IMG/VR virus record: IMGVR_UViG_3300028706_000553 | Reading direction: 5' to 3' (one strand) | Length of the DNA: 64,000 nucleotides | From: a virus | Part shown: one piece after another, positions 1 through 64,000 of the stretch | How positions within the stretch are numbered: position 1 is the stretch's first letter | How the letters are laid out: every line of letters begins with the position of its first letter | Notes under the pieces: model-generated | What the model saw: the letters and a program-made list of their open reading frames with translations, nothing else | Databases searched by the model: none | What the model was told of the DNA's origin: nothing | Translations under genes and position numbers: made by a program

Positions 1-1
1 A

Positions 2-769
2 AGAGATAGACGTGCCAATATAGGTGAATGGGCTAAAAAGAATTCTATTTTAGAAAAACATAGGCGCAGATTAGATAGTAAAAGAAGACAACTCGATCAA
101 GAAAAAATTGATGATACTGGTTTATATGAAAAGAATAAAATAGAATTTGAGAATACGATGGAATGGTCTCCTTATATGAAGGTTAAAAGATTCTTAGATG
201 AATCTTATCCTGAATACGCTTCTAGTCTTTTAGATTCAATATCAGATGGTCAATATGAATCTAAAAAATGGATGAGTGAAGTTTTAAAATCAGGTCAATT
301 AGGTAATAAAGATCCTTTAAAAATTGAAATAGCTGGATCCTGGTTTGGATGGCCAATGATTGAGTTATTAGAAGATGCTATTGTAAAAATAGAAAGTATT
401 GATTTATATGATATAGATGAAGTATGCCATGAAGTAGTTAGAAAATATATATATCATTTCAAACCGAAATATCATATAAATCAATATCATGATTTTTTTG
501 AAAGAGGTGATAAAAGGATCCGGCATTTACTTATTTGCACTTCTTGTGAGCATATGCCAGATATAAGTGAGATGAAAGAATATTATAAAGACACACCCAA
601 ACCAATTCTTGCACTTCAAAGTAATAATTATGTTGAATTGGCAGAACATGAAAACTGTGTTAATAGCTATTCTGAGTTGGCTGAGAAGAATGAAATAAAA
701 GATATAAGGTATCAAGGTGAAAGAGACTTTGGTTATTATAAAAGGTTTATGGTTATAGGAACATGGTAA
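2..769 (+). CDS. 5'-truncated protein with C-terminal class I SAM-methyltransferase-like (Rossmann) domain
   Basis: The frame of ORF 158..769 is open back to the window start (position 2), so the gene begins upstream. Motif I-like IEIAGSWFG, acidic strand IDLYDID, and ICTSCEHM/LQSNNY motifs are shared with the next ORF. Confidence 0.5.
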   Translation, partial: RDRRANIGEWAKKNSILEKHRRRLDSKRRQLDQEKIDDTGLYEKNKIEFENTMEWSPYMKVKRFLDESYPEYASSLLDSISDGQYESKKWMSEVLKSGQLGNKDPLKIEIAGSWFGWPMIELLEDAIVKIESIDLYDIDEVCHEVVRKYIYHFKPKYHINQYHDFFERGDKRIRHLLICTSCEHMPDISEMKEYYKDTPKPILALQSNNYVELAEHENCVNSYSELAEKNEIKDIRYQGERDFGYYKRFMVIGTW

Positions 770-1428
770 AAGAATTTCGCGATTCAAATTATTATAAAGT
801 ATTTAAGTTTGTAAGAAACAATTTTCCAGAATATGAAGATAGTTGGTGTGATTCGATTTCTTTCGATCAGTATGAATCAAAAAAATGGTTATGTGATGTT
901 CTAGATAATTTAAAAATAACGGAAACAGATAATGTCCGAAAATATACTAAAGATGCAGGTGTTACAGGATGGTTTTATCCTCTCTTAATAGATATAGTCG
1001 GGTCATGGTTTGGTTGGCCGTTAATAGAAATGATTGACCAGTTTTCTAAAGGAAGAATTACACGAATTGATTGTTATGATTTTGATGAAACCTGTCAAAA
1101 GGTAATGGCTCAATATAAAAATATGTTTGACCCGAAATATGATATAGTACAACATGATGATTATTTTGAAAGAAAAGAAGTAAGAAGAAGGCACTTGGTT
1201 ATTTGTACTTCTTGTGAACATATGGGAAATTTTAATAGAAGATATTATAAGGGTAATCCTTTTGTTTGTTTACAATCTAATAATTATTTTGATTTACCGG
1301 AGCATACAAATTGTGTAGAAAATGTGGATGAATTAATAAAGAAAAATAAATTGAAAAAGATATGGTATAAGGGTGAAAAAGATTTTGGCACTTATAAACG
1401 TTTTATGACAATTGGACAGTGGCAATGA
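763..1428 (+). CDS. SAM-methyltransferase-like phage protein, paralog of the preceding ORF
   Basis: Shares DGQ/FDQ-YESKKW, GSWFGWP, CTSCEHM, LQSNNY and YKRFMxIG with 158..769. Confidence 0.5.
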   Translation: MVKEFRDSNYYKVFKFVRNNFPEYEDSWCDSISFDQYESKKWLCDVLDNLKITETDNVRKYTKDAGVTGWFYPLLIDIVGSWFGWPLIEMIDQFSKGRITRIDCYDFDETCQKVMAQYKNMFDPKYDIVQHDDYFERKEVRRRHLVICTSCEHMGNFNRRYYKGNPFVCLQSNNYFDLPEHTNCVENVDELIKKNKLKKIWYKGEKDFGTYKRFMTIGQWQ

Positions 1429-2060
1429 AACGGGCTGTTGCATGCATCTGCGTTGGAGATAAGTATAATCTTACTGATGTTAAAATATTAGAACAAATGG
1501 TATTCCAAAATACCACCTATGATATAAACTTTAGAGTATTTGATGAACCAGTATTACCTAAATGGTGGACTAAGGTTTTATATCATTCACCAGTAATAGA
1601 ACCATTTGAAGAAGATGTTGTTTTAGCTTTTGATTTAGATGTAGTTATAAAGGGAAGTATAGATCCTTTGTTTGATTGGGTAGAACAACAAGATTATCTA
1701 TGCGCAGTATGGTGTAGATGGAGAGAGCATATGGATAATTTTGAAGAACAAAGAGATAAAGATATATTTTGTACTCCTTACAATTCTTCAATATTAGGAT
1801 GGAAACCAGATACTTGTTTGAAGATTTGGGAAGAATTTGTTTTTGAAGATATAGAAAAATATAATGGATTCGATACTTATCTTTGGATGAAGAGATTGGA
1901 TCCTATTAGAATACCGGATCATTTTTATTATTCAGCACATTTTGCACAGTATCAAGAATTGGATTATCCGGTGGCCCTTTTTAATAAAGGACAAAACATT
2001 GGTTTAGAAAAACATGAAATAATATCTAAGGTACCATGGGTGAAAAAATACAGGAATTAA
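1419..2060 (+). CDS. GT-A fold glycosyltransferase-like protein
   Basis: N-terminal CICVGDKY, WWTKV, DxD motif (FDLDVVI), YNSSILGW: pattern of phage GT8-like proteins. Confidence 0.6.
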   Translation: MAMKRAVACICVGDKYNLTDVKILEQMVFQNTTYDINFRVFDEPVLPKWWTKVLYHSPVIEPFEEDVVLAFDLDVVIKGSIDPLFDWVEQQDYLCAVWCRWREHMDNFEEQRDKDIFCTPYNSSILGWKPDTCLKIWEEFVFEDIEKYNGFDTYLWMKRLDPIRIPDHFYYSAHFAQYQELDYPVALFNKGQNIGLEKHEIISKVPWVKKYRN

Positions 2061-2803
2061 TATTCTCTATAAACCACGGAGGGTTAGGTGATAGGTTTTG
2101 TATGCTCTCAAATATTTTACATACTATGCAGCACTCCCCTGCGGGCTCAGTGAAATTAAAGGCTTATTTGTATCCACAGGATGAAGCAGACAAAAAATTA
2201 AGAAATAATTTAAAATTTAATAATTTGTTTGAAGTAATAGATTTTTTACATCTTGAAAGGCCGAACAATCCATTTTTAGAAGATAGCGTTGAATTACTTA
2301 ATGAACATAGCGATCACTTTGAAGGATTTATGAAAAATGTTGAGAATGAAATGTATCGATCTTTTAATGATACATTACTTAGAGATGCAAAATATTGGCC
2401 TGTGAGTTATGAAAAATTCGCTAAGAAAAAATATATTACGTATCTACTTTATCACACAGAAAAACTTCATTTTGGTCAGAGTCATAAAATTCTTACTAAT
2501 GAACAGATAGACGTTTTTAAAAATATTATCAGTAATATGACAGAACTTTCTGATAAATTGGAGTTTGTTGAATTGGAGGATTATAATTATGAAAAAAATA
2601 TTGAGTTATTATCTAAGAGTTATTTTCATATAGGGTCAGAAGGAATGTGGACCCACTTATCCAGAGCAATGAATGTTTATACTATAGCGTATTCACTACT
2701 TGATGAATTTATTGGAGAATTTAATCAACAAGGTCATTTTTGTTCGAAAGAGTTTTTAGAGTGTTTGGAAAAAATGAAAGAGAAAAGCAGAGAATTAATA
2801 TGA
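2036..2803 (+). CDS. putative GT-B fold glycosyltransferase-like protein
   Basis: HGGLGDRF near the N-terminus and HIGSEGMWTHLSRA, resembling GT9/GT11-type nucleotide-sugar binding motifs. Confidence 0.4.
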   Translation: MGEKIQELIFSINHGGLGDRFCMLSNILHTMQHSPAGSVKLKAYLYPQDEADKKLRNNLKFNNLFEVIDFLHLERPNNPFLEDSVELLNEHSDHFEGFMKNVENEMYRSFNDTLLRDAKYWPVSYEKFAKKKYITYLLYHTEKLHFGQSHKILTNEQIDVFKNIISNMTELSDKLEFVELEDYNYEKNIELLSKSYFHIGSEGMWTHLSRAMNVYTIAYSLLDEFIGEFNQQGHFCSKEFLECLEKMKEKSRELI

Positions 2804-3606
2804 TACATGTTTATTCAGATAGTTTTGGTGAAACACATGGTGCTGGTACTTGGCCTGCAAAGCTTGAATTTATTAGAGAAGAGGAAGTAAAAATTAACGG
2901 GTCTGGAGGGACCGGTCCAAATTGGAGCTTAAGAAAATTAATTAATGATTTGGAAACTTCAAAGATAAAAAATAAAGATAGTGTAATTGTTTTACTGTCC
3001 GATCAGAAGAGAATGGAATTTCCTTGGTTGGAAAATGATTGGTTAGCAGATGGTATTTTTTTATTAGCAGAAGATATTCCAGAAGAAATAGTAAAACACC
3101 TTAAAGGAGGAACACCAGAATTTGACAAATATAGATATAAGAAATATGAATATGAAATAAGAACAATTGCACAATCATTAGGTCCCATGTTTTTATATGA
3201 GAACGTCAAAAATATAACATTTTTACATTTACTTTCTCAACAGTTTAGTGAAATAAATTTTTTGGTATTTACTTGTTTTAGTCTCAATCATTTTACTTCA
3301 AGATATAAAAATTTTAATATTACATCTACAAAATTATTATATGATTTGGATTTTGAAGAATTAAATTCATCTAATTTTTATTATGTATCAACTCCGGTTT
3401 CATATATGGCCGGCACATATGATGGTGATGAAATGTTGAATAATCATATGACTGTAGAACAAAACGAAAAATTTGGTATCTTTTGTAATGACATATTAAA
3501 TAATAATACACCCGATACTAGCTGGTTTGCTTATAAGGCATATGATGATCCTTATGCAGAACATCAAGGATCAGAGCCGCCAGCACCACTTTTCATTTAC
3601 GATTGA
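2800..3606 (+). CDS. SGNH/GDSL hydrolase-like protein
   Basis: Likely start MIHVYSDSFG at 2800 (ORF track starts at 2740). Block I-like SDSF, G-rich GSGGTGP, late NHMT. Confidence 0.45.
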   Translation: MIHVYSDSFGETHGAGTWPAKLEFIREEEVKINGSGGTGPNWSLRKLINDLETSKIKNKDSVIVLLSDQKRMEFPWLENDWLADGIFLLAEDIPEEIVKHLKGGTPEFDKYRYKKYEYEIRTIAQSLGPMFLYENVKNITFLHLLSQQFSEINFLVFTCFSLNHFTSRYKNFNITSTKLLYDLDFEELNSSNFYYVSTPVSYMAGTYDGDEMLNNHMTVEQNEKFGIFCNDILNNNTPDTSWFAYKAYDDPYAEHQGSEPPAPLFIYD

Positions 3607-3607
3607 T

Positions 3608-4426
3608 ATGACAATACACATTTATGGTGATAGTTTTGGAGTAATTTGTAAACATGATAAAACATGGCCGGCTGAACTATCAAGATTAAAAAAAGAAGAA
3701 ATTGATGTTAAAGCAGAATCGGGTAGTGGACCTAATTTTTCTTTAGATTTATTAATTGCAGATTTAGAAAATAGTTCCATTAAAGATGATGATACAATAG
3801 TTATTCTGTTATCCGATCAGAAGAGAATGGAGTTTCCTTTTGTAAGGAATAATGAACATGTTACAGGTGTTTTTAGAATAGCTGAGGATAATAAAGATTG
3901 GAAACATCCATTTGAGCCAGATAATAAAGATGATCCTTGGCCTGGAGTACAGAATCAGTCCTACTTAAATGATTATAAAAAGGAAACAAAAATTATAGCA
4001 CAAACATTAGGGCCTATGTTTTTATATGAGAATGTTAAGAATATATCTTTTTTACATTTGTTATCTTTAAATTTTAAAAAGATAAGATTTGTGGTATTTA
4101 CTTGTTTCAGTTTAGATCATTATCTAGGAACTTATAAAAACTTCAATATAAATTCAACTGATTTTTTACACAAAATAAAATTTGAATCTTTAGATAGTGA
4201 AAATTTTGATTATGTAAAAATTCCTGTAGGACATATTGTAGGCCTTGATGATACTGGTATTCAATTAGATAATCACATGACACCAGATAAAAATTTAAAA
4301 TTTGGTAAATTAGTATATGATATAATAATGAAAAATGAGATTGATAGATCCTGGTTTAATACACATCCCTATGATGATCCTTTTGAATACCAGTATCCAT
4401 TAGAACCCATTTTCATATACGATTAA
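3608..4426 (+). CDS. SGNH/GDSL hydrolase-like protein, paralog of the preceding ORF
   Basis: Likely start MTIHIYGDSFG (GDSF motif). Shares VLLSDQKRMEFP, IAQxLGPMFLYENVKNI, VFTCFSL, NHMT and PxFIYD with the previous ORF. Confidence 0.5.
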   Translation: MTIHIYGDSFGVICKHDKTWPAELSRLKKEEIDVKAESGSGPNFSLDLLIADLENSSIKDDDTIVILLSDQKRMEFPFVRNNEHVTGVFRIAEDNKDWKHPFEPDNKDDPWPGVQNQSYLNDYKKETKIIAQTLGPMFLYENVKNISFLHLLSLNFKKIRFVVFTCFSLDHYLGTYKNFNINSTDFLHKIKFESLDSENFDYVKIPVGHIVGLDDTGIQLDNHMTPDKNLKFGKLVYDIIMKNEIDRSWFNTHPYDDPFEYQYPLEPIFIYD

Positions 4427-4434
4427 TATAAATA
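4427..4434 (+). promoter_or_regulatory. T4-type late promoter upstream of the tmRNA gene
   Basis: Exact TATAAATA in the intergenic gap. A sigma70-like TATAAT also occurs at 4450-4455. Confidence 0.55.
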
Positions 4435-4440
4435 AGATAA

Positions 4441-4710
4441 GGTTGTTGATATAATTGGATAGCTTTTTAGGACGTGGGTTCGATTCCCACCGCCTCCACC
4501 AGAGAGATATAACTTAGATGTTGTATTTCGCTGATGGGGGCGTAACGGTATTCGACTGAGAGTGAAGGGATTAAGGAGACCTAAGGGTGGTAACCTATAA
4601 CCAATAATCTAATCGCAGATAATACCGATTATTTTCCAGCACAAGTGGCACTCGCCGCTTAATCGCTGATGGGCTTATGATTGTGCCTGGAAACAGAAAC
4701 AATCAACCAC
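4441..4710 (+). ncRNA. ssrA: tmRNA, circularly permuted two-piece gene (acceptor piece first, coding piece second)
   Basis: 3' tRNA-like half GAC-GTGGG-TTCGATT-CCCAC-CGCCTCC-ACCA (4471-4501) precedes the 5' half GGGGGCG-TAACGGTATTCGAC (from 4536). The 7-bp acceptor stem has the G3.U70 alanine determinant. Tag ORF 4615-4662 encodes ADNTDYFPAQVALAA-stop. Outer ends are approximate. Confidence 0.9.
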
Positions 4711-4725
4711 ACATAGAAAGGAAAA

Positions 4726-5241
4726 ATGGCTGAATATAAAAATGAAGAACCCTGCGAATTTGTATACCGCGTTAAAGCAGTATCAAAAGTAGTAGATGGA
4801 GATACAATAGATTGTTGTTTCGATTTAGGATTTGATGTAATGTTTCATAGTCGGGTTCGATTATTGGGTATAGATACTCCGGAATCCAGAACAAGACATA
4901 AGAATGAAAAGGTGTATGGTTTACTTAGTAAAGACGCACTTAAATCATGGGTGCATTGGGCTGTTATGGATGATAGAGATGATATTGATATTGAAATTAG
5001 ATGTCCTGAAGCAGATAGTCGTGGAAAGTTCGGAAGAATTTTAGGCGAAGTTTGGGTAAATTGTAATGCAGAAGGAGAGCACGGTGGTTGGACTAACGTT
5101 AACAAATGGATGTGTGAGAACGGACACGCTGTTGGTTATTGGGGTCAAAATAAAGATGATGTTAAAGGTGAACATTGGGCAAATAGAGAATATCTTTCCG
5201 AACAAGGTAAAATGGCACTTCTTCAATGGGATGAAGATTAA
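4726..5241 (+). CDS. thermonuclease (SNase-like) family nuclease
   Basis: KVVDGDTID, RVRLLGIDTPE, KFGRILGEV and NKWMCENGHA motifs of staphylococcal nuclease-like proteins. Confidence 0.85.
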   Translation: MAEYKNEEPCEFVYRVKAVSKVVDGDTIDCCFDLGFDVMFHSRVRLLGIDTPESRTRHKNEKVYGLLSKDALKSWVHWAVMDDRDDIDIEIRCPEADSRGKFGRILGEVWVNCNAEGEHGGWTNVNKWMCENGHAVGYWGQNKDDVKGEHWANREYLSEQGKMALLQWDED

Positions 5242-6095
5242 TGAAAGCATTCGCTGAAGTAGCAGGTTTGGTATCAAATGCGTATCATGGACAAAATGAA
5301 GTTTCTATGATACGTAGTTTTGAAAGTCCACCAATCATTTTATCAGGGCCATTATTTAAAAGAATATTTGAACTTACAGAAAAAGAAGCTCTTCACTCAA
5401 TTGGATTAAGTGATTTAAAAAATAAATTTCCTAAGGTCCAAGGAAGAGCTAAACAAATTTCTACCTTTACTCAAATGCAACCTAATTCGCAATTTTGGCA
5501 AGGTGGAATAGATGATGAGGATAGACCTGGTGGTTTGTTATTGCATGTGAAAGGAAATGTAACAGGTCAATTCAATCAAGACATGTATACCGAAATATTA
5601 AGAGGTGGTAGACGTGTTATAATGCTAAATGATGATACCATTGAAGAGCAAGAGTTTGAAGACGAATTAAAAGGTCTTCAATCCGAATTCAGAAAATTAG
5701 TCCATGAAATTTTTAAAAAGAAATTAGGCATTAAACCTGATAGCCCTTTATCTTTTTCTGATAATAATTATCCTGAAAATATATTGCGGACAGAATTAGA
5801 TGGACGACAAAAAGCTACCCTCATTAAAAACTATTTGGATGGGATGGAAAAGCTTCTGAAAAATAAGAAGTATAAAGAAGCTGTTTCAGATATGATGTTT
5901 GATATGATTGCAGTAGGTGATTATGAATATAACGAAATTACTATGGAAAAAGTAAAGTTAATTTCAATTTATGTCACAAACTCAAATATAGATCGCTCAG
6001 ACGTCGATAATCTAAGAAAACAATTTAAAGTCCCTATCTATCCAAATGCTTCTCGAACACAAATTGAGAAGATCCTCCAAACAATAAATTCATAA
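5241..6095 (+). CDS. hypothetical protein
   Basis: 284-aa ORF directly abutting the nuclease gene; no recognisable motif. Confidence 0.7.
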   Translation: MKAFAEVAGLVSNAYHGQNEVSMIRSFESPPIILSGPLFKRIFELTEKEALHSIGLSDLKNKFPKVQGRAKQISTFTQMQPNSQFWQGGIDDEDRPGGLLLHVKGNVTGQFNQDMYTEILRGGRRVIMLNDDTIEEQEFEDELKGLQSEFRKLVHEIFKKKLGIKPDSPLSFSDNNYPENILRTELDGRQKATLIKNYLDGMEKLLKNKKYKEAVSDMMFDMIAVGDYEYNEITMEKVKLISIYVTNSNIDRSDVDNLRKQFKVPIYPNASRTQIEKILQTINS

Positions 6096-6103
6096 AAAAA
6101 TAC

Positions 6104-6132
6104 TTGACATTTTGTTGAATATATCGTATAAT
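6104..6132 (+). promoter_or_regulatory. consensus sigma70 (early) promoter for the folE-queC operon
   Basis: TTGACA 6104-6109, 17-bp spacer, TATAAT 6127-6132, A-rich UP-like element upstream. Confidence 0.85.
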
Positions 6133-6163
6133 AATACTATTAAATAATTAATTATAGGAGCAC

Positions 6164-6847
6164 ATGGAAGCACGAAGAAAATGCGATCCAGAGTTGGGTC
6201 AATTAGTAAGTGAACACTTGGAAAGTCTTGGTTTAGAAACACCTATGACACAAGTTCGAAAAAATTATGATAGTGAGACAGCAATTGAATCTATCAAAGG
6301 AAACATGACGGAGATTATGACATCATTAGGATTAGATCTTAAAGATGATTCATTACAAGATACACCCAAAAGAGTAGCACAGATGTTTGTGAATGAAATT
6401 TTTTGGGGACTTGATTATGACAGATTTCCTAAATGCACAAAAATTGAAAATAAGATGAACTATAAAGGTTCATTTGTATTAGAAAGAAATATCAATGTTC
6501 AATCCTATTGCGAGCATCACTTTATTGTTATTGATGGTGTTGCCAGCGTCGCTTATCTCCCAAACAAATATGTTTTAGGGTTATCTAAGTTAAATCGAAT
6601 TGTTCAATTCTTTTCAAAACGTCCTCAAGTTCAGGAAAGGCTTACTGAACAAATTAGAGCTGCGATTGCGTTTGTTGCTCAGACAGAAGATGTTGCCGTT
6701 CAAATTGATGGCGCACATTTCTGTGTTAAATCACGAGGCATTCAGGATCTCAGATCTACAACTGCAACATTCTCTGCATCAGGTGTTTTTTCAGAAGGAT
6801 CACAACGTCAAGAGTTCCTTGCAGGATGTCGTTCTTTAATGGCTTAA
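6164..6847 (+). CDS. folE: GTP cyclohydrolase I
   Basis: DDSLQDTPKRVAQM, SYCEHHF, GLSKLNRIV, RPQVQERLT and HFCVKSRG motifs. Confidence 0.97.
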   Translation: MEARRKCDPELGQLVSEHLESLGLETPMTQVRKNYDSETAIESIKGNMTEIMTSLGLDLKDDSLQDTPKRVAQMFVNEIFWGLDYDRFPKCTKIENKMNYKGSFVLERNINVQSYCEHHFIVIDGVASVAYLPNKYVLGLSKLNRIVQFFSKRPQVQERLTEQIRAAIAFVAQTEDVAVQIDGAHFCVKSRGIQDLRSTTATFSASGVFSEGSQRQEFLAGCRSLMA

Positions 6848-6848
6848 T

Positions 6849-7700
6849 ATGACATACATTTCACATGAAATACCTAGATCACTAATAGATGAACATCAAG
6901 ACTTTATTAGCGATTATCAATTTGTATTACTTCATAAAATTCTAGAAGATAAAGATTACGCAGAGATGGTTTGTGACTTTGCGAATAATGGAGAATTTAC
7001 TTATCTTGATAATAGTTGTTTTGAATTGGGTGAATCATTAGATAATGATATTCTCTATGAATGGTTCCAAAGATTAGAACCAGACTTTGTAGTTCTACCA
7101 GATGTTCTCGGAGATAGAAAAAGAACACTGGAAAGGTCGATTGAATTTGCTAATGATTATCCAGACACAATCCCTAATGGTATGCCCGTTATTCAAGGAG
7201 CAACACCAGATGAAATGATTGATTGCTATAATGACTTTACTGAGTATAGTGATAAATGGCCGATAATTGGTATACCTTTTGTTTATCGTTGGGCTGATAA
7301 AGACCCAACACTTCAGGCGAATGAAAGAATAAAGTTACTTGAAAGAATGGACAGAGAGTGTATTGATAGAGATATCAAACATCATCTATTAGGTACGTGG
7401 CAAGCAAGAGAATTTGCACATTATAGAGATTATAATTGGATTCATAGTATAGATACTTCCAATCCAGTAATGGCAGCATTAGACGGAACACCTTATGCAG
7501 GAATTCACGGATTAACACAAAAACCAACATCAACATTTGATTCTATTTACGATATGAAAGAAGAAGATATTAACTTAGATCTTTTATATTATAATGTTGA
7601 TAGTTTTAGACAAATCGTTACGGGTAAATTTCCTGAGAGAAAATATCCAGAGAATTTAAATTGTTTTAAATACTTTACATATTCAGGACAACATGGCTAA
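6849..7700 (+). CDS. TGT-fold (DpdA-like) 7-deazaguanine transglycosylase-like protein
   Basis: TIM-barrel TGT-like motifs YLDNS, VLPDVLG, PVIQG, HHLLG and SIDTS; lies between folE and queC. Confidence 0.6.
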   Translation: MTYISHEIPRSLIDEHQDFISDYQFVLLHKILEDKDYAEMVCDFANNGEFTYLDNSCFELGESLDNDILYEWFQRLEPDFVVLPDVLGDRKRTLERSIEFANDYPDTIPNGMPVIQGATPDEMIDCYNDFTEYSDKWPIIGIPFVYRWADKDPTLQANERIKLLERMDRECIDRDIKHHLLGTWQAREFAHYRDYNWIHSIDTSNPVMAALDGTPYAGIHGLTQKPTSTFDSIYDMKEEDINLDLLYYNVDSFRQIVTGKFPERKYPENLNCFKYFTYSGQHG

Positions 7701-7923
7701 TAAGATAGATCCAGAACACTATCAAAGTAATACAAAATTGGAAGCGATTGATGTTATAGAAGCTTTCGATTTAAATTTTCATCGCGGAAACGTTGTTAAG
7801 TATGTTTTGCGAGCAGGTAAAAAATCAGAAAAGGGTTACGAGAATAAAGATAAACAATTAGAAGATTTGAAAAAAGCTAAGTGGTATCTTGAAAGAGTAA
7901 TCAAAAATGTTACGGAGGGATGA
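7693..7923 (+). CDS. DUF3310 family protein (T7 gp1.7 nucleotide-kinase-like)
   Basis: IDPEHY...EAIDVIE...FHRGNVVKYVLRAGKK...EDLKKAKWYL signature. Confidence 0.8.
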   Translation: MANKIDPEHYQSNTKLEAIDVIEAFDLNFHRGNVVKYVLRAGKKSEKGYENKDKQLEDLKKAKWYLERVIKNVTEG

Positions 7924-8654
7924 TGGACTTACGAGAAGCTAGAAATAAACTTCCAGAAGTTAAAGAAAATGTTGCAGTTATATTATCCGGTGGCATGGAT
8001 AGTTCTATTGTTACAATGATGTTAGCCCGACATTATGGACCAGAAAAAGTATTTGCTTTAACATTTAACTATGGTCAAAAGCAAGCTGAAGAATGTATGA
8101 AGGCAAAAGAATTATGTCGTGAATTAGGTGTACCACATAAGCAATTAGATATAGGTTATTTCGGAGAGTTAGTTCAACCTATTAGTGCAAATATATCTGG
8201 CACTGATATTGACATGCCCAACATTAAAGAAGTGTTGGGAGATCCCCAACCTGTTACATATGTCCCGTTTAGGAATATGATGTTGTTAAGTAATGCATGC
8301 GCTTTTGCAGAAGTAGTAAATGCAGAATACATTTTTTGTGGACTTCAAGTTCATGATGAATATGGGTATTGGGATACAAGCCAAGCCTTTGTAGATGCAT
8401 TAAATGGCATTACAGTACTAAATAGAACATTCAAGACACAAATTATTGCGCCGTTCTCTTTATTAAGTAAAACAGAAGAATTAAAAATATGTAAAGAGCT
8501 AGGAACATTTAATTTATTAAAGCATACATTAACATGTTACGATCCAGATGAAGAAGGTCGTAGTTGTGGAAGGTGCCCTTCTTGTTCTGAAAGAATTAAA
8601 GCGTTTCAGAATATTCAAGAAATAGATCCAATACCTTATCAGGAAGGCGATTAA
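7920..8654 (+). CDS. queC: 7-cyano-7-deazaguanine synthase
   Basis: SGGMDS PP-loop, FNYGQK, YVPFRNMMLLS, and zinc site TCY...CGRCPSC. Confidence 0.95.
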   Translation: MMDLREARNKLPEVKENVAVILSGGMDSSIVTMMLARHYGPEKVFALTFNYGQKQAEECMKAKELCRELGVPHKQLDIGYFGELVQPISANISGTDIDMPNIKEVLGDPQPVTYVPFRNMMLLSNACAFAEVVNAEYIFCGLQVHDEYGYWDTSQAFVDALNGITVLNRTFKTQIIAPFSLLSKTEELKICKELGTFNLLKHTLTCYDPDEEGRSCGRCPSCSERIKAFQNIQEIDPIPYQEGD

Positions 8655-9316
8655 TGTGTAGTATTTCTGCAAGCAAGAGCAAAGAAGTTTTATTAAAATT
8701 AGTAGAACTTAATAGATATCGGGGCGAAGAATCTCATTCAGTTTCACAGTTTTTATATCACGAAGATTTAGATCCTGACGCCAATGGTTTTTATCTTAAA
8801 CAACAGATTAAATCATATGGCCCTTTAGATGTAAAACAATTAGATGGTGAATGGGATTATTGTATTGTTCATCAACAAGCACCCACATCAAAAGAAGTTA
8901 ATAATACTGATTTAGCAACAGGAAGATTTATTCACCCAGCTGTGAAAGGAAAATCTTATTTGTGGCATAATGGTATTATTAAAGAAGGAAAATTTGAAGG
9001 TGATTGGGATACAGAATGGTTGTTTGATCTTACATTAGATGATTTAGAAAAAAGCCCTCTTAAAAGATTTGATGCTAAGATAAGTGAAGCAGATGGTACA
9101 TTCGCATGTATGATGCATCACGATAGTAGTATGTTTATATTTCGTAATGAAATTAGTCCTTTGTTTAGTGAAGGATCATCCTTTTCTTCTACTAAGTTTG
9201 AAAACTCTATTCCAGTGCCCGCAAATACAATGTGGGAATTAGATTATGAAATGGGTGGTTTAGTAGAACAATGGAAATTTGAAACAAAAGAAAATCCCTA
9301 TCATTTTGGAGAATAA
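8654..9316 (+). CDS. class II (Ntn) glutamine amidotransferase, stand-alone GAT partner of QueC
   Basis: Cys at position 2 (MCSI), NRYRG, HQQAPT, HP...LWHNGII and GTFAC; adjacent to queC. Confidence 0.75.
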   Translation: MCSISASKSKEVLLKLVELNRYRGEESHSVSQFLYHEDLDPDANGFYLKQQIKSYGPLDVKQLDGEWDYCIVHQQAPTSKEVNNTDLATGRFIHPAVKGKSYLWHNGIIKEGKFEGDWDTEWLFDLTLDDLEKSPLKRFDAKISEADGTFACMMHHDSSMFIFRNEISPLFSEGSSFSSTKFENSIPVPANTMWELDYEMGGLVEQWKFETKENPYHFGE

Positions 9317-9783
9317 TGTTTATACACCCCGTGAATGCCTCTACTGAGGTAACCAATATCGATGATACAATGATTCAACCAAATACTGTTGATTTACGAG
9401 TCGATAAGGTTTATCGAATCGGCGCTGGTCCAATGCACATAGATGAAGAAGAAAAGATACATCGAAAGTCAATGGAAATATTTCCCGATGAAGATGGTAA
9501 TTTTCTTTTAAGTCCAGGCTGTTATGAAATGCAATCCAATCAACAAGTAGAAATAGCAGAAGGGGAAGTTGCTCTTGTTCTTGGTAGAAGTACTTTTAAT
9601 AGAAATGGCGTTTTGATTATCAGTTCAATTTATGATTCAGGTTTTAAAGATTATGCAGGGGCAACTGTGTATAATATAGGCGGAGAAACAACCGTTAAGC
9701 CTAATACGCGATTTGCACATTTAATTATTGCAAAAGCGGAATCCTTACATAAATATGATGGAGACTATGGCGAAAAAAATTGA
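9316..9783 (+). CDS. trimeric dUTPase / dCTP-deaminase family protein
   Basis: QPNTVDLRV, GRSTFNRNG, IYDSGFK and C-terminal YDGDY motifs (archaeal-type Dut/Dcd pattern). Confidence 0.8.
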   Translation: MFIHPVNASTEVTNIDDTMIQPNTVDLRVDKVYRIGAGPMHIDEEEKIHRKSMEIFPDEDGNFLLSPGCYEMQSNQQVEIAEGEVALVLGRSTFNRNGVLIISSIYDSGFKDYAGATVYNIGGETTVKPNTRFAHLIIAKAESLHKYDGDYGEKN

Positions 9784-10024
9784 AAATAAAGAAAAAGAAA
9801 CTATAATAAAAATGCTGACTCCTGAAACATTCAATTTGGATGTTAAGAAGTTGTCAGATAAAATGCCGGTAATGGATGCAATTTTACATTATTGTGAAAT
9901 GAATAAATTAGAATATGAAACAGCTGCTTCTTTAATATCCACAGATCTAAAAAGAGTCTTACGAGCTGAAGCTGAAGAATTAAATTTCATACCGACCACA
10001 TCGAAACTACCTATCAATGTTTAA
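9767..10024 (+). CDS. gp33: late-promoter transcription co-activator gp33
   Basis: MDAILHYCEMNKLEYETAASLIS..LK..L..EAEELNF...KLP; canonical gp33-gp59-gp32 order. Start taken at ATG 9767. Confidence 0.85.
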   Translation: MAKKIENKEKETIIKMLTPETFNLDVKKLSDKMPVMDAILHYCEMNKLEYETAASLISTDLKRVLRAEAEELNFIPTTSKLPINV

Positions 10025-10104
10025 AAAAGTAAAAGAGAGTTTGGATGGGTCGTCTTTGCTAGAACACAACCACCTGATTGGGTAACCGCCCTATTCCAAA
10101 TGCC

Positions 10105-10698
10105 ATGAATGAATTTGAGTGTTATAGTCTTTATACCTCTCTTAAATTACATTTTACTACAGATTACGATTACTTTAAGTATAATGGTAAATGTAATGTT
10201 ACACCTGAGTCGTTTAACAAACGAAGAGAGCGATTCTTTTTTAAGAAATTATCTAGAGAATATCCAAATCCAGAATTAAGAGATTTTCTAGTATCGAACT
10301 TTTTAAGTGATATAAATATGTGGATAGGGGATGCTTTTGGTGAAAAGTGTGTTTCAACCTATCGTGACTGGCGGAAGCGTATTGAGAGTTTACAATACAT
10401 TTTTCGTGAAGATTGTTCGAACATCATGTCAGATGATTCGAATGAGTTCAATGCTTTATTTGAAGTAGTAGATGGACAACATCCACCTATTCTTCGTTAT
10501 GCTTTAGCGAAAAAAATAAACATTGAATCTTTTATCATCCTAGATGATATTTTATGTTTCATACCCAAATTTAATAGAGATCTTCAGGACCCAATCGTGT
10601 GGCCGGACTACTATAAGAAGTGTGTGAAATATAAGCCATTCTTTACTCATGAATTTGAAGCAAGCAGAAAAAGCTTGAAAAAAGTTCTTGACATTTAA
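10105..10698 (+). CDS. gp59: helicase loader gp59
   Basis: YTSLKLHFTTDYDYFKYNGK, FNKRRERFFFKKL, DGQHPPIL and KYKPF motifs. Start taken at ATG 10105 (ORF track starts at 10078). Confidence 0.92.
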   Translation: MNEFECYSLYTSLKLHFTTDYDYFKYNGKCNVTPESFNKRRERFFFKKLSREYPNPELRDFLVSNFLSDINMWIGDAFGEKCVSTYRDWRKRIESLQYIFREDCSNIMSDDSNEFNALFEVVDGQHPPILRYALAKKINIESFIILDDILCFIPKFNRDLQDPIVWPDYYKKCVKYKPFFTHEFEASRKSLKKVLDI

Positions 10699-10716
10699 TA
10701 AAGAATGTTATATAAT
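10688..10716 (+). promoter_or_regulatory. consensus sigma70 promoter for gp32
   Basis: TTGACA 10688-10693, 17-bp spacer, TATAAT 10711-10716. Confidence 0.85.
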
Positions 10717-10782
10717 ATATGTTATATTATGATTAAGTGAATAAAGCGTATACAACGAAACAAAGCAGTTATAAGGAGAAAT

Positions 10783-11718
10783 ATGTCGTTTGCAGATATG
10801 AAGAAAAAAAGAGGTTCCTCATTAAGCCACCTCAGCGAAGAGCTTAATAAAATCAACAATCCCGGATTTGGTGTAGATGAACGTTTTTGGAAAGCCGACT
10901 TAGATAAGGCTGGAAACGGTTATGCAGTCATCAGATTCTTGCCCCCTATTGAAGGAGAAGATCTTCCTTGGGTTCGTGTTTTCAATCATGGTTTTCAAGG
11001 ACCAGGTGGATGGTATATTGAAAACAGTCTTACTACTCTTGGTAAGAAGGATCCAGTTTCTGAATATAATTCAGGTCTTTGGGCTACAGGTGTAGAAGCG
11101 AATAAAGATATTGTTCGTAAACAGAAAAGACGTTTGACTTATTATGCCAATATTATGGTAGTTGAAGATTCAAAGCGTCCTGAAAATGAAGGGAAAGTTT
11201 TCCTTTTTAAATTCGGGAAGAAGATCTTTGATAAAGTCAATGATCAGATGAATCCTCAGTTTGAGGACGAAACACCTGTTAATCCTTTTGATTTCTGGGA
11301 AGGAGCGAACTTCAAATTGAAGATTCGTAAGGTAGAAGGCTTTACAAATTATGATAAAGCTGAATTTGCTGCTCCTACACCATTGTCAGAAAATGACGAA
11401 GACATGGAAAGGATTTGGAAACAACAGTATTCACTTCAAGACTTTTTGAAGCCTGATAACTTCAAGTCATATGAAGAATTATCCTCACGTTTAAATAAAG
11501 TTCTTGGTAAAGGAATTGATCCTTCCATGCAGAGAGCTGAAGATACAGTGATAGGTCCTGTTGATCATACTAGTGTACCTTTTGATGGTGGAGTTCCTAA
11601 TAGGCCTGCACCGCAACCAACTGTAAGTGCTCAAAATGATAATTTGGATCAGGGTAGTATGGATTCTGGAGAAGGAGATACTCTTTCTTACTTTGCTAAA
11701 TTAGCTGAAGAAGAATAA
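10783..11718 (+). CDS. gp32: single-stranded DNA-binding protein gp32
   Basis: DERFWK..DKAGNGYAVIRFLP, GWYIENSLTTLG, GKVFLFKFGKKIFDK, NPFDFWEGANFKLKIR, C-terminal SYFAKLAEE. Confidence 0.97.
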   Translation: MSFADMKKKRGSSLSHLSEELNKINNPGFGVDERFWKADLDKAGNGYAVIRFLPPIEGEDLPWVRVFNHGFQGPGGWYIENSLTTLGKKDPVSEYNSGLWATGVEANKDIVRKQKRRLTYYANIMVVEDSKRPENEGKVFLFKFGKKIFDKVNDQMNPQFEDETPVNPFDFWEGANFKLKIRKVEGFTNYDKAEFAAPTPLSENDEDMERIWKQQYSLQDFLKPDNFKSYEELSSRLNKVLGKGIDPSMQRAEDTVIGPVDHTSVPFDGGVPNRPAPQPTVSAQNDNLDQGSMDSGEGDTLSYFAKLAEEE

Positions 11719-11737
11719 TCATTCATTTAGTGGTCAT

Positions 11738-14041
11738 CTACTGGGTGACCACCTTTTTCAATGAATCTTTTCGTGAACTAGTATCAAGGTCAGTCTGGAG
11801 GACGATGCCTTCGGTTTTGGTGGTGACTACTGAATTATCTACTACATTTACTGGTTGTCTATCTCTTTCTTGTCTTGCTAATTCCCTCTCTTCTTTTCTT
11901 TTTCTCTCCTCGGCCGCCACAAGTCTTTTATATGCTTCTGGATCATCTTTTTCCATTTTAGCCATTTGGTAATGTTTTGAATCTTTACCGAAAATTCCTT
12001 TGGCTGCCTTTTTCCCTAAAAATCCCATATCCATCATCAACCTCGCAATAAATTGGGGAATTCTTCGGACGAAGGCAAAGACTGGTTCTAGAACATGATC
12101 GTAAATTGCATCGGTTGCCATTGTAAATAATTTTTTGATACCAGTAAATAAAGAAAAGTTACCATCTTTATCTCTTAGATTTTTATCAATAAATGCTACT
12201 GCATTTTTAAAATCGAATTTTTTTAATATCCAAGCAACTGCTTCACCTAATAGGTTTGGTATAGCAAACAATACATCGTCGAATACAGACTCTATACCGG
12301 CCCCTATTGCGCCTGTAATACCACCTTCTTTATATCCATCTACAATATTACTTATTACATCAAACGCAGAAAAAAGGAACCCAATAGGAATGAATACCTT
12401 ACCAATAACTTTTGCGATCTTACCTACAAAACCTAAAATGTCTTTTAAGGGTTTGATCCAATCAGTTAAAGGAGCAATTATACCTGAAAACGTTTTTGCG
12501 GCTTTTGTAAGAATGCCGTCTTTAGGTCCGAATGCACCTTTGAATGAATCTCTAAAAGAATTAAAAGTTTTAATTGGATGAGCTAATGCTTCTGCATTTA
12601 AAAATCCAAGAGCACCAAAGTTAAGTACGTTTACTAATTTGAAAAACCCTTTAGTAATTTTTAACATAGTACCAAAGATATTATCAATGGCAGTTAAGAA
12701 TCCAGTCTTTACTTGCATCAACTTACTACCTTCAGCAAACATTGGCATCTTAAAGAATGCTCCAAACCTTGTACTAAATCCTGCTTTTGCTTTTACTATG
12801 CCTTCAGCAACATCATCACCTATATTGAAAATTTTAGTTTTCAATTTAGAAAACATACCTTGTTTTTTAATGACAAGGTCATCAACTTTTGCAGGATCTA
12901 ATCCTAACATTTTTATAATACTGGAGTTGAATTTTGTTTTAGCTAGTTTACCTGCATCTGCCGCTTCGTCACTTATTTCTAATATATTAGCGTGCTTCTT
13001 CAAGAACTTTATTTTAGCTGCGTCGGATAATCCTTCTGCATCAGCAGCAAAAGCCAACATCTTAGATTGGGATTTTAGAAACTTTAGTTTATCTTTTTGA
13101 ATACCGTCAGTATGGTCAGCCATCCATGCTAACATTTTAGATTGCTTTTTCAAAAAGCCGGCTTTATCAGCAGCGGACATATCTTCAGCTGTATTCATCC
13201 ACTTCAACATATTCGTCTGAGCATTGAAGAACTTCAATTTATTTGCATCTGTTAATTTTTCAGCATCAGTAGCCCATGAAGCTAGTCTACCTAGAGTTTT
13301 AGTAAAGTTGTTTTTTTGAGCGAGCGCAAATTTGTCTGTGTCTGGGCCAAATTTTAAAAACTTTCCTATATCATCTGCAAATCCAGCCTTTTGTTTAGCA
13401 AGTTCATTAGGAAATTTTTGTTCAAAACCAAAGTACTTTTTTAAATTAAACCACATACCACTTTTGGTTTTTCCTAAATCTTTAACATCTCCAGGAGGAA
13501 ATCCTAAGGCACCTTTGATTTTATCAAAAAAAGATGTCCTATGAATTTTCATATTATCAAGTAATTTTGTGAACTGATCGCCAGTAAAAAAAGCTGTTAT
13601 CGAATCTTTAAATAATGCTAATCCGGCTATAGCCGCACCGCCGAGTCCGGCAGCTAATCCACCCCAACTAAAATCTAAGCCACCTAAGGATGGTGCTCCA
13701 CCTCCTCCACCACCTTTATCTTTATCTTTAGCTAAACGAGCGGCTTCCATTGCTGCTTCTAATCGCTTTCGTTCAGCATCTTTAATAAAGTCAAGGTATT
13801 CAGCAAAGAGATCGGCAGTTCTAAATGTGTTAGCTTCGACTGATTGTAATAAATTATTACTCATATCGCCCATGCGAATTGAGTTAGACCAATATTGTGT
13901 CTGCGCATCAAATGAATCTTTCATTTGATTTACAAACATGCCGCTAGAAATAGCATCTGCTCCTAATTGTGAAGACACCTCATCTTGCCATTTTTTACGG
14001 GCAGCATGTTCTTTTGGATCTGTTTTTACTGTCTCAGCCAT
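11738..14041 (-). CDS. tail tape-measure / baseplate hub protein (gp29-like)
   Basis: 767 aa, helical Ala/Gly/Lys-rich with about 25-aa Phe/Trp-spaced repeats; follows gp26-gp51 on the same strand. Confidence 0.7.
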   Translation of the reverse strand: MAETVKTDPKEHAARKKWQDEVSSQLGADAISSGMFVNQMKDSFDAQTQYWSNSIRMGDMSNNLLQSVEANTFRTADLFAEYLDFIKDAERKRLEAAMEAARLAKDKDKGGGGGGAPSLGGLDFSWGGLAAGLGGAAIAGLALFKDSITAFFTGDQFTKLLDNMKIHRTSFFDKIKGALGFPPGDVKDLGKTKSGMWFNLKKYFGFEQKFPNELAKQKAGFADDIGKFLKFGPDTDKFALAQKNNFTKTLGRLASWATDAEKLTDANKLKFFNAQTNMLKWMNTAEDMSAADKAGFLKKQSKMLAWMADHTDGIQKDKLKFLKSQSKMLAFAADAEGLSDAAKIKFLKKHANILEISDEAADAGKLAKTKFNSSIIKMLGLDPAKVDDLVIKKQGMFSKLKTKIFNIGDDVAEGIVKAKAGFSTRFGAFFKMPMFAEGSKLMQVKTGFLTAIDNIFGTMLKITKGFFKLVNVLNFGALGFLNAEALAHPIKTFNSFRDSFKGAFGPKDGILTKAAKTFSGIIAPLTDWIKPLKDILGFVGKIAKVIGKVFIPIGFLFSAFDVISNIVDGYKEGGITGAIGAGIESVFDDVLFAIPNLLGEAVAWILKKFDFKNAVAFIDKNLRDKDGNFSLFTGIKKLFTMATDAIYDHVLEPVFAFVRRIPQFIARLMMDMGFLGKKAAKGIFGKDSKHYQMAKMEKDDPEAYKRLVAAEERKRKEERELARQERDRQPVNVVDNSVVTTKTEGIVLQTDLDTSSRKDSLKKVVTQ
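12680..13545 (-). repeat. about 10 degenerate 25-26-aa protein repeats in the tape-measure protein
   Basis: e.g. KLKFFNAQTNMLKWMNTAEDMSAAD / KAGFLKKQSKMLAWMADHTDGIQKD / KLKFLKSQSKMLAFAADAEGLSDAA / KIKFLKKHANILEISDEAADAGKLA. Confidence 0.75.
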
Positions 14042-14228
14042 GTCTTTGTCTTTCTTCTTCCATACGTTGATTTTCTTCTTCTATATGTTCAATTAAGAGG
14101 GCAATATAAAGGTCTCTTTCGTAACACATCATATTTTCTATCTCAGTCAAACTCCATTTATGATTCTGTATTAGAGAAAAAATGGTTTTATAATAGTTAA
14201 CTAAACTATTGTGACTGAGTATTAACCG
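14034..14228 (-). CDS. gp51: baseplate hub assembly chaperone gp51 (not in ORF track; no proper start codon, probably reached by -1 frameshift from gp26)
   Basis: Hand translation RLILSHNSLVNYYKTIFSLIQNHKWSLTEIENMMCYERDLYIALLIEHIEEENQR...HG-stop matches the gp51 pattern HKxSLTEIENMMxxERDxY. Confidence 0.85.
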   Translation of the reverse strand, partial: RLILSHNSLVNYYKTIFSLIQNHKWSLTEIENMMCYERDLYIALLIEHIEEENQRMEEERQRHG

Positions 14229-14944
14229 AAAAAAGCCTGTAGCCCCTCCAAGGCTACCTTGTCTTTTTTACCACATTTTTCGCACTGCCAAGATACTTCA
14301 TGTCTTAATTTAGGCATGGTATTAAAATAAGCAACAATCTTACCAAATTGATTTTGATTTAGACTGTAAATAAAATCTTCTAATTCTTGTTCGGTACTAT
14401 TTTTAATATCATGATATTCTTCTTTATCATATATTCCAGCAATACATGCTTTGGTAATTTGAAAGATAGAATCCATTTGAGATTCCTCTGCTGGTCTTGT
14501 CATTCTATCAATATCTGGATATCTTAATTGCACTGATATTTTATCATCAAGTTTAACCAGATCTTTATGGTCTTTATTAATATGTAATTTAATATCATTA
14601 CAATTAATTTCAACTTGTGTGGTGCCATTACACCCATCTTTTTCATCAGCTGTTGGGTGTCTCATCCCAACTGTTATCAATTCACCTACTGAGCGCGCTC
14701 GTAAATTTAAAAATAACATTTCAACATCAAATGCTGGTAGGTCATTTGTAACAAGATCCTCATCAAGGCAACAATTTTTAATAATTTGTTTAGTTGCAGT
14801 GACAATATCTTGCGTATCTCCACCTTCAAGTGCTGTTAATAAAATCTTTTCTTCTTTAACAAGAAAAGGTCTATATTTAACCGGCCTATCTACGCTATGT
14901 AATTTGATCGTATAGGTCGGATTATCTATTACTGGTAAACTCAT
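14222..14944 (-). CDS. gp26: baseplate hub assembly chaperone gp26
   Basis: MSLPVIDNPTY, KYRPFLVKEEKILL, FDVEMLFLNLRARSVGE, YFNTMPKL, CxxC and terminal LEGLQAFF. Confidence 0.9.
   Translation of the reverse strand: MSLPVIDNPTYTIKLHSVDRPVKYRPFLVKEEKILLTALEGGDTQDIVTATKQIIKNCCLDEDLVTNDLPAFDVEMLFLNLRARSVGELITVGMRHPTADEKDGCNGTTQVEINCNDIKLHINKDHKDLVKLDDKISVQLRYPDIDRMTRPAEESQMDSIFQITKACIAGIYDKEEYHDIKNSTEQELEDFIYSLNQNQFGKIVAYFNTMPKLRHEVSWQCEKCGKKDKVALEGLQAFFG
14228..14249 (-). promoter_or_regulatory. candidate -1 ribosomal frameshift signal (U UUU UUC with upstream internal SD)
   Basis: On the minus strand: GGAGGGG (14249-14243), 8 nt, then T TTT TTC (14234-14228) in the correct X XXY YYZ phase just before the gp26 stop. 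Confidence 0.6.
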
Positions 14945-14964
14945 AATATCTCCAATTCAATAAA

Positions 14965-15492
14965 TTATATCGTGGTCCATTTATGACATGCAAAGCTCAC
15001 ATTAAACTGACCAAGTGTGTTATTTGAATCCCATCCTAACGTGGTGGCATCAACGTTTATTGGGAATGTATCCATATATTTAGTACCTGTTGTTGCTTCT
15101 TCTTCACTAATCGATTCATTGGATTGATCAAATGCCAACACAGTTATATCGCCTTTATAATCATCAAAATATTTCATATTTCCGGTTTCAGTTGGAACAC
15201 AAAAATCCATCCATTTAATAAAAAAGTTTCTGGCTTCCCATGCATTAGTAATGATAAATTGTAATTGATATTCAGTGTAAGTATTTTCTCTTGCCATTTT
15301 ACGAACAGGGCCATAATGTTTCAAATCTGAAGTAGCTATTGTTCTCGCACCTAAGGGAGCCTGATTACAAAAGAAAGTAAGTCCTGCAGGCAAATGAACC
15401 TTACTCGGTGGTTTTATTTTCGCCACGAATCTATTCATTGGGGCTATACCACCCGCCTCATCCAATTTAGCTAAAAAATCTGTCGTATTCAT
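14965..15492 (-). CDS. gp54: tail-tube-fold baseplate protein (gp54-like tube initiator)
   Basis: GGIAPMNRF, YGPVRKMA, FIKWMD, YFDDYKGDI and FPINV patterns of the gp19/gp54 family. Confidence 0.7.
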   Translation of the reverse strand: MNTTDFLAKLDEAGGIAPMNRFVAKIKPPSKVHLPAGLTFFCNQAPLGARTIATSDLKHYGPVRKMARENTYTEYQLQFIITNAWEARNFFIKWMDFCVPTETGNMKYFDDYKGDITVLAFDQSNESISEEEATTGTKYMDTFPINVDATTLGWDSNNTLGQFNVSFACHKWTTI

Positions 15493-16094
15493 AAGGTCCT
15501 TATCATTGCTTGACTATCCATCCAGACTTCAGATTTATCAGCTTTTCTAAAATCTTCAACAGGTAAATGTATTGCTGTAGCCCATTCATCAGCAGGAACA
15601 TGTATAAATGTGCCTGAAGAGTATGTTATATCGTATTTATGTATGGTTGGTTTAACTTCTTTATATCTAACAAAAGGTCTTATGTCGCTGTAAGAAATGT
15701 CTATATAAGTTCTTGAAGTATCCTCATTTAAATTAATCCGGACAATTAATTTTTTCATCAATGCTTCTCTTAAATGATGCGGCAGATAATGAAAATTTAT
15801 TCCTACAAAACCTCTTGACCAAGCTTCAATTGGAATAACTAACGGAAACCTATCATAATATTTTAATTTATTTTTATGCTTGGGATCATAGTTCATAAAA
15901 TACATATGACCCATTTGTATTCTGTTTTCGCCTCTAGCTAAACGAGCTTGTTCTCTGGTACCTTCTGATATAATTTTATATGGATCTTTAATTCCGCGCG
16001 ATCTACCGACGGTTAATTCCTGACGAAGGGTATTAAATTTATCCCTCAACCATACAATTGCTTCATCTGCTAGTTTTGTTAGTTTTAGTGCCAT
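15489..16094 (-). CDS. gp2: DNA end protector protein gp2
   Basis: MYFMNYDPKHKNKLKYYDRFPLV, GINFHYLP, IHKY, EWATAIHLPVEDF. Confidence 0.92.
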   Translation of the reverse strand: MALKLTKLADEAIVWLRDKFNTLRQELTVGRSRGIKDPYKIISEGTREQARLARGENRIQMGHMYFMNYDPKHKNKLKYYDRFPLVIPIEAWSRGFVGINFHYLPHHLREALMKKLIVRINLNEDTSRTYIDISYSDIRPFVRYKEVKPTIHKYDITYSSGTFIHVPADEWATAIHLPVEDFRKADKSEVWMDSQAMIRTL

Positions 16095-16097
16095 GTA

Positions 16098-16541
16098 TTA
16101 TTTAGATAATAATTGATCCTCGGTTAATATAACAAATTTCCAATTTTTCTTTTTGCAAACTGCACTTGCTGCTTTCCACTTTGCTTCATTAACCCCATAT
16201 CTTTTCATTTCTAATAAAAATCTACCAGTTTTTCGTTTTCTGCCGGTATCTTTAGGGGGAACAGTTTGTTTCTTAGGTTTTATTTCAATTAAGGAAATTT
16301 CTATAAGACCGTCATGTTTTTTAGTTTTTACCCAAAAGTCTGGATAGTATTTGTGTATTCTTCTATCAAGTGGGGATCTATATGGAATTACTACTTCTTC
16401 ACTAGCCCATTTAATAATACTTGGATTCTCATCACAATACACCATAAAGCGTCTTTCCCACAAACTTCTATAAATTATCTTAGTGGGATCACCTTTATAT
16501 TTGCTTCGATTTTTAGGTTTATACTTTCCTTTATAAGCCAT
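16098..16541 (-). CDS. gp4: head completion nuclease gp4 (TnsA-like)
   Basis: MAYKGKYKPKN..KYKGD, YRSLWERRFM, WASEE, YYPDF, IEIKP, NEAKWKAA. Confidence 0.95.
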   Translation of the reverse strand: MAYKGKYKPKNRSKYKGDPTKIIYRSLWERRFMVYCDENPSIIKWASEEVVIPYRSPLDRRIHKYYPDFWVKTKKHDGLIEISLIEIKPKKQTVPPKDTGRKRKTGRFLLEMKRYGVNEAKWKAASAVCKKKNWKFVILTEDQLLSK

Positions 16542-16551
16542 ATCAATTCGT

Positions 16552-16559
16552 TATAAATA
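16552..16559 (+). promoter_or_regulatory. T4-type late promoter for the gp48-gp53 operon
   Basis: Exact TATAAATA upstream of gp48. Confidence 0.8.
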
Positions 16560-16575
16560 ATTTAATATATTAGGC

Positions 16576-16583
16576 TATTTATA
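16576..16583 (-). promoter_or_regulatory. T4-type late promoter for the gp4-gp2-gp54-gp26 operon
   Basis: TATTTATA on the plus strand, i.e. TATAAATA on the minus strand, upstream of gp4. Confidence 0.8.
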
Positions 16584-16606
16584 CAAGAATAACAGGAATT
16601 TTTTAC

Positions 16607-17497
16607 ATGGCAATTTCAGACACAGAAAAAAATTTACAATATCCATCTGACTTAATGAAGACAACCGAACAACATTGGGTGGAGTTTACGGCCTATCCTG
16701 CGCTCTTTGGAGGAAAATATTCTCCAACATCAGATTTTTCAATAGCTCTTCCAATGAGTGCCCAAGCAATGATTAGTACTTCTGAAGCTATATACGCTGA
16801 ACAAGAGGGATTAGGAACCGTATTATCTGAAACGGCCGGTAAGGTTGCAGGTGGTTTAAAGCCATGGTTTACATCGGGCAAAGGCATAGAAAAAAATGTT
16901 GCAACTACTTTAGCTGGAATTACAAAGGATATGAATCAAAGTACTGGTGAAAGTGTAGCAGAACATGGCGTCGCACAAATGATAAGGAAAAATGATTTTT
17001 TAAAAAGAGCTGCCGGTGGTTTAAATGTTGCTATTAATCCTAAAATGTCTTTATTATATCAAGGACCTGGAAAGTTTAGAAAATTTACTTTTGAATTTCC
17101 CATGATAGCAAAATCAGCAGGTGAATCGGACATGATACAAGGTATTATAAAGAGATTTAGAATGGCAACATTACCAGGTTACACAGATTCTCATGTAACT
17201 AACGCCCAGACTTCTACGGGATCCGAAGCAAAAAGAGGAGCCGGATCAAACTTTTTTACATTTCCAAGTAAATTCAAAATTCATTTTGGTCACGGTGGAG
17301 GAACAGGAAGTTCGCTACAAGGGAAGGAAACACCCTTTAAAATAGCAGATAGTGTATGTAATGCTTGTGTGGTTAATTATGCCGCTGCCGGTATTCCATT
17401 CTTTTTTGAGAATAATCACCCGTTTGAAGTTAAGATGACCCTTACATTTACAGAAACAATAATTATGACCAAAGAGTTGGTCAATAATGGATTTTAA
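16607..17497 (+). CDS. gp48: baseplate tail-tube cap gp48
   Basis: INPKMSLLYQGP..RKFTFEF, IIKRFR, FTFPSKF, VVNY, LTFTET. Confidence 0.85.
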   Translation: MAISDTEKNLQYPSDLMKTTEQHWVEFTAYPALFGGKYSPTSDFSIALPMSAQAMISTSEAIYAEQEGLGTVLSETAGKVAGGLKPWFTSGKGIEKNVATTLAGITKDMNQSTGESVAEHGVAQMIRKNDFLKRAAGGLNVAINPKMSLLYQGPGKFRKFTFEFPMIAKSAGESDMIQGIIKRFRMATLPGYTDSHVTNAQTSTGSEAKRGAGSNFFTFPSKFKIHFGHGGGTGSSLQGKETPFKIADSVCNACVVNYAAAGIPFFFENNHPFEVKMTLTFTETIIMTKELVNNGF

Positions 17498-18057
17498 TGT
17501 CTTATTTTAGTTATTTACCAAAAGTAGAATATAATATAACAAAAAGTAAATATTTTGAGACCTCAACTGCTGTTGATATATTTGTTAGAAATTTAATAAA
17601 ACAGAACGTTATAGATAAAGGCGTAACGTTTGATCTACATACTATTGGAGACGGTGAAAGACCGGATATAACATCATTCTTGATTTATGGAGATGTTAAA
17701 TATGATTGGATTATATTTTTAGCAAATAGGATGTTTAATCCTTATTTTGATTGGCCTTTGAGCAGTCAAGATTTTAGAAAATTACTTCAAAGTAAATATG
17801 GTACAGCTGAACGCGCAAGAAAAGTTATTCATGAATATCATCAAATTATACAGCCAGCAACAGATTCTGTAAGAGAAATAAAAGTTGTAGTTGATAATGA
17901 AACATGGTCATCTTTAAATGATTCGGAAAGAAGTCGAATAACAAAATATGATTATGAATTTAAAATAAATGAAAGAAATAGACAAATTAAAATAATTGAT
18001 AAACAATATATTGAAAGTATTTTTAAAGAAGCTCAATCAAAACGATATGGAACGTAA
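17497..18057 (+). CDS. gp53: baseplate wedge protein gp53
   Basis: MSYFSYLPKVEY, IGDGERPD...YGDVKYDWII..N, WPLS, YEFKINERNRQIKI. Confidence 0.92.
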   Translation: MSYFSYLPKVEYNITKSKYFETSTAVDIFVRNLIKQNVIDKGVTFDLHTIGDGERPDITSFLIYGDVKYDWIIFLANRMFNPYFDWPLSSQDFRKLLQSKYGTAERARKVIHEYHQIIQPATDSVREIKVVVDNETWSSLNDSERSRITKYDYEFKINERNRQIKIIDKQYIESIFKEAQSKRYGT

Positions 18058-18060
18058 AGT

Positions 18061-19851
18061 ATGGCGGGAAGAACAGATGCAGAAGAAACAGGGGAAGGGT
18101 ATGAATGGCATCAAACAGATAGAACTCCTACAACATCACCGGTAGAAGATAATTCCACTCAGGCAACTGCTCGGATTCCTGGTGACTATAAGGTTGAAAA
18201 GTTAGTTCTTTTGTCACCTAATATAGATGCAGAAATTGATTTAACACCGACTTTTGATACTATATCTATATTTGAAGATATAAGCACACCTTATTTATTA
18301 ATGGATTTGTCTATAGTGGAATCATACGGACTAAGAGAATTGATTCCTCTTATTGGTGAGGAATTTATTGAACTTGTGGCAGGCACTGCTGGTGTAACAG
18401 CAAAATCCGGTTCACCATCACAAAATAAATTTGATGGTATTATTAGTAAAGTCTTTAGAGTGACAAGCTTGTCACCGATAATATCAACATCTGAAAGAGT
18501 TAAAAATTATGTTATACATTGTGTTTCTGTAGAGGCAATTATTAATGAAAAAACTAGAATAAGTAGGGGATATAGAAAAAAGTCAATTGATCATGTTATT
18601 AAGGACATTTATAAAAAAAATATTGTTAAGCCTTTGGAGAATGAATATAGTAGTTATGTTGGAAAAGATAAAGTTAAACCATTAGTTATTGAACCAACCG
18701 AAGGTACTCATGATATTACGTTTCCTTTTAAAAAACCATTTGATATTTTTAATGATTTATCGGAAAAGGCTTTAACTCTTAATGAACCTGAAGAAGAAAA
18801 TGTTGCGCAAGCACGTGGTGATGTTCCACCGGCACGACAAGCAGGTGGTGCATTGTATATGTTTTATGAAACATTATCTAATTTTAGATTTGAAAGTTTA
18901 GAATCAGTTTTTAAACGGACCCCTAAGCGACATATATATGCAAAACCTAGTCCCTCAATCAGCGCAGATGATATCATAAATGGTTTTAATGTTTGCCTAG
19001 ATTATCAAATTGATGGGCTCTTTGATATTATTGATAACTTACGTGCCGGAATGTATGCTTCAAAATTAATAACTCATGATATGACACGGATGCGATATGA
19101 TATTACAGGTTATAGTTATGTTCTTAGAAATGATACACCTATTTCAATACCTGAACCTTCAACGGGCATAGAAACTGAAACACAATCCGGAAGCACAGAA
19201 CCAGAAGCATCTAAAAAGAAATTAGCAGATTTAACTTTGTCATTAGCTAGAACTGGTGCTGGCGGTAAATTATGTACAGATAAAAATGACCTTTTACATG
19301 ATAGTGATGATGGTGAACGTTGTAAAATAAAATTTATGGCTACGGATTTAAATCACGCTTATTTTTTTGAGGCGAATAGAAAAGATGCCGGAGGCCCTAA
19401 AGAAAAAGGAATAAAAGAAAGCAATCTTGAAAGAAGAGTACAATTAAGAGATTCACAATTACAACAATTAGATAACATTAAACTTACACTTAGAATGTAT
19501 GGTGATTCATCTTTAAGAGTTGGAGAAATTATAAACTTTTATGCTCCTTCTCAAACTTTGCAAGAAGGATCAGAACAAACAGCCGATGTATTTTTAAGTG
19601 GTAAATATATTATAACAAGAATTAAACATATTATTAATGCTGAACAATATCTGATGAATATTCAATGTAGAAAAGATGCTTGGTATTCTGATTTACCAGC
19701 GTTTGATCAAGCACTAAATGCATCTCGTTTACTTGGTAATACTTCTAAAGACGAAGCGAAGGCTAGGGCCTTAAACGTTAAAATCTCATCCGGTACAACT
19801 GATGCGAGCAATGCTCCAGATACAATTACGCCAAATGATGAAACCATATGA
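18061..19851 (+). CDS. baseplate hub protein (gp27/VgrG-hub-like)
   Basis: ISIFEDI, YMFYET, GMYASKLITHD, GDSSLRVGEIINF, LSGKYIITRIKHII; lies between gp53 and gp5. Confidence 0.7.
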   Translation: MAGRTDAEETGEGYEWHQTDRTPTTSPVEDNSTQATARIPGDYKVEKLVLLSPNIDAEIDLTPTFDTISIFEDISTPYLLMDLSIVESYGLRELIPLIGEEFIELVAGTAGVTAKSGSPSQNKFDGIISKVFRVTSLSPIISTSERVKNYVIHCVSVEAIINEKTRISRGYRKKSIDHVIKDIYKKNIVKPLENEYSSYVGKDKVKPLVIEPTEGTHDITFPFKKPFDIFNDLSEKALTLNEPEEENVAQARGDVPPARQAGGALYMFYETLSNFRFESLESVFKRTPKRHIYAKPSPSISADDIINGFNVCLDYQIDGLFDIIDNLRAGMYASKLITHDMTRMRYDITGYSYVLRNDTPISIPEPSTGIETETQSGSTEPEASKKKLADLTLSLARTGAGGKLCTDKNDLLHDSDDGERCKIKFMATDLNHAYFFEANRKDAGGPKEKGIKESNLERRVQLRDSQLQQLDNIKLTLRMYGDSSLRVGEIINFYAPSQTLQEGSEQTADVFLSGKYIITRIKHIINAEQYLMNIQCRKDAWYSDLPAFDQALNASRLLGNTSKDEAKARALNVKISSGTTDASNAPDTITPNDETI

Positions 19852-19876
19852 CACATAGTATAAGGATTGAAAGATA

Positions 19877-21907
19877 ATGGAAACTGACTTTATGGGCAAA
19901 GCTGGCTTTATTTGGGCCATCGGTGTTGTTGAGGATAGAAATGATCCTCTGTATCTAGGAAGATGTAAAGTAAGATACTTAGGTTGGCATACTAGAGATA
20001 AACAAGAATTACCAACAGTAGTATTACCTTGGTCATTTCCTTTAATGCCAATAACATCCGCTTCACAAACACAAGTTGGTACAAGTCCCACTGGCCCTGT
20101 TCCAGGAACTTGGGTTTTATCTTTTTTTAAAGACGGTCTAGATGCCACTGATCCAATTATGTTAGGAACATTGCCCGGTCGGCCTGATAAAGCATGTGAT
20201 CCACGTGATGGTTTTAATGATCCCCGAACTTGGCAGCCCAAACCATTTCAAGTAGATGACAACGGTGCGGTTATTGAAGGATCAGTTGAATTTAAAGATG
20301 TGCCCCAATTTCCATTAAAATTGAATCGGGTTAGGGATAAGGGCGTTGAAATTACAGAACGTACTGATGATCCTAATAAACATAAAGATAAAGATATTTG
20401 GGATTTTTCTTATAACTTTCCTAATATAAGATTTTTAAATGAACCTACTACTCCTAGATTAGCTAGGGGTTTGCAGGATACATCAGCTAAAATTCTTAAT
20501 AGAGTAAGACCAGGTCCTGGGCCTGCATCTGTAATGGTTGAAGGTAATGCAGAGTCTCCTTTACAAAATAGAAGAGATGTAAAGATGGGCAAATTTGGTA
20601 TTAGAGCTAGTGATTTTGCTGATAGGCCAACCTTCATGGAACCAGAGTCTGCATATGCCGCACAGTATCCTTATAATCATGTTCATCAGACTGAAAGTGG
20701 ACATGTTATAGAAATGGATGATACTCCAACTGCGGAAAGATTGTCTTGGACACATAGATCAGGTGCCTACCGAGAAATGGGACCAGCAGGTGATGTTGTA
20801 GATAAAGCAACCAGAGATGCGTGGTCCTGTGTTTTGAGAAACTCATATGAACAAATAAGTGGTAATAAATTTTCTTCGATAGATTATGGATATGAATTAG
20901 CTGTGGCCGCTACAGGAGGAAAAGAAGATTATTGGCTTAGAGTATGTGGTACTGGCGATGTTCATTTAGAAGCCGAAGAAGGTAACATTGAAATGTATAC
21001 TAAAAACGGCGTAACTTTTATAAATGCGAAGCGAATTGAATTTAATGCTAAAGAATATATTAGAATGTCTGCTCCGCGGATTCAACAAACAAAATTTCCA
21101 CGGAACAATCCGAGTTTAAATCCATCAGAAGCAGGAGATAAATCAGGACAGGAAGTCGAGGTAGCAGGAAATCAATCAGAAAATGTTGGCGGTGCGAAAA
21201 CAGTAAATGCTGGTCAAATTGGAATGAACACAATGGGACCTTTTACTACATCATGTCAAAGTGAATCAAAGAATATTTCTCATAGTTCAGAAACAACAGT
21301 TATGGGATTAAATATTCTTTTGGGTCAAGGTGCAGCCGGCTGGAGTACTGCAGTTCAAAATGGAATTATTAATTTAAGAAGTGCAGACGCCAAAGCTGGA
21401 ACAGGTGGAATTTTACTTCATTTAAATGAATTACCAGTTTCCAGTCCGTCATCGGCAAAGTCATCAGCGGTTGGTTATTTGTCTATTATGCCTACTGATC
21501 CAATCTCGTCGGAAATTGAATTAGCTTCGACATTTGGTAAAGTTTCTATGAAAAATAAATTCGGTGAAATAGCATTAGAAGAAGCCCCAATGGGAACCGG
21601 AGGAAATCTAAAACTAGAGACAAATGGTGTAGGCGCTGAGATGATGATGAAATCACCGATGGGAGGAATCAGTTTTGATGCAACGGGTAAGGTTAATATC
21701 TGGAATGAGGTAACTTCTTTAACGAACATAGTAAAAGTTCTCTTTAGACATCTTTTGGAACACACACACGGACATAATGATACTATTATGGGTACACCAA
21801 ACCCAATGGCCGTAACATTACCAAACGCGTTGCAACCATGGTATACAGACTTACTTACAGAACAGGCTAAACTAGATGGCTTTTTTGCGCAAAACAAGGG
21901 TTTTTAA
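19877..21907 (+). CDS. gp5: baseplate central spike gp5 (OB-fold, no lysozyme domain, C-terminal HxH)
   Basis: WAIGVVEDRNDPLYLGRCKVR..G.H, PVPGTWV..FF.DG, YPYNHVHQTESGHVIEMDDTP. Confidence 0.9.
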   Translation: METDFMGKAGFIWAIGVVEDRNDPLYLGRCKVRYLGWHTRDKQELPTVVLPWSFPLMPITSASQTQVGTSPTGPVPGTWVLSFFKDGLDATDPIMLGTLPGRPDKACDPRDGFNDPRTWQPKPFQVDDNGAVIEGSVEFKDVPQFPLKLNRVRDKGVEITERTDDPNKHKDKDIWDFSYNFPNIRFLNEPTTPRLARGLQDTSAKILNRVRPGPGPASVMVEGNAESPLQNRRDVKMGKFGIRASDFADRPTFMEPESAYAAQYPYNHVHQTESGHVIEMDDTPTAERLSWTHRSGAYREMGPAGDVVDKATRDAWSCVLRNSYEQISGNKFSSIDYGYELAVAATGGKEDYWLRVCGTGDVHLEAEEGNIEMYTKNGVTFINAKRIEFNAKEYIRMSAPRIQQTKFPRNNPSLNPSEAGDKSGQEVEVAGNQSENVGGAKTVNAGQIGMNTMGPFTTSCQSESKNISHSSETTVMGLNILLGQGAAGWSTAVQNGIINLRSADAKAGTGGILLHLNELPVSSPSSAKSSAVGYLSIMPTDPISSEIELASTFGKVSMKNKFGEIALEEAPMGTGGNLKLETNGVGAEMMMKSPMGGISFDATGKVNIWNEVTSLTNIVKVLFRHLLEHTHGHNDTIMGTPNPMAVTLPNALQPWYTDLLTEQAKLDGFFAQNKGF

Positions 21908-21921
21908 ATAAAATAACTAAT

Positions 21922-22098
21922 ATGACAAATCAAACACAGTGGGAAAAAACAACACAATTAGTTCCTCATCCAAAGGTGTTAGAACTAATGAGCAAGTTAA
22001 AACAATTAAATGATCTCGAGACTAAATTGATGACAGAATTTAAAAATGCACTAGAAAAGCAAGCGCAAGAAGGGGATAATGGCGGAACAAGAAGCTGA
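21922..22098 (+). CDS. small hypothetical protein (58 aa, not in ORF track)
   Basis: MTNQTQWEKTTQLVPHPKVLELMSKLKQLNDLETKLMTEFKNALEKQAQEGDNGGTRS fills the gp5-to-next-gene gap and overlaps the next start. Confidence 0.5.
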   Translation: MTNQTQWEKTTQLVPHPKVLELMSKLKQLNDLETKLMTEFKNALEKQAQEGDNGGTRS

Positions 22099-25000
22099 TC
22101 TAGATCAGCTTCTTTCCCGGAAAATGGTGGAACAAGAAGCTGATGAGTGGTCCTCTAGAAATTTAGGAGATATAGGTTATCTAAAGCACTTTTTTGAAGT
22201 AGCAGCAAAAGGTCTGGAACTTCATAAGGAGAACGCGGCATTTATTAAGGAGGCTTATGAATTTAATAGGGCACTTGTATTTGCTAAGGTAGATCCATTA
22301 TTTGCAGCATTAGATAAAATTTTTCAAGAAATTTTAAAACTATTAGATGATCTCAGAGGTTTAGGTTTTTATTATCTACCTGTTCATTCAAAATCAATTG
22401 GTACATCTAATGAAGTACAAAGAAATCCTGTTACAGGTGGACTATTGATTGGGGGTACATATTATGCAAAAGCAACCGCCAGTGGCATACCCGGAGAATA
22501 CAAAAAAGCTAATGTTTTTCTAGGTGACACTCCAGCTACGGATAAAGAAACAGGTGAACAAATATACGTAAAAGATACAGCATGGGAAGATCCATTTGAT
22601 GCCGACGGCAACAGCACAGGAACAGAATTAACCTTAGAGAATGCTTTTGTATATGCTAATGAGAAGTTAGGTTTAACGCAATTATCTCCAACTGGTATTT
22701 TACAAACAATTGATAGATCTTTTGACGATAAAAATGATGTCCCTAAAGGTAATACGGCTTTTACAACCGATACATCACAATTATTGTCAGAAGATTATTA
22801 TCTATCAGGCCGGCCAATATTTTCAAATTCTGCAACGGTAGGTGGAATTATTATTATAATGGGAGCACCCTCTTTTGATAAATTTGGAGATATTTTAAAA
22901 ACATTTAATAAATTTATTAATTTAGAAAGTTTTAATCAGTTAGTAGCTGATGTTAAGAAAATACTCAATCCGCCTGTCGTACATAGAATAAAGTTATCTT
23001 GGGTAAGCACCAAAACTATTGATGTGGATAGTGAGTCACCGGATTTTAATACACCGCCTTCACTTTCTGATGCTCCCGGCAAGAAAACTTATATAGAAAA
23101 AGATGATACCGTAGGTTCATTTTACAAGCACGATAAGAACGAAGATGGAACATACAAAAGCAATAGAGTTTTGAAGGCTACGGTAGGCAAATCAATAGCC
23201 CGAGTCACTAAAGTTATAACGACTGAAAACATGGTAATTGAAGATAGAGAAACGCTAGGCCATAAAGCAGATACTCATAATACCAATTTAACAGAAACAA
23301 TGATTAAAAGGAATCATCAAGAAATAAAAATAGATAGAAATTTGGTTCCTTATCAAAATCAAGAATTGGAAATTGCATATATGTCACCCGGCATGGAATT
23401 TAAAAAAGGTGATATTATTGTAGAAGCGATACCCATGACGGACTCTGGAGGTACTCAAACCGCAACCGGAGATAAAATTGATCTTAATAAACAAAATGCG
23501 GGTGATCCAGGTAAAGACAATGATAAGGAATATGTTCAAGTCACTGAGGGTGAACTTATAGTCGGAAAAGTAGTGGATGAATTCTATGCAGATGCTTTAC
23601 CTGAAAAACCAGATTGGAGAGGTAAAAGATTAGAAGAATTAATTCCACCTTTAGGTTCAGTTTTAGATACTACTGAAGCACATGTAAGAAGTATATTCGC
23701 AACTATTAAAAACTATCAGGCCAGTCTAGATCCGATTATAAAATACTTAGATGGGAAAATGGATGAACTTACGGCATTCAGTAATGAAATTGAAGAATTA
23801 TTAGAATTATTTGCTGTAGGTATTCCCGCGCTTGGTATGTACACATTATACTTGAATCCCCAATTAGGGGGCACAGCTCGTTTCAGAGAAAGAATGATGG
23901 GTGCAGGAGGACCTGATAAGCCACCTGAAAATTTAAAATTTTGTGCCGGTGTTTGTTTTTTAGGTGGTGGACCAACAGGAGGACCATTAGTTAAATCTCT
24001 TGATTTTCTTGCGTTGATGCTAGGAATGAGAAAGCCGACAGAGGAAGAGGCAGTTGCGCAATCTAGATTGGAAGAATTGGCGACTCCGCTTTTTGATGAA
24101 ACAAAAACATATATGGCCGGAGATAAAATTTATTATAAGGGCGTTAATTATATTTGTTTAGTTAATTATACAACTGGCGAAGAACCTATAATAAAAGATC
24201 TGAATGATGAAAATGTGATTAATGCAGCATATTGGGAAAGACTAGGAGAAGCTGGAGTTAAGGATGAACAAGTTACAGTTGGAGATGCAAGAACTCCTGA
24301 AGAAATAAGAAAAGCCAAAATAGATTTTTTGAAAGATACTAAAAAGGCTTTAGGTGATATTTTAGTTAAATTAAATGGGGCTTCACCTGGTGCATCAAGT
24401 TTAAGAAAGAAGATTATGGATGTTCCTCTTTATGGAGCAATGGATCCACTGCAATCACCACCAGCGTTTATTTCATCTGGTGCAAATGAATCCACTTTTA
24501 ATGATCTTCTAAACTTAAGAGATATGGATTTAGAAGAGTTAGATTTATTGGTTTATAGAATCACAGAAATGTTGGTTTCAGTGGAAATTACAATGATTCA
24601 AGAAACACCAGATGTAGACACAGAACCTGGTAGTTTTAGATCAAAAGGGAAATCGTTACTTATTTTAAAAGGTGAATTTATAGATGAAGTTGATGATTTT
24701 GAAGGGGGACAAAGAAAGGTTAAACCAAATACAACTATTACTATTCTTGATCCTCTCAATCCAGGTTCTGGTTCAACAAGAACTGTAGAACGTATGTCAA
24801 ATACAACAGTGGCCGTTCTTAATGAACCATTTGAACCAGATATAGAAACTGCACTGGCTTATGATGTAATTTTAACTGATCAAAATGAAACTGAATATAA
24901 GTATAAGTCCGAATATAGAGCAAATAATACACACTATTATCATCCAGGATATAGATTACGTGAATTTGAAGCCAAGGCAAATACTATTTCAACTTATTCA

Positions 25001-25540
25001 AAAGTTGATGTAGCGGGTAATTATATAGATATACCTGAGTATGAAGCCGGGAACCCGAAAGGTTCCGGGTTCGACAACAAACCGCGAAATGTTAATGAAT
25101 ACCCGCTTGGTACCATTATAGAAATAAATGGAACTGTACCACAATCAGAAGGATATGTTGGTGGGGGTGGAATAGAAGTATTATTAGAAGAAGAAGAACA
25201 GGTGGCAGAGACATGGAATGCGATTGGTGTTTCACAGGATGATGTCTTAATTGTAACTCTTGATACAGGAGTATTTACTAAGTATATTCAAGAAGTTCTT
25301 GATGATACACATATAGCAATTGATTCCGCCATTCAAGCAGGGGGAGATGCTCCGTATCAAACCTTGTTATATCATTCTGATTGGGATTTTGAATTATCAA
25401 TCGGCAAAAAACAAGTAAAGGCCCAAGACGATAAGATACAGAGTAGTAAGAATAAATTTCTTGATTATTTGAATGATATTAATGCTCAGGCAGATGAGAT
25501 TTATGATTACTTGGATAAATTGAATAACGAGGGTTGGTAA
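22079..25540 (+). CDS. large putative virion/baseplate protein with CBM5/12-like module
   Basis: 1153 aa within the baseplate cluster; FDETKTYMAGDKIYYKGVNYICL...YWERL (about 24086-24243) resembles chitin-binding type 3 modules. Confidence 0.55.
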   Translation: MAEQEADLDQLLSRKMVEQEADEWSSRNLGDIGYLKHFFEVAAKGLELHKENAAFIKEAYEFNRALVFAKVDPLFAALDKIFQEILKLLDDLRGLGFYYLPVHSKSIGTSNEVQRNPVTGGLLIGGTYYAKATASGIPGEYKKANVFLGDTPATDKETGEQIYVKDTAWEDPFDADGNSTGTELTLENAFVYANEKLGLTQLSPTGILQTIDRSFDDKNDVPKGNTAFTTDTSQLLSEDYYLSGRPIFSNSATVGGIIIIMGAPSFDKFGDILKTFNKFINLESFNQLVADVKKILNPPVVHRIKLSWVSTKTIDVDSESPDFNTPPSLSDAPGKKTYIEKDDTVGSFYKHDKNEDGTYKSNRVLKATVGKSIARVTKVITTENMVIEDRETLGHKADTHNTNLTETMIKRNHQEIKIDRNLVPYQNQELEIAYMSPGMEFKKGDIIVEAIPMTDSGGTQTATGDKIDLNKQNAGDPGKDNDKEYVQVTEGELIVGKVVDEFYADALPEKPDWRGKRLEELIPPLGSVLDTTEAHVRSIFATIKNYQASLDPIIKYLDGKMDELTAFSNEIEELLELFAVGIPALGMYTLYLNPQLGGTARFRERMMGAGGPDKPPENLKFCAGVCFLGGGPTGGPLVKSLDFLALMLGMRKPTEEEAVAQSRLEELATPLFDETKTYMAGDKIYYKGVNYICLVNYTTGEEPIIKDLNDENVINAAYWERLGEAGVKDEQVTVGDARTPEEIRKAKIDFLKDTKKALGDILVKLNGASPGASSLRKKIMDVPLYGAMDPLQSPPAFISSGANESTFNDLLNLRDMDLEELDLLVYRITEMLVSVEITMIQETPDVDTEPGSFRSKGKSLLILKGEFIDEVDDFEGGQRKVKPNTTITILDPLNPGSGSTRTVERMSNTTVAVLNEPFEPDIETALAYDVILTDQNETEYKYKSEYRANNTHYYHPGYRLREFEAKANTISTYSKVDVAGNYIDIPEYEAGNPKGSGFDNKPRNVNEYPLGTIIEINGTVPQSEGYVGGGGIEVLLEEEEQVAETWNAIGVSQDDVLIVTLDTGVFTKYIQEVLDDTHIAIDSAIQAGGDAPYQTLLYHSDWDFELSIGKKQVKAQDDKIQSSKNKFLDYLNDINAQADEIYDYLDKLNNEGW

Positions 25541-25548
25541 TATAAATA
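25541..25548 (+). promoter_or_regulatory. T4-type late promoter for gp25-gp6-gp7
   Basis: Exact TATAAATA. Confidence 0.8.
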
Positions 25549-25567
25549 GATTAAATAAGGAACATCT

Positions 25568-25990
25568 ATGGCACAAACACGATACACAGAAATAGAGTAT
25601 GATGAAAAAACTGGCGCAACTATCTATTCTGATGTTGATATATCTTTTAAAGCTCATCCTGTAACAGGTGATATTATTAAAACAAAGAATGCGACTGTGA
25701 TAAAACAATCTATGCGTCAGATATTACAAACAAGAGCAAATGAAAGATTGGGTCATCCTGAAATTGGCGCAGGTGTTCAAGAATTATTATTCGAACCAAT
25801 GAATCAATTAACAGAAAATAGACTCGTTAGAAAAATTGCAGACTCTTTAAGAATGTTAGAACCTCGGGCTACAATAAGGGATATAATTGTAATGGGTGAT
25901 CCAGATAAAAATGCTTATAGGATAAAAATTATTTTTACGATGTTAGGGCAACAAACCGACGAAATTTTCGAAACTTATACGTATAGGTAA
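25568..25990 (+). CDS. gp25: baseplate wedge subunit gp25
   Basis: YSDVDISFKAHPVTGDI, IKQSMRQILQT...ER, LLFEP, EPRA. Confidence 0.93.
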   Translation: MAQTRYTEIEYDEKTGATIYSDVDISFKAHPVTGDIIKTKNATVIKQSMRQILQTRANERLGHPEIGAGVQELLFEPMNQLTENRLVRKIADSLRMLEPRATIRDIIVMGDPDKNAYRIKIIFTMLGQQTDEIFETYTYR

Positions 25991-25993
25991 GTA

Positions 25994-27880
25994 ATGGCAA
26001 CAGATGTAGCGAAATTAAATGTTTCAGAACTGGACATGCCGGCTATCAAATCCAACATGATAGCCTTTTTAAAAAGTCAAAGTGAATTCGCAAATTTTGA
26101 CTTTGCAGGTTCAGGATTGGATGTAATAATGGATATGCTAGCATATAATACTTATTATAATTCATTTTATTTAAATATGTTAGCAAATGAAATGTTTTTA
26201 GATACTGCGGAACTTAGAAATTCTGTTGTACAGAAAGCCAAACAGATGGGTTATACACCTCGATCTGTTCAAGGAACAAAGGCAATAGTTACATTGCAGA
26301 TAACTCCTAGTGATCAAGCAACCACAATGGTTGTAGAAAAAGATAAAAGATTTTCTGCTACTATAGATCAGGACAAATATATTTTTACTACTGCGGATTC
26401 GTATAATGCTATAATTGGTTCCAATGGAAGATTCACGGTTCCCGATGTACAGTTGAATCAAGGTATAAGGTTAACTCACAAATATGCAGTTGATTATTCT
26501 AACAAAGAGCAAAAATTTCTTTTACCTAATCCACAGACTGATGTTACAACATTAGAGGTTACTGTAAAGGCTTCACCGACTTCTACAATTATAGATACCT
26601 ATACAAAGGTAACAGACACAGTTAAAGTAACAGCAACATCTAAAGTATTTTTCTTATATGAAGAATTTGATGGTAGATATGAAGTACAATTTGGAGATAA
26701 TAAAGTAGGAGCGCGTCCAGCTGATGGAAGCCAAGTTATTTTAACAACAAATATTTCTGATGGCCAAGTTACAAATAAAGCCGCAACTTTTCAAGCTATT
26801 GATTTAATAGGAGGATATGCGGATGTTCAAGTAGTAACTACAACCGCTGGTTATGGTGGTGCTGTAAGGGAATCAATAGAAGAAATAAAATACGGTGCGC
26901 CTAAATTATATGAAACTCAAAATAGAGCAGTTACATTAAATGATTATAAAAGAATTGTAGAAAATGAATGGGTTAATGCAGAGTCAGTAACATGTTGGGG
27001 CGGAGAACAAAATGATCCGCCAAGATATGGAAAAGCGTATATTGCAGTAAAACCCAAGAGTGGATTATACTTAACATCAAAAGATAAAAATGCAATTAAA
27101 ACTGATATATTATTAAGAAAGAATATGGTTTCTGTAACACCAGAGATTGTTGCTCCTGATTATCTTTATCTAAAAATTACTTCAGATGTTAGATATGATC
27201 CAAATAAAACTATTCAATCTGCAGATCAAATAGGATCAAATATTGTTAATGTGGCTCTAAATTATAATCAAAATGAATTAGGAAAATTTGATTTGAGATT
27301 CAGGTATTCACGATTAACTACTTTAATTGATAATACAGATCCAGCCATTTTAAATAACCAAACAACTGTTCTTTTATTTAAGAGATTGGTGGTAGAATTA
27401 GCACAAGCTTTCAACTACGCACAGAATTTTTCGAATCAATTAAAATATCCATACGTTGGTTATAAAGGAACATTGACTTCTTCAAAATTTCAATATATTA
27501 ATGAATCAACAGAAGTTGTAGAAACTGGATGTACATTATCTGATGCAGATGGTATTATTCAAGTTGTAAAAGAAGCAGCCGGCGAAGTTGCAGTTATTAA
27601 TACTAATGTTGGGACGTTAGATTATACTACAGGTAAGATGACTTTGGTATCATTTAAACCTATAACAGTTGAAGCTGTTGTAAATAATAATACAATTGAA
27701 ATATTTGTGCAAACTAATGTATTGGATATAACACCTATAAGAGAACAAGTTATTATAGTTGAAAAGAAAGATATCCAAATTAATATGATGACCGATACTT
27801 CATTAAGTACAGGTGATTTCCAAATGGCAACATCTGATGAAACCCCCGCGCAGGTAATTTTTGGAGCTAATACTGCATAA
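25994..27880 (+). CDS. gp6: baseplate wedge subunit gp6
   Basis: ELD...IKSNM..FLK.Q.EF..FDF.GSGL, LAYNTYYN, NEMFLDTA, QNRAVT..DY, WGGEQNDPP.YGK.YIA.KP. Confidence 0.96.
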   Translation: MATDVAKLNVSELDMPAIKSNMIAFLKSQSEFANFDFAGSGLDVIMDMLAYNTYYNSFYLNMLANEMFLDTAELRNSVVQKAKQMGYTPRSVQGTKAIVTLQITPSDQATTMVVEKDKRFSATIDQDKYIFTTADSYNAIIGSNGRFTVPDVQLNQGIRLTHKYAVDYSNKEQKFLLPNPQTDVTTLEVTVKASPTSTIIDTYTKVTDTVKVTATSKVFFLYEEFDGRYEVQFGDNKVGARPADGSQVILTTNISDGQVTNKAATFQAIDLIGGYADVQVVTTTAGYGGAVRESIEEIKYGAPKLYETQNRAVTLNDYKRIVENEWVNAESVTCWGGEQNDPPRYGKAYIAVKPKSGLYLTSKDKNAIKTDILLRKNMVSVTPEIVAPDYLYLKITSDVRYDPNKTIQSADQIGSNIVNVALNYNQNELGKFDLRFRYSRLTTLIDNTDPAILNNQTTVLLFKRLVVELAQAFNYAQNFSNQLKYPYVGYKGTLTSSKFQYINESTEVVETGCTLSDADGIIQVVKEAAGEVAVINTNVGTLDYTTGKMTLVSFKPITVEAVVNNNTIEIFVQTNVLDITPIREQVIIVEKKDIQINMMTDTSLSTGDFQMATSDETPAQVIFGANTA

Positions 27881-30800
27881 TGGCTGATAACAGAATATCT
27901 GAAATAATACAAAATCAATTACCATCCTTCTTTACTGAAGAAGGTAGTAATCTCCCTGTCTTTATGACAAAGTATTTTGAATTTTTAGAATCCTACCAAA
28001 TAGAATATACTGATTTAGAATTAGACGAATATAATATTGTCCAAGAGGATGATGACGGCGCATATTATGTTCGAGGGACTGCTATAGATCAAAGAGAACT
28101 TGTTTACGAACCTTCAGATGGTGCAGAGTCAACTGATGCCGGATTGCAATATGGACACTTTTATCCTGTTTATGGAAATAAGGCACCTGCTATAGCCGCT
28201 TCTGATGATGGTACAATTTATGAATTAGAATTAGAAGAGTTAAGGGGTAATGTATTTTATATGCCGAGAAAAGGCGGAGCAAATGGTGGTAACTATGGTA
28301 TAGCAATAAAAGATCCTCCTAGCACCTCATATACTGCATATACAGCCGCTTCTAGAATTGTAAAGGAAGATTCACCAGAAGATGGGAAAGCTAATACAGA
28401 AATTATAGTTGAATCGGAAAGAGGAGAAGATGCTACATTTGCTATTGGTGAAGTAATTATAGGCGCTACATCTGGTGCTCAACTTATAGTAACTGGTTAT
28501 CAAAGAAAAAACGAACCTGCTGGTAAATTTTTAGAAACAGCAAATACCGCATCTCCAAAATATAATTTAGATCCACATCTATTATTCGCACGTCCTATTA
28601 ATGGAAGAGTATTGATACACGGAGAATCTATTAGAGGTAGATTGACACGTGCAAAAGCTACAGTAGGTGAAACAGATAAAGATTTATTGAGAAATCCTCT
28701 TCGAGGTGCTGCCGATATAGATTTAATGACTGATGTTGATGCAGCTGACAACTACATGTTACAACAATTCAGGGAAGATTTCTTATCAAATATTCCTTTT
28801 GATGCAATTGGAGATTTAAGACAAGCGATTAAAACAGCAAGGGATATCTATAGAAGCAGAGGTACAGAAGATTCTTTTCTTTGGTTATGGAGAACAGTAT
28901 ATGGATCAGATCAACTAAGTTTTATATATCCAAAAGAAAGATTATTGAGACCTTCCGATGGTACCTGGAGTTCTGCAAAATCTGTTAAATTATATACCGG
29001 TACCGCTATAAACCCAGATGAATTTAATAGTAAAGTTATTAAAGGTCAAGATTCTCAAGCTACAGCAACTGTTGATAATTCTATTGCATATATTGAAGGA
29101 TCGACCGCAGTAACAGAATTATATTTAACAGATTATGTTAAAGGGTATGATGCTCGTTTTGATATCTATTCTGATTTTCAACCCGGCGAAAAAATAGCAA
29201 CGATTGAAGCATTTGTTGATACTGAAGCTGGGCTTTCGGAACTTATGAATAGTCCTGATTCTTCTGATGCTGTGAAAGCAATGGCATTTCCGGCAGGTTC
29301 TTCTAGAGGAGATTGTATTGCTGTTATTGGTGATATTACAATTGTAAGCGCCGGTACAGGTTATAAGGTTAATGATGAATTAGTAATAAAAGGAGGTCCC
29401 GGACAAGGTGCTTCAGCACGTGTATCCGCAACCGCTAATGGCGCAATTGATGAGATTATTGTAGATGATGGCGGTAATGGATATATGGGCGGTGAAATGT
29501 TAATAGTTGATAGTGCCGGCACACTGGGCACCAATCATACTGGCGCTATTCGCGGAATTCTAGAAACAGGAACATTTAGAGATTCTAATTCAACAATTGA
29601 TAAAGTTATTTCAACTGCAAATGGTGGTTCAGCTGCTTCCGCTATTTCATTAAATGCATTTTCATTTTCTGTTGATGATCCAGGCGATGTAAGATATCCC
29701 GAAAATATTAATACACATTTTAGTTCAAGTAATTCAACTACTTGGGTTGCTGAAGTAACAAATCAAGATACTGAAGATGGCGGCGCTAATATTTTACTTG
29801 AAGAAGGTGACGGATTAATTTTAATAGATAGTACAGATGGCTCAGCAGATGCTGGTGATAATATTCTTTTTCATACAAAGAATTTTGAAGATGATATTCA
29901 ATCAGGCTATTATGTATATGATTCTAAAACAGGAACTAAAGGAACAATTGCTGGGCCATCAGTAAACACTACATGTTTTGTTTATGTAATTGAGAGTGAA
30001 TCGGCGGCTAACTTTGTTGAAAATAGTTATGGTGATTTATACTATAGTGCAAACGCTACAGCAGTTCCTGGGAAATCCCAAATGTTTCAAATTGCTTCAA
30101 TTAAACCAGCAAGTTATTATGAAACAAATCAATTAGGAGATAATACTTATTCTATTGATAGCTATTACGGAGCAACAAAATATACCTATACTTCTTTTGG
30201 TGCAATTGCGAATGTACAGGTTATAACTACTGGAATTGATTATTTAAAAGGCCCAAGTTATGAAGCATCTAATCAAACTATATTAGGAAAGAAGGCATAT
30301 GAGTTTGAAGATCCTATTACTGGAAAAAATACTGCTGAATTATCATATTTAAATTTTGCAGAAAATGTTCAGGGGAAATATAGATTTGGTGAATATGTTA
30401 TCGGACAGACTTCAGGTAAAAAAGCTCAAGTAGTACAGCCATATGTTAATTCATCGGCGAATTCTACTGCTAGTTCAATGAAAGTGAAAGAAGTAGATAC
30501 AACATTTTCTCTTGAAGACGAAAGTGTTATTTTAAGCGGATTAGGAACATTTGAGAATAATACTTCTGCTCTTTATTCTTTTTCTACTAAGGGTGTAGGT
30601 GGTGCTGTTGTTATAGCATCAAATGGAAATGAAACTTGGGATAATCAAACAGGTGATACTGGTAATAATACTCTTTCTATTGAATCTTCAAATACAATAT
30701 ATGGATCATATAGTGGTAAGATTGCTGTTAATGATCAATTGGAAACATATGTTGGACTTAAGGGTTTAAATAATAGTACAGGTGCTGACTATGAGAATTT

Positions 30801-33800
30801 ATTAAATGCCGGTAATGAATATATTGGAAGAATAAGTTTTAGAGCTAGTACTGTTTTATCTAGTGTTGTTCTTAGATATGGACATTCTAAAACAGATGTA
30901 AACTTTGTAAGCGACGGTGCAATAGGCGGATTAACAAATGTAGATTTGTATAGTCAAGTAGGCACTAATAATGCTGATCAAATTTATACTTATGAAGGCA
31001 AATTTACAGTTGATCCTACAAATAATTATCATGCGATATATTTGTATATAAAAATGAATACATCTACAACATATACATTACATGTAGATAAAATTGAAAT
31101 GATAGATGTTACAACTCGTGGTAAGCTTGAATATGAAGGATTCAATACAGCAGATGAACCAGAATCATTTATGATTATGGAACCATCGGAATTTACTGCT
31201 GGAGAAACTGTTGTATCTTTAGTTGGTGCTAGAACAGCTGTATTAGCAAGTGCAAATGTTCAATCAGTTGAATCAACTGAGAATTATGGTAATAATGCTG
31301 TATTAAAATCCGGTGCTTTAAAAACTGGAGCTATTAAAGCTCTTACAATTGCACAGGCAGGTATAAACTATACTACAGTTCCTACAGTTACGGCCCCAAC
31401 AGGTGATAACAACGCGACATTTACAGCTAACCGTACAACTATAACTAATTATCCTGGAACGTTTAAAAGTAAATTAGGAATGATTAGTGATATTATCAGG
31501 GTACAGGATTCTTACTATTATCAAGATTTTTCATATGTTTTGAGATCTGATATTCAGATTGGTACCTTTAGAGATATGGTAAGGTCTTTTGTTCATCCAG
31601 CAGGATGGGCAGTATTTGGTGAGATAGGTATTGAATTTTTGATTAGTATGTCCATTGAGGCAGAATCAGTCACTAATAAAAAGCTTGAATTGTTCGTTGA
31701 TAGAACACCAGCATATGTTACACAATACGGCCCAATTGATAAAGATATGAGAATGGGTTATAATAGAACAATGATGCCGTTTGATAGTGAATATGGCCAA
31801 ATTGATTTTGATTGGGGTATTATTCATAATTATCATATTGAATTCTTAGATCCAAGATGTATTGGTTTTGGCGCAACGACAGATGATAAACATTTTGCAT
31901 TTCACTTAGGAAGGCAAGACAGTACTACTTGGTTAAATGGACTCGGATGGGACTATGAAAAAGATTATGCTGGTAATTTAGCTGGGCAATTTGGTGTAGC
32001 TACACCTTACAATAGTAGTGATGCCGGCAGAGTAGAAATAACACATTGGTTCATAGAACATGATCAAACTAATGCTTTGAACGAAAGTACTAAAATTGCA
32101 CCTTGGTATCCGAATGTAATCGCAGAATATGTTATTCCAGGTCACTATGAAGGAAATGAATGTACAGGACATAGCGCCGGCGGTGGAGTTTCCCTACACG
32201 GTAAGGATTCACACTATAATACAGAAAATAGATGGAACCCTCAAACTTCGACTAATGCAGCTGGGACATATGCGGGCGCACAAAGACCACCGGAAACTTT
32301 CTGGGGTCTAGGTGGAGACGGTAATCCAAGTCTAGTACGTAAAGGTGGATTTGAATATTGGCCAGAAATAGGTATATTAGGAAAATATACTTCACCGGAT
32401 GGTAATGAAACAATGCCATTAGTTACCACTCATGTAAGTTATGGTGAAGAAGAAGTTGAATTAATCGGTGATGCTACTATAACTGTAATAAGTTGGAAAG
32501 AGCCTACACTGCCTATAAGAATGGCAACCGCGTCATTACCAAATTTAACTAGTGTTGATACATATGTTAAATTAGATGAGAGTAGGGTAAAAATACAACC
32601 ATTTGATAATATGTCCATTGATAGACAAACTGTACATTGGCCAAATGCTGCAGATCGTTTAATCGCGGTAACAGTTTCAAGCACTGATTTTCTTTTTGAT
32701 GGCGTAAACATTAATGATAGTGCATGGTCAAGAAAACTTATCAAGGGTGTAACATATCGTTTTAATCAAGAAGATAGTACTAATTTAGGACACCCATTAA
32801 GATTTGCAAATCTTCTTGACGGTAAACATGCTGCAGGATATGTAGAAGCAACAAATCAATATCCTTATACTGCAGTTGGCACACCAGGAAGTGGTGGATC
32901 ATATGTTGATTTTAAAATTCCAGATTTTGATGTAGCACATGTTGATGGTTCTGGTAGCTGGAGTAAAAATGATACAGTATGGGCTTATTGTCATAATCAT
33001 TCAAATATGGGCGGCCCAGTAAAAATAGAAGAGAAGATAGTAGTTAATGGTTCTGAATGGATGCATGTTAAAAAATCTCTGGGTGTTAATACTCCAGATA
33101 CTACTGCTTCCGGAATTTATAGAGATCCAACTTATGAATATGGACAGTCATATGCTAGACCAAAAGATAAGAGATTAAATAATCCATTAAGAACTGATAA
33201 TAAGTTTGAAGTCGCAGTTGCAAATATTAAAGCTGGACATGTTGTAGGATTAAGAACGGATGGGACAATACAACAGGTATATCAAACAGGGAATGTTTGT
33301 TTCCCAAGAATCAATTATGTTCATTCATTATTAGGAATAGTTCAATCAGATGGCGCTGTTGGGGAATTTGTTGAAGTTCATGATACTGATTCAACAGAAG
33401 AAAAAGTTTGGGATCTAGTACCTGGTGCTGAATATTATCCTAATTATAGTGCAAATTCTGCGAATCTTCAGGAAGAGGCATATGTTACAACTACTCCTCC
33501 TACAATAACTTCTGCAGATGCTCTTGATAGAATTAAATTAGGAAAAGCAGACACAAAGGATTCATTAAATTTATCTTTTCCTAGATGGGAGATATATACT
33601 TATCAAGCACATGAAAATTTAGTAGAAGGAAATGTAGTAGGTTTAATGTCTAATGGTAAGGTACAAAAAGTTTTCTGTGAAGTAGATGGAACGGCTAAAC
33701 CTCAATTAGATGGCGTTCACTCATTACTTGGTATAGTAAAAGCGGATTGTTTACTAGGAGATTGGGCTGAAATAATAACAAAAGATCAAACTCACGAGAT

Positions 33801-34512
33801 GGCAGCATTCTTTCAAGGTGCAGACACAAACTTTACATGGGCAACAGATACAGATCTTTATGTTGATTATAGAGATGCTTCTATAAAGCTAAATGTAGCT
33901 TATAGCAACCATCCACTTAATAAGATTGGAAAGTCACTTGCTGGACAACAAGGTACGGAACAGACGGTATTAGTGACATGCGATATACCGACACATGGAA
34001 CATATTCGCCTACATGGGATAAAACGAAAGCTAGTTGGCCATGGAATACTTATTGTAGAGTATCCACAGTTCCACATTTAGATGATATAGTAGGCGATAG
34101 CACAATAGAAGAATACGCAGGACTTGGTATAGAATTAACTATGCCACAGAATGATCACCCAGTAGAAAATCTTGAATCTGGGCAGAGCATATTATTTGAT
34201 GATATAAATATTATACTAGAAGAAGCAGATGGGATGCTTCTCGAAGATGGTGATGAAGTATTAGTAGAAGATGGTACAACTGATGCAACATCTGCCATGG
34301 GTAAATTAAAAATCGAGAATGATTATCTCTTATATGAAGACCTTATAAATACAGGTAGTGACTATAAACGTATTAATATATATAGTAGGTTTGATGCTAA
34401 ATATATTGTAGGTAATTATACCACAAGTAGTTTTAATGTACATGAGCGCGCGAATAAATACTTCCCGGAAGGACGTAGTGATCACGCAGCTCAACATGCA
34501 GTTTTAGAGTAA
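27880..34512 (+). CDS. gp7: giant baseplate wedge initiator gp7-like protein
   Basis: 2210 aa after gp6; QLPSFF...F...YFEFLE, IYRSRGT, IRVQDSYYYQDFSYVLRS, FVHPAGWAVFGE. Confidence 0.8.
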   Translation: MADNRISEIIQNQLPSFFTEEGSNLPVFMTKYFEFLESYQIEYTDLELDEYNIVQEDDDGAYYVRGTAIDQRELVYEPSDGAESTDAGLQYGHFYPVYGNKAPAIAASDDGTIYELELEELRGNVFYMPRKGGANGGNYGIAIKDPPSTSYTAYTAASRIVKEDSPEDGKANTEIIVESERGEDATFAIGEVIIGATSGAQLIVTGYQRKNEPAGKFLETANTASPKYNLDPHLLFARPINGRVLIHGESIRGRLTRAKATVGETDKDLLRNPLRGAADIDLMTDVDAADNYMLQQFREDFLSNIPFDAIGDLRQAIKTARDIYRSRGTEDSFLWLWRTVYGSDQLSFIYPKERLLRPSDGTWSSAKSVKLYTGTAINPDEFNSKVIKGQDSQATATVDNSIAYIEGSTAVTELYLTDYVKGYDARFDIYSDFQPGEKIATIEAFVDTEAGLSELMNSPDSSDAVKAMAFPAGSSRGDCIAVIGDITIVSAGTGYKVNDELVIKGGPGQGASARVSATANGAIDEIIVDDGGNGYMGGEMLIVDSAGTLGTNHTGAIRGILETGTFRDSNSTIDKVISTANGGSAASAISLNAFSFSVDDPGDVRYPENINTHFSSSNSTTWVAEVTNQDTEDGGANILLEEGDGLILIDSTDGSADAGDNILFHTKNFEDDIQSGYYVYDSKTGTKGTIAGPSVNTTCFVYVIESESAANFVENSYGDLYYSANATAVPGKSQMFQIASIKPASYYETNQLGDNTYSIDSYYGATKYTYTSFGAIANVQVITTGIDYLKGPSYEASNQTILGKKAYEFEDPITGKNTAELSYLNFAENVQGKYRFGEYVIGQTSGKKAQVVQPYVNSSANSTASSMKVKEVDTTFSLEDESVILSGLGTFENNTSALYSFSTKGVGGAVVIASNGNETWDNQTGDTGNNTLSIESSNTIYGSYSGKIAVNDQLETYVGLKGLNNSTGADYENLLNAGNEYIGRISFRASTVLSSVVLRYGHSKTDVNFVSDGAIGGLTNVDLYSQVGTNNADQIYTYEGKFTVDPTNNYHAIYLYIKMNTSTTYTLHVDKIEMIDVTTRGKLEYEGFNTADEPESFMIMEPSEFTAGETVVSLVGARTAVLASANVQSVESTENYGNNAVLKSGALKTGAIKALTIAQAGINYTTVPTVTAPTGDNNATFTANRTTITNYPGTFKSKLGMISDIIRVQDSYYYQDFSYVLRSDIQIGTFRDMVRSFVHPAGWAVFGEIGIEFLISMSIEAESVTNKKLELFVDRTPAYVTQYGPIDKDMRMGYNRTMMPFDSEYGQIDFDWGIIHNYHIEFLDPRCIGFGATTDDKHFAFHLGRQDSTTWLNGLGWDYEKDYAGNLAGQFGVATPYNSSDAGRVEITHWFIEHDQTNALNESTKIAPWYPNVIAEYVIPGHYEGNECTGHSAGGGVSLHGKDSHYNTENRWNPQTSTNAAGTYAGAQRPPETFWGLGGDGNPSLVRKGGFEYWPEIGILGKYTSPDGNETMPLVTTHVSYGEEEVELIGDATITVISWKEPTLPIRMATASLPNLTSVDTYVKLDESRVKIQPFDNMSIDRQTVHWPNAADRLIAVTVSSTDFLFDGVNINDSAWSRKLIKGVTYRFNQEDSTNLGHPLRFANLLDGKHAAGYVEATNQYPYTAVGTPGSGGSYVDFKIPDFDVAHVDGSGSWSKNDTVWAYCHNHSNMGGPVKIEEKIVVNGSEWMHVKKSLGVNTPDTTASGIYRDPTYEYGQSYARPKDKRLNNPLRTDNKFEVAVANIKAGHVVGLRTDGTIQQVYQTGNVCFPRINYVHSLLGIVQSDGAVGEFVEVHDTDSTEEKVWDLVPGAEYYPNYSANSANLQEEAYVTTTPPTITSADALDRIKLGKADTKDSLNLSFPRWEIYTYQAHENLVEGNVVGLMSNGKVQKVFCEVDGTAKPQLDGVHSLLGIVKADCLLGDWAEIITKDQTHEMAAFFQGADTNFTWATDTDLYVDYRDASIKLNVAYSNHPLNKIGKSLAGQQGTEQTVLVTCDIPTHGTYSPTWDKTKASWPWNTYCRVSTVPHLDDIVGDSTIEEYAGLGIELTMPQNDHPVENLESGQSILFDDINIILEEADGMLLEDGDEVLVEDGTTDATSAMGKLKIENDYLLYEDLINTGSDYKRINIYSRFDAKYIVGNYTTSSFNVHERANKYFPEGRSDHAAQHAVLE

Positions 34513-34540
34513 TTAATTAATAACGATTGGAGTTATCGAA

Positions 34541-36268
34541 ATGCCGGCTTTAGTAACAAATAAATTTAGAATGTTCAATGCAAAGCAGTTTCGAGAGTCT
34601 TTTGACGAAGATTCCGGAATGACAACATTTGCGAACACAGTCGCGGGCGATACATACTTAGAATCTAATATGTATCTTTTCATCGGTGGTGTCCAGAACT
34701 GGGCTAATGTAGCAGGAGCCGCGGCAGCAGACAACGACACAACACCCCCTACACCCACCGATTCAGTATCAAATACTTATTATAATCATTGGAAAGATAT
34801 GATCGCAGCTAAAAAGGTTGTATCTACTGATGTGACACATTGTATTCCTAGATATAATTGGGCTAACAATACATCTTATTTTGCTTATGATAATACGCAA
34901 AATGCTATGCTTGCCAATACCTTTTATGTCATGACAGATGAATATAATGTATATAAGTGTTTAGCAAACAATAACACTGGTGGAACAAGTGTTGCAAAAC
35001 CAACAGGTCAAGCAGCAACTATTGTTACACCTGGATCAGATGGATATAAGTGGAAGTATATGTTCACAATTTCGGCCGCATCGGCTTTGAAATTTGTAAC
35101 CACTAATTATATTCCTGTACAACAAGTACGTTATCAGAATACTGTTATGGCATCGGCCACACAGGAAAACACCTTACAACGTGCTGTTGAAAATGCAGCT
35201 GTTGATGGTGCTATCAATATCTATAGAAAAACAGCTAACGGAACAGTTGGTGGAGCTGAATATTTAATTTTTGAAACCAACACATTGGATAACGGTTTTG
35301 GTAGTGCATATTCACATACTACTACTTCCGTACGTATTCATAGTACCGCAAGTGCTGCTGATGATGTTTATGTCGGTTCAGATATATTCTTTACATCAGG
35401 AAATGCAGAAGGACAAGGTGGAACTATTACAGATTATAATGGTACTACAAAAGTAGTTACCTTCGCGCCAGCAGTTTCATCTGCGGCCGCACAAAGTGAT
35501 AGTTTTCAAATTGCACCTAGATTACAAATATTAGGTGATGGAAGCGGAGCAAATTGTAGATCAAACGGAACTAATACTTCTGGTTTAACTGATGTTATAA
35601 CAATTGCCGCAGGTTCTGGATATACAAATGCAGCTGTTAGTGTTTTAGCTAATAGTTCTTGGAATACAGATGATGCCACAGTTCAAGCTGTTATCGAACC
35701 AAAAGGCGGTCATGGATTTGATGCCACAGAAGAATTAGGTGGATATAACGTTATGGTTAACGTTAGACTTGAAAATGATGAGTCCGGAGAATTTACAGTA
35801 GCCAATGATTTTAGAAAAATTGGTTTAATTTCACATCCGAACGCAGCTAATACAACTAATGATAATGATCTTGCTATACCAGCAACTATTTCATTGGCTG
35901 ACCAGGCACTTAGAGTTACAGTGCAATCTTTTTCAGGTTCTGCATATTCATCAGACCAATTAGTAACAGGTTCAGTATCAGGTGCAACAGGAAGAGTAGT
36001 TGACTGGACTTCAGGAACAAGTAAATTGAGAATGTCTCAAGTTACAAAAGGTTCAAATACTTCAAACGGATGGGATGGAACACCAGGTTCTTTTCAAGCT
36101 AACGAAGCGTTGACGGTTTCTGGAGGTGGAACAACCGCTAATACAAGTGCTATTGAAGGACCTGACTTGAAACAATATACTGGTGATATTCTATATGTTG
36201 AAAATAGATCACCAATTTCAAGAGCTAGTGACCAAATCGAAGATGTTAAGTTAATAATTAACTTCTAA
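34541..36268 (+). CDS. gp8: baseplate wedge subunit gp8
   Basis: MPALVTNKFRMFNAKQF, YVMTDEYNVYKCLANN, DGYKWKYMFTI, EPKGGHG, GDILYVENRSPI.RA.DQIED.K. Confidence 0.93.
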   Translation: MPALVTNKFRMFNAKQFRESFDEDSGMTTFANTVAGDTYLESNMYLFIGGVQNWANVAGAAAADNDTTPPTPTDSVSNTYYNHWKDMIAAKKVVSTDVTHCIPRYNWANNTSYFAYDNTQNAMLANTFYVMTDEYNVYKCLANNNTGGTSVAKPTGQAATIVTPGSDGYKWKYMFTISAASALKFVTTNYIPVQQVRYQNTVMASATQENTLQRAVENAAVDGAINIYRKTANGTVGGAEYLIFETNTLDNGFGSAYSHTTTSVRIHSTASAADDVYVGSDIFFTSGNAEGQGGTITDYNGTTKVVTFAPAVSSAAAQSDSFQIAPRLQILGDGSGANCRSNGTNTSGLTDVITIAAGSGYTNAAVSVLANSSWNTDDATVQAVIEPKGGHGFDATEELGGYNVMVNVRLENDESGEFTVANDFRKIGLISHPNAANTTNDNDLAIPATISLADQALRVTVQSFSGSAYSSDQLVTGSVSGATGRVVDWTSGTSKLRMSQVTKGSNTSNGWDGTPGSFQANEALTVSGGGTTANTSAIEGPDLKQYTGDILYVENRSPISRASDQIEDVKLIINF

Positions 36269-36289
36269 TATTTTACAATAAGGTAATAA

Positions 36290-39200
36290 GTGTCAGGCGT
36301 AAAAACAAATTTTAACATTGCACCATACTATGATGATTTTGATAAAGATAAAAACTTTCATAGGATCTTATTCAGACCTGGTTTCGCAGTTCAGGCAAGG
36401 GAACTTACCCAGATGCAAACCATCTTGCAAGAGCAAGTTACCAGGTTCGGTGATCATATCCTTAAAGAAGGCAGCAAAGTTTTTGGTGGAGATGTAACAC
36501 TCAATACACAAGTTAATTCTTTAAAGTTAGAATCGGCTTTTGATAGTGCTACTGTAACAGTTAGTTCTTTTGAAGGTAAAACTATTACTGGCGGCTCCTC
36601 AGGTGCCAAAGGTTTAGTTATTAGAGCAGAAGCTCTTACTGTATCAGATCAACCTACTTTAATTTTTTCTAAATTAGGTGGTGGAAATTTTTTAGATGGC
36701 GAAACAATTTCTACTTTAGAAACAACACCATATCAAGCTAATACTGTTAGTTTAAGTGGTGCCTCTGGAGTGCAGTATGCTCAGAATACGGCATCTGTCG
36801 CAAGTATTACAGAAGGGTGTTTTTATATAAGTGGATTTTTTGTTTTAAACCCCGCGCAAACTATTGCCTTAGATAAGTATAGCGGTTTACCAACAAAAAG
36901 AATTGGTTTAACAGTTACTGAATCTATTGTTCAAACAGATGATGATTCATCTATTTTAGATAATGCACAAGGTACTGCTAACTATGCGGCACCGGGTGCT
37001 GATAGATTTAAAATGGCATTGACTTTAACATCTTTAGATATAGCAACAACAACTACTGCTACAGATGGAACTGTCACAACTACTTCTAGTACTTTTACAG
37101 AATATGCTGGTGAAAAATTTATAGAATTAGTTAGAATGGAATCTGGTGTTAAAGTTTCAGAAACCAAGTTTCCAATTTATGGGGAACTTGAAAAAACATT
37201 AGCTAGAAGAACATTTGATGAATCAGGTTCATATACTGTAAGACCATTTGGAATACAATTAAGAAATCATAAAGATGGAAATACTGCTTTAATCTCTGCC
37301 GGATTAGAAGCAGGTAAAGCTTATGTAAAAGGCTATGAATATGAAAATATTGCAACACAATATATTGATGTAGAAAGAGGTCGTGATACAGCAAATGTAT
37401 CAGATTATATTGTTGCATCAGATTATGGCAATTCTTTGTATCTTAAAAATGTTTTAGGTACTTTCGATATATCCAAACATGAATTGGTGGATTTGCATTG
37501 TTGTCCTTCCGCTTCTGTTAATGCTATGTCAAATGATACTAATGCGTTAACAAAATACAATCAAACGAAGATGGGAACAGCGAGAATAAGATCGTTTGAT
37601 TGGGAACAAGCAGATCTAACTGCATCTAATACTACACACTTTCATTCAGTATATTCATCTCGAATATATGACATACGTTTAGATAAAACTATCGCCGGTG
37701 AAGTAACTGGTGAAGGTGATGATTTAACAACTCTTGGTGTCCCAGCAGGAATTACATCATATGCAAATGGAGCATATAAGGGCGCAGTGGTAACTGTTAA
37801 TACCACGAACGGCTCTACTGTTTCAAGTGATACAGTTTCGATTGCTGAATATATTGCTATAGGTTCACAACACATAATTAAAGCTAATACTGCTTTATCA
37901 CAAAAAGTATTATCAAATTCAACATTTACTATTTCTTTTAAATTTCAAGATTTAGGTTGTTTGATTGTAAAGCATGCAGCTGTAGATCAATTAACTGCTG
38001 CAAACACAACTTATGTTGTAAAAACAACATCTGCAGATATTGATAAACTATCAAAATTTAATAATGATCCTGAAGGAATAGCCCAATTATCAGGTGTAAG
38101 TAAAAATACATTATTATATCAATTACCATTTTCACCTTTGGCAACTATACCTGATGGGGTTACTTATACATATAAAACATTTCAATCGATTTCTGTACCA
38201 ATGGCAGGTGTGACAACTGTATCGACAGCTTCCGGTGCTTTTATAGGAACAGGCGCTCAGTCCGCATCAACTGCGAAAGAATTGTTTTCAGTAGCTGTTA
38301 AAACAATTGATAATGCCGCCAGCCCACCGGTTGATAATGTAACAGGAGAAGCATTAACTGAAGGGCAGTTATTAAATTTTGATGCATCTACAGGTAGAAC
38401 AGCAACTATTGATAGTCCTACTCAAACAACATTAAATTTAAATACAAAAAGTGGTGCATATCAAGTAGAAGTACTTTCAACTATTAGAACAGCTAATGCA
38501 ACGCCAAGATCAAAAACGTTAACGGTTGGAAATACAACTGTCATAGCTTCAAATACAACTATTTCTAAAGGTCAAGTTCATATTGCTGAGCCTAATAAAA
38601 AGTCCGGTAAAAAAGATAACTTGATGATATCTGATGTTGTTAATATAGCTTATATAATTGATTCTGGTGACCCTGCTCAACCGGTAGGTCAACCGATGAT
38701 AACAGCACTCAAAGATGCTGCATCAACAACTGCCGTAGACGCTACTTCCAGATATGATTTAGATAACGGACAACGAGATAATTATTATGATTGGGCTTCT
38801 ATTACATTAAAGCCTGGTCAACCAGCCCCTGCTGGACAACTATTAATAATTTGTGATCATTTTAGTAATCCTGCTTTAACACCACCAATTCAAGATGCGC
38901 TTGCTGGATATTTTTCAATTACATCATATGCCGACGTAAGTTCAAATACAGGATATCATTATGACCTACAAGGTGTTAAAAGAAAAGGATTTAATTTCTC
39001 TGCTGTTCCAAAATATACAAGTCCTACAACAGGTGAAGAAATTGAATTAAGAGATTGTATAGATTTTAGACCCACACGTTATTCTGCTAATAATGATAAA
39101 GGTTCTAATACTACAAATGATATGACATCTAATAATGCAGCGATTCCTTCTTCACAGTTGGGATCTGCCGGTGGAACACCAGACCCTGAATATACATTTC

Positions 39201-42200
39201 AATTTAATATTCAATACTATTTGGGCCGGAAAGATAAATTAACTCTTTCTAAAGATAGGAAGTTTAATGTAATTAAAGGTGTACCTGCATTAGAACCAGT
39301 TGCTCCTCCGGATGACGACGATTCTATGACATTGTATACATTAACTATTCCTCCATATACTTTTAATACTCAAGATATTAAAACAAAGTATATTGATAAT
39401 AGACGTTATACAATGAGAGATATTGGTAAACTAGAAAAGAGGATTGAAAATTTAGAATATTATACTGCATTATCAATGTTAGAAAAAGAAGCTGCAGCTT
39501 CATCTATTTCTGGCGGATCAACACAAGACTCACTCTTTAATCCTGCCGGTGATAGATTTAAAAATGGTATTTTAGTAGATGGTTTTAAAGGTCATGGAAT
39601 AGGTGACGTTATAAACAATGATTATAGATGTTCAATTGATATTGAAAAGAATGAATTAAGACCTCCATTTAAGACAGATAACTATACATTTCAAATGACG
39701 GATATTGGAGGTTCTAGTAATAATGTTCAATGGCATTATCCAGCACAAGAACTAATAACATTACCTTATACAACTGCTAATTTAGTAAATCAACCATTAG
39801 CAAGTACTTATAAAGGAGTTAATCCATTTGGTTTAGCTCAATTTACTGGTGGTATTAAAACATATCCTGATTCAGATACATGGTATGATACTGAATTCCG
39901 ACCTGAGGTATTAGTTAATATTGAAGGTGTTAATGATAATTGGCAGTTTGGAAATTATCGTGCCGGACATGGATCACAATGGGATAATTGGACTAAAAAT
40001 TGGCATGGCGAACAAATTAACCCAGAACCAGAAATAAGTGTTAAGGATGCCGGTGCAACTTCTATTGGTATAAGAAAAGCAAATCTTATTAACAAAGGAC
40101 AAACACGAAAAGGTATAACTTCAAAAAATATTCCAGACTCAATTAAACGATCATTAGGAAATAAAGTAGCAGATATTTCTATGACATTCTGGATGAAGGC
40201 ACACTTGCTAGGTTCTCAATATACACCAGATGATAATAGAATATATTTTGTAGCAAGAGGATTAAAGCCAACAACAAATGTATATGTATTTTTTGATGGA
40301 GATAATGTATCCGCAAACGTTTATCCAATGCCTTTCTTAACAATTAATGGTGTTGATACAGATAAACATCTAATGTTGGGTGAAACAATATCTGAGGGTT
40401 CGAATGTTGCGCAAATTATACTTCCACAATTAACTACTTCAGGTGGAACCGCAACTGCGTATATTAAAGTAGTTAAGGCATTAGATCTTAATGGTGATAA
40501 TGCTGATCTAGATCAAGCTTTTTCACCAGGTTCAACAACTATTCTTACATCTAATAGTGGTGTTTCCGGAGTCATATCAAATAGAACTGTGCCTACAAGA
40601 GGACAAGCAGATTATATGTCAACTAATCAAGCCGGTGAATTTGCAGGTATTCTTTCTATACCAGCAGGAGCTCACAAATCAGGTGAAAGATTATTAAGAG
40701 TTACTGATCAAGAAATAAATTCTGTTCCAGATTCAACTATGGCAGCAGAATGTACTTACACCGTAAGAGGTTTAGTAGATGGTAGAGAACCAACTTCGAT
40801 TTCAACTAGGCCCTCTGTTTCACGAAGAGAAGATGTCACTAATGAAAATGTAATAACAAGTCCTACTAGTAGAATTGAAGGTTCATCTCAGTGGATGGAT
40901 CCAATGGCTCAAACATTTATTGTTAATAAGAGTAATTATCCTGAAGGGGCTTTTATTAAATCAGTAGATTTGTGGTTTAGACAAAAAGCAACAGCTAATA
41001 GTTCAACGCCGCAATTACCTATAACGGTTCAGATTAGACCACTGATTAATGGATATCCAAGTTCAGGAACTATTATTCCACATAGTGAAGCAGTAAAAAG
41101 ACCAGAAGAAATTAATACTATAGTAACTGCTCCGGATGCTTCAAATACATCTCATTATACAACATTTGAATTTCCTGCACCAGTATATTTAACAGGTGAT
41201 GAATATGCATTGGTTGTTCTTTCAAATAGTTCTGAGTATCAATTATGGACAGCTATACAAGGATTAAGTCCTTTAACTGATACATCCATCAGTCCTAATA
41301 TTAGAATACCTAAGCAACCAAATATTGAAACAATGTATTTACCAACCAATGCGGGCATGCCACAAATGTCTCCAGGTGAATCATTGATGATGAGAGTTAA
41401 TAGGTGTCATTTTACAACACAAAATCAAGGCAACATAATTTTGATGTCTAATACACATAGTCAAAATATGGCCACATCTAATGTTTATATAGATGCATAT
41501 AAATTTAATACATCAGTAATGAATTTTGATAGTACAACAATTAATATGGCATTTAAGACTACTAATACATCTGGTGGATATTCATCAACGAATTACGTAA
41601 CAGCCGAGAAAGATAAAAACGTTAATCTTGAAGAACGAATGATGATGCAGTCTAATACAGCAAATAGTTTTAGTACACATATTACTATGAGATCTACTTC
41701 AAAATTTGTTTCACCATTGATTGATACTTCAAGATTTAGTTTAACTACAGTTGAAAATGATGTTGATAATGCAGCTCTAGCAAATTCAAATATATACATT
41801 ATTAATGCTGGCGCAGCTTATACATCTACAGCAGTAGCTACAGTTTCTGGTGGAAATGGAACAGGTGCAGAAATTGCATTAACACTTTCAGCTGGTGGAA
41901 TTTCGGGTGCAACAGTTACTAACGGTGGTTCGGGTTATACAGAAACTCCAACAATAACAATATCAGATACAGGACATACTGGAACCAATTTCGCAAATGT
42001 TGTTGTAAGTAGTGAATTAGATGCACAAGGTGGACCAATCAATGCTAAATATATTACAAGGAAAGTTAACCTTGAGGATGGTTTTGAAGCAGAAGATATT
42101 AAAGTTATCGTTCAGGCTTATAAACCAGAAAGTGCTAAAATATATGCATACGCAAAAGTTTTAAGTCCTGATGATTCCTCTGCATTTGATGATAGAGATT

Positions 42201-42427
42201 ATATCCTATTATCACAAGAAACAGCTGCTTCTGTACATTCTTTAAATGAAGATGATTATAAAGAATTTTTATTTAAATCACCAAATGATACAATTGATTA
42301 TACTGATGATTCAGGAACCAATTATAAGAAGTTTAAAACATTTTCAATTAAGTTATGTATAACTTCTACTAGTACTTTAAAAGTTCCTAAAGTGAAAGAT
42401 TTAAGAGCAATAGCATTAGATGAATAA
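36290..42427 (+). CDS. VrlC-like / DUF4815 large virion structural protein
   Basis: NIAPYYDDFD..KNFHRILFRPG.AVQARELTQMQ, NYAAPGADR, TLARRTFDESGSY, RYTMRDIGKLEKRI..LEYYT.L, RFKNG..VD.F, DPMAQTF. GTG start. Confidence 0.85.
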   Translation: MSGVKTNFNIAPYYDDFDKDKNFHRILFRPGFAVQARELTQMQTILQEQVTRFGDHILKEGSKVFGGDVTLNTQVNSLKLESAFDSATVTVSSFEGKTITGGSSGAKGLVIRAEALTVSDQPTLIFSKLGGGNFLDGETISTLETTPYQANTVSLSGASGVQYAQNTASVASITEGCFYISGFFVLNPAQTIALDKYSGLPTKRIGLTVTESIVQTDDDSSILDNAQGTANYAAPGADRFKMALTLTSLDIATTTTATDGTVTTTSSTFTEYAGEKFIELVRMESGVKVSETKFPIYGELEKTLARRTFDESGSYTVRPFGIQLRNHKDGNTALISAGLEAGKAYVKGYEYENIATQYIDVERGRDTANVSDYIVASDYGNSLYLKNVLGTFDISKHELVDLHCCPSASVNAMSNDTNALTKYNQTKMGTARIRSFDWEQADLTASNTTHFHSVYSSRIYDIRLDKTIAGEVTGEGDDLTTLGVPAGITSYANGAYKGAVVTVNTTNGSTVSSDTVSIAEYIAIGSQHIIKANTALSQKVLSNSTFTISFKFQDLGCLIVKHAAVDQLTAANTTYVVKTTSADIDKLSKFNNDPEGIAQLSGVSKNTLLYQLPFSPLATIPDGVTYTYKTFQSISVPMAGVTTVSTASGAFIGTGAQSASTAKELFSVAVKTIDNAASPPVDNVTGEALTEGQLLNFDASTGRTATIDSPTQTTLNLNTKSGAYQVEVLSTIRTANATPRSKTLTVGNTTVIASNTTISKGQVHIAEPNKKSGKKDNLMISDVVNIAYIIDSGDPAQPVGQPMITALKDAASTTAVDATSRYDLDNGQRDNYYDWASITLKPGQPAPAGQLLIICDHFSNPALTPPIQDALAGYFSITSYADVSSNTGYHYDLQGVKRKGFNFSAVPKYTSPTTGEEIELRDCIDFRPTRYSANNDKGSNTTNDMTSNNAAIPSSQLGSAGGTPDPEYTFQFNIQYYLGRKDKLTLSKDRKFNVIKGVPALEPVAPPDDDDSMTLYTLTIPPYTFNTQDIKTKYIDNRRYTMRDIGKLEKRIENLEYYTALSMLEKEAAASSISGGSTQDSLFNPAGDRFKNGILVDGFKGHGIGDVINNDYRCSIDIEKNELRPPFKTDNYTFQMTDIGGSSNNVQWHYPAQELITLPYTTANLVNQPLASTYKGVNPFGLAQFTGGIKTYPDSDTWYDTEFRPEVLVNIEGVNDNWQFGNYRAGHGSQWDNWTKNWHGEQINPEPEISVKDAGATSIGIRKANLINKGQTRKGITSKNIPDSIKRSLGNKVADISMTFWMKAHLLGSQYTPDDNRIYFVARGLKPTTNVYVFFDGDNVSANVYPMPFLTINGVDTDKHLMLGETISEGSNVAQIILPQLTTSGGTATAYIKVVKALDLNGDNADLDQAFSPGSTTILTSNSGVSGVISNRTVPTRGQADYMSTNQAGEFAGILSIPAGAHKSGERLLRVTDQEINSVPDSTMAAECTYTVRGLVDGREPTSISTRPSVSRREDVTNENVITSPTSRIEGSSQWMDPMAQTFIVNKSNYPEGAFIKSVDLWFRQKATANSSTPQLPITVQIRPLINGYPSSGTIIPHSEAVKRPEEINTIVTAPDASNTSHYTTFEFPAPVYLTGDEYALVVLSNSSEYQLWTAIQGLSPLTDTSISPNIRIPKQPNIETMYLPTNAGMPQMSPGESLMMRVNRCHFTTQNQGNIILMSNTHSQNMATSNVYIDAYKFNTSVMNFDSTTINMAFKTTNTSGGYSSTNYVTAEKDKNVNLEERMMMQSNTANSFSTHITMRSTSKFVSPLIDTSRFSLTTVENDVDNAALANSNIYIINAGAAYTSTAVATVSGGNGTGAEIALTLSAGGISGATVTNGGSGYTETPTITISDTGHTGTNFANVVVSSELDAQGGPINAKYITRKVNLEDGFEAEDIKVIVQAYKPESAKIYAYAKVLSPDDSSAFDDRDYILLSQETAASVHSLNEDDYKEFLFKSPNDTIDYTDDSGTNYKKFKTFSIKLCITSTSTLKVPKVKDLRAIALDE

Positions 42428-42653
42428 GATACAAACCGAAGACCCTCGTTTTGTTAGGGACATACACTCAAAGGCACTTTTAGCCACAGATAAAACTGCC
42501 CTAAATAGACACAGATCACAACGGCTAGCTGTTGAGGCCGCTCGTAAAGAAAGAGCTGAGCATCGAGCAGAGCTTGATAGATTAAGTAATACTGTGGATA
42601 AGATAGAAAAATTATTAATGAATGTTTTAGAAAAGGATAAAGATGGCAGCTAA
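42420..42653 (+). CDS. small conserved phage hypothetical protein
   Basis: DPRFVRDIHSKALL followed by a coiled-coil; overlaps both neighbours. Confidence 0.65.
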   Translation: MNKIQTEDPRFVRDIHSKALLATDKTALNRHRSQRLAVEAARKERAEHRAELDRLSNTVDKIEKLLMNVLEKDKDGS

Positions 42654-44178
42654 TGTAGCGTTATCAGATACGTTTGATTTATGGAGAACACGTACAAATC
42701 AACTATTGATGTACACTCAAACACAGGGTGGAAAAGACGTATTACACATTTCTAATACTACCAATTCAACATCTAATACAACAGGTGCAATTACTTCAAA
42801 TGGTGGTATAGGAATTAAGTCGTCAGCAGTCATCGGTGGTGATTTACTCACACATTCAGGCTTAACTGTAACAAAAGTTTCAAGTTTACAAGGTAATACC
42901 GATATTGGTGACACGAACGCAGATACTTTAACAATTACTGCGAGAATTGATTCTGATACGATACCTTATACCGATGCCGATAAGAATTTCGGTAATAGTA
43001 CATGGAGATGGGGAACAGTACACGTTAGTGGTATTGTAGGTTCAAACTCGTCTGCCTCTATATTAATTCCAACAGGCACTTCCGCTGAAAGAGCAGGTAC
43101 TACAGGTGCAATTAGATGGAATACAACACTAGAAAGATTCGAAGGTAATACAGGAACATTATTTTATCCATTCGGAGGAAATCCTGAAGATCAAGATGGT
43201 GATACACAAATTACTACAGACAACGCAAGTGACGAAGATATAATTAGATTCTTTACTGGTAATTCTTCAACGCAATCAACCGAACGAATGAATCTAGGTA
43301 CATCAGGTAACCTAGCAATCGGAACTGGCTCAACTCTTGGTGATGCGATGTTACACGTTGAGGGTACAGCTAACGTCACCGGCACCGTAAACTTCACAAA
43401 TAGGACTAATTTAAAGGGTAATACGCACGTTACAGGAGGAGCCTGGGCAAACGTTTCTGTATCTGATTATGTTAACTTTGCAACAGAATCTATGACGTTA
43501 GATTCTAATACAGTAATTGTAACCGGTAATTTAGTTGTTCAAGGAACCAGAACATATAACGATACTACTATTATGGTTTCCGAAGATAAAACAATGGTCT
43601 TTGGATTAGCAAGTAATATCTATAGTCAATCAGATGCTAGTTCTGGAACAGTTACCTCCCAGAGAAATAATTCAACTGAGACACACGGATTATCGGTCAC
43701 TGATAAAGTCTTTATTACTGATGCTGGAACTTCTGGTTTAACAGCAGAAGCAATATATACAGTTGCTACAGTACCGACAACCACTACATTTACGTTAACA
43801 GGTTATTCAGGGTCCGGATCGTTTGATTTCGCGAAATGTCATACAGATGCTTCAGCAACCGGCGGTGGTATGATAATACCTGGTGCCACTGTACACAGTG
43901 TATTATATAATAGTACAGTTGGAGGATGGGTTGTTTCTGATGGATTAAAGAGTAACGGCGCTGCCCATTTTACAAGTACAATAAATATGGATGGTGATTT
44001 AGATATCGATGCCGCAGTTGTCCATGATGGGGCTTTCACCCATGATGGGGCATTCAAAACAACAGCAGGTGGAACCGCTGCCGCTAATTATATTTTAAAA
44101 AGTGGAGGCGCAACCGGAGAAAGTTCATGGGTAGCTTTTGGGATATATGATTCATCCGGAACGAGACTTGGACCATAA
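42643..44178 (+). CDS. tail fibre-like protein
   Basis: N-terminal DTFDLWRTRTN attachment motif, IPTGTSAER...GAIRWNT, DQDGDTQIT, Gly/Ser/Thr-rich beta repeats. Confidence 0.7.
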   Translation: MAANVALSDTFDLWRTRTNQLLMYTQTQGGKDVLHISNTTNSTSNTTGAITSNGGIGIKSSAVIGGDLLTHSGLTVTKVSSLQGNTDIGDTNADTLTITARIDSDTIPYTDADKNFGNSTWRWGTVHVSGIVGSNSSASILIPTGTSAERAGTTGAIRWNTTLERFEGNTGTLFYPFGGNPEDQDGDTQITTDNASDEDIIRFFTGNSSTQSTERMNLGTSGNLAIGTGSTLGDAMLHVEGTANVTGTVNFTNRTNLKGNTHVTGGAWANVSVSDYVNFATESMTLDSNTVIVTGNLVVQGTRTYNDTTIMVSEDKTMVFGLASNIYSQSDASSGTVTSQRNNSTETHGLSVTDKVFITDAGTSGLTAEAIYTVATVPTTTTFTLTGYSGSGSFDFAKCHTDASATGGGMIIPGATVHSVLYNSTVGGWVVSDGLKSNGAAHFTSTINMDGDLDIDAAVVHDGAFTHDGAFKTTAGGTAAANYILKSGGATGESSWVAFGIYDSSGTRLGP

Positions 44179-44198
44179 TATAAAGACGATGAAAACAA

Positions 44199-45668
44199 AT
44201 GGCATCACCGTTAAAGGTTATAAATTCTGGATCGGATCTTCAACAAATGACCGATGCAGAAATAGACAATATGATAGTTCCTCTTGTTTTGCAGGAGTTC
44301 GCCTCTAATCAAACATACAATGTTCGAGGTAACGTAACTGCATATGCAAACAACTCTGGGAACGCCGGCGGATTTGATAATAGACTCCGAAATGATGATG
44401 TAGGAGATCATCCTATTTCAGCTGGCAATTTCACTACAACTTCCTGGTCTATTCAACAAGAGCAGTCCAACGCTGCTGGAACTACAAATGTAATTTATCC
44501 CACTAAGTGGGTTACATCTGGTGGTAAGTTGCAGCGAATGACTACTGCTGAATTACAAACTACTATTTTAGCTAGAGTTGCTAATCATTGGAAAACAACT
44601 ACCTATCCCGTTGGTGGTTATTATTTTGGTACTGCTGCACCCGATGCAGATACATGGATTTATTGTGGTGATGTTCTAACAGAAACTTATAGACAAACCG
44701 GTACAGATAGTTCAACTGATTTTAAGTTATGGAGAAAAACAGGGCCAACCTCCACTTCTGGTTCAAGACCTGTTTATAATAGAACAGGTAATGATGGCGT
44801 CCAGGAATTGTCCGATAATGATATGAAATCGTTAGCGGCAGAATGGAGAAACTATCTATTTAATGTTGAATCTATTGGTCATTATGAAATGGTTTCCGGT
44901 TCATCAGCACCAGGAACAGGTACTTGGACACAAGTAGGAAGTTATGTAGATTATTTAACGGATACAGGTAATGTAATATATTCTCAAGGATACGAAGGAA
45001 TATATTCAGCTGGTTATGAAGGAATATATTCTAATCAATATGAGGGATTGTATTCCGGACAATTTACAGGAATGTATTCAGGACAATTTACTGGTATATA
45101 TTCAGGGCAGTTTGCAGGTATATATTCGCGAGGTTATGAAGGATTCTATTCACAAGGATATTCCGGTGGTTATGGAGGTGGTTACCAGGGACCATATGTA
45201 GGTTCTTATCGATCAGGATTTATGGGTGATTATCGTGGTGACTATGAAGGAAGTTATATAATGACCTATGGATCAGGTAGTGAAGAAGGATTAAACCCTA
45301 GAGCTTCATCTGAAGGTCCTGCATATACTGGCACATATTCAGGTACATTTTCAGGAATTTATTCCGGTACATTTTCAGGAATTTATTCTGGGGTATATTC
45401 AGGAATTTATTCAGGACAATATTCAAATCAATATGCCGGCTTTTTTTCAAATCAATATGAAGGCATTTATTCACAAGGTTACCAAGGAATATATTCTGGA
45501 GGATTTGAAGGCATTTATTCATCAGGTTTTGAAGGTTTTTATAGTATGTTTTATGTTGGAATTTATAGTAATCAATATACTGGAATTTATAGTAATCAAT
45601 ATACAGGTTTAACAGTGCTATCATCATTAGGTTCTGCAACGTACACATTTTGGAAGAGGGTTGCGTAA
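44199..45668 (+). CDS. fibre-associated protein with xGx[YF] tetrapeptide repeats (paralog 1)
   Basis: C-terminal half is about 49 tetrapeptide units; shares LQQMTDAEID/IRQMTNDQID, VGDHP and YxxWKR with the next gene. Confidence 0.75.
   Translation: MASPLKVINSGSDLQQMTDAEIDNMIVPLVLQEFASNQTYNVRGNVTAYANNSGNAGGFDNRLRNDDVGDHPISAGNFTTTSWSIQQEQSNAAGTTNVIYPTKWVTSGGKLQRMTTAELQTTILARVANHWKTTTYPVGGYYFGTAAPDADTWIYCGDVLTETYRQTGTDSSTDFKLWRKTGPTSTSGSRPVYNRTGNDGVQELSDNDMKSLAAEWRNYLFNVESIGHYEMVSGSSAPGTGTWTQVGSYVDYLTDTGNVIYSQGYEGIYSAGYEGIYSNQYEGLYSGQFTGMYSGQFTGIYSGQFAGIYSRGYEGFYSQGYSGGYGGGYQGPYVGSYRSGFMGDYRGDYEGSYIMTYGSGSEEGLNPRASSEGPAYTGTYSGTFSGIYSGTFSGIYSGVYSGIYSGQYSNQYAGFFSNQYEGIYSQGYQGIYSGGFEGIYSSGFEGFYSMFYVGIYSNQYTGIYSNQYTGLTVLSSLGSATYTFWKRVA
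44974..45606 (+). repeat. 12-nt-period degenerate tandem repeat encoding xGx[YF] units, split by a central non-repeat turn
   Basis: 25 aromatic-terminated units, then GSGSEEGLNPRASSEGPA, then 24 units. Confidence 0.85.
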
Positions 45669-47503
45669 TGGCTACTGACGGAAGGGTAATGAGAATCTAT
45701 CCACTGGGTAGTAACACAGAATTAGCCGCAACAGAAAGTGGAAAATTATATATAGGGTCAGTAACTGAAACCGGTTCCGGAGCTTCTGCTAATATTGGTA
45801 AAATTACAACTATTACATCTACACCGGGAGCTGGAGTATATGATAATGTATTTTCAGCCGGCGATTATCTTGTTATTAGACATCAACAATATGGAATGTT
45901 AGGTGTTGGTCAATGGATTAAAGTTCAATCTGTTTCAAGTACGGGAGCCAGTACAGAATTAACTTTAGAAGATGGTACTGCAGAATTTTACAAATATTTA
46001 AATTCATCCGGAGCAAGTTATACAGGACAAACTAGCGTAGGTATTACATTTGAAAAGGTAATGGGTTGGGGTATTAGACAAATGACCAACGACCAAATTG
46101 ATGATTCCATAGTTCCAGAAGTTTTTAATAGATGGGGATCCTATACAAAAGGAACTGCAACACATGATGATTGGAAAAGTCATATAAGACCTTTAGCTGG
46201 TACTTCTAATACATCTGGTTATGATTTATGTGGAACTGTTGGTGAAAGATATAGAAGCCCAGATGTTGTAGGCGATCATCCAGTAGCAAATAATGTAACT
46301 ATAACTAATTATTCATTAGAACAATGTGTTGGAACAAAGCCTTTTAACGGCGCATCAAATGCAACACATGTTGATGATTTAGATAGCACTGTAGAATTTT
46401 TAGGTGCTAATACAGGTGGATCTCACGGCGATAAAGTATACGAAATGTCAGACGCAGACATTGCGGCCGGCCCTGTTATTGCTAGGTGTAATGCATATTT
46501 TACTTCAGCATCAAATACTGTTGGTTCTTATCATATTGGAACTGCTGTGGGAGATTCAGATACTGGTTCTTGGCATGATGAAACATGGTATACAGATACA
46601 GTAATAACATCGTCAGGTTCAGCAAACGTTGCATATCATCTTTATAGAAAAGAATCAGGAGCGGTTAGAGGATGGTCAACTTCAAGATCTTTATCAAATG
46701 CTAATACAGAAGCAAGAGCCTCAAATTCTGTTACACATTGGACTGGTGCTAATGCTGACTATATTGCTGTAGGAAATTATCCACGTGCAGCAACGGATGA
46801 GGTAATATACTTACCAATTTATAATCAAGGTAATAATCAAGCTAAAGAATCAAATACTGTTCAAGCCTATGGACATTCTGCAACTTTACAAAATACTGCA
46901 GATGATGCTGGTATACATTTGCATTGGATTAAACATTTATTGATATCAAATGCTGGTGAATATAGTTTAGTAACAGGTAATACAGCTCCTGGAATTGGTA
47001 CATGGTCATTTTGTGGTAATGTATATGATAAAGTTACAACAGTTGGGGATGTAATATATTCTCAAGGATATGAAGGAATTTATTCTGCAGCATATGAAGG
47101 CATTTATTCATTAGGATATGAAGGCATTTATTCATCCGGATTTCAAGGTGGATATGCTGGTGGATATGCTGGTGGATATGCTGGTGGATATGCTGGTGGT
47201 TACGCCGGTGGATACACTCAAACTTATGGATCTATGGCTGAGTCTCCAAACCCACGGACTTCCTCAGAAGGTCCTACATACTCTGGAACTTATTCAGGCA
47301 CTTATTCTGGAACGTATTCAGGCACTTATTCTGGAACGTATTCAGGCATATTTTCGGCTGGCTTTATTGGAATTTATAGTAATCAATATGGTGGAATATA
47401 TTCTGGACAATATGCTGGATTCTATAGTAATCAATATACTGGAGTAACGGTATTTTCTACTTTAGAAACACAAAATTATAGTCTTTGGAAAAGACACGCC
47501 TAA
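45668..47503 (+). CDS. fibre-associated protein with xGx[YF] tetrapeptide repeats (paralog 2)
   Basis: ATG at 45668 overlapping the previous stop (ORF track starts at 45650); same domain motifs with a shorter repeat array. Confidence 0.75.
   Translation: MATDGRVMRIYPLGSNTELAATESGKLYIGSVTETGSGASANIGKITTITSTPGAGVYDNVFSAGDYLVIRHQQYGMLGVGQWIKVQSVSSTGASTELTLEDGTAEFYKYLNSSGASYTGQTSVGITFEKVMGWGIRQMTNDQIDDSIVPEVFNRWGSYTKGTATHDDWKSHIRPLAGTSNTSGYDLCGTVGERYRSPDVVGDHPVANNVTITNYSLEQCVGTKPFNGASNATHVDDLDSTVEFLGANTGGSHGDKVYEMSDADIAAGPVIARCNAYFTSASNTVGSYHIGTAVGDSDTGSWHDETWYTDTVITSSGSANVAYHLYRKESGAVRGWSTSRSLSNANTEARASNSVTHWTGANADYIAVGNYPRAATDEVIYLPIYNQGNNQAKESNTVQAYGHSATLQNTADDAGIHLHWIKHLLISNAGEYSLVTGNTAPGIGTWSFCGNVYDKVTTVGDVIYSQGYEGIYSAAYEGIYSLGYEGIYSSGFQGGYAGGYAGGYAGGYAGGYAGGYTQTYGSMAESPNPRTSSEGPTYSGTYSGTYSGTYSGTYSGTYSGIFSAGFIGIYSNQYGGIYSGQYAGFYSNQYTGVTVFSTLETQNYSLWKRHA
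47051..47440 (+). repeat. 12-nt-period tandem repeat (AGGY x5 / SGTY x5) around a central turn
   Basis: gctggtggatat tandem copies and tattcaggcacttattctggaacg x2; 15 units, then GSMAESPNPRTSSEGPT, then 14 units. Confidence 0.85.
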
Positions 47504-47535
47504 ATATAACTAATAACATATTATGAAGAGGAATT

Positions 47536-48117
47536 ATGGCAGAAACTGCAGAAGTCGCTGAATCCACCGAGTGGAGTCACGATACAATGATTGAAGGACT
47601 ATGGCGCTCTGGTGATAAACAAGAAGTTTCCATTTTATATGAACGAGAAGATAAATCTCGATATTCCGGACAAGCAGAAGAAGGAACAAAAGAATGGAAA
47701 GATTTCTTTTTTAAATTCACTACCGAACAAGTAGACTCTTTTACAGATGCACATCGTGCTCAAAGAGAAGCCCACGGGCCAAGGCCTGATCATCAAAAAC
47801 AAATTCAAAAAAGAGAAGACAAACAAGCAGTTGAAAGGAAAAAAGCAGCTGATGAATTAGAATCTCTTTTTCGTGCAAAATTAGAAGCTTTTGAAATACC
47901 AGAAGTTAGAGACAGTGAAAATCGAGATTTAAGATCTCGTATTAGAAAATCTAAATCATTAACAGAAATTTCTGCGTTAGTTGCTTCACTCATTACTCTA
48001 TCTATTATCAGGGTAACCTTAAAAGCAGAAGACCTTTTAGATGAAACACCAGAAGTAAAAGAAACTTCTGGAACAATTGAAGAAGTTGCTAATGAGGTTC
48101 CTAAGGATGAGAACTGA
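47536..48117 (+). CDS. hypothetical protein
   Basis: 193-aa ORF with RBS GAGG; no recognisable motif. Confidence 0.7.
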   Translation: MAETAEVAESTEWSHDTMIEGLWRSGDKQEVSILYEREDKSRYSGQAEEGTKEWKDFFFKFTTEQVDSFTDAHRAQREAHGPRPDHQKQIQKREDKQAVERKKAADELESLFRAKLEAFEIPEVRDSENRDLRSRIRKSKSLTEISALVASLITLSIIRVTLKAEDLLDETPEVKETSGTIEEVANEVPKDEN

Positions 48118-48910
48118 TGAAGGTTTTTTATTAGTAGCTACTAACCATAAACCGTATCACACTGCTGCACAACAGTTAGCTGATAGTTTAAAAGAATTTG
48201 CACCTGAACATCCGGTAATACTTTTCACAGAAGATAAATGGGTAGATTGTCCTGGAAATCATATTTTTGATGAAGTCCATGGAGGTATGCCTAGTTCTAA
48301 TCGCGCTAAATTACTAGCATTAAAAGATACTCCTTTCGATATTACATGTTATTTAGATTCTGATATGGTATGTGTTCATCCGGATGCACCTTTAATTTTT
48401 AAAGGTTTAAAAGATGGATATGATATGGCGTGGACTAAAATTAGAACATATGCCGCAGCTATGGTTTGGTGGGATAAAAAACAATTAAAAGTCCCACATG
48501 GTGGAATGTGCTTATATAGAAAATCAGATAAAATGATTTCTTTTATGGAACAATGGTGGGAAAATTGGTGTTGGAAAAAGAATCAAGTAGCAGAATGGGA
48601 CGAAAGATGGAATGGCAAATATCCTTATTGGGAAACCAGAGGATGGGATCAGTTTCCTTTACATTTAATGATGGGCGCTATTAGACAAGATGATCCATGG
48701 TATAGACCTGATATAAAATGGCATTGGGTTTATGGCGGCGATCCACCCTGTACACCTGAAACAGATGATTGGAATGATGGAAGTGATTCAAGGTGGAATT
48801 GGATTATTGGATACCATCATGATAGGGAAAATATGAAACCAGAAGATATAGTATTTCGCGATTATTCGTGTTTATTATTTAAAAGTCAATATCAAAATGG
48901 AAGAGTATGA
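48107..48910 (+). CDS. GT-A fold glycosyltransferase-like protein
   Basis: GFLLVAT, RAKLLAL..TPFDITCYLDSD (DxD motif), HGGMCLY, WDQF. Start taken at ATG 48107 (ORF track starts at 48077). Confidence 0.65.
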   Translation: MRTDEGFLLVATNHKPYHTAAQQLADSLKEFAPEHPVILFTEDKWVDCPGNHIFDEVHGGMPSSNRAKLLALKDTPFDITCYLDSDMVCVHPDAPLIFKGLKDGYDMAWTKIRTYAAAMVWWDKKQLKVPHGGMCLYRKSDKMISFMEQWWENWCWKKNQVAEWDERWNGKYPYWETRGWDQFPLHLMMGAIRQDDPWYRPDIKWHWVYGGDPPCTPETDDWNDGSDSRWNWIIGYHHDRENMKPEDIVFRDYSCLLFKSQYQNGRV

Positions 48911-49707
48911 AACATACAGAACATATTACTAATTTTTGTAATGATCCAGATATTTTAAATATTTTAGAAGAACTTGGTGAATATTTAGACGGTTTAGATT
49001 TAGATGCAATGAAACTTCGACCAGGGCGTCAAAATAAACCTGAAATGAATGCTGTCATTTCAGATAATTATTTAAGTACATTTAGAAAAACAGTTAGGCC
49101 AGGACCTCCTTGGCATCAAAAAATAGTAGATCTTCTATTAGATTTAAAACAAAGAAAACGTAATACAAAAGTAGCAGACCTGGCAACTGCTTTAGGAAAA
49201 AGAATAGGAGCAAGAAAACAGGCTCTCAGTGCAATATATCCTCCAGGTGGCTATGTTGGGTGGCATACTAATGCAGATGTTCCGGGTAGAAATTTATTAT
49301 TTACTTGGTCTCAAAAAGGTGAAGGTGTTTTAAGATATAAGAATCATACAAAAGGATTCTCTTTTGATATACCTGATCACAAAGGTTGGAATATAAAATC
49401 ATTTGATTGGTTTAGTCATGGTCAATCTGAAAAGGAAGGATATACATGGCATGCTGCAGGATCAAATTGTTTAAGAGCAACCCTTGCTTTTGTTATTCAT
49501 AATAATCCAATGTCCAACGAAATGTTAGAGGATGACTTCAATTTAACATCTTGGAGTCCGGGTTGCTTTATAAGTGATACTGATTTAAAATATGAATCTA
49601 AGTGGTGGGAGAATACTAAAGATAGTATTATCAATTATGAATTAAGTGATGAATTAATAAGTGAACTTGAAACAAGCCCTTCAGGTGTAAAATATGGTCC
49701 TCGATAA
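48907..49707 (+). CDS. 2OG-Fe(II) oxygenase-like / cupin protein (HxN variant)
   Basis: YPPGGYVGWHTN...WHAAGSNCLR, a double-stranded beta-helix ligand pattern. Confidence 0.5.
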   Translation: MKHTEHITNFCNDPDILNILEELGEYLDGLDLDAMKLRPGRQNKPEMNAVISDNYLSTFRKTVRPGPPWHQKIVDLLLDLKQRKRNTKVADLATALGKRIGARKQALSAIYPPGGYVGWHTNADVPGRNLLFTWSQKGEGVLRYKNHTKGFSFDIPDHKGWNIKSFDWFSHGQSEKEGYTWHAAGSNCLRATLAFVIHNNPMSNEMLEDDFNLTSWSPGCFISDTDLKYESKWWENTKDSIINYELSDELISELETSPSGVKYGPR

Positions 49708-50281
49708 GAAATCCCCTTATATAAGAATTCAAAGTGGATGGTTTAAAAAGAATAAAGATAAGATTATTAAAGAATTTGAACCTTTAGTTGAAGAAGGAAC
49801 GACTGTAGGTGGAAATAAAAACGAAAAAAGAAAATCAGATGTTCATCTTTTTGATATTTGGAGATTAGAATTAACTGATTTTAAAAAAGTTATTATTTTT
49901 AAAGTTAAAGAGATATTTACTACAGAAAATAAAAATTATGGATTTGATTTAGATTATTCTACTGTAAATATTCAATTTACTAGATATCAAAAAGATGATT
50001 TTTATGAATGGCATGCAGATGATGATTTACTGAATACACATATAAAAACACATAGTATAAGAAAATTAAGTATGGCAATGCCTTTAAATATTGGTGAATT
50101 TGAAGGTGGTGAATTTGAAATTAAATTATCCCCAAGTGAAAATGCAAAAACAAGAAAAATACCTATAGAGCCTGGAAATATAATAGTATTTCCTAGTTTC
50201 TTAGAGCATAGAGTCCTCCCAATAACCTCAAATACACGTTATTCTTTAGTGGCGTGGATCTCAGGACCTCCATGGAGATAA
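49694..50281 (+). CDS. 2OG-Fe(II) oxygenase (prolyl-hydroxylase-like family)
   Basis: QFTRY, YEWHAD (HxD), RKLS, FEGGEF, IVFPSFLEHRVLPITSNTRYSLVAW. Confidence 0.9.
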   Translation: MVLDKKSPYIRIQSGWFKKNKDKIIKEFEPLVEEGTTVGGNKNEKRKSDVHLFDIWRLELTDFKKVIIFKVKEIFTTENKNYGFDLDYSTVNIQFTRYQKDDFYEWHADDDLLNTHIKTHSIRKLSMAMPLNIGEFEGGEFEIKLSPSENAKTRKIPIEPGNIIVFPSFLEHRVLPITSNTRYSLVAWISGPPWR

Positions 50282-50324
50282 ATACAATATATGTAGACAG
50301 AAAATGTATTGTAGGATATGAACC

Positions 50325-51068
50325 ATGGCAAAACCGCAAACTCGCGAACAATTAAAACAATACTGCCTCAGAAGTTTAGGTCACCCAGTTATAGAAGTTA
50401 ATGTTGATGACGATCAATTAGAAGATCGCATTGACGAAGCTTTACAAGTCTGGAATGACTATCATTATGATGGGTCGGAAAAAATTTATTTAAAACATCA
50501 AGTTACATCAGATGATATTACTAACGAATATATTACCGTTGGGGAATCAACTATAAGTATAATCAAAGTACATCCTATTGATTCAACAACAGGAAACATT
50601 AATATGTTTGATGTGAGATATCAATTAAGATTAAATGATATATTTGATTTGAGTAAACAGCAGCTTTCAGGATATACTATGGCTATGCAACACTTGAGTT
50701 TAATAGAAAATTTATTTAATCAATCTCCTTCTTTCAGATTTAATAGACATACAGATAAAGTTTATCTTGATGTTGATTGGGATAAAGAATTGGTTGTTGG
50801 AAAATACTTATTATTTGAATGTTATAAATCCGTAGACCCAGAAGAATTGACCGATGCATATAATGATCTTTGGCTAAAAAAATATATATCTTCATTATTT
50901 AAAAGACAATGGGGATCTAATCTATTAAAATATGAAGGTATGCAATTACCCGGTGGCACTACATTAAATGGTAGACAAATTTTTGATGATGCAACAACTG
51001 AATTACAAATGTTGGATGATGAAATCTTTACGAAGTATCAATTACCTGACGACTTTATGGTAGGATAA
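50325..51068 (+). CDS. gp13: neck protein gp13
   Basis: MAKPQTREQLKQYCLRSLG.PVIEVNVDDDQLEDRIDEAL, KRQWGSNLLKYEGMQLPGG.TLNG. Confidence 0.96.
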   Translation: MAKPQTREQLKQYCLRSLGHPVIEVNVDDDQLEDRIDEALQVWNDYHYDGSEKIYLKHQVTSDDITNEYITVGESTISIIKVHPIDSTTGNINMFDVRYQLRLNDIFDLSKQQLSGYTMAMQHLSLIENLFNQSPSFRFNRHTDKVYLDVDWDKELVVGKYLLFECYKSVDPEELTDAYNDLWLKKYISSLFKRQWGSNLLKYEGMQLPGGTTLNGRQIFDDATTELQMLDDEIFTKYQLPDDFMVG

Positions 51069-51069
51069 A

Positions 51070-51315
51070 ATGAAAAAATTTAAAACTTTTATAGAAAAAC
51101 CTGAATTCTGTAATGTGCCCGGCGGAGTTAAAAGTCCAGCTCTTGCAGCGAAGTGTGCGGAACCAGAAAAGAAAAAACCGGCACCTCAACAAGCTGATAT
51201 TAGATCAAAAGCTTTGAAGGATAAAAAAGATAAGTGGAAAAAATTAGGTTTATCTACTCAAGAACAAGCTGAATTAATTGCAAAATATACCAAACATTCG
51301 GAAATTGCTGGATGA
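51070..51315 (+). CDS. small basic protein, candidate internal head protein
   Basis: N-terminus MKKFKTFIE resembles T4 capsid-targeting sequences. Confidence 0.5.
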   Translation: MKKFKTFIEKPEFCNVPGGVKSPALAAKCAEPEKKKPAPQQADIRSKALKDKKDKWKKLGLSTQEQAELIAKYTKHSEIAG

Positions 51316-51515
51316 AAACGTTTCAAGAATATATTGATGAAGATATCAATTTGCCCATAGAAGTTGGAGATATTGTTCTCGGTGGGAAATTTAAAAATAG
51401 AAGAATAGAAGTAAAAGATATCGGAAAAAATGAAAAGGGTGATATTACTATTAATGGAAAATCAATTCTCAGGATCAGAATAACAGACGAAAAGGCTGAC
51501 GATGCCGACGAGTAA
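51312..51515 (+). CDS. small protein, candidate internal head protein
   Basis: N-terminus MKTFQEYIDE closely resembles the T4 internal-protein targeting sequence MKTYQEFIAE. Confidence 0.55.
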   Translation: MKTFQEYIDEDINLPIEVGDIVLGGKFKNRRIEVKDIGKNEKGDITINGKSILRIRITDEKADDADE

Positions 51516-52344
51516 TTATTTTCAAAAATTTGATCATAATAATGAACAAAATCTTCTTCAAGATTTAATGGTGGAGTCTATTCAAATTTTTGGACATGAT
51601 GTATCTTATTTGCCCAGAACAAAAAATAACGTAGATAACATATATGGTGAAGATCCAACTTCATCTTTTGAATCAGCTTATCCTATAGAAATGTATATTA
51701 AGAATACTGATGGATTTGAAGGCGAAGGTGCATTTGTTGGTAGATTTGGATTAGAAATCAGAGAACAAATAACATTTACTGTTGCAAGACGTACTTGGGA
51801 TGGACAAGGAATATCTGATAGACCTTTAGAAGGCGATTTAATTTGGATGCCTCTAACAAGTAAGTTATTTGAAATACAATTTGTTGAGCACCAGGCTGTC
51901 TTTTATCAAATGGGAAAACTTCCTGTTTATGATTTATCTTGTGAATTGTTTGAGTATAGTGATGAAGATATTGATACAGGTATAGCAGCAATAGATAAAG
52001 TAGAAGTTGAAAATGCTTATTCAGTAGAATATGTATATTCCGCTAATTCGGGTGTTTTTACAACTGATGAAACTGTTACAGGAACTCTTTCAGGAGCAAC
52101 GGCAGTAGTATTACAAACATCAACTTCAGGTTCAGATAGTATTATAAGGTTAACAAATATTGTTGGTACTTTTAGTGCAACGGAACAAATTACAGGTGGC
52201 ACTTCAGGCACGACAGCTAATTTAGGTGCAACTGCAACGGAGTTTGCAGGTGACAGTACTGCTAATAATAAAACAATACAGACGACAGCAGATGGCATTA
52301 TAGATTTTAGTGAAGGAAATCCATTTAGTGAAGGAAGTTTTTAA
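51502..52344 (+). CDS. gp14: neck protein gp14
   Basis: EQNLLQDLMVESIQIFG.DV.YLPR, IEMY, FGLEIR, RPLEGDLI, FYQMGK..VY.LSCELFEYS, DFSEGNPF. Confidence 0.96.
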   Translation: MPTSNYFQKFDHNNEQNLLQDLMVESIQIFGHDVSYLPRTKNNVDNIYGEDPTSSFESAYPIEMYIKNTDGFEGEGAFVGRFGLEIREQITFTVARRTWDGQGISDRPLEGDLIWMPLTSKLFEIQFVEHQAVFYQMGKLPVYDLSCELFEYSDEDIDTGIAAIDKVEVENAYSVEYVYSANSGVFTTDETVTGTLSGATAVVLQTSTSGSDSIIRLTNIVGTFSATEQITGGTSGTTANLGATATEFAGDSTANNKTIQTTADGIIDFSEGNPFSEGSF

Positions 52345-53339
52345 TGTTAGGACAATATTGGTATCACGGATTAACAAGAAAATATGTTTCTATATTTGGA
52401 ACCATTTTTAACGACATCTATTTAAAGCGTAAGAATGCTTCTGATGAATTTGTCGAAACATTAAAAGTTCCCTTAGCATACGGTCCGAAACAAAAATTTA
52501 TGACTAGGATCTCGGGCGATGCTAATCTAGACAAAAAGGTGGGGATGCAACTGCCGAGGATGGGCTTCGAGATGACTTCCATGTCATACAGTCCCGAGAG
52601 AATGTTGCATCCCCTTAACCAACAAAAATCAATGTGGAAGGGTCAAATTGGAGTAGTTAAAAGTCCAGTACCATATGATTACGCTTTCACATTGTCAGTG
52701 TTTGTAAAAAATGCGGATGACGGAACACAAATAATTGAACAGATAGTACCGTTTTTTCAACCCGATTTTACAGTAACTATAAATGCACTTCCAACAATGG
52801 GAATCAAGTTAGATGTTCCTATTATTTTAAATGGTGTTAATATTGAAGATTCATATGAAGGTGATTATCAAACACGAAGAGCAATAGTTTGGACATTAGA
52901 TTTTACAGTTAAGGGTTTTCTTTATCCGAATATTAAAGGTAAAGGATTTGGTGACGGTAGTGATGATCAGGCAACAGCATTAATACGCACATCAATTATC
53001 AATTTTCATATAATGCCGTATAGAGATCCAGGCTCGGTAGACGCCGAAAGAATTTTATTAGAATCAGATACAGGGTTTGGAAAAGGTAGGGATGAAATAT
53101 TAAATGAAGATGATTCCAAAATGTTATTAGAAACAACTAGAACAGATATTAATGCAACATTAGTAAAATCAAGATTTACATCTAAAGTACCTATAGATGT
53201 ACCAGCTGGCGATGATTATTATGAACCAACAGAAACAAGAGATTTCTTTGCAGAAGGTCTTGAATGGGATCCAGCTACAGGTACTGATACAATGGGTGGT
53301 ACATTAGATATAAACGCATTCGGTAATTCAAACAAATGA
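52344..53339 (+). CDS. gp15: tail sheath stabiliser / terminator gp15
   Basis: MLGQYWYH, FGTIFNDI, VPLAYGPKQKF, LPRMGFEM, QIIEQIVPFFQP, DSYEGDY..RR.I.WTLDF. Confidence 0.96.
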   Translation: MLGQYWYHGLTRKYVSIFGTIFNDIYLKRKNASDEFVETLKVPLAYGPKQKFMTRISGDANLDKKVGMQLPRMGFEMTSMSYSPERMLHPLNQQKSMWKGQIGVVKSPVPYDYAFTLSVFVKNADDGTQIIEQIVPFFQPDFTVTINALPTMGIKLDVPIILNGVNIEDSYEGDYQTRRAIVWTLDFTVKGFLYPNIKGKGFGDGSDDQATALIRTSIINFHIMPYRDPGSVDAERILLESDTGFGKGRDEILNEDDSKMLLETTRTDINATLVKSRFTSKVPIDVPAGDDYYEPTETRDFFAEGLEWDPATGTDTMGGTLDINAFGNSNK

Positions 53340-53791
53340 TTAAAGATAAAATGGAAACTATTGAAAATATTGATAAGCAGGTTGACCCTAAAACGGTTGA
53401 TACAAAATTAGATGAGGTATTTGAGATTACACCAACATCTAAAAATGAACCTGTTGTATATAAAAAACCAGAAGTGAATGATGATGGAATGGATACTGAT
53501 TTTCAGTATGCACGAGAAAATATATATAATGTGATAGAGAGAGGGTCTGACGCCATGGAGGGCTTACTTGAAGTAGCTAGGGAAACAGAACACCCGAGAG
53601 CATACGAAGTAGTAGGTCAGTTAGTTGATAAGTTAACAAATGCAAATAAAGAGTTAATGGGATTACATAAAACAAAAAAAAGCATGTCAGATGAAGTCGT
53701 AAGGTCACCTCAAAATGTTACTAACGCACTATTTGTAGGGAGTACAGCTGATCTTCAGAAGATGCTGAAACAGAAATCTAAGGAGGCGTAA
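53336..53791 (+). CDS. gp16: terminase small subunit gp16
   Basis: DFQYARENIY..IERG.DA...L.EVA.E.EHPRAYEV, NALFVGSTADLQKML. Confidence 0.95.
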   Translation: MIKDKMETIENIDKQVDPKTVDTKLDEVFEITPTSKNEPVVYKKPEVNDDGMDTDFQYARENIYNVIERGSDAMEGLLEVARETEHPRAYEVVGQLVDKLTNANKELMGLHKTKKSMSDEVVRSPQNVTNALFVGSTADLQKMLKQKSKEA

Positions 53792-53793
53792 GC

Positions 53794-54144
53794 GTGGAAT
53801 CGCTATTCAGTGCGGTAAATATAACAATGTTTGGGATTATATTATTTTCCTCATTGTTCATATTTCTATTCAACTACAGACACGATAATAAAGACAAGTA
53901 TCAGGGCAAGTATTCTCTAATTGTATTTGATCTTTTCATTAACATGGGTATGTCAATTACTGGTTATATTTTAGTATGGCTAGTATTTGAAAACGTTCCA
54001 CAATTAGCTCCATTTAACACTTATAGATTTCCAGTAGGATATATGTTTGGTTTGACTTCTAATATAAGCATTCCAATTGTTTTGAAGTGGTTTACATCAC
54101 AAATCACTAAAAAGTTAAATGAAGCAGTGAAGAAAGGAGTATAA
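53794..54144 (+). CDS. small multi-pass membrane protein (holin-like)
   Basis: GTG start with RBS AGGAGG; three hydrophobic stretches and a basic C-terminus. Confidence 0.6.
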   Translation: MESLFSAVNITMFGIILFSSLFIFLFNYRHDNKDKYQGKYSLIVFDLFINMGMSITGYILVWLVFENVPQLAPFNTYRFPVGYMFGLTSNISIPIVLKWFTSQITKKLNEAVKKGV

Positions 54145-54602
54145 TGGCGGTAAAACCTAAACAAACTACTGCTCCTGAAGAAGTTGCGGACGAACATGTC
54201 GAGGTAATGGAATTAGAACCAGTAAAAGCCATTGAAATAGAAACTAAAAATCTAGTAGCATCAAGTAGAATATTCATATACACTATAATAGGATTACTGG
54301 CATATTTAATTTTCTTAGTAATACCAGATATTTCCGAGAAGGTTACATGGGTGGAAAAGGATCTTAATTCTGTATTAGTACAATCAGAAAGATTCAAAAA
54401 ATCCACCAGAGTATTTGCAAGAGATAATCAATGTGCATCTTGTCACTTAGAGCCTGATTATCTTCTTCATAATCTCTTAACGAAGTATCCTAGTTTTTCA
54501 GATATTAAATCATTTATGTCTGTAGGACATCAACGATATTATACAATGACTCAACCTATATCAGATGCTGAACTCTTAGCAATTTATAGGACTTTACAAT
54601 GA
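54144..54602 (+). CDS. membrane-anchored monohaem c-type cytochrome-like protein
   Basis: One TM helix (IFIYTIIGLLAYLIFLVI), CxxCH (CASCH, 54432-54446), candidate distal Met/His, and C-terminal ISDAELLAIY helix typical of class I cytochromes c. Confidence 0.7.
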   Translation: MAVKPKQTTAPEEVADEHVEVMELEPVKAIEIETKNLVASSRIFIYTIIGLLAYLIFLVIPDISEKVTWVEKDLNSVLVQSERFKKSTRVFARDNQCASCHLEPDYLLHNLLTKYPSFSDIKSFMSVGHQRYYTMTQPISDAELLAIYRTLQ

Positions 54603-55720
54603 TCATGGTTGGCAAACTTCTTGCATTTTTAATATTTTTAGTTATATCAGCATATCCCGGTAAAGCCAAAGATTCTCCTCATGATCGTACTGGCGCAGTA
54701 GTTAGCAAAATAAAACAAATAGAATACATTCCAACATATGGATCAACGTTTAAAAGAGTAAAAGAACGTGGTCATATAATATGTGGTGCCAAAGATTCTA
54801 TGCCAGGTTTTGGAGAAGAGCTTTGGGATGCAGAAACAGGCGTATTAAAATTTCAGGGCTTTGATATAGATATTTGTAGGGCAATTGCTACTGCAGTATT
54901 CGGAGATAAGGAAAAGGTTGAATATGAAATAATAGATGGTAAAACAAGATTTAGTTATTTAATAGATGGAACGGTTGATGTGGTATCGGCTACTGTTACA
55001 TACACATATACTAGAAATGTTCTTAAAAAATTAGAGTTCATGCCCACTACATATTATGATGGACAAGGATTTATTGTTCGAAAGACTCTTGGTGTATCAT
55101 CTGCAAAGCAAATGGATGGTGCAAGAATATGTTATAGTTCAACCGGAACTGCCGCAAAAAATACTAAGGATTTTTTTACAAAACATTTTCTTAATTATGT
55201 TCCAGTTGTGGTGCCAGTTGGAGAAAAATCTAAAGATTATTACTTAGATCGTAAATGTGATATGTATGGCACAGATCGCTCCGGTTTAGCATCTAATAGA
55301 ATTGGTTTTAAAAATCCGGAACAACATGTGATCCTTCCAGAAATTATTTCAAAAGAACCTCTTGGTCCAGTAGTAAAATATGGAGATCAACAATGGTCTG
55401 ATATTGTAAGGTGGACAATATATGTTCTGTTCATTGCAGAAGAAATGGGATTAAATTCAAATAATATATCTAAATTTAAAAATAATATAGATCCAAGTAT
55501 ACAACGATTTATGGGCGAATTAAATGGTAATGATCATCCTCATCTAGGGGCTAAATTAGGATTAGATGCTACATGGGCATATGAAGTTATTAAACAAGTT
55601 GGAAATTATAAAGAAATATATGAAAGAAATCTTGGTGAAAATACACCTCTAGCTCTTAAACGTGGGCTAAATAAATTGTACACTGAAGGTGGTTTATTAT
55701 ATGCACCTCCATTAAAATAG
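54599..55720 (+). CDS. aapJ: general L-amino acid ABC transporter substrate-binding protein (AapJ/BztA-like)
   Basis: Signal peptide; GFDIDICRAIA.AVFGD, YYDGQGF, EIISKEPLGP.V..GDQQW.DIVRW, QVGNY.EIYERN, GGLLYAPP. Confidence 0.92.
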   Translation: MIMVGKLLAFLIFLVISAYPGKAKDSPHDRTGAVVSKIKQIEYIPTYGSTFKRVKERGHIICGAKDSMPGFGEELWDAETGVLKFQGFDIDICRAIATAVFGDKEKVEYEIIDGKTRFSYLIDGTVDVVSATVTYTYTRNVLKKLEFMPTTYYDGQGFIVRKTLGVSSAKQMDGARICYSSTGTAAKNTKDFFTKHFLNYVPVVVPVGEKSKDYYLDRKCDMYGTDRSGLASNRIGFKNPEQHVILPEIISKEPLGPVVKYGDQQWSDIVRWTIYVLFIAEEMGLNSNNISKFKNNIDPSIQRFMGELNGNDHPHLGAKLGLDATWAYEVIKQVGNYKEIYERNLGENTPLALKRGLNKLYTEGGLLYAPPLK

Positions 55721-55727
55721 GGAAAAA

Positions 55728-56045
55728 ATGCCAGATGAATTAGTCGATAAAATGTCAAATGAAATAGCCGCAGCAGAAGATAACTTACGAATATGGACAG
55801 AAAAATATGAAATGGAAGTTAGGCGTGAAGCAGTGACTGCACAAGCGGATGCAAAGATGGCACTTGACGCGGCAAAAATAAGATTAGAGAAGTTGACAGC
55901 ACAATATAAACCAGAATATTTAACTAGGTTTGAAGCACTTCCAGTTCCACCAAAGTTTAAGCCACCATTGCCTGTAATACCAGAAGAAATTAAAAAAGAA
56001 ATTCTACCAAAGGTAACCAGAAGTAAGAAGAAAAAGAAAAAGTGA
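55728..56045 (+). CDS. hypothetical protein
   Basis: Coiled-coil N-terminus, Pro-rich segment and Lys-rich tail. Confidence 0.6.
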   Translation: MPDELVDKMSNEIAAAEDNLRIWTEKYEMEVRREAVTAQADAKMALDAAKIRLEKLTAQYKPEYLTRFEALPVPPKFKPPLPVIPEEIKKEILPKVTRSKKKKKK

Positions 56046-56084
56046 GTTAATAAAATATAAACATTATAATTAAAAAAGGATGAT

Positions 56085-56309
56085 ATGTCTTGGATTGGGA
56101 ATATAATTAAAAAAGTTTTTAAAAATGAAGGTTTAAAACAACCAGAACCTGAACCTAAAAAAGCTGAGAAAAAAGTAAAAAAGAAAAATTTGAAAAGTAT
56201 GACAAAAAAACAATTAGAGTCATACGGTAGAGAATTAGGTGTCGAATTGGATAGACGACATAATAAAGCTAAATTAATTGCACGACTGGAAGAGGCGGTT
56301 GCAAATTAA
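56085..56309 (+). CDS. small protein with Rho-N / HeH-like helical domain
   Basis: LKSMTKKQLESYGRELGVELDRRHNKAKLI resembles the Rho N-terminal / SAP-HeH motif. Confidence 0.55.
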   Translation: MSWIGNIIKKVFKNEGLKQPEPEPKKAEKKVKKKNLKSMTKKQLESYGRELGVELDRRHNKAKLIARLEEAVAN

Positions 56310-56583
56310 TAATACAATAAAAGAGTATTGGCGCGATTGGGCTGCACTCGTTTATTTGTTTATCTGCTTAGTAGATTTTTTTGTAGCGCCTTTGATATGG
56401 AACTTAATGATGGCGGAATATTGTGACACACATGATTGTATAAAAGAAGGTGTAACACGATGGATTCCTTTGACACTTGAAAGTGGCGCCATGTTTCATC
56501 TTTCATTCGGAGCAATCCTTGGTGCAACGTCATTTAATAAACATAAAGAGATTCACGCTAGCACTAAGTCTACTGATACTTAG
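56299..56583 (+). CDS. holin-like membrane protein
   Basis: WAALVYLFICLVDFFVAP and W.PLTL..GAMFHLSFGAILG pattern; likely TTG start at 56299 behind GAGG (ORF track starts at 56278). Confidence 0.55.
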   Translation: MQINNTIKEYWRDWAALVYLFICLVDFFVAPLIWNLMMAEYCDTHDCIKEGVTRWIPLTLESGAMFHLSFGAILGATSFNKHKEIHASTKSTDT

Positions 56584-57265
56584 TGGATGTGCTGAAAATA
56601 AAACTGATTCAAATAATGATCTTGATAGTGGAGATAAATCAAATCTACCAGTCACAATATCATCTCTGATTGAACACGCAGAGTATTGTAAAGTAATTTA
56701 CGATAGTGGTGGTAATCAAAAAGATGAAGTTGCATTTGATGTAAAACAAGATAGTGGAATAACAATAATTATTATTAGGGGCACTGCCAATGCAGAAAAT
56801 GTCCAATCTGATATTGATGTAAGATTAGTAGATGATGCAGTCACAGGAATCAAACTTCATAAAGGATTCAGAGATGCGTCTTTAGGTGTTATGGAGATTA
56901 TTGATAGAGATCATACAGTTGAACATACTGTACATATTACAGGTCACAGTTTAGGTGGAGCTATTTCACAAATAATAGGAATGTGGCTTCATAAAAGAGG
57001 TCACAATGTTCAAATCTATTCTTACGGATCACCAAAAGTTACTTATCAAATTATGTCTGGAGGACAGCCCACTCATTGGCGTGTGGTTCGTCTTAGCGAT
57101 CCTATCCCTTTTACTCCTCCCTGGCCTTATGCTCATACCGGTCTTTTTATAGATAGTCAGACTTTAGATTGGGGTCCAGATAATGATAATGGATTAATTT
57201 CTCAAACAGATGGCTTGACTCACGCCATAGCAAAATATGTGGAAACATTGAAAGCCGCTCAATGA
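56522..57265 (+). CDS. lipoprotein, class 3 lipase (alpha/beta hydrolase)
   Basis: GTG start gives a signal peptide II ending LILSG-C (lipobox); IIIRGT, LHKGF, ITGHSLGG (GxSxG), YSYGSP, DPIP. ORF track starts at 56477. Confidence 0.8.
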   Translation: MQRHLINIKRFTLALSLLILSGCAENKTDSNNDLDSGDKSNLPVTISSLIEHAEYCKVIYDSGGNQKDEVAFDVKQDSGITIIIIRGTANAENVQSDIDVRLVDDAVTGIKLHKGFRDASLGVMEIIDRDHTVEHTVHITGHSLGGAISQIIGMWLHKRGHNVQIYSYGSPKVTYQIMSGGQPTHWRVVRLSDPIPFTPPWPYAHTGLFIDSQTLDWGPDNDNGLISQTDGLTHAIAKYVETLKAAQ

Positions 57266-57984
57266 AGGGTGAAGAAAGACCTTACTTAAAAAAATATGGA
57301 ATAGAAGAAAAGGTTAACCCATTTGAAAACATTCCAGAAGATAGAACAGCCGTAGATAACATTTTAAGAGTGAATCACGGTAATCAAATGAGATTAAACT
57401 TGATGGCTGATGCTAAAGCTAATATTATGATTACTGTTTCTTCTATTGTTTTTTCAGTCACTATAGCTAATTTAGATAATGAAATAATGAAATGGCCTTT
57501 AATAACATTTGCAGTTGGAAACTTTTTTACATTATTATTTGCCATATTTGCAATTATTCCAAAAACAGCTTATCCTAAGCTACCACATTCCAATGAAATT
57601 GATAGAAAATCGCCTTGGTTTAATCCTTTATTTTTCGGACATTTTGCACATATTGATATTGATGAATATAAAAAAGATTACGCAGAAAAATTGTTGACTG
57701 ATGATAAAATATATGATACTATGGTAGGAGATATATATGGCCAAGGAAAAGTACTTGCACTTAGTAAATATAAGTATCTCAAATGGTCATATAATTGTTT
57801 TCTTGGAGGGATGGCATCAGCAATGGCAGTTTTTGCATTACAAGGGGCTGCAGCAGATTTTATATTAGAGTATGGATTATGGTTAAAAGATATTATATTT
57901 GAGGAAATATCATTTACTTTTGATGGACTGAGAGAAGTAGCCTGTCAAATAAGTACTCCATGTCGACAGAAATATAACTTATAA
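57262..57984 (+). CDS. Pycsar-type membrane effector domain protein (PycTM/DUF5706-like)
   Basis: LMADAKANIMITVSS, second TM ending FAIIP, NPLFFGHFA...EY, DIYGQGKVLA..KYKYLKWSY plus third TM: the DUF5706 pattern as I recall it. Confidence 0.75.
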   Translation: MKGEERPYLKKYGIEEKVNPFENIPEDRTAVDNILRVNHGNQMRLNLMADAKANIMITVSSIVFSVTIANLDNEIMKWPLITFAVGNFFTLLFAIFAIIPKTAYPKLPHSNEIDRKSPWFNPLFFGHFAHIDIDEYKKDYAEKLLTDDKIYDTMVGDIYGQGKVLALSKYKYLKWSYNCFLGGMASAMAVFALQGAAADFILEYGLWLKDIIFEEISFTFDGLREVACQISTPCRQKYNL

Positions 57985-57987
57985 ATA
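57980..57987 (+). promoter_or_regulatory. T4-type late promoter
   Basis: Exact TATAAATA upstream of the 58019 membrane gene. Confidence 0.7.
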
Positions 57988-58018
57988 TGATATACAGATA
58001 ACTTTATGGAACGTATAA

Positions 58019-58399
58019 ATGAGTATATTGAATAGAAGTAAACGTCAAGGTGACGATAAAATAAATACTGTTAAGGAATTGATTATTACATCAGAAGATA
58101 AATTATGGGAAAGTGATCCAATGAAAGCATTGACATTTGAAGGTACGGAACGTCGCAAAAAATTGAACTGGTGGACAAGAACATTTTTATCCATTGTTAT
58201 AGTTCTTACTTTTTTATTCTTAGTGTGGTTACTCTTTATGGAGGACCTGCCTGATGCATCTCGCGATTTAATAAATATAATGACCGGGGCGTATGTGGCG
58301 GTACTCGCCAAAGCAACGGACTACTGGTTCAAAGATAAAGATGATCCAGAACACAAAGAAACAGAACGAGAATTAGCAAAAGATGCTAGCGTAAGCTAA
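58019..58399 (+). CDS. two-TM membrane protein (holin-like)
   Basis: TM1 FLSIVIVLTFLFLVWLLF, short loop, TM2 INIMTGAYVAVLA followed by DYWF. Confidence 0.6.
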   Translation: MSILNRSKRQGDDKINTVKELIITSEDKLWESDPMKALTFEGTERRKKLNWWTRTFLSIVIVLTFLFLVWLLFMEDLPDASRDLINIMTGAYVAVLAKATDYWFKDKDDPEHKETERELAKDASVS

Positions 58400-58427
58400 T
58401 AAATTAAAATCTAAAAAAAGTAAAGCT

Positions 58428-58703
58428 ATGTCTTTAGAAAAAGAAAATTTAGAGGCCCATGTTGACTTATGTGCGGAGAGGTACCAGCGCTTGGAAGAAA
58501 AGTATCAACTGCTGAAAGATACTATTGATAAAAGTAATACGGTTATTCACGAAAGAATTTCCAAAATGAAAGATAGTATGGACGAAATGAAAGCATTATC
58601 AATAGAACAACATTTTAAACTAAATAGAATAATAATAACTACTGCTGTTGCTGTTATAGGTACTATTGTTGCCGCAGTTATTCAACAGTTGATCCATAAT
58701 TAG
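58428..58703 (+). CDS. coiled-coil protein with C-terminal TM anchor
   Basis: LEAHVDLCAERY coiled-coil followed by IIITTAVAVIGTIVAAVI. Confidence 0.65.
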   Translation: MSLEKENLEAHVDLCAERYQRLEEKYQLLKDTIDKSNTVIHERISKMKDSMDEMKALSIEQHFKLNRIIITTAVAVIGTIVAAVIQQLIHN

Positions 58704-58709
58704 GTTAAT

Positions 58710-59177
58710 ATGTTAACATTGATTGATATAATAGAAGAAGAACTAGATGAATTATTAGAGCTTGAAGAAGATCTTGCTGAAGATGGTTTAACTTTAGAAG
58801 ATTTCTATGAGTGGACTGATCAATTAGATGAAAAAGAATCCCAAGCAAATTATATTAATAGAATGAAAAAATTGGGTAGAAAAGCCAGACGTATAAACAA
58901 GTTATCTTCAACGAAAAGAAAAAAGAAAAGATCTCAATTAAGACGAAAGACTGCTGCTAAGATTCAAAAATCAGCCCTACGTAAGGCCCAAGGTGATGTA
59001 ATACCAAAAGCAGTAATGAAGGCTACAGGTACTGGTGGAATGATTAAAAGAAAAAGATGGAAAGAAATGAAAAAGAAAATGGTTGATAGAAAGAAAGTAG
59101 TAAAAGCCCGTGAAGTTAAAAGAGGCGAACCCGCAAGGATGAAAGCAGCCCGTAGATCAATGGCCAAACGAGGATAA
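58710..59177 (+). CDS. acidic N-terminus / highly basic C-terminus protein, candidate DNA-binding internal protein
   Basis: Glu/Asp-rich first 45 aa, then an Arg/Lys-rich remainder. Confidence 0.6.
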   Translation: MLTLIDIIEEELDELLELEEDLAEDGLTLEDFYEWTDQLDEKESQANYINRMKKLGRKARRINKLSSTKRKKKRSQLRRKTAAKIQKSALRKAQGDVIPKAVMKATGTGGMIKRKRWKEMKKKMVDRKKVVKAREVKRGEPARMKAARRSMAKRG

Positions 59178-59179
59178 AT

Positions 59180-59383
59180 ATGCATCATATTTCAGTAAAA
59201 GAAAAAATTGAACATACAAAGTCATACAGTTCTGATGGTGGAAGAAATGTTCGTAAAGTTATAAAAAAAAGAATTGTTTCCCGAAGAAGGACCGCAGTCA
59301 CAGAATCAGGTGCTGAATTATTGAAAACCGCTCCAAAAGATGAAAACGGTCAAACCAATTGGAAAAAAATAATGAATAGCTAA
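59180..59383 (+). CDS. small hypothetical protein
   Basis: 67-aa ORF abutting the gp17 start. Confidence 0.5.
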   Translation: MHHISVKEKIEHTKSYSSDGGRNVRKVIKKRIVSRRRTAVTESGAELLKTAPKDENGQTNWKKIMNS

Positions 59384-61036
59384 ATGCCAAGTACACATTA
59401 TCTCGGAAATCCAAAATTAAAATCTGCTAATGTTCCAGTAGAATTTGCTGAAGAAGAATTAGCTGAGTATATAAAATGTCAAAGTGATCCTGTATATTTT
59501 ATTAAAAAATATGTAAAGATTATTCATGTTGATAAAGGCTTAGTGCCTTTTGATCTATATTCTTTTCAAGAGAATATGGTAGAGACATTTCACGACAATA
59601 GATTCGTGATTTGTAAGATGCCACGACAGTCTGGTAAGTCAACCACTATTATTGCATTCTTTTTACATTACATACTTTTTAATGAAAATGTACAAGTAGG
59701 TATTCTTGCTAATAAAGGTTCACTCGCTAGAGAATTATTAGATAGATTAAAACTATCTTATGAAAATTTACCCATGTGGTTACAGCAGGGTATTTTAGCA
59801 TGGAATAAAGGTAATATAGAATTAGAGAATGGTTCAAAAGTATTAGCGGCTGCTACATCATCATCCGCGGTACGGGGATCATCATTTAATATAATCTTCC
59901 TAGACGAGTTCGCCCACGTTCCAAAAGAATTAGCAGAAGAATTTTTTACTTCAGTATATCCAACTATTTCTTCTGGGCAAACTACCAAAGTCTTTATTGT
60001 ATCTACACCTTTAGGGTTAAATCAATTCTATAAGATGTGGGTTGATGCAGAAGAAAAAAGAAGTAATTATATACCTATAGATGTTCATTGGTCTGAAATT
60101 CCAGGTAGAGATTCAAAATGGAAAGAAGAGACCATTCGAAATACCAGTGAAAGACAATTTTCACAAGAATTCGAAACTGAATTTGTTGGTAGTACACAGA
60201 CACTTATAGCAGGTTCTAAATTAAGACAATTGCCGTTTAAGACACCAATACATTCGCAAGAAAATATTGATATATTTGAAAATCCAATAGAAAAACATTC
60301 GTATACTATATGTGTTGATACGGCAAGAGGACAGGGATTAGATTATTCCGCACTTACAGTTATAGATTCAACTGAAGTCCCTTATAAACTTGTAGCGAAA
60401 TATAGATGTGATACTATATCACCTTTACTATATCCTAACATAATTTATAAAATAGCTAAACATTATAATGAGGCATATGTATTAGTTGAAGTAAATGATA
60501 TAGGCGAACAGGTAGCAGTTACCTTACACCAAGATTTAGAATATGAAAATATGATGATGATGACTTGGAAAGGCAGAGGCGGACAACAGCTGGGCGGTGG
60601 GTTTGGTAAAAATGCTCAGTGGGGTGTAAGAACTACTAAACAAGTTAAACGTTTAGGATGTGCTACATTAAAGAGTTTAATCGAAGAAGATAAGTTAGTT
60701 ATTACAGATTATGATGTAATATATGAACTTACTTCATTTTCAGCAAGAAAAGATTCATACGAAGCTGAAGAAGGTCATCATGATGACTTAGTAATCACGT
60801 TAGTCATCTTTGCGTGGTTAACTAATCAAGAATATTATAAAGAATTAACAGATGTAGATTTACGTGAAAAGATGTACTCAGAAAAAATGAAAGAAATTGA
60901 AGAAAGCTATTTACCGTTTGGAATTATAGATGATGGATTGGAAGAAGAAGAAATCGTCGATAATGAAGGAAATAGGTGGCAAGTTGACCGAACCAATAGA
61001 GTTTTAGAAGATACAGGTCATCATACTTTTTTCTGA
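59384..61036 (+). CDS. gp17: terminase large subunit gp17
   Basis: YLGNPKLK, KMPRQSGKST (Walker A), LDEFAH (Walker B), FSQEFE, VDTARG, HHDDLV. Confidence 0.98.
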   Translation: MPSTHYLGNPKLKSANVPVEFAEEELAEYIKCQSDPVYFIKKYVKIIHVDKGLVPFDLYSFQENMVETFHDNRFVICKMPRQSGKSTTIIAFFLHYILFNENVQVGILANKGSLARELLDRLKLSYENLPMWLQQGILAWNKGNIELENGSKVLAAATSSSAVRGSSFNIIFLDEFAHVPKELAEEFFTSVYPTISSGQTTKVFIVSTPLGLNQFYKMWVDAEEKRSNYIPIDVHWSEIPGRDSKWKEETIRNTSERQFSQEFETEFVGSTQTLIAGSKLRQLPFKTPIHSQENIDIFENPIEKHSYTICVDTARGQGLDYSALTVIDSTEVPYKLVAKYRCDTISPLLYPNIIYKIAKHYNEAYVLVEVNDIGEQVAVTLHQDLEYENMMMMTWKGRGGQQLGGGFGKNAQWGVRTTKQVKRLGCATLKSLIEEDKLVITDYDVIYELTSFSARKDSYEAEEGHHDDLVITLVIFAWLTNQEYYKELTDVDLREKMYSEKMKEIEESYLPFGIIDDGLEEEEIVDNEGNRWQVDRTNRVLEDTGHHTFF

Positions 61037-61048
61037 AACCGGTTTGTT

Positions 61049-61056
61049 TATAAATA
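61049..61056 (+). promoter_or_regulatory. T4-type late promoter for gp18
   Basis: Exact TATAAATA, preceded by the palindrome AAACCGGTTT (61036-61045). Confidence 0.8.
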
Positions 61057-61105
61057 ATCTTAGTAACTAATAATACATGAACTTAATGAATCATAGGAGA
61101 AGAAG

Positions 61106-63301
61106 ATGGCATTTACAGTAAGTCCAGGAGTAGTTACTCGTGAGATTGATTTAACTACAATTGTGCCTGAGACTGGAACAACTGCAGGTGCTTTTGCTGG
61201 GGCTTTTCGCTGGGGACCCTTAGAAGAGGTTGTCAATGTTAGCAGTGAAGATCTACTCGTAGAAAATTTCCAGAAGCCTGACTCTTCAACATATCTATCT
61301 TTTTTCACAGCGGCGAACTTCTTAGCCTACGGTCAAAATTTAAATGTTGTTCGAGTAGCAAATTCACAAGCATATAACGCAACGACAGATGCGGCAAATA
61401 CTGTCTTAATTAAAAGTGACACAGCCTATTACAATACATATTACACCGAATTTGGAGGCTCAGGAGCTTCTGATAATTACGGTGAATTTGCAGCGAAATA
61501 TGCAGGGGAACTAGGTAACTCACTTAAAGTCGGATTATGTGGTGCTGACATACCAGAGCTAATTTTGACAGGAGCTGTAGCTATTGCCTTTTCAGGAAAT
61601 GAAGGTACTGTTACAGGAACGTCAACTCTTTTTACAATGGAATTACAAGTCAATGACGTTATTAAAAATAACGATGCTAGCACATATTTCATAGTAACAG
61701 CAATAGCGTCCGATACATCAGCAACAGTTCAGTCTTCAAGTAATACTGCTGTGACTGGTTCAAATTTATTTACTAGAATGAAATCATCACATTACGAATC
61801 ACCATCAACAAGTGTAATGGGAACAGTTCAAGTTTCCGATACCGCACGAAAAGTAATGACTGGAACAGGAACATATTTTGATATCAACTTGATAGCCGGT
61901 GACAAAGTAACACTTAATGGTGAAACACATTCAGTAGCTTCTATTACAAGTAATACAAGCGCAACCTTAGAAACAGCAATTTCACCAAGTTCGACAGCAA
62001 TTTCAGGTTCAATTGCATGGTCCAGAGAATGGGAGTTCGCAGGTAATTTTGATTATGCGCCTACCACTTCAGACTTTGGAACACGAAGAGGTGTAACACG
62101 AGATGAAGTTCATGTAGTTGTAGTAGATGAGGACGGAGAATGGACAGGTGTTAAGGGAACAGTATTAGAAACTTTTCCAGCACTGTCCGTTGCCTCAGAT
62201 GCTAAATCAGAAGATGGTCAAGCACTTTATTATAAAGAAGCTATTAATAGACGGTCTAAATACATTTGGTGGATGAAACACCCTTCAGGAACGGCTGCGA
62301 GTACAGCACCTAATACTGCACTATGGGGAACTTCCGCTAATTCAGCTTCCAAGCCTGCATTTACACAGAATAGAATAACTGTTAATGCAAGCATGACAGG
62401 TGGAGCAGATGGTCAAACGTTAACTGATGCTATTACAATTACAGGATTCGATAAATTTAAGTCTTCAGAAGACATAGACATTTCATTAATGATTGCTGGA
62501 TCTTGTTCTTCAACAGTTGCCAGTTATTTAATTAGTAATATTGCTGAAGTTCGAAAAGATTGTATGGTATTCATCAGTCCAGAACAAAGCGATGTTGTTA
62601 ATAATGACGGCGGAGAAGTTACAGCAATTAATGATTTTAGAAATAATTTACCTAGCACATCATATGCGGTTATTGATTCTGGATGGAAATATCAGTATGA
62701 TAAATACAATGATACGTTCAGATATGTTCCGTTAAATCCAGATGTCGCCGGACTCGTTGTACGAACAACATTGGAAAGAGATTTTTTCTTCTCACCAGCA
62801 GGCTTTAATAGAGGCCAGGTTAAAAATGTTGCTCGCCTCGCATGGAATCCTAATAAAACGGAAAGAGACAATCTTTATAAAAATGGTGTAAACCCAGTTG
62901 TTTCGTTTTCAGGTCAAGGTACATTATTATTCGGTGACAAAACATTGTTGGCTAAGCCTTCGGCATTTGACCGTATTAATGTACGTAGATTGTTTATTAC
63001 TTTAGAAAAATCAATTGCTATCTTCGCACAATTTTCAATGTTTGAATTTAACGATGATTTTACGCGTTCATCATTTGTTTCGGCAGTAGAACCTTTCCTT
63101 AGAGATATTCAAGGAAGAGGTGGAATTACAGATTTTGCTGTAATTTGTGACGAATCAAATAATACACAGGAAGTTATAGATAGAAATGAGTTCATCGGAA
63201 GTATATTCGTGAAACCAACCAAATCTATTAACTTCATCTTACTCAACTTTGTTGCTGTTAGAAGCGGTGTAGAGTTTGAAGAAGTTGTGAATGCTGTATA
63301 A
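61106..63301 (+). CDS. gp18: tail sheath protein gp18
   Basis: VSPGVVTREIDLT, FRWGP, WKYQYDKYND.FRYVPLN.D.AG, SPAGFNRG, FGDKT...SAFDRINVRRLF, IKPTKSINFI-type C-terminus. Confidence 0.98.
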   Translation: MAFTVSPGVVTREIDLTTIVPETGTTAGAFAGAFRWGPLEEVVNVSSEDLLVENFQKPDSSTYLSFFTAANFLAYGQNLNVVRVANSQAYNATTDAANTVLIKSDTAYYNTYYTEFGGSGASDNYGEFAAKYAGELGNSLKVGLCGADIPELILTGAVAIAFSGNEGTVTGTSTLFTMELQVNDVIKNNDASTYFIVTAIASDTSATVQSSSNTAVTGSNLFTRMKSSHYESPSTSVMGTVQVSDTARKVMTGTGTYFDINLIAGDKVTLNGETHSVASITSNTSATLETAISPSSTAISGSIAWSREWEFAGNFDYAPTTSDFGTRRGVTRDEVHVVVVDEDGEWTGVKGTVLETFPALSVASDAKSEDGQALYYKEAINRRSKYIWWMKHPSGTAASTAPNTALWGTSANSASKPAFTQNRITVNASMTGGADGQTLTDAITITGFDKFKSSEDIDISLMIAGSCSSTVASYLISNIAEVRKDCMVFISPEQSDVVNNDGGEVTAINDFRNNLPSTSYAVIDSGWKYQYDKYNDTFRYVPLNPDVAGLVVRTTLERDFFFSPAGFNRGQVKNVARLAWNPNKTERDNLYKNGVNPVVSFSGQGTLLFGDKTLLAKPSAFDRINVRRLFITLEKSIAIFAQFSMFEFNDDFTRSSFVSAVEPFLRDIQGRGGITDFAVICDESNNTQEVIDRNEFIGSIFVKPTKSINFILLNFVAVRSGVEFEEVVNAV

Positions 63302-63304
63302 ATA
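63297..63304 (+). promoter_or_regulatory. T4-type late promoter for gp19
   Basis: Exact TATAAATA overlapping the gp18 stop. Confidence 0.8.
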
Positions 63305-63338
63305 AAGATAATTATACAACAATATTAGGGGAATTTAA

Positions 63339-63905
63339 ATGAGTTTTCAAGTTGATGGACAGAATAGTTTCATTTCGAAACTAGCTAAAGGAGGCGCGAG
63401 AGCTTCCCTTTTTGATGTAAATATTTCACTCAAAGGGGATGCGTCAACTACTGGTACCAATCCAAACTTCAAATTTATGTGTAAAGGTGTGCAAATCCCT
63501 GCTAACGCATTAGGTATAACTACTGTTAATTATTTTGGTCGTGCGGTTAAGATTCCAGGCAATAGAACGTTTGAGGATTTAACAACAACTGTTATAAATG
63601 ATGAGGGATATTTCATCAGAAACCAATTGGAAAGTTGGATGCATAAATTGAATTCGCACCAAGGTAATGTACGTGATGCAACCATGGTAAAAAAGTTAGA
63701 TGGTTACACTGCGGATATGACAGTATGGACCTATGCGAAAACAGGGGATTTTGATCAAGGATATAAATTTGAAAATTGTTTTCCAACTGCACTAGATCAA
63801 ATTGATGTAAATTGGGATCCAAATGATGCAGTAATGGAATATACAGTTACCTGGTCTTACGATTATTGGGAGCACATAGGTATAACCGCTGATTTTGACG
63901 GATAA
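63339..63905 (+). CDS. gp19: tail tube protein gp19
   Basis: GGARASLF, FMCKGVQIP, YFGRAVKIPGNRTFED, INDE...RNQLESW, VTWSYDYW. Confidence 0.95.
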   Translation: MSFQVDGQNSFISKLAKGGARASLFDVNISLKGDASTTGTNPNFKFMCKGVQIPANALGITTVNYFGRAVKIPGNRTFEDLTTTVINDEGYFIRNQLESWMHKLNSHQGNVRDATMVKKLDGYTADMTVWTYAKTGDFDQGYKFENCFPTALDQIDVNWDPNDAVMEYTVTWSYDYWEHIGITADFDG

Positions 63906-63932
63906 ACGAGATAATTTTTAAGGATAGAAAAA

Positions 63933-64000
63933 ATGCCAGATTTTAGAATAAGCTCTTTTACGAGCAAGTTACAAGGTGGTGGAGCAAGATCCAATCTCAT
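63933..64000 (+). CDS. 5' end of a second tail-tube-like (gp19-like) gene, truncated by the window end
   Basis: MPDFRISSFTSKLQGGGARSNL matches the gp19 N-terminal GGGARxNLF motif. Confidence 0.7.
   Translation, partial: MPDFRISSFTSKLQGGGARSNL

Follow-up and report, generated by a model that had tools for sequence, protein, structure and literature searches.

In a T4-like marine myophage, the one gene that belongs to the gp26/gp51 family (PF12322) very probably contains a programmed -1 ribosomal frameshift. The predicted shift is of the lambda G/GT type and is unannotated, and a search of the literature, mostly outside the subscription journals, on gp26/gp51 combined with frameshift, chaperone or slippery sites found no report of it. 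The original prediction, made from the 64,000-nucleotide stretch of DNA analysed here (the window), had proposed a -1 frameshift between gp26 and gp51 in a G/GT-like chaperone arrangement. This proposal is now supported by a conserved phase and slippery site, by synonymous and protein-coding constraint, by the architecture of gp51, by the presence of a single PF12322 gene and, more tentatively, by a modelled fold of the gp26 N-terminal domain that may resemble that of tail assembly chaperones (TACs). It had also been suggested that gene callers miss the frameshift, and indeed none of the 12 T4-related GenBank records inspected contains a joined CDS, whereas the frameshift of HK97 is annotated in GenBank in that form.

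The gp26-like gene, its extension and their neighbours

The features of the region are collected in Table 1. The gp26-like product matches the PF12322 T4_baseplate profile with 196.2 bits (cut-off 24.5; E 7.4e-58) over profile positions 2-218 of 219, and comprises a putative TAC-like domain at the N-terminus, about residues 1-96, and a remainder, middle and C-terminal, that carries a CxxC motif. The protein had no match in the PDB by phmmer and none in NCBIfam, and 70 gp26 homologues scanned against Pfam for weak matches showed no TAC family, just recurrent weak matches to DUF6941 and DUF577. In the source genome (167 kb, complete by CheckV) the PF12322 gene and the extension each occur once. 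The ORF, on the minus strand, closes with the codons gcT TTT TTC ggt TAA, which confirms the in-phase T TTT TTC heptamer that had been noticed at the end of gp26.

The -1 reading frame stays open between 14267 and 14034 and, as had been claimed for ATG and GTG, has no ATG, GTG or TTG (minus strand) ahead of the TTG at 14150, which is codon 28 of the extension; its first ATG is that of the sequence MMCYE. Reading through the junction would give a trans-frame gp26-51 product of 303 aa. The extension matches phrog_634 'baseplate hub assembly catalyst' (8.9e-26) and the C-terminal end of phrog_150, and aligns with residues 200-244 of T4-type gp51, with which the predicted trans-frame product aligns unbroken over the junction.

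The stop codon of the gp51-like frame, TGA (14036-14034), overlaps the region in which the 767-aa ORF begins (ATG 14041-14039; ATGGCTGA), an overlap with the tape-measure start that had been correctly described and that suggests coupled translation. The nearest named ESM-Atlas clusters to this ORF are of PF25671 T4_Tape_measure (0.94 and 0.93); Pfam gave no family, and PHROG gave a weak match to 'tail associated lysin' only. Since BLASTP found no significant match to T4-type gp29, the ORF is assigned as the probable tape measure from its position and the language-model lead, and not from homology. The gene order in the window is tube-family gene, gp26, extension and 767-aa probable tape measure, and the same order is seen in phiAS5, nt-1, EniLVp02, K571 and S-SRM01. 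As in the lambda G/GT type, two overlapping ORFs lie between the tube gene and the (probable) tape measure gene.

Table 1. Features of the predicted frameshift region and adjacent genes (positions in the window).
Feature	Position	Strand	Remarks
Tail-tube-family gene, directly upstream of gp26	14965-15492	minus	phrog_45 'tail tube', 1.8e-26
gp26-like gene, zero-frame product of 240 aa	14944-14222	minus	PF12322 match; ends ...LEGLQAFFG*
SD-like GGAGGGG in coding sequence (Leu-Glu-Gly)	14243-14249	minus	8 nt upstream of heptamer; core GGAGG 10 nt upstream
Slippery heptamer T_TTT_TTC, X_XXY_YYZ phase, predicted -1 shift site	14228-14234	minus	Invariant in relatives
Zero-frame stop TAA	14222-14224	minus	One codon past heptamer
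7-bp AT-rich inverted repeat AATAGTT/AACTATT	14192-14210	minus	17 nt downstream of heptamer; functional role not supported
-1 extension, gp51-like, 64 codons and stop TGA (14036-14034)	14034-14228	minus	phrog_634 match; alignment with T4-type gp51
767-aa ORF, probable tape measure	11738-14041	minus	Position, size, overlap; ESM-Atlas lead

Conservation of the slippery site and of the upstream motif

TTTTTTC is common in the AT-rich window (50 occurrences against about 39 expected), so that support for the frameshift comes from comparison across relatives rather than from the window alone. Conservation of the slippery site and of the -1 phase, which had been set beforehand as a test, holds in all 78 distinct junctions: T_TTT_TTY is invariant in these and in 84/84 related loci, and in each of the 83 related loci having the region the gp51-like ORF occupies the -1 frame, with similarity beginning at the slip site. 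The heptamer is also found in phiAS5, nt-1, K571, EniLVp02, YB07 and RSP15. Certain relatives, for example phiAS5 and EniLVp02 (...TGA TTT TTT...), have a -1 frame that does not open until the heptamer. The zero-frame stop lies exactly one codon past the heptamer in 75/78 junctions.

The constraint also extends to synonymous sites, for which other conserved Phe and Glu columns within the same genes served as controls. The codon preceding the Phe-Phe pair may encode S, D, N, A or G, and its third base is T in 78/78 junctions. The first Phe codon is TTT in every junction, while TTC is also used (in 4-30 sequences) at each of seven other conserved Phe columns; the second is TTC in 81%, against 5-41% at the other Phe columns of the gene. 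No third position in the gene is completely fixed apart from the wobble T of the variable preceding codon and that of the first Phe codon, TTT.

The SD-like sequence GGAGGGG was located at the distance originally given, 8 nt upstream of the heptamer, and codon bias supports the role of stimulator proposed for it. Its Glu codon is GAG in 59/72 sequences (82%), against 12-27% at the seven conserved Glu columns compared elsewhere in these genes, and the Leu codon ahead of it ends in G in 45/78 junctions. An SD-like core of at least 4 nt is present in 65 of the 78 junctions and absent in 13. The motif is probably a stimulator that would act by pairing with the 16S anti-SD sequence, and is the only candidate, as no conserved RNA structure was detected downstream. 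The 7-bp hairpin that had been noted 17 nt downstream is present in the window, but it is not conserved and was rejected as a stimulator: its pair counts equal those of shuffled and slid controls, 48.9% of cells are paired, the same as in shuffles, with no excess covariation, and its fold in the window is no better than that of shuffles (z -0.36). RNAalifold found no consensus structure downstream of the heptamer across the junctions.

Other routes to the extension

Translation of the gp51-like ORF alone, started close to or at the gp26 stop through translational coupling or termination-reinitiation and giving no fusion protein, is the strongest of the alternatives to frameshifting, though still an unlikely one. 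GenBank records annotate the extension as its own ORF, and an ATG occurs at extension codon 5-6 in 33/78 junctions, often as TAATG or TGATG; such overlaps, found in several Straboviridae, are typical of coupling, and in the 33 relatives with an ATG five codons past the slip site coupled re-initiation could additionally produce the extension by itself. In addition, moki and D528, relatives without the heptamer, carry ATG or GTG codons. In the window, however, independent translation would require either the TTG at 14150 or a non-canonical start codon, ATA or CTC, and the 28 codons without ATG, GTG or TTG are nevertheless conserved as protein. This situation is not peculiar to the window: in 35/78 junctions, the window among them, there is no early start, the first ATG, GTG or TTG lying at least 10 codons past the heptamer (at least 20 in 21/78), and the residue at the place of the early ATG is Leu (35) just as often as Met (33). 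In the 21 junctions with a late start L11, F19, Q23 and H25 of the extension are invariant, and substitutions follow the order of third, first and second codon position (0.56, 0.43 and 0.29), which supports protein-coding constraint on the extension upstream of any start codon. Coupling also leaves unexplained the invariant wobble T, TTT and TTC, the GAG bias, and the fact that T4 gp51 is a gp26 domain fused to the extension.

A shift on the transcript rather than on the ribosome would give the same fusion, if RNA polymerase added one U on the run of six to seven T residues while the ribosome did not slip. The homopolymeric T run is invariant and an inserted U would also put the extension in frame, but this explanation is improbable, even more so than coupling: the run is just six T in 63/78 junctions, the prevalence of C at the seventh base over what codon usage would give runs counter to selection to lengthen the run, and the ribosome, not the polymerase, is what the conserved SD-like motif 8-10 nt upstream acts on. 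That there is no recoding at all, either because the Phe-Phe pair is kept at the protein level (in T4-type gp26 too) and the codon usage is AT-rich, with TTTTTTC frequent in the window, or because a homopolymer sequencing error splits one gene, is hardly credible, given that the same-gene control columns show no comparable fixation, that T4-type gp26 encodes the same Phe-Phe as ttc ttt, that 78 independent assemblies are split in the same way, with the stop following one codon later, and that no fused ORF of about 300 aa occurs among the best 120 homologues, of which the full-length ones have 233-249 aa.

Predicted mechanism and relation to known systems

In the frameshift mechanism that we infer, including slippage itself, its efficiency and the binding partners of the products, most ribosomes would remain in the zero frame and terminate at the TAA, releasing the gp26 of 240 aa. 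With UUU and UUC (14233-14228) in the P and A sites, a fraction would slip back one base onto U_UUU_UU, probably helped by pairing of the 16S anti-SD sequence with the in-gene GGAGG 8-10 nt upstream. Slipped ribosomes would read 64 more codons in the -1 frame and make gp26-51, with an N-terminus common with gp26, and translation of the extension and of the probable tape measure gene may be coupled. If lambda gpG/gpGT and T4 gp26/gp51 are taken as models, gp26 and gp26-51 would both be non-virion chaperones of the tape measure and the hub, and the rarer long form might supply an extra binding module.

A -1 frameshift stimulated by an internal SD sequence was reportedly described for E. coli dnaX by Larsen et al. 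in 1994. As in dnaX, an SD-like sequence stands about 10 nt upstream of a homopolymeric heptamer, GGAGGGG falling within the dnaX-type range of about 8-14 nt, and in the family of the window phage it is under synonymous-site selection. On the other hand, dnaX has a strong downstream stem-loop and its shift shortens the protein, while in the window the shift would lengthen it and no stable stem-loop of the dnaX type was found 5-9 nt past the heptamer, the hairpin being 17 nt off and consensus structure being absent. The system might be a clean model for an SD-stimulated -1 shift without downstream structure.

For chaperones of the lambda G/GT type the expectation is that both products are made, in a low long:short ratio, are needed for tail assembly and stay out of virions; for the window phage this is suggested by analogy with T4 gp51. 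Xu, Hendrix and Duda are said to have found, in 2004, the chaperone frameshift in most long-tailed phages, to which, as far as we are aware, the T4-type phages stood as an exception. Lambda gpG/gpGT and HK97 gp13 with its -1 product are examples of a conserved -1 frameshift in tail assembly chaperone genes (Pell et al. 2013, as cited in PMC9603447). The window has the same order of tube or major tail gene, chaperone, -1 extension and (probable) tape measure; its short ORF has an X_XXY_YYZ heptamer close to the end, and the short and long forms are predicted to have a common N-terminus. In structure models, the N-terminal domain of gp26 tentatively resembles lambda-type tail assembly chaperones: with HK97 gp13, YqbN and Rbstp2171 as the reference types of the TAC fold, its best fold matches, which came up only in the VIA wide search and with the isolated domain, were HK97 gp13 (2ob9) and the two other TAC structures. 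Foldseek with the full-length gp26 model gave nothing meaningful, and hhalign detected no sequence similarity between the gp26 profile and HK97 gp13 (probability 0.1). The window gp26 differs from the lambda and HK97 chaperones in having roughly double the length, with further domains C-terminal to the putative TAC-like domain, and its extension (64 aa) is short and unrelated in sequence to lambda T.

The roles of T4 gp26 and gp51 have been obscure for decades. Both are listed as baseplate hub assembly chaperones, and gp51 is needed although the particle does not contain it (Leiman et al. 2010, PMC3004832). PF12322 is common to the window gp26, T4-type gp26 (208 aa) and T4-type gp51 (249-250 aa), and T4 likewise has two forms, of which the longer carries at its C-terminus about 50-64 additional aa homologous to the window -1 ORF. 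The T4-type gp51 of 250 aa contains the full PF12322 domain (1.9e-54), being a complete gp26 paralogue, plus the C-terminal segment homologous to the extension. In T4-type phages, however, these are two diverged paralogous genes, on opposite strands, divergently transcribed, not adjacent to gene 29 and without a slippery site, whereas in the window phage one gene directly upstream of the probable tape measure gene would give both forms by the predicted frameshift. T4-type gp26, where a separate gene 51 is present, ends in EFFELL, its Phe-Phe codons are non-slippery, and no -1 ORF follows. As T4 genes 26 and 51 are truly separate paralogues, the idea that T4-like gp26/gp51 are a frameshifting pair stands for the window phage and for many, not all, T4-related lineages, and fails for T4 itself.

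With somewhat less confidence than for the frameshift itself, we favour the view that the gp26/gp51 family is the long-missing TAC pair of T4-like phages, with a fold distantly related to lambda and HK97 TACs; that the -1 shift on U_UUU_UUY is the usual, and probably the ancestral, route across Kyanoviridae, many Straboviridae and other T4-related groups; and that in T4 and its near relatives gene duplication took its place, the enigmatic 'catalytic' gp51 of T4 being the counterpart of lambda gpGT. If so, thousands of T4-like genomes, including those of abundant marine cyanophages, contain a recoding event that is absent from their annotation, together with a short 'gp51' ORF that is wrongly annotated, gp26 and gp51 become testable as tape-measure chaperones, and T4 represents a natural case in which a frameshift-encoded pair was replaced by two paralogous genes.

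Architecture of the gp26-gp51 locus

On the minus strand of the window, which belongs to a virus record of 167,436 bp (100% complete by CheckV), the gp26-like ORF is followed in the -1 frame by a gp51-like open stretch, here termed the extension. The short zero-frame product, gp26, is a full-length member of both PF12322 T4_baseplate (family profile, E 7.4e-58) and phrog_150 'baseplate hub'. The extension is matched from the slippery heptamer onward by phrog_634 'baseplate hub assembly catalyst' (gp51) at 8.9e-26 and, more weakly, by the C-terminal end of phrog_150, and its TGA and the ATG of a 767-aa ORF overlap (ATGGCTGA). On re-checking, every sequence statement of the original prediction proved correct, including the ORFs, the heptamer, the start-less -1 frame, GGAGGGG and the stop/ATG overlap.

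Table. Features of the locus and side observations in the window.
Feature	Position	Strand	Remarks
gp26-like ORF	14944..14222	-	240 codons; ends ...LEGLQAFFG*, codons gcT TTT TTC ggt TAA
Tube-family gene	directly upstream of gp26		phrog_45, 1.8e-26
SD-like GGAGGGG	14249-14243	-	8 nt 5' of heptamer, in gp26 coding sequence
Heptamer T_TTT_TTC	14234-14228	-	
Extension, gp51-like	14267 to 14034	-	-1 frame open stretch; gp51-like match from the heptamer onward
Inverted repeat AATAGTT/AACTATT	14210-14192	-	
Second TTTTTTC	14176-14182	-	inside extension; ACC ATT TTT TCT in -1 frame, out of slippery phase; not conserved in alignment
Probable tape measure	11738-14041	-	no Pfam family match; Gly run GGGGGG near residue 110; several repeats like K(L/I)KFLK.(Q/H)(S/A).(M/I)L..(A/S)D(A/E), residues ~260 to 350
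Permuted (two-piece type) tmRNA gene	4441-4662	+	Rfam RF04321, 99.7 bits, E 3e-18; also called by ARAGORN; tag peptide ADNTDYFPAQVALAA; fills gap between ORFs 3527-4426 and 4726-5241

Conservation and constraint at the junction

The window holds 50 copies of TTTTTTC against about 39 expected; judged from this stretch by itself the heptamer is not beyond chance, and the case rests on comparison. The comparison set joined three cyanophage loci with annotation to 80 from IMG/VR whose gp26 is 36-80% identical to that of the window. The conservation of slippery site and -1 phase by which the original prediction was to be checked is present: gp51-like similarity starts at the heptamer in the -1 frame in all 83 loci containing the region, T_TTT_TTY is invariant among the 78 distinct junctions, and the spacing from heptamer to stop is exactly one codon in 75 of them.

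Conservation of the -1 frame peptide sets in with its first residues (H8 in 65, L11 in 75, N18 in 70 and F19 in 77 of the 78 junctions), and substitutions in the extension follow a coding pattern (0.56, 0.43 and 0.29 at the third, first and second codon positions, respectively). No ATG, GTG or TTG is found within the first 10 extension codons at 35 of 78 junctions, nor within the first 20 at 21 of 78; in these 21, the window among them, L11, F19, Q23 and H25 are invariant. The earliest such codon in the window is a TTG 28 codons beyond the heptamer, and the codons before it are conserved, as the claim that no start codon precedes the conserved gp51 region had it. One extension position is Met in many cyanophages (Leu 35 versus Met 33), and it reads as a hydrophobic residue and not a conserved start. 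The open -1 frame of the phages phiAS5 and EniLVp02 starts at the heptamer itself (...TGA TTT TTT...), which pins the shift to this site. As read from these alignments, translation of the extension would begin at the slip site.

Codon usage was compared with other columns of the same genes, which share the same phylogeny. The codon preceding Phe-Phe varies between Ser, Asp, Asn, Ala and Gly, with T as its third base in 78/78; the first Phe is likewise always coded TTT (78/78), whereas TTC occurs at all seven other conserved Phe columns (4-30 sequences each). These are the only two fully fixed third positions in the whole gene. At the second Phe codon TTC makes up 81%, compared with 5-41% elsewhere, and the Glu within the SD-like GGAGG is coded GAG in 82%, compared with 12-27% at seven other conserved Glu columns. 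Because the control columns lack such fixation or bias, selection is acting at the nucleotide level in the heptamer and the SD-like motif, beyond the protein alone. Of the two stimulators originally proposed, the SD-like motif is thus supported by its GAG bias, and the downstream hairpin was dropped: RNAalifold, run on 77 aligned junctions, gave no consensus structure, the hairpin's base pairs are formed in 48.9% of cells, as they are in shuffled and slid controls, and the window's own fold there is ordinary (z -0.36).

Relatives and competing explanations

Genes 26 and 51 of Tequatrovirus AR1 are transcribed divergently, and in its gp51 (250 aa) a complete PF12322 domain (1.9e-54) precedes a segment that is homologous to the window's extension; the 303-aa trans-frame product, gp26-51, aligns with this gp51 unbroken across the junction. 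T4-type gp26 keeps a Phe-Phe near its end, coded ttc ttt, with no -1 ORF after it. Since gp51 is a gp26-type domain plus extension and T4-type gp26 lacks both slippery site and -1 ORF, these sequences indicate that the short and long forms of T4 come from two paralogous genes, whereas the window's genome contains one PF12322 gene and one copy of the extension. The slippery site is thus lacking just where there is no need for it. The arrangement of heptamer, one codon, stop and -1 ORF recurs in Straboviridae outside Tevenvirinae (phiAS5, nt-1, K571, EniLVp02), in Menderavirus YB07 and in Ralstonia phage RSP15. Kuttervirus moki, a Salmonella phage (L087, 2807-3314, unannotated), and Vibrio phage D528 (L090, about 2223-2440, annotated only in part) have a gp51-like -1 ORF after gp26 with ATT TTC or CTT TTC in place of T_TTT_TTY, together with ATG or GTG codons; their long form may be made differently, or not at all.

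The invariant heptamer and phase, the nucleotide constraint and the architecture of T4 gp51 bear out the core of the original prediction, a programmed -1 frameshift fusing gp26 to the gp51-like ORF. Very probably, two Phe-tRNAs would slip -1 in tandem on U_UUU_UUC, assisted by anti-SD pairing, yielding mostly gp26 with gp26-51 as a minority, and the stop of the extension would be coupled with the start of the tape measure gene. Independent initiation of the extension agrees with GenBank annotations and with an ATG in 33/78 relatives, but is improbable, as it leaves unexplained the nucleotide-level constraints, the window's start-less yet conserved codons and the T4 gp51 architecture. Transcriptional slippage would lead to an identical product; it is very unlikely, given that C is preferred to T as the seventh base and that the SD-like motif is directed at ribosomes. 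Chance or sequencing error is scarcely credible in the face of the same-gene control columns, 78 independent assemblies and a fused ORF in none of the best 120 homologues.

Tail assembly chaperones and known frameshift systems

Sequence searches of gp26 against solved structures gave no match. The structures 2ob9, 3klu (YqbN) and 3fgx (Rbstp2171) are named as tail assembly chaperones (TACs) in PMC9603447, which cites Pell et al. 2013; 2ob9 is the frameshifting chaperone HK97 gp13. The gp26 N-terminal domain, modelled in isolation (pLDDT 86.5), retrieved 3fgx, 5ir0 and 2ob9 as top Foldseek ranks (TM ~0.5, probability 0.6-0.8; E 0.2-0.8, not significant), after which probability drops below 0.16, with 3klu at rank 8. 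Two programs agree in rank order, and all three TAC structures were recovered as best fold matches, with modest scores; the modelled domain likely has a TAC fold. Weak matches to PF22091 DUF6941 (18/70, best E 0.0015) and PF04510 DUF577 (14/70) were seen among gp26 homologues in alignment A2.

No homology to T4-type gp29 could be detected for the 767-aa protein. Among language-model clusters, the nearest to it that have a name carry PF25671 T4_Tape_measure (0.94 and 0.93), and from these, its position and its size the protein can reasonably be taken as the tape measure.

A chaperone -1 frameshift upstream of the tape measure gene is a well-known kind of system. A full-text literature search found no report of one in gp26/gp51, and a 2010 review of the T4 tail lists both only as hub assembly chaperones (PMC3004832). 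The case described here would be a new, unannotated example in a major phage group: the HK97 chaperone frameshift is annotated in GenBank as a joined CDS, unlike the gp26/gp51 junction in all 12 T4-related records inspected.

Follow-up and report, generated by a model that had tools for sequence, protein, structure and literature searches.

A probable equal-arm Tyr/Gly hairpin in two neighbouring proteins of a marine T4-like phage points to an undescribed, length-adjustable fibre stalk

The needle at the tip of the T4 long tail fibre, formed by gp37, is reportedly the structure of Bartual et al. 2010 (PDB 2XGF) and is said to be an obligate trimer of six strands, with iron ions held on His-x-His motifs and without short tandem repeats. 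Two neighbouring genes in the tail region of an uncultured marine T4-like phage, lying within the 64,000-nucleotide stretch of DNA analysed here (the window), encode proteins that would share the fold-back course of this needle. The likeness would be that of a distal myophage fibre element in which the chain extends to a tip and then returns to its domain of origin, with tip loops at the turn of the hairpin and a length fixed by the paired out-and-back strands. The fold-back feature can be recognised in the strands flanking the repeat array, in the modelled hairpin of a short-armed homolog (P0153) and in a turn placed at the midpoint between two anchor Trp residues. The differences are that the arrays in the window contain no His and no Cys, hence no His-x-His sites, and that they keep a strict four-residue period.

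The best structural matches to the model of P0153 are of another kind, the MABP-type beta-prism found in perforin-2/MPEG1 P2, the Plu-MACPF C-terminal domain and the MVB12B MABP. In MPEG1 the tip of the hairpin contacts the target membrane. What they have in common with P0153 is a long two-stranded hairpin standing out from a beta-rich base that is compact and multi-lobed, although the hairpins of these proteins are short and non-repetitive by comparison and the sequences are dissimilar. The matches (PDB 6sb1, 6u23, 2qp2, 8b6v and 3tow) align with Z of 4.2-6.1 and rmsd of 3.7-5.4 A over 110-120 residues in VIA-align, where Z below 8 may mean a common arrangement only.

Glycine-rich repeats also cap the fibre of another T4-like phage, S16, whose gp38 is encoded beside the fibre gene; it is an adhesin tip of T-even type, which is a polyglycine-II sandwich of PPII helices with Gly at each third residue. 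The arrays in the window differ from it, as their Gly and aromatic residues recur every 4 and 8 residues and the model is of beta-strand. A collagen-like or polyglycine-II array is rejected on the recurrence of Gly with Gly, which at lag 3 is 0.23-0.28, lower than at lag 4 (0.48-0.56) and lag 8 (0.66-0.67). The triple-stranded beta-helix of T4 gp5C and gp12 is built of unidirectional octapeptides and is likewise rejected, the arrays here having mirrored arms, a central turn and a C-terminus that is back at the base.

The original prediction recognised no described fold, and wider searching has borne this out. Neither protein matches a Pfam or PHROGs family, a PDB sequence search with the first protein and with a family profile (A2) gave no match, and Foldseek found none in the PDB with the models of the second protein and P0153, nor in BFVD. 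The weak rows of the PDB search are the stems of pore-forming toxins, probably reflecting long-hairpin geometry only. There was no usable match in the ESM Atlas, VIA wide returned just weak rows of MABP type for the P0153 model, and in the literature searched no such repeat hairpin is described. Searched by tblastn against 50,697 phage records, the first protein matches only C48C1, a cultured phage that encodes a giant relative, and P0153 has no match. The first protein does have 453 homologous clusters at 50% identity, and on sequence grounds the Tyr/Gly fold-back stalk appears to define an unnamed family of that size.

Two proteins with repeat arms of equal length

The two proteins, referred to as paralogs 1 and 2 (Table 1), share M[TS]DAE[IL] modules, a G-x-W anchor, an aromatic array of period four and a C-terminal strand of the form G.T[IV]...LW.R.A. 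Paralog 2 has an extra N-terminal beta domain ahead of its modules and hairpin stalk, as judged from the reading frame and the AlphaFold2 model. Its open reading frame is listed as 45650-47503, but the gene most probably begins with the ATG at 45668, within a TAATG that also holds the stop codon of paralog 1.

Table 1. Location of the two paralogs, their parts and the adjoining genes in the window (residues of paralog 2 numbered from the TTG).
Feature	Position	Strand	Description
Upstream fibre-like protein, 511 aa	42643..44178	+	C-terminus ..YDSSGTRLGP
Paralog 1 ORF, 489 aa	44199..45668	+	three alpha/beta modules, then putative hairpin stalk
Paralog 1 N-side anchor Trp243 (G-T-W)	44925..44927	+	putative hairpin base
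Paralog 1 outgoing arm, residues 259-357	44973..45269	+	VIY and 24 tetrapeptides ending in Y/F
Paralog 1 tip region, residues 358-375	45270..45323	+	GSGSEEGLNPRASSEGPA
Paralog 1 returning arm, residues 376-468	45324..45602	+	Y and 23 tetrapeptides
Paralog 1 closing strand	45603..45665	+	TG.TV...YTFWKRVA; C-side anchor Trp485, codon at 45651
Paralog 2	45668..47503	+	611 aa from ATG at 45668; 617 aa from TTG at 45650
Paralog 2 N-side anchor Trp452	47003..47005	+	opens strand 452-466
Paralog 2 outgoing arm, residues 468-526	47051..47227	+	VIY and 14 tetrapeptides including five AGGY
Paralog 2 tip region, residues 527-543	47228..47278	+	GSMAESPNPRTSSEGPT
Paralog 2 returning arm, residues 544-596	47279..47437	+	Y and 13 tetrapeptides including five SGTY
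Paralog 2 closing strand	47438..47500	+	anchor Trp613, codon at 47486; AlphaFold2 strand 602-615, pLDDT 71-87
Three accessory genes, 193, 277 and 266 aa	47536..49707	+	same order 3' of the hairpin genes in 7/7 loci

The arrays are strongly periodic, an aromatic residue being followed by another four residues on in 92-93% of cases and at lags 2, 3, 5 and 6 in 0-8%. They are 25% aromatic, 23-25% Gly and 15% Ser. When cut after each Tyr or Phe, the array of paralog 1 falls into 25 units before and 24 units after a turn of 18 residues, and that of paralog 2 into 15 before and 14 after a turn of 17 (for the turns see Table 1), which agrees with the counts first proposed. The n/n-1 balance read from those counts holds as arithmetic but is a convention of counting, as from anchor Trp to anchor Trp the two arms match residue for residue, paralog 1 having 114 pairs and paralog 2 having 74. 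Pairing of residue i with S-i would have S = 728 in paralog 1 and S = 1065 in paralog 2. The N-side anchor is itself invariant at the matching position of the family alignments (A1 and A2).

Other details that had been noted were seen again, namely the common brackets of the two arrays, which open with VIYSQGYEGIY and close with SNQYTG.TV...Y.[FL]WKR.A, and, in paralog 2, five AGGY units on the left that stand opposite five SGTY units on the right. These two blocks had been described as independent DNA repeats, and they are indeed separate, the AGGY block being a repeat of period 12 at 47147-47214 (5.7 copies, 92% matches) and the SGTY block one of period 24 at 47282-47348 (2.8 copies, 97% matches). 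Thus the periods are unlike, 12 nt on the left and 24 nt on the right, and the spans are alike (68 and 67 nt).

The tip had been proposed as NPRxSSEGP. In the register set by the anchors the loop proper covers approximately residues 358-370 of paralog 1 and residues 527-538 of paralog 2. The NPR does lie in the loop, but the SEGP is probably already part of the returning strand, which would leave a free loop of about 12-13 residues, GSxxExPNPRxS.

Arm length among the relatives

If the arms pair, their lengths should change together, and the co-variation of left and right arms proposed as a check is strongly positive. Among 146 distinct relatives that carry the same NP[RQ] turn, 135 keep the n/n-1 balance, and they do so over eight sizes from 9/8 to 25/24, with one 12/11 variant found inside an 11/10 cluster at 90% identity. 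Unbalanced homologs, which had been named as evidence against the idea, make up a minority of 11/146 and are mostly out by one or two units. One such form, 24/21, is probably real because it is found in four distinct sequences on four contigs. From these sequences the constraint on arm balance appears to be strong, not absolute.

A second set of 44 more distant relatives belongs to other clades, in which the position of a two-residue turn ([YF][YF]-G/S-G) was compared with the midpoint of the anchor Trp residues. The turn is exactly midway in 23/44, where 0.42 would be expected by chance, a probability that is indicative only because relatives share ancestry and related sequences are not independent; in 36/44 the turn is no more than 2 residues off. 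Among the 23 exact cases the array length takes 19 values between 65 and 317, and these results cover the shorter arrays, as detection of anchors and turn breaks down above about 320 residues (tip domains or misplaced anchors). A mirror register, in which an aromatic at i on the left is matched by one at S-i+1 on the right, is the best phase in 110/177 proteins and holds for 87-88% of the left-arm aromatics of the two proteins in the window. Once the relatives are counted, the balance of the arms is far beyond chance.

A point against the hairpin reading is that one homolog (P0038, from a cluster of seven members) has no tip loop at all. The distant homolog P0025 has irregular units of 5-8 residues that lie opposite each other across the predicted axis, with flanks that are mirrored, 12 units, a block and 6 units on one side against 5 units, a block and 12 units on the other, an order which is not that of a same-direction copy. 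Tandem duplication of one half-array is rejected, given that the arms differ in DNA repeat period and that the flanks of P0025 are mirrored. An assembly artefact is also rejected, as each balanced form recurs across contigs that are independent and number in the tens.

These observations bear on the possibility that the array is simply a disordered, sticky Tyr/Gly/Ser sequence of low complexity whose symmetry is a by-product of repeat copying, which is very improbable, as a composition like that of adhesive or phase-separating sequences and the low pLDDT of the array of paralog 2 would suit it but disorder should impose no constraint on length, the arms are built from DNA repeats with different periods so that copying cannot give equal lengths, and both the strict lag-4 periodicity and the conserved C-terminal strand that docks at the base speak against it.

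Structure predictions and the fold of the arms

AlphaFold2 gives a confident model of P0153 (mean pLDDT 91.4, pTM 0.82), with one two-stranded hairpin on a compact base of three modules. The strands run from 238 to 270 and from 273 to 314, and the break between them at 271-272 coincides with the turn predicted from the anchors, (231+312)/2 = 271.5; the pairing of the arms is read from DSSP strands and the position of the turn, not from contacts, and the distal arms reach a pLDDT of 61-69 only. The check by AlphaFold monomer thus gave a paired hairpin for a short-armed homolog, but no usable model for the long arms in the window, with the whole array of paralog 2 at pLDDT 23-32. The strands flanking that array, 452-466 and 602-615, are confident (pLDDT about 71-91), as would be expected if both ends of the array come together in the last module, and the strand homologous to the closing strand of paralog 1 is confident in the models of both paralog 2 and P0153.

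The reading that best accounts for the observed repeat anatomy, arm co-variation, mirror register, P0153 model and gene neighbourhood, with a probability of roughly 0.7, takes the hairpin that closes the last domain to have been expanded by repeats into a long fold-back stalk with a PNPR tip loop. The paralogs would be structural proteins of the host-recognition cluster of a T4-like marine myophage, between VrlC and the neck genes, with a body of alpha/beta modules of about 100 residues, each finished by a small beta-hairpin that lies between G-x-W and L-W-x-R/K. In the last module this hairpin may have grown through slippage of 12- and 24-nt repeats, whose encoded tetrapeptides end in Tyr or Phe. 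The chain would then run out as one beta-strand, turn through a loop of 12-13 residues with P-N-P-R at its apex and return antiparallel and in register, so that the C-terminal strand closes the sheet of the same module. The long arms in the window presumably fold as those of P0153, and with a rise of 3.3-3.4 A per residue in beta-strand the repeat part would be some 33 nm long in paralog 1 and 20 nm in paralog 2.

The original prediction of an antiparallel hairpin with aromatic ladders is supported as to the hairpin, but a ladder of Tyr-Tyr cross-strand pairs is rejected, since in the register set by the anchors each Tyr faces position 3 on the opposing arm. For this reason the two Tyr ladders should lie on opposite faces of the ribbon, each Tyr over small residues of its partner (Gly, Ser or Thr) or over Ile or Phe. 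A gain or loss of units in a single arm would be tolerated only briefly, because the strands must keep register, and would be short-lived until the other arm matches it, a compensatory evolution of length like that of an RNA stem.

A stronger version of the fold-back stalk is more tentative, and taken as a whole falls somewhat short of an even chance. It would make the stalk a free-standing, single-chain, two-stranded beta-ribbon tens of nm long without a hydrophobic core, held by Tyr staples on both faces and representing a new class of fibrous protein, with a digital length given by matched tetrapeptide counts that evolves by compensatory repeat slippage in the manner of an RNA stem, and with the three accessory genes that always follow it serving to fold the stalk or to modify it chemically.

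It is also conceivable, though rather unlikely, that the stable unit is a trimeric needle in which three fold-back hairpins bundle as a six-stranded rod like gp37. Such a needle would be a variant of the hairpin reading, set apart by its quaternary structure. Most phage fibres are trimeric, a lone two-stranded ribbon of 20-33 nm would be unusually thin, and failure of an AlphaFold2 monomer on long arms is frequent with obligate oligomers; Tyr on both faces, together with Ile and Phe in the proximal 8-residue repeat, may also leave one face free to pack. Against this, the lack of His and Cys leaves no HxH metal sites, and P0153 is already confident as a monomer on its three-module base. Likeness to gp37 was not found in sequence or fold, gp37 being absent among the Foldseek and VIA rows listed and from the PDB sequence matches, and the BFVD model of a T4 gp37 fragment standing at rank 26 with E 0.38 and TM 0.11.

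That the arms do not pair within the chain is improbable. Were they paired with other subunits (domain-swapped or cross-beta) or wound as a solenoid, equal arms would be needed just for the C-terminus to return to the base, and co-variation of the arms taken alone demands no more than both ends meeting there; a triple of units, 12 residues, could in principle form one coil of a solenoid. Against both arrangements stand the turn exactly at the anchor midpoint, the mirror register kept residue by residue across many array lengths, the facing irregular units of distant homologs such as P0025 and the intrachain hairpin modelled for P0153.

The likely role of the fold-back stalk would be to hold a conserved tip loop out from the baseplate region, at two different distances, where it could touch the surface of the host. 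The presence in one genome of two paralogs with the same tip loop and unlike lengths suggests that reach matters in probing that surface. If the reading is true, phages that are abundant in the ocean carry a fibre element missing from structural and family databases, one that can be tuned unit by unit when both strands change together, and it would be a clear case in proteins of two tandem repeats that compensate for each other's changes in length. The rule that the turn is the midpoint of two anchor Trp could then annotate hundreds of unnamed host-recognition proteins of marine myophages, and the stalk may possibly provide a scaffold for rods of defined length.

The gene neighbourhood

At seven loci from distant relatives the gene order is gp8, VrlC, a small gene, a fibre gene, one or two hairpin genes and three accessory genes, and the window matches this, with the hairpin genes after VrlC and the fibre gene and before the three accessory genes. 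The region from VrlC to gp14 is the 'host recognition cluster' of pelagimyophages (PMC7029224). In the window and in 6/7 related loci (not L006), the gene immediately 5' of the hairpin genes encodes a protein ending in ..YDSSGTRLGP. In phage C48C1 the positional counterpart of the 511-aa gene is annotated as 'tail fiber protein', the two having no sequence match.

The accessory genes gave nothing credible in Pfam (E up to 10) or PHROGs, nor in PDB searches with the 277-aa protein alone and with 4-sequence profiles of the 277- and 266-aa genes. A putative role in assembly or modification is only a guess. DxD and HxN...H motifs can be seen in two alignments (A3 and A4), as patterns only.

The repeat arrays and their register

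Both paralogs carry the arrays that had been read from the sequence, and both open reading frames were recovered by ORF finding. With units cut after each Tyr or Phe, the array of paralog 1 has 25 units before a turn of 18 residues and 24 after it, and that of paralog 2 has 15 before a turn of 17 residues and 14 after it, as first counted, with the same brackets on both arrays and five AGGY units of paralog 2 opposite five SGTY units. An aromatic residue is followed by another at a lag of four in 92-93% of cases. Aromatic residues make up 23-25% of the arrays, Gly likewise 23-25% and Ser 15%, and a composition count found neither His nor Cys in them. In paralog 2 the DNA of the AGGY block repeats with a period of 12 nt and that of the SGTY block with one of 24 nt; the two blocks are distinct slippage products. 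Within 45650-45670 the ORF finder starts paralog 2 at the TTG at 45650, whereas the most likely start is the ATG at 45668, which overlaps the paralog 1 stop codon in a TAATG. The TTG is probably not the start, as residue 7 is the first one in the ESM Atlas record, and the genes of the related locus L002 abut likewise.

Two Trp residues that are independent of the repeats, those of the last G-x-W and of the C-terminal LW.R, were taken as anchors (W243 and W485 in paralog 1, W452 and W613 in paralog 2). The register derived from them places the Tyr of one arm opposite position 3 of the other arm's unit in both paralogs, with partners Gly or Ile in the left arm and Gln/Thr or Phe/Ile in the right, thus the two tyrosine ladders would occupy opposite faces of the ribbon. 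The anchors give 114 residue pairs in paralog 1 and 74 in paralog 2, with 99 and 59 repeat residues, and as the rise of a beta-strand is 3.3-3.4 A per residue the repeat stalks would be about 33 and 20 nm long. The proposed NPRxSSEGP tip survives in part, as a free loop of 12-13 residues (G-S-x-x-E-x-P-N-P-R-x-S), but its SEGP would pair with the last left-arm unit.

Arm balance among the relatives

Neither paralog matches Pfam or PHROGs. An exhaustive search (E up to 0.001) found relatives in 453 clusters at 50% identity, a word-based search gave 84, and nearly all originate from marine metagenomes. Common to all family members are N-terminal modules of ~100 residues with an M[TS]DAE[IL] helix, the G-x-W motif, an array with period-4 aromatics and a C-terminal strand G.T[IV]...LW.R.A. 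The sole cultured or named phage record in which a member was found is C48C1 (Kyanoviridae; OQ984149), whose 3,348-aa protein (7983-17425) begins with the same modules and has more than 2,000 residues of R/T/S-rich, Tyr/Phe-periodic arrays broken by several non-repetitive globular stretches, which suggests that domains can ride on such putative stalks.

The close clade was defined by the YGS...NP[RQ]... turn; all sequences that carry it were taken, among them the members of ten clusters at 90% identity. The expected co-variation of the two arms is apparent in it, with 135 of 146 distinct full arrays being n/n-1, in eight sizes (9/8, 11/10, 12/11, 15/14, 16/15, 21/20, 22/21 and 25/24). One variant of 12/11 belongs to an 11/10 cluster and marks a recent gain that is matched in the two arms. 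Related genomes have the same gene pair at other balanced lengths, such as 22/21 with 11/10 in L002, and two predicted stalks of unequal length per genome seem to be common. The remaining 11 arrays depart from this balance: four distinct sequences, from four contigs, have 24/21, two have 9/10, and 20/21, 16/14, 12/8, 25/18 and 20/9 occur once each. Those on single contigs may be assembly collapses, whilst the 24/21 form looks genuine; since the period is four residues, its surplus of 8 residues leaves the Tyr phase intact and could be taken up by a larger tip loop. P0038, a relative of paralog 2 from a 7-member cluster, has 17 unbroken units with the anchor midpoint between EGIYS and LGFE. The NP[RQ] tip loop is absent from its array. 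Either the hairpin can make its turn with no dedicated loop, or the array is a deletion product.

Outside this clade, exactly one turn signature, defined as two aromatics then G/S-G with no Gly before, was present in each of 44 proteins whose arrays are 60-320 residues long. The signature centre lay exactly at the anchor midpoint in 23 of them (random placement expects 0.42) and within 2 residues of it in 36, and a register in which an aromatic at left-arm position i is matched by a right-arm aromatic at S-i+1, S being the sum of the anchor positions, scored best among four phases in 110 of 177 proteins, numbers that are indicative as the sequences are related and hence not independent. In paralogs 1 and 2 this register holds for 87-88% of the aromatics of the left arm. 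The 23 exact cases cover 19 distinct array lengths, from 65 to 317, and each length required changes in both arms.

Predicted structure and known folds

Pairing of the arms is predicted by an AlphaFold2 model of P0153, a short-armed homolog (40 homologs, mean pLDDT 91.4, pLDDT 61-69 in the distal arms, pTM 0.82). The model folds into three beta-beta-alpha-beta-beta-beta modules. A single hairpin, read from DSSP strands and the turn position, is made by its final two strands, 238-270 and 273-314, which are separated by a break of two residues at 271-272, the GG of LYY-GG-RN. Its anchors W231 and W312 predict a centre at 271.5. A short hairpin between the same G-T-W ... L-W-x-K brackets closes module 2, therefore the stalk looks like an expanded form of a hairpin present in every module. 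For paralog 2 (alignment of 42 sequences) the modules were moderately well modelled, and the long arms (residues 467-601) came out at pLDDT 23-32, too low for a usable model. The array-flanking strands 452-466 and 602-615 are confident (pLDDT ~71-91), in keeping with an array that makes an excursion and comes back so that its ends join.

The original prediction recognised no described fold, and this still stands. Foldseek gave no match in PDB for the models of paralog 2 or P0153, nor in BFVD for that of P0153, PDB sequence and profile searches gave none for the family, nothing was found in the ESM Atlas, and the literature searched holds no description of such a repeat hairpin. The top rows of a structure-only search with P0153 were MABP-type beta-prisms with a projecting hairpin (2qp2, 8b6v, 3tow, 6sb1, 6u23), at Z 4.2-6.1, under the tool's meaningful level. 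The nearest known functional analogue is the T4 gp37 needle, to which these searches detected no similarity; it shares the out-and-back topology, here predicted, but is defined by His-x-His iron sites that the paralog arrays lack.

With these refinements, comparative evidence and one confident homolog model leave the interpretation well supported, that of a predicted intrachain fold-back stalk with its arms held equal by selection, the fold-back of the window's own long arms being inferred by homology.

Genomic setting

At 167,436 bp, the virus record that contains the window is complete by CheckV's rating.

Features around and within the two predicted hairpin paralogs
Feature	Coordinates	Remarks
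gp5-like hub	19877-21907	upstream of paralogs
gp6	25994-27880	upstream of paralogs
Wedge protein		2210 aa; upstream of paralogs
gp8	34541-36268	upstream of paralogs
VrlC/DUF4815 protein	36290-42427	2045 aa; upstream of paralogs
Fibre-like protein	42643-44178	511 aa; upstream of hairpin genes; ends ..FGIYDSSGTRLGP
AGGY block, paralog 2	47147-47214	period 12 nt, 5.7 copies, span 68 nt
SGTY block, paralog 2	47282-47348	period 24 nt, 2.8 copies, span 67 nt
Accessory trio	47536-49707	193, 277, 266 aa; directly after hairpin genes; homologs at 27-80% identity
2OG-Fe(II) oxygenase	49694-50281	between trio and gp13; PF13640, E 3e-13; phrog_61
gp13	50325-51068	downstream of paralogs

With gp8 and VrlC upstream and gp13 downstream, the paralogs are located between VrlC and the neck genes. 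A study of pelagimyophages calls this stretch the hypervariable 'host recognition cluster', and reports that in most genomes the genes that follow VrlC encode tail fibres (PMC7029224). The best relatives of the window's VrlC protein are in the Pelagibacter phages HTVC008M and Mosig and the Methylophilales phage Melnitz (33-35% identity). Between the gp5-like hub and gp6, a 1153-aa protein (22079-25540) has a sub-threshold CBM_5_12 match (E 1.9e-4) and no PHROG match was found for it.

Seven loci of relatives, down to 26-30% identity, conserve the order gp8, VrlC, a small gene, a fibre-like gene and one or two hairpin-family genes, then homologs of the 193-, 277- and 266-aa proteins, always in that order. 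Tandem hairpin-family pairs occur in the distant relatives L012 (13958-16096, 554 and 712 aa) and L013 (12541-15606, 836 and 1021 aa). The trio could be assigned to no family from searches; its constant company with the hairpin genes suggests a role in assembly or modification of the putative stalk. Alignment A3 retains Y-x-D-x-D and A4 retains W-H-x-N ... H-x-A, motifs that at most hint at one enzyme of glycosyltransferase-like and one of cupin/oxygenase-like type. Of the seven loci, only that of the close relative L002 has the 2OG-Fe(II) oxygenase, and the six more distant ones lack it, which places it outside the conserved gene set.

The gene immediately before the hairpin genes has a near-identical ending, ..[YF][DN][ST][ST]GTR[LI][GN], in L002, L005, L012, L014 and L015, a looser one in L013 (..YYANGTIAWPA) and none in L006. 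The ending is kept even in proteins of otherwise unrelated length (166-851 aa), and it may be a docking motif.

What the first reader, a model, noticed from the sequence alone, without database searches (positions are those of the whole stretch)
57262..57984. Phage-borne Pycsar-type membrane effector without a cyclase
Seen: a 240-aa, 3-TM protein with the ADxKA...FFG...Y...KY pattern, overlapping the lipase stop (ATGA at 57262-57265), with no nucleotide-cyclase gene in the window. Known: PycTM (DUF5706) effectors are activated by cCMP/cUMP from a neighbouring PycC cyclase and kill infected cells by membrane damage. Inference: options are (i) a dominant-negative or signal-sponging counter-defence, (ii) a weapon against co-infecting phages triggered by host cyclic nucleotides, or (iii) a domesticated signal-gated holin. 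Any of these would be a new use of a defence effector by a lytic phage.
Basis: partly seen in the sequence, partly recalled or inferred. Interest (0 to 1): 0.8.

Follow-up and report, generated by a model that had tools for sequence, protein, structure and literature searches.

The report
Phage PycTM-like pore in envelope cassette
A marine T4-like phage carries a membrane-pore protein of the family named after the bacterial Pycsar suicide effector, but it belongs to a branch with no cyclase link. It is the fixed last gene of an undescribed, widespread phage cassette of envelope proteins, so it probably punctures the host inner membrane on the phage's own schedule rather than acting in cyclic-nucleotide defence.

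Summary
**Observation: confirmed.**
- ORF 57262..57984 (240 aa, ATGA overlap with the lipase gene) scores 71.7 bits on Pfam PycTM PF18967 (cut-off 27.2).
- It has three TM helices and every family hallmark.
- The complete 167-kb phage genome has no PycC, class III cyclase, CD-NTase, GGDEF, CYTH or cNMP-binding gene.

**Interpretation: partly supported.** The gene is not a stray captured defence effector.
- It is widespread: 1,625 relatives in marine metagenomes, and 184 cassette loci in IMG/VR.
- It is always the fourth gene of a cassette. The order is a 3-TM protein, a membrane-anchored CxxCH cytochrome-like protein, a secreted amino-acid-type binding protein, then PycTM. All 54 of 54 informative loci show this.
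- The cassette often sits between terminase genes gp16 and gp17. A small TM protein plus lipoprotein lipase pair often lies beside it.
- Its nearest cellular relatives (32–46% identity) have no adjacent cyclase (0 of 118 neighbour ORFs). The same method did find real PycC–PycTM pairs in a control set.
- The phage clade adds a roughly 45-aa tail with an invariant C-x5-C. The tail is periplasmic by inference.

**Best reading (about 0.4):** a cyclase-independent, holin-like inner-membrane pore regulated from the periplasm.

First-reader notes in this scan flagged similar genes on two other phage genomes. None had been followed up.

The parts
57262..57984 (+). PycTM-family (PF18967, 'pJV1-SpdB3-like 3TM') membrane protein, 240 aa. 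This is the finding itself.
   Evidence: ORF. Pfam 71.7 bits against a cut-off of 27.2. PADLOC PycTM 8.4e-15. AF2 model pLDDT 90.7. dN/dS 0.14.
57418..57474 (+). TM1 (residues about 53-71), preceded by the invariant A49-D50-x-K52-A53 motif at the cytosolic membrane face
   Evidence: Hydropathy. Helix 29-69 in the model. D50 and K52 are invariant in 81 family members.
57493..57561 (+). TM2 (residues about 78-100, ending in the near-invariant P100). By homology this is the pore-lining helix.
   Evidence: Hydropathy. Helix 77-98. TM2 lines the channel in the EcPucTM hexamer (preprint 10.64898/2026.08.12.744502). The pore-lining role here is inferred.
57562..57792 (+). Cytosolic loop domain (residues about 101-177) carrying FNPLFFGHF, DIYGQGKVL and KYKYLKWSY
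   Evidence: Conservation. 12 K/R residues, consistent with the positive-inside rule.
57793..57855 (+). TM3 (residues about 178-198)
   Evidence: Part of the continuous helix 147-230. Family alignment.
57856..57981 (+). Phage-clade-specific C-terminal tail (residues 199-240). It is periplasmic by topology and variable, except for E215, G222, C228, S231, C234 and R235.
   Evidence: The tail is absent from canonical members, whose median tail is 5 aa. C228 and C234 are invariant in 32 clade members, including the 53%-identity branch. Mosaic divergence of the tail against L005.
53794..54144 (+). orfA: cassette gene 1, a 116-aa multi-TM protein
   Evidence: Hydropathy. Conserved order in all loci. 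No family match.
54144..54602 (+). orfB: cassette gene 2, 152 aa, with one TM anchor and a periplasmic domain carrying an invariant C97-A-x-C100-H101 (haem-c-type motif)
   Evidence: Viral-only Atlas clusters, with a weak lead to cytochrome c. Weak SoxA/TsdA cyt-c hit, E = 0.017.
54599..55720 (+). Cassette gene 3: a secreted SBP_bac_3 solute-binding protein, 373 aa, with an N-terminal signal/anchor
   Evidence: PF00497 2.2e-11. TIGR01096 121 bits, below its cut-off of 256. N-terminal hydrophobic segment. It directly precedes PycTM in nearly all relatives.
56278..56583 (+). o101: a 101-aa single-TM protein whose 3' end overlaps the lipase gene. It is an optional companion of the cassette.
   Evidence: It recurs together with the lipase, after PycTM in about 13 loci and before it in the window's lineage.
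56477..57265 (+). Class 3 lipase with a lipobox (LILSGC; the likely true start is TTG/GTG at about 56519). It is translationally coupled to PycTM (ATGA).
   Evidence: PF01764 3.6e-15 and phrog_21992. Lipobox read directly from the sequence.
57980..57987 (+). TATAAATA (T4 late-promoter-like) overlapping the PycTM stop codon. It marks the probable end of the transcription unit.
   Evidence: Most of the 10 window matches lie at gene boundaries, but the motif is not enriched overall (10 found against 13.6 expected).
53336..53791 (+). gp16-like small terminase: upstream border of the island
   Evidence: PF11053 7.3e-09.
59384..61036 (+). gp17-like large terminase: downstream border of the island
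   Evidence: 59% identity to cyanophage and Melnitz TerL.

Best explanation
The gene encodes a full-length member of the PF18967 ('PycTM', pJV1-SpdB3-like 3TM) family and belongs to the family's cyclase-independent branch. By homology with the solved EcPucTM hexamer it should assemble into an oligomeric inner-membrane pore lined by TM2. In an abundant lineage of marine T4-like phages it has become the fixed last gene of a four-gene envelope cassette: a 3-TM protein, a membrane-anchored CxxCH cytochrome-like protein, a secreted amino-acid-type binding protein, then PycTM. A small TM protein plus outer-membrane lipoprotein lipase often accompanies the cassette. The phage version has gained a helical tail of about 45 aa, periplasmic by inference, tipped by an invariant C-x5-C.

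Most likely the phage uses it as its own regulated membrane-permeabilising device, a holin-like or lysis-timing pore. It would be made with the late packaging and neck genes and controlled from the periplasmic side by its cassette partners, not by a cyclic nucleotide from a Pycsar cyclase.

Shown: family membership, topology and fold model, absence of any cyclase, obligate cassette linkage, the clade-specific tail, purifying selection, and kinship with cyclase-less cellular proteins.

Inferred: pore formation, late expression, periplasmic control, and the lysis role.
For: - Family: Pfam 71.7 bits and PADLOC PycTM 8.4e-15. All hallmark residues are kept. The AF2 model has pLDDT 90.7, with three TM helices and one long helix 147-230 that extends the tail beyond TM3.
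- No signal maker: nothing in the complete genome, nothing in a second complete relative, G404, and nothing in 865 kb of phage DNA including 106 related loci.
- Cassette: the order orfA-orfB-SBP-PycTM holds in every locus with enough DNA. Anchoring on orfB instead, 54 of 54 informative loci carry PycTM. This holds down to 52% PycTM identity and at different genome positions.
- All partners are envelope proteins.
- The lipoprotein lipase plus o101 pair recurs on either side of PycTM.
- Position: the cassette lies between gp16 and gp17 in many loci, and a late-promoter-like TATAAATA sits right after the gene.
- No T4 holin T and no common endolysin family is recognisable in two complete genomes, so the lysis genes of this lineage are unassigned.
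- The nearest cellular relatives have 0 PycC and 0 CD-NTase among 118 neighbour ORFs, while the control found PycC. The tree and alignment place the phage clade with the cyclase-less proteins.
- Literature: EcPucTM is a hexamer with a 15 Å channel lined by TM2 (preprint 10.64898/2026.08.12.744502). SpdB3 is highly toxic in E. coli and works within a multiprotein membrane complex of a mobile element (PMC4447253).
Against: - No endolysin lies next to the cassette, and none is recognisable in the genome, so the usual holin-endolysin adjacency is missing.
- The cassette is absent from all 50,697 deposited phage genomes, including cultured pelagi-, methylo- and cyanomyophages. It is therefore an accessory of one lineage, not the general lysis system of marine T4-likes.
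- In some phages the cassette sits among metabolic auxiliary genes (PhoH, NifU, Thy1, phosphoribosyltransferases), not structural genes.
- An amino-acid-type binding protein and a cytochrome c-like protein look more metabolic than lytic.
- Expression timing rests only on gene position. The promoter motif is not statistically enriched, and no RNA data could be obtained.
- The conserved cytosolic motifs are intact, so gating by some cytosolic small molecule is not excluded.
- The tree is a quick one with modest support (87) for the grouping with cyclase-less proteins.
Confidence: 0.4

Rival explanations
1. Auxiliary envelope or metabolic module. The cassette remodels host uptake or membrane energetics during infection. 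The binding protein captures an amino-acid-like solute, the cytochrome-like protein taps periplasmic electron flow, and the PycTM-like protein acts as a gated channel or membrane organiser rather than a lethal pore.
For: The SBP is a full two-lobe polar-amino-acid-type binding protein whose conserved core is invariant across phage homologues. orfB keeps an invariant CAxCH. In several phages the cassette lies among auxiliary metabolic genes, and one such contig also carries a complete ABC transporter. The cassette is lineage-specific and accessory.
Against: No member of PF18967 is known as a transporter. Known members are toxic pores (PMC4447253). A binding protein needs a permease and ATPase, and none is in the cassette. 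The recurrent partnership with a lipoprotein lipase and the position between the terminase genes are hard to explain by uptake.
Confidence: 0.2
2. Inter-phage conflict or superinfection control. The phage installs a membrane effector with periplasmic sensors. The system kills or closes the cell when a second phage attacks, or sets lysis inhibition as T4 RI/T does. This is related to the reader's option (ii), but with a periplasmic trigger.
For: The family is used for abortive infection in bacteria. All partners face the periplasm, where superinfection is sensed in T4; that point rests on established knowledge of T/RI and is an inference here. The tail is the fast-evolving, mosaic part of the protein, as expected for a conflict interface.
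Against: There is no direct evidence. The core is extremely conserved and the cassette is syntenic over deep divergence, unlike typical fast-turnover conflict islands. The binding protein and cytochrome have no known role in sensing phage attack.
Confidence: 0.15
3. The protein still senses cyclic mononucleotides made by a host cyclase. It acts either as a dominant-negative or sponge against host Pycsar/Pucsar, or as a weapon triggered by host signals.
For: Family membership and intact cytosolic motifs shared across the family. No cyclase of its own. Phages are known to counter Pycsar with nucleases and sponges (PMC13712596).
Against: The closest cellular relatives are not cyclase-linked. Genuine Pycsar PycTMs are very divergent from it, so mixed oligomers or matched ligand specificity are unlikely. 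Known sponges are small soluble proteins. This is a membrane protein with conserved TM helices and obligate periplasmic partners. Obligate linkage to an SBP and a cytochrome is unexplained by a decoy role.
Confidence: 0.1

Closest known systems
PycTM / PucTM effectors of Pycsar and Pucsar systems (PF18967; 'pJV1-SpdB3 family 3TM')
   Same: Same Pfam family at 71.7 bits. Three TM helices with a helical cytosolic region between TM2 and TM3. Shared hallmarks: AD-x-KA before TM1, P at the end of TM2, and the FFG and K-Y-x-x-L-x-x-SY blocks. EcPucTM is a hexameric pore.
   Different: No cyclase beside it or anywhere in the genome. It is encoded by a lytic-type phage. It sits in the cyclase-less branch. 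It has an extra periplasmic tail of about 45 aa with C-x5-C. It is obligately linked to three periplasm-facing partners.
Stand-alone cellular PF18967 proteins (for example in Arenimonas, Lysobacterales, Thermoanaerobaculia and cyanobacterial MAGs)
   Same: 32-46% identity over residues about 16-194, with the same signature blocks, and no adjacent cyclase.
   Different: They are about 170-200 aa with almost no C-terminal tail (median 5 aa). Their neighbours are housekeeping or varied genes, with no SBP or cytochrome partners. Their function is unknown.
Phage holins with periplasmic regulation (T4 holin T with antiholin RI)
   Same: A phage-encoded inner-membrane protein with a periplasmic C-terminal part, encoded together with periplasmic proteins. 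No other holin is recognisable in the genome. The resemblance is functional and inferred.
   Different: No sequence or fold relationship to T. No adjacent endolysin. Holin activity is untested.
Streptomyces plasmid spread protein SpdB3 (named as family kin by the Pucsar preprint)
   Same: A mobile-element-encoded membrane protein that is toxic on expression and works within a multiprotein envelope complex, not in defence (PMC4447253).
   Different: The kinship with SpdB3 is taken from the preprint and was not tested here. SpdB3 serves DNA spreading in mycelia.

Membership tests
PF18967 PycTM / pJV1-SpdB3-like 3TM family | Profile match above the curated cut-off | tested here: met
   71.7 bits against a cut-off of 27.2, residues 75-182. 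73 bits in the six-frame search. PADLOC PycTM PDLC02364 8.4e-15.
PF18967 PycTM / pJV1-SpdB3-like 3TM family | Three TM helices, with an N-terminal cytosolic helix and a cytosolic helical/beta region between TM2 and TM3 | tested here: met
   Hydropathy. AF2 model with pLDDT 90.7: helices 29-69, 77-98, 133-143 and 147-230, plus beta bridges in the loop. The ESM Atlas nearest structures are PycTM clusters, TM-score 0.75.
PF18967 PycTM / pJV1-SpdB3-like 3TM family | Conserved signature residues (D50, K52 and K169 invariant; R36, A49, A53, A94, P100, F124, F125, L165, Y177 and G183 at 90% or more) | tested here: met
   Alignment of 81 family members and the family consensus comparison.
PF18967 PycTM / pJV1-SpdB3-like 3TM family | Hexameric pore assembly | not tested
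   Known only for EcPucTM. No homo-oligomer prediction was run here.
Pycsar (or Pucsar) defence system | Effector gene adjacent to a PycC/PucC nucleotide cyclase | tested here: not met
   The neighbours are a lipase, small TM proteins and an SBP. The phage loci with precomputed Pfam annotation show no cyclase, and phmmer with two confirmed PycC proteins found none in 106 related loci. The method finds PycC in control loci.
Pycsar (or Pucsar) defence system | A cognate cyclase elsewhere in the same genome | tested here: not met
   No hit for PF00211 or for PADLOC PycC models PDLC02369, PDLC00762 and PDLC02368 in the CheckV-100% genome. phmmer with two confirmed PycC proteins found nothing.
Pycsar (or Pucsar) defence system | Close kinship with cyclase-linked effectors | tested here: not met
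   0 PycC among 118 neighbours of the nearest cellular relatives. Confirmed Pycsar PycTMs lie on long branches outside the phage group and lack most of the signature. The tree is a quick one.
Pycsar (or Pucsar) defence system | Activation by cCMP, cUMP or cGMP, and abortive-infection phenotype | not testable with these tools
   Needs ligand-binding and toxicity assays.
CBASS with 2TM effector | CD-NTase (SMODS) in the operon or genome | tested here: not met
   PADLOC 'Effector 2TM' models give weaker hits, 1.4e-08 and worse. No SMODS domain in the genome.
Phage holin (functional class) | Phage-encoded small inner-membrane protein with at least one TM helix | tested here: met
Phage holin (functional class) | Encoded in a lysis cassette with an endolysin | tested here: not met
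   No PF00959, PF01464, PF01510, PF13539 or PF01551 anywhere in the genome. Only a lipoprotein lipase is adjacent.
Phage holin (functional class) | Timed lethal permeabilisation of the inner membrane that releases endolysin | not testable with these tools
   Needs expression and complementation assays.
Phage nucleotide sponge or decoy | Small soluble oligomer that sequesters the signal | tested here: not met
   It is an integral membrane protein with three conserved TM helices and obligate envelope partners. The features of known sponges are from PMC13712596.

The most novel reading that the evidence does not exclude
The cassette is a new kind of phage lysis clock. A PycTM-type hexameric pore would be gated from outside the cytoplasm, through its C-x5-C-tipped periplasmic tail. 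The gating partners would be a solute-binding protein (a nutrient signal) and a membrane-anchored c-type cytochrome (a redox or respiration signal). An outer-membrane lipoprotein lipase would replace the spanin step. This would give an abundant group of ocean phages a lysis timing that depends on environment or host state, and it would show that the 'Pycsar effector' fold is a general gated pore recruited independently by phages.
Probability: 0.15. Interest if true: 0.85.

Novelty: new variant of a known kind. Interest (0 to 1): 0.6.

Why it matters
- **Annotation.** The label 'Pycsar effector' on PF18967 over-reaches. In the control sample, PycC matched only 3 neighbour ORFs at 19 loci from PF18967-bearing bacterial genomes. 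One whole, well-conserved branch is cyclase-independent, and the phage clade belongs to it. Defence-finder style annotation of such genes in phages, and in cells, will mislead.
- **Marine phage biology.** The cassette is common in marine viromes: 1,625 protein clusters and 184 IMG/VR loci. It sits inside the packaging-gene block of T4-like phages, in a lineage where no holin or endolysin can be recognised. Identifying its role would fill a real gap in how abundant ocean phages handle the host envelope.
- **Gating mechanism.** The pairing of a pore of this fold with periplasmic binding-protein and cytochrome-like partners is not described in the literature I could search. If the link is functional, it points to a gating mode other than cytosolic cyclic nucleotides.

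Tried and rejected
- **Complex prediction.** Mature SBP, the orfB periplasmic domain and the PycTM tail gave no verdict (score 0.00 against a mark of 0.32; the partner's own fold was uncertain). This is neither for nor against binding.
- **AF2 of orfB.** pLDDT was 58, too poor for a fold search, so the cytochrome c reading rests only on the invariant CAxCH and weak profile and Atlas leads.
- **Fold searches.** Foldseek of the PycTM model against PDB and BFVD found nothing at E <= 0.001. The PucTM cryo-EM structure is evidently not in the PDB copy. A PDB sequence search also found nothing.
- **Deposited phages.** tblastn against 50,697 phage genomes found no relative.
- **PHROGs and NCBIfam.** No family for the protein.
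- **Longer fused forms.** Only one chimeric-looking hit.
- **Sigma-70 promoter and terminator scan.** Below chance, so uninformative.
- **First genome contigs attempt.** The 81-sequence alignment had no block conserved enough. I repeated the scan with 13 sequences.
- **PF00211 as the only cyclase detector.** I dropped this after the control showed it misses most PADLOC-confirmed PycC. Dedicated PycC models were then used.
- **Neighbour extraction for the tree.** Several 'near' rows were badly extracted ORFs on long branches. One row of the comparison alignment, 'orphan_L052', was the wrong ORF (PrmC) and should be ignored.
- **Literature.** Nothing on DUF5706, and nothing on PycTM in phages beyond defence reviews. 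The pelagimyophage survey (PMC7029224) does not mention gp16, a binding protein, a lipase, a cytochrome or a holin.
Full report
**What is there**

The ORF is exactly as described: 57262..57984, + strand, 240 aa. Its ATG overlaps the stop of the upstream gene as ATGA. The upstream gene is a class 3 lipase (PF01764, 3.6e-15; phrog_21992) with a lipobox, LILSGC.

The protein matches Pfam PycTM PF18967 at 71.7 bits, against a cut-off of 27.2. It also matches the PADLOC PycTM models (8.4e-15) and, more weakly, the CBASS '2TM effector' models. It has no PHROG or NCBIfam family and no relative in the PDB by sequence.

It is a real gene under selection:
- dN/dS is 0.14 against three 95%-identical relatives.
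- Residues 21-185 are almost invariant across 121 homologues down to 53% identity.

**The genome**

The window is part of a 167,436-bp IMG/VR virus record that CheckV rates 100% complete. The large terminase is about 59% identical to those of T4-like cyanophages and the Methylophilales phage Melnitz. Neighbouring contigs carry T4 gp13, gp14, gp15, gp16, sheath, tube and portal genes. This is a marine T4-like myovirus.

**No signal maker**

- The genome has no class III cyclase, SMODS/CD-NTase, GGDEF, CYTH or cNMP-binding domain.
- My control showed that PF00211 misses most PADLOC-confirmed PycC enzymes. I therefore also ran three dedicated PycC models on the genome, and none hit.
- I then ran phmmer with two confirmed PycC proteins against all frames of the genome plus 106 related phage loci, 865 kb in all. 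There was no hit at E <= 10, and the positive control worked.
- A second complete relative (G404, 134.5 kb) also has no PF00211 match.

**The gene is not a one-off**

- The word-indexed search found 1,625 relatives. More than 100 are at 67% identity or higher, and all come from marine metagenomes.
- The exhaustive search at the 50%-cluster level collapses this clade into very few clusters. It then drops to proteins of 30-44% identity and about 180-200 aa, plus fusions with N-terminal HD, EF-hand or unknown domains.
- None of the 50,697 deposited phage genomes has a relative.
- The ESM Atlas holds the clade as a mostly viral cluster with only an automatic name.
- First-reader notes in this scan flagged similar genes on two other phage genomes, without follow-up.

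**The cassette (the main new result)**

Every relative with enough upstream DNA sits at the end of the same gene order:
1. A multi-TM protein of about 115 aa (orfA, 53794..54144).
2. A single-TM protein of about 150 aa (orfB, 54144..54602).
3. A secreted SBP_bac_3 protein (54599..55720).
4. PycTM.

This order holds even in the branch at 52-55% PycTM identity. I also anchored the search on orfB, the most conserved partner, which has 184 relatives in IMG/VR. Of 80 fetched loci, 54 have room downstream and all 54 carry PycTM after the SBP. The other 26 are cut by contig ends.

The cassette lies between gp16 and gp17 in many phages. In others it lies among auxiliary genes such as PhoH, NifU, Thy1 and ribosomal protein S21. 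It therefore moves as a unit.

The partners:
- orfB keeps an invariant C97-A-x-C100-H101, plus M125 and H129. It forms viral-only Atlas clusters with a weak lead to cytochrome c.
- The SBP is a divergent polar-amino-acid-type binding protein with a signal/anchor and an invariant core.

A further pair recurs next to PycTM: a single-TM protein (o101) that overlaps the lipoprotein lipase gene. The pair follows PycTM in about 13 loci and precedes it in the window's lineage. All members are membrane or periplasm proteins.

**Where the protein sits in its family**

I took the roughly 70 cellular proteins closest to the phage protein (32-46% identity) and scanned their immediate neighbours.
- The 118 neighbour ORFs have no PycC and no CD-NTase. 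Pfam shows housekeeping families such as PrmC.
- In three such genomes, class III cyclases are absent or hundreds of kb away.

As a control I sampled 400 genomes of one bacterial class.
- 19 carry PF18967. This tally includes one unpublished genome, G042, whose locus I did not use.
- PADLOC found PycC in 3 neighbour ORFs. Two of these are confirmed as textbook PycC-PycTM pairs, L124 and L126.
- Those genuine effectors score lower on PF18967 (49 and 35 bits) than the phage protein does. They also lack most of the signature that the phage protein shares with the cyclase-less proteins: LR-x-x-x-Q, MAD-x-KAN, N-x-LFFGHF, DIY-x-x-G-x-VL and KY-x-YL-x-x-SY.

A quick maximum-likelihood tree makes the phage clade monophyletic (support 99). 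It groups the clade (support 87) with cyclase-less cellular proteins, with the Pycsar effectors on long branches elsewhere. The tree is indicative only.

**Structure and topology**

The AF2 model is confident, with pLDDT 90.7. Its elements are:
- A cytosolic helix running into TM1 (residues 29-69).
- TM2 (77-98).
- A loop with short beta bridges and helices.
- One long helix (147-230) that contains TM3 and continues well beyond it.

Charge distribution and the published EcPucTM topology (three TM helices with cytosolic helical and beta regions) both put the C-terminus in the periplasm. Canonical members end about 5 residues after TM3. The phage clade adds about 45 residues that vary in sequence but keep E215, G222, C228, S231, C234 and R235. 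In one close relative (L005) the core is nearly identical while the tail is strongly diverged, which indicates recombination at the core/tail boundary.

**How it most likely works**

Homologues form a hexameric channel of about 15 Å lined by TM2 (preprint 10.64898/2026.08.12.744502). SpdB3, the family's namesake according to that preprint, is highly toxic in E. coli and acts within a multiprotein envelope complex of a plasmid (PMC4447253).

The phage protein keeps the whole core. It has no cyclase, gains a periplasmic extension, and is inseparable from three periplasm-facing proteins. My best reading is therefore a phage-controlled inner-membrane pore, made with the late packaging genes and regulated from the periplasmic side. 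In function that is a holin-like or lysis-timing device. The lipoprotein lipase is a possible outer-membrane step.

The lineage has no recognisable T4 holin T and no common endolysin family. That leaves the role open, but it also removes the usual supporting adjacency. I give this reading about 0.4.

**Comparison with what is known**

It is a member of PF18967 by every sequence and fold feature tested. It is not a member of a Pycsar, Pucsar or CBASS system, because the defining cyclase partnership was tested and not met. I found no paper describing PF18967/DUF5706 proteins in phages or this cassette.

**Caveats**

- Pore formation, expression timing and partner contacts are inferred.
- The TATAAATA after the gene (57980-57987) fits a T4 late promoter and lies at a gene boundary, but the motif is not enriched in the window.
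- The host is unknown.
- The neighbour analysis looked only at flanking genes: one ORF on each side for the nearest relatives, and 1.5 kb on each side for the controls.

Noticed in passing
window 54144-54602: orfB is a membrane-anchored protein with an invariant CAxCH haem-c-type motif and conserved M125/H129. It forms viral-only protein clusters of up to 670 members. A phage-encoded c-type cytochrome-like protein would need the host Ccm system.
   Followed up: partly
window 56278-57265; also L137, L161, L162, L173, L174, L190, L201: The single-TM ORF o101 always overlaps the start of the lipoprotein class 3 lipase gene by roughly 60-110 nt. This layout recalls overlapped i-spanin/o-spanin gene pairs. 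The pair recurs on either side of PycTM in different phages.
   Followed up: partly
window 57262-57984 compared with L005:6522-7241: Mosaic gene. Against L005 the core is nearly identical (dN 0.010) but the last 46 codons are strongly diverged (dN 0.165, dS 0.146). Against L002-L004 the tail is identical and the core differs. A recombination breakpoint lies near the core/tail junction.
   Followed up: partly
control loci L124 and L126 (both in genome G012): One gammaproteobacterial genome carries two separate bona fide Pycsar pairs (PycC + PycTM). Pfam PF00211 evidently fails to detect such short PycC cyclases at E <= 1e-5, while PADLOC models score them at 1e-102 to 1e-124. Cyclase searches that use PF00211 alone under-call Pycsar.
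   Followed up: yes
P0264, P0235; control loci L115, L120: The PycTM domain occurs fused to N-terminal HD phosphohydrolase or EF-hand domains. In the control set two ORFs carry cNMP_binding domains. The Atlas also lists a 736-aa DUF3616 + PycTM architecture. The pore module is combined with many different sensor domains.
   Followed up: no
L027-L030: Contigs carrying the phage cassette are binned into marine MAGs labelled Chloroflexota, Nitrososphaerales and Flavobacteriaceae/Flavobacteriales. These are almost certainly phage contigs mis-binned into cellular genomes.
   Followed up: no
L011 (JGI 3300009593 contig, 31 kb): A related phage contig carries, next to the cassette, ribosomal protein S21, PhoH, NifU/Fe-S genes and what looks like a complete ABC transporter (Bmp and NMT1 binding proteins, ATPase, permease), plus PRPP synthetase, OMP decarboxylase and PEP carboxykinase. 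This is an unusually rich set of auxiliary genes.
   Followed up: no
window 58019-59383: Four small ORFs lie between PycTM and TerL: o126 with one TM (phrog_9990/1544), o91 tail-anchored with a coiled coil, o155 which is extremely basic, and o67. They are conserved in the closest relatives but absent from most cassette-bearing phages, where TerL follows PycTM within about 15-45 bp.
   Followed up: partly
whole genome G000 and G404: No T4 holin T and none of five common endolysin families (Phage_lysozyme, SLT, Amidase_2, Peptidase_M15_4, Peptidase_M23) is detectable in two complete genomes of this lineage. The lysis system is unassigned.
   Followed up: partly
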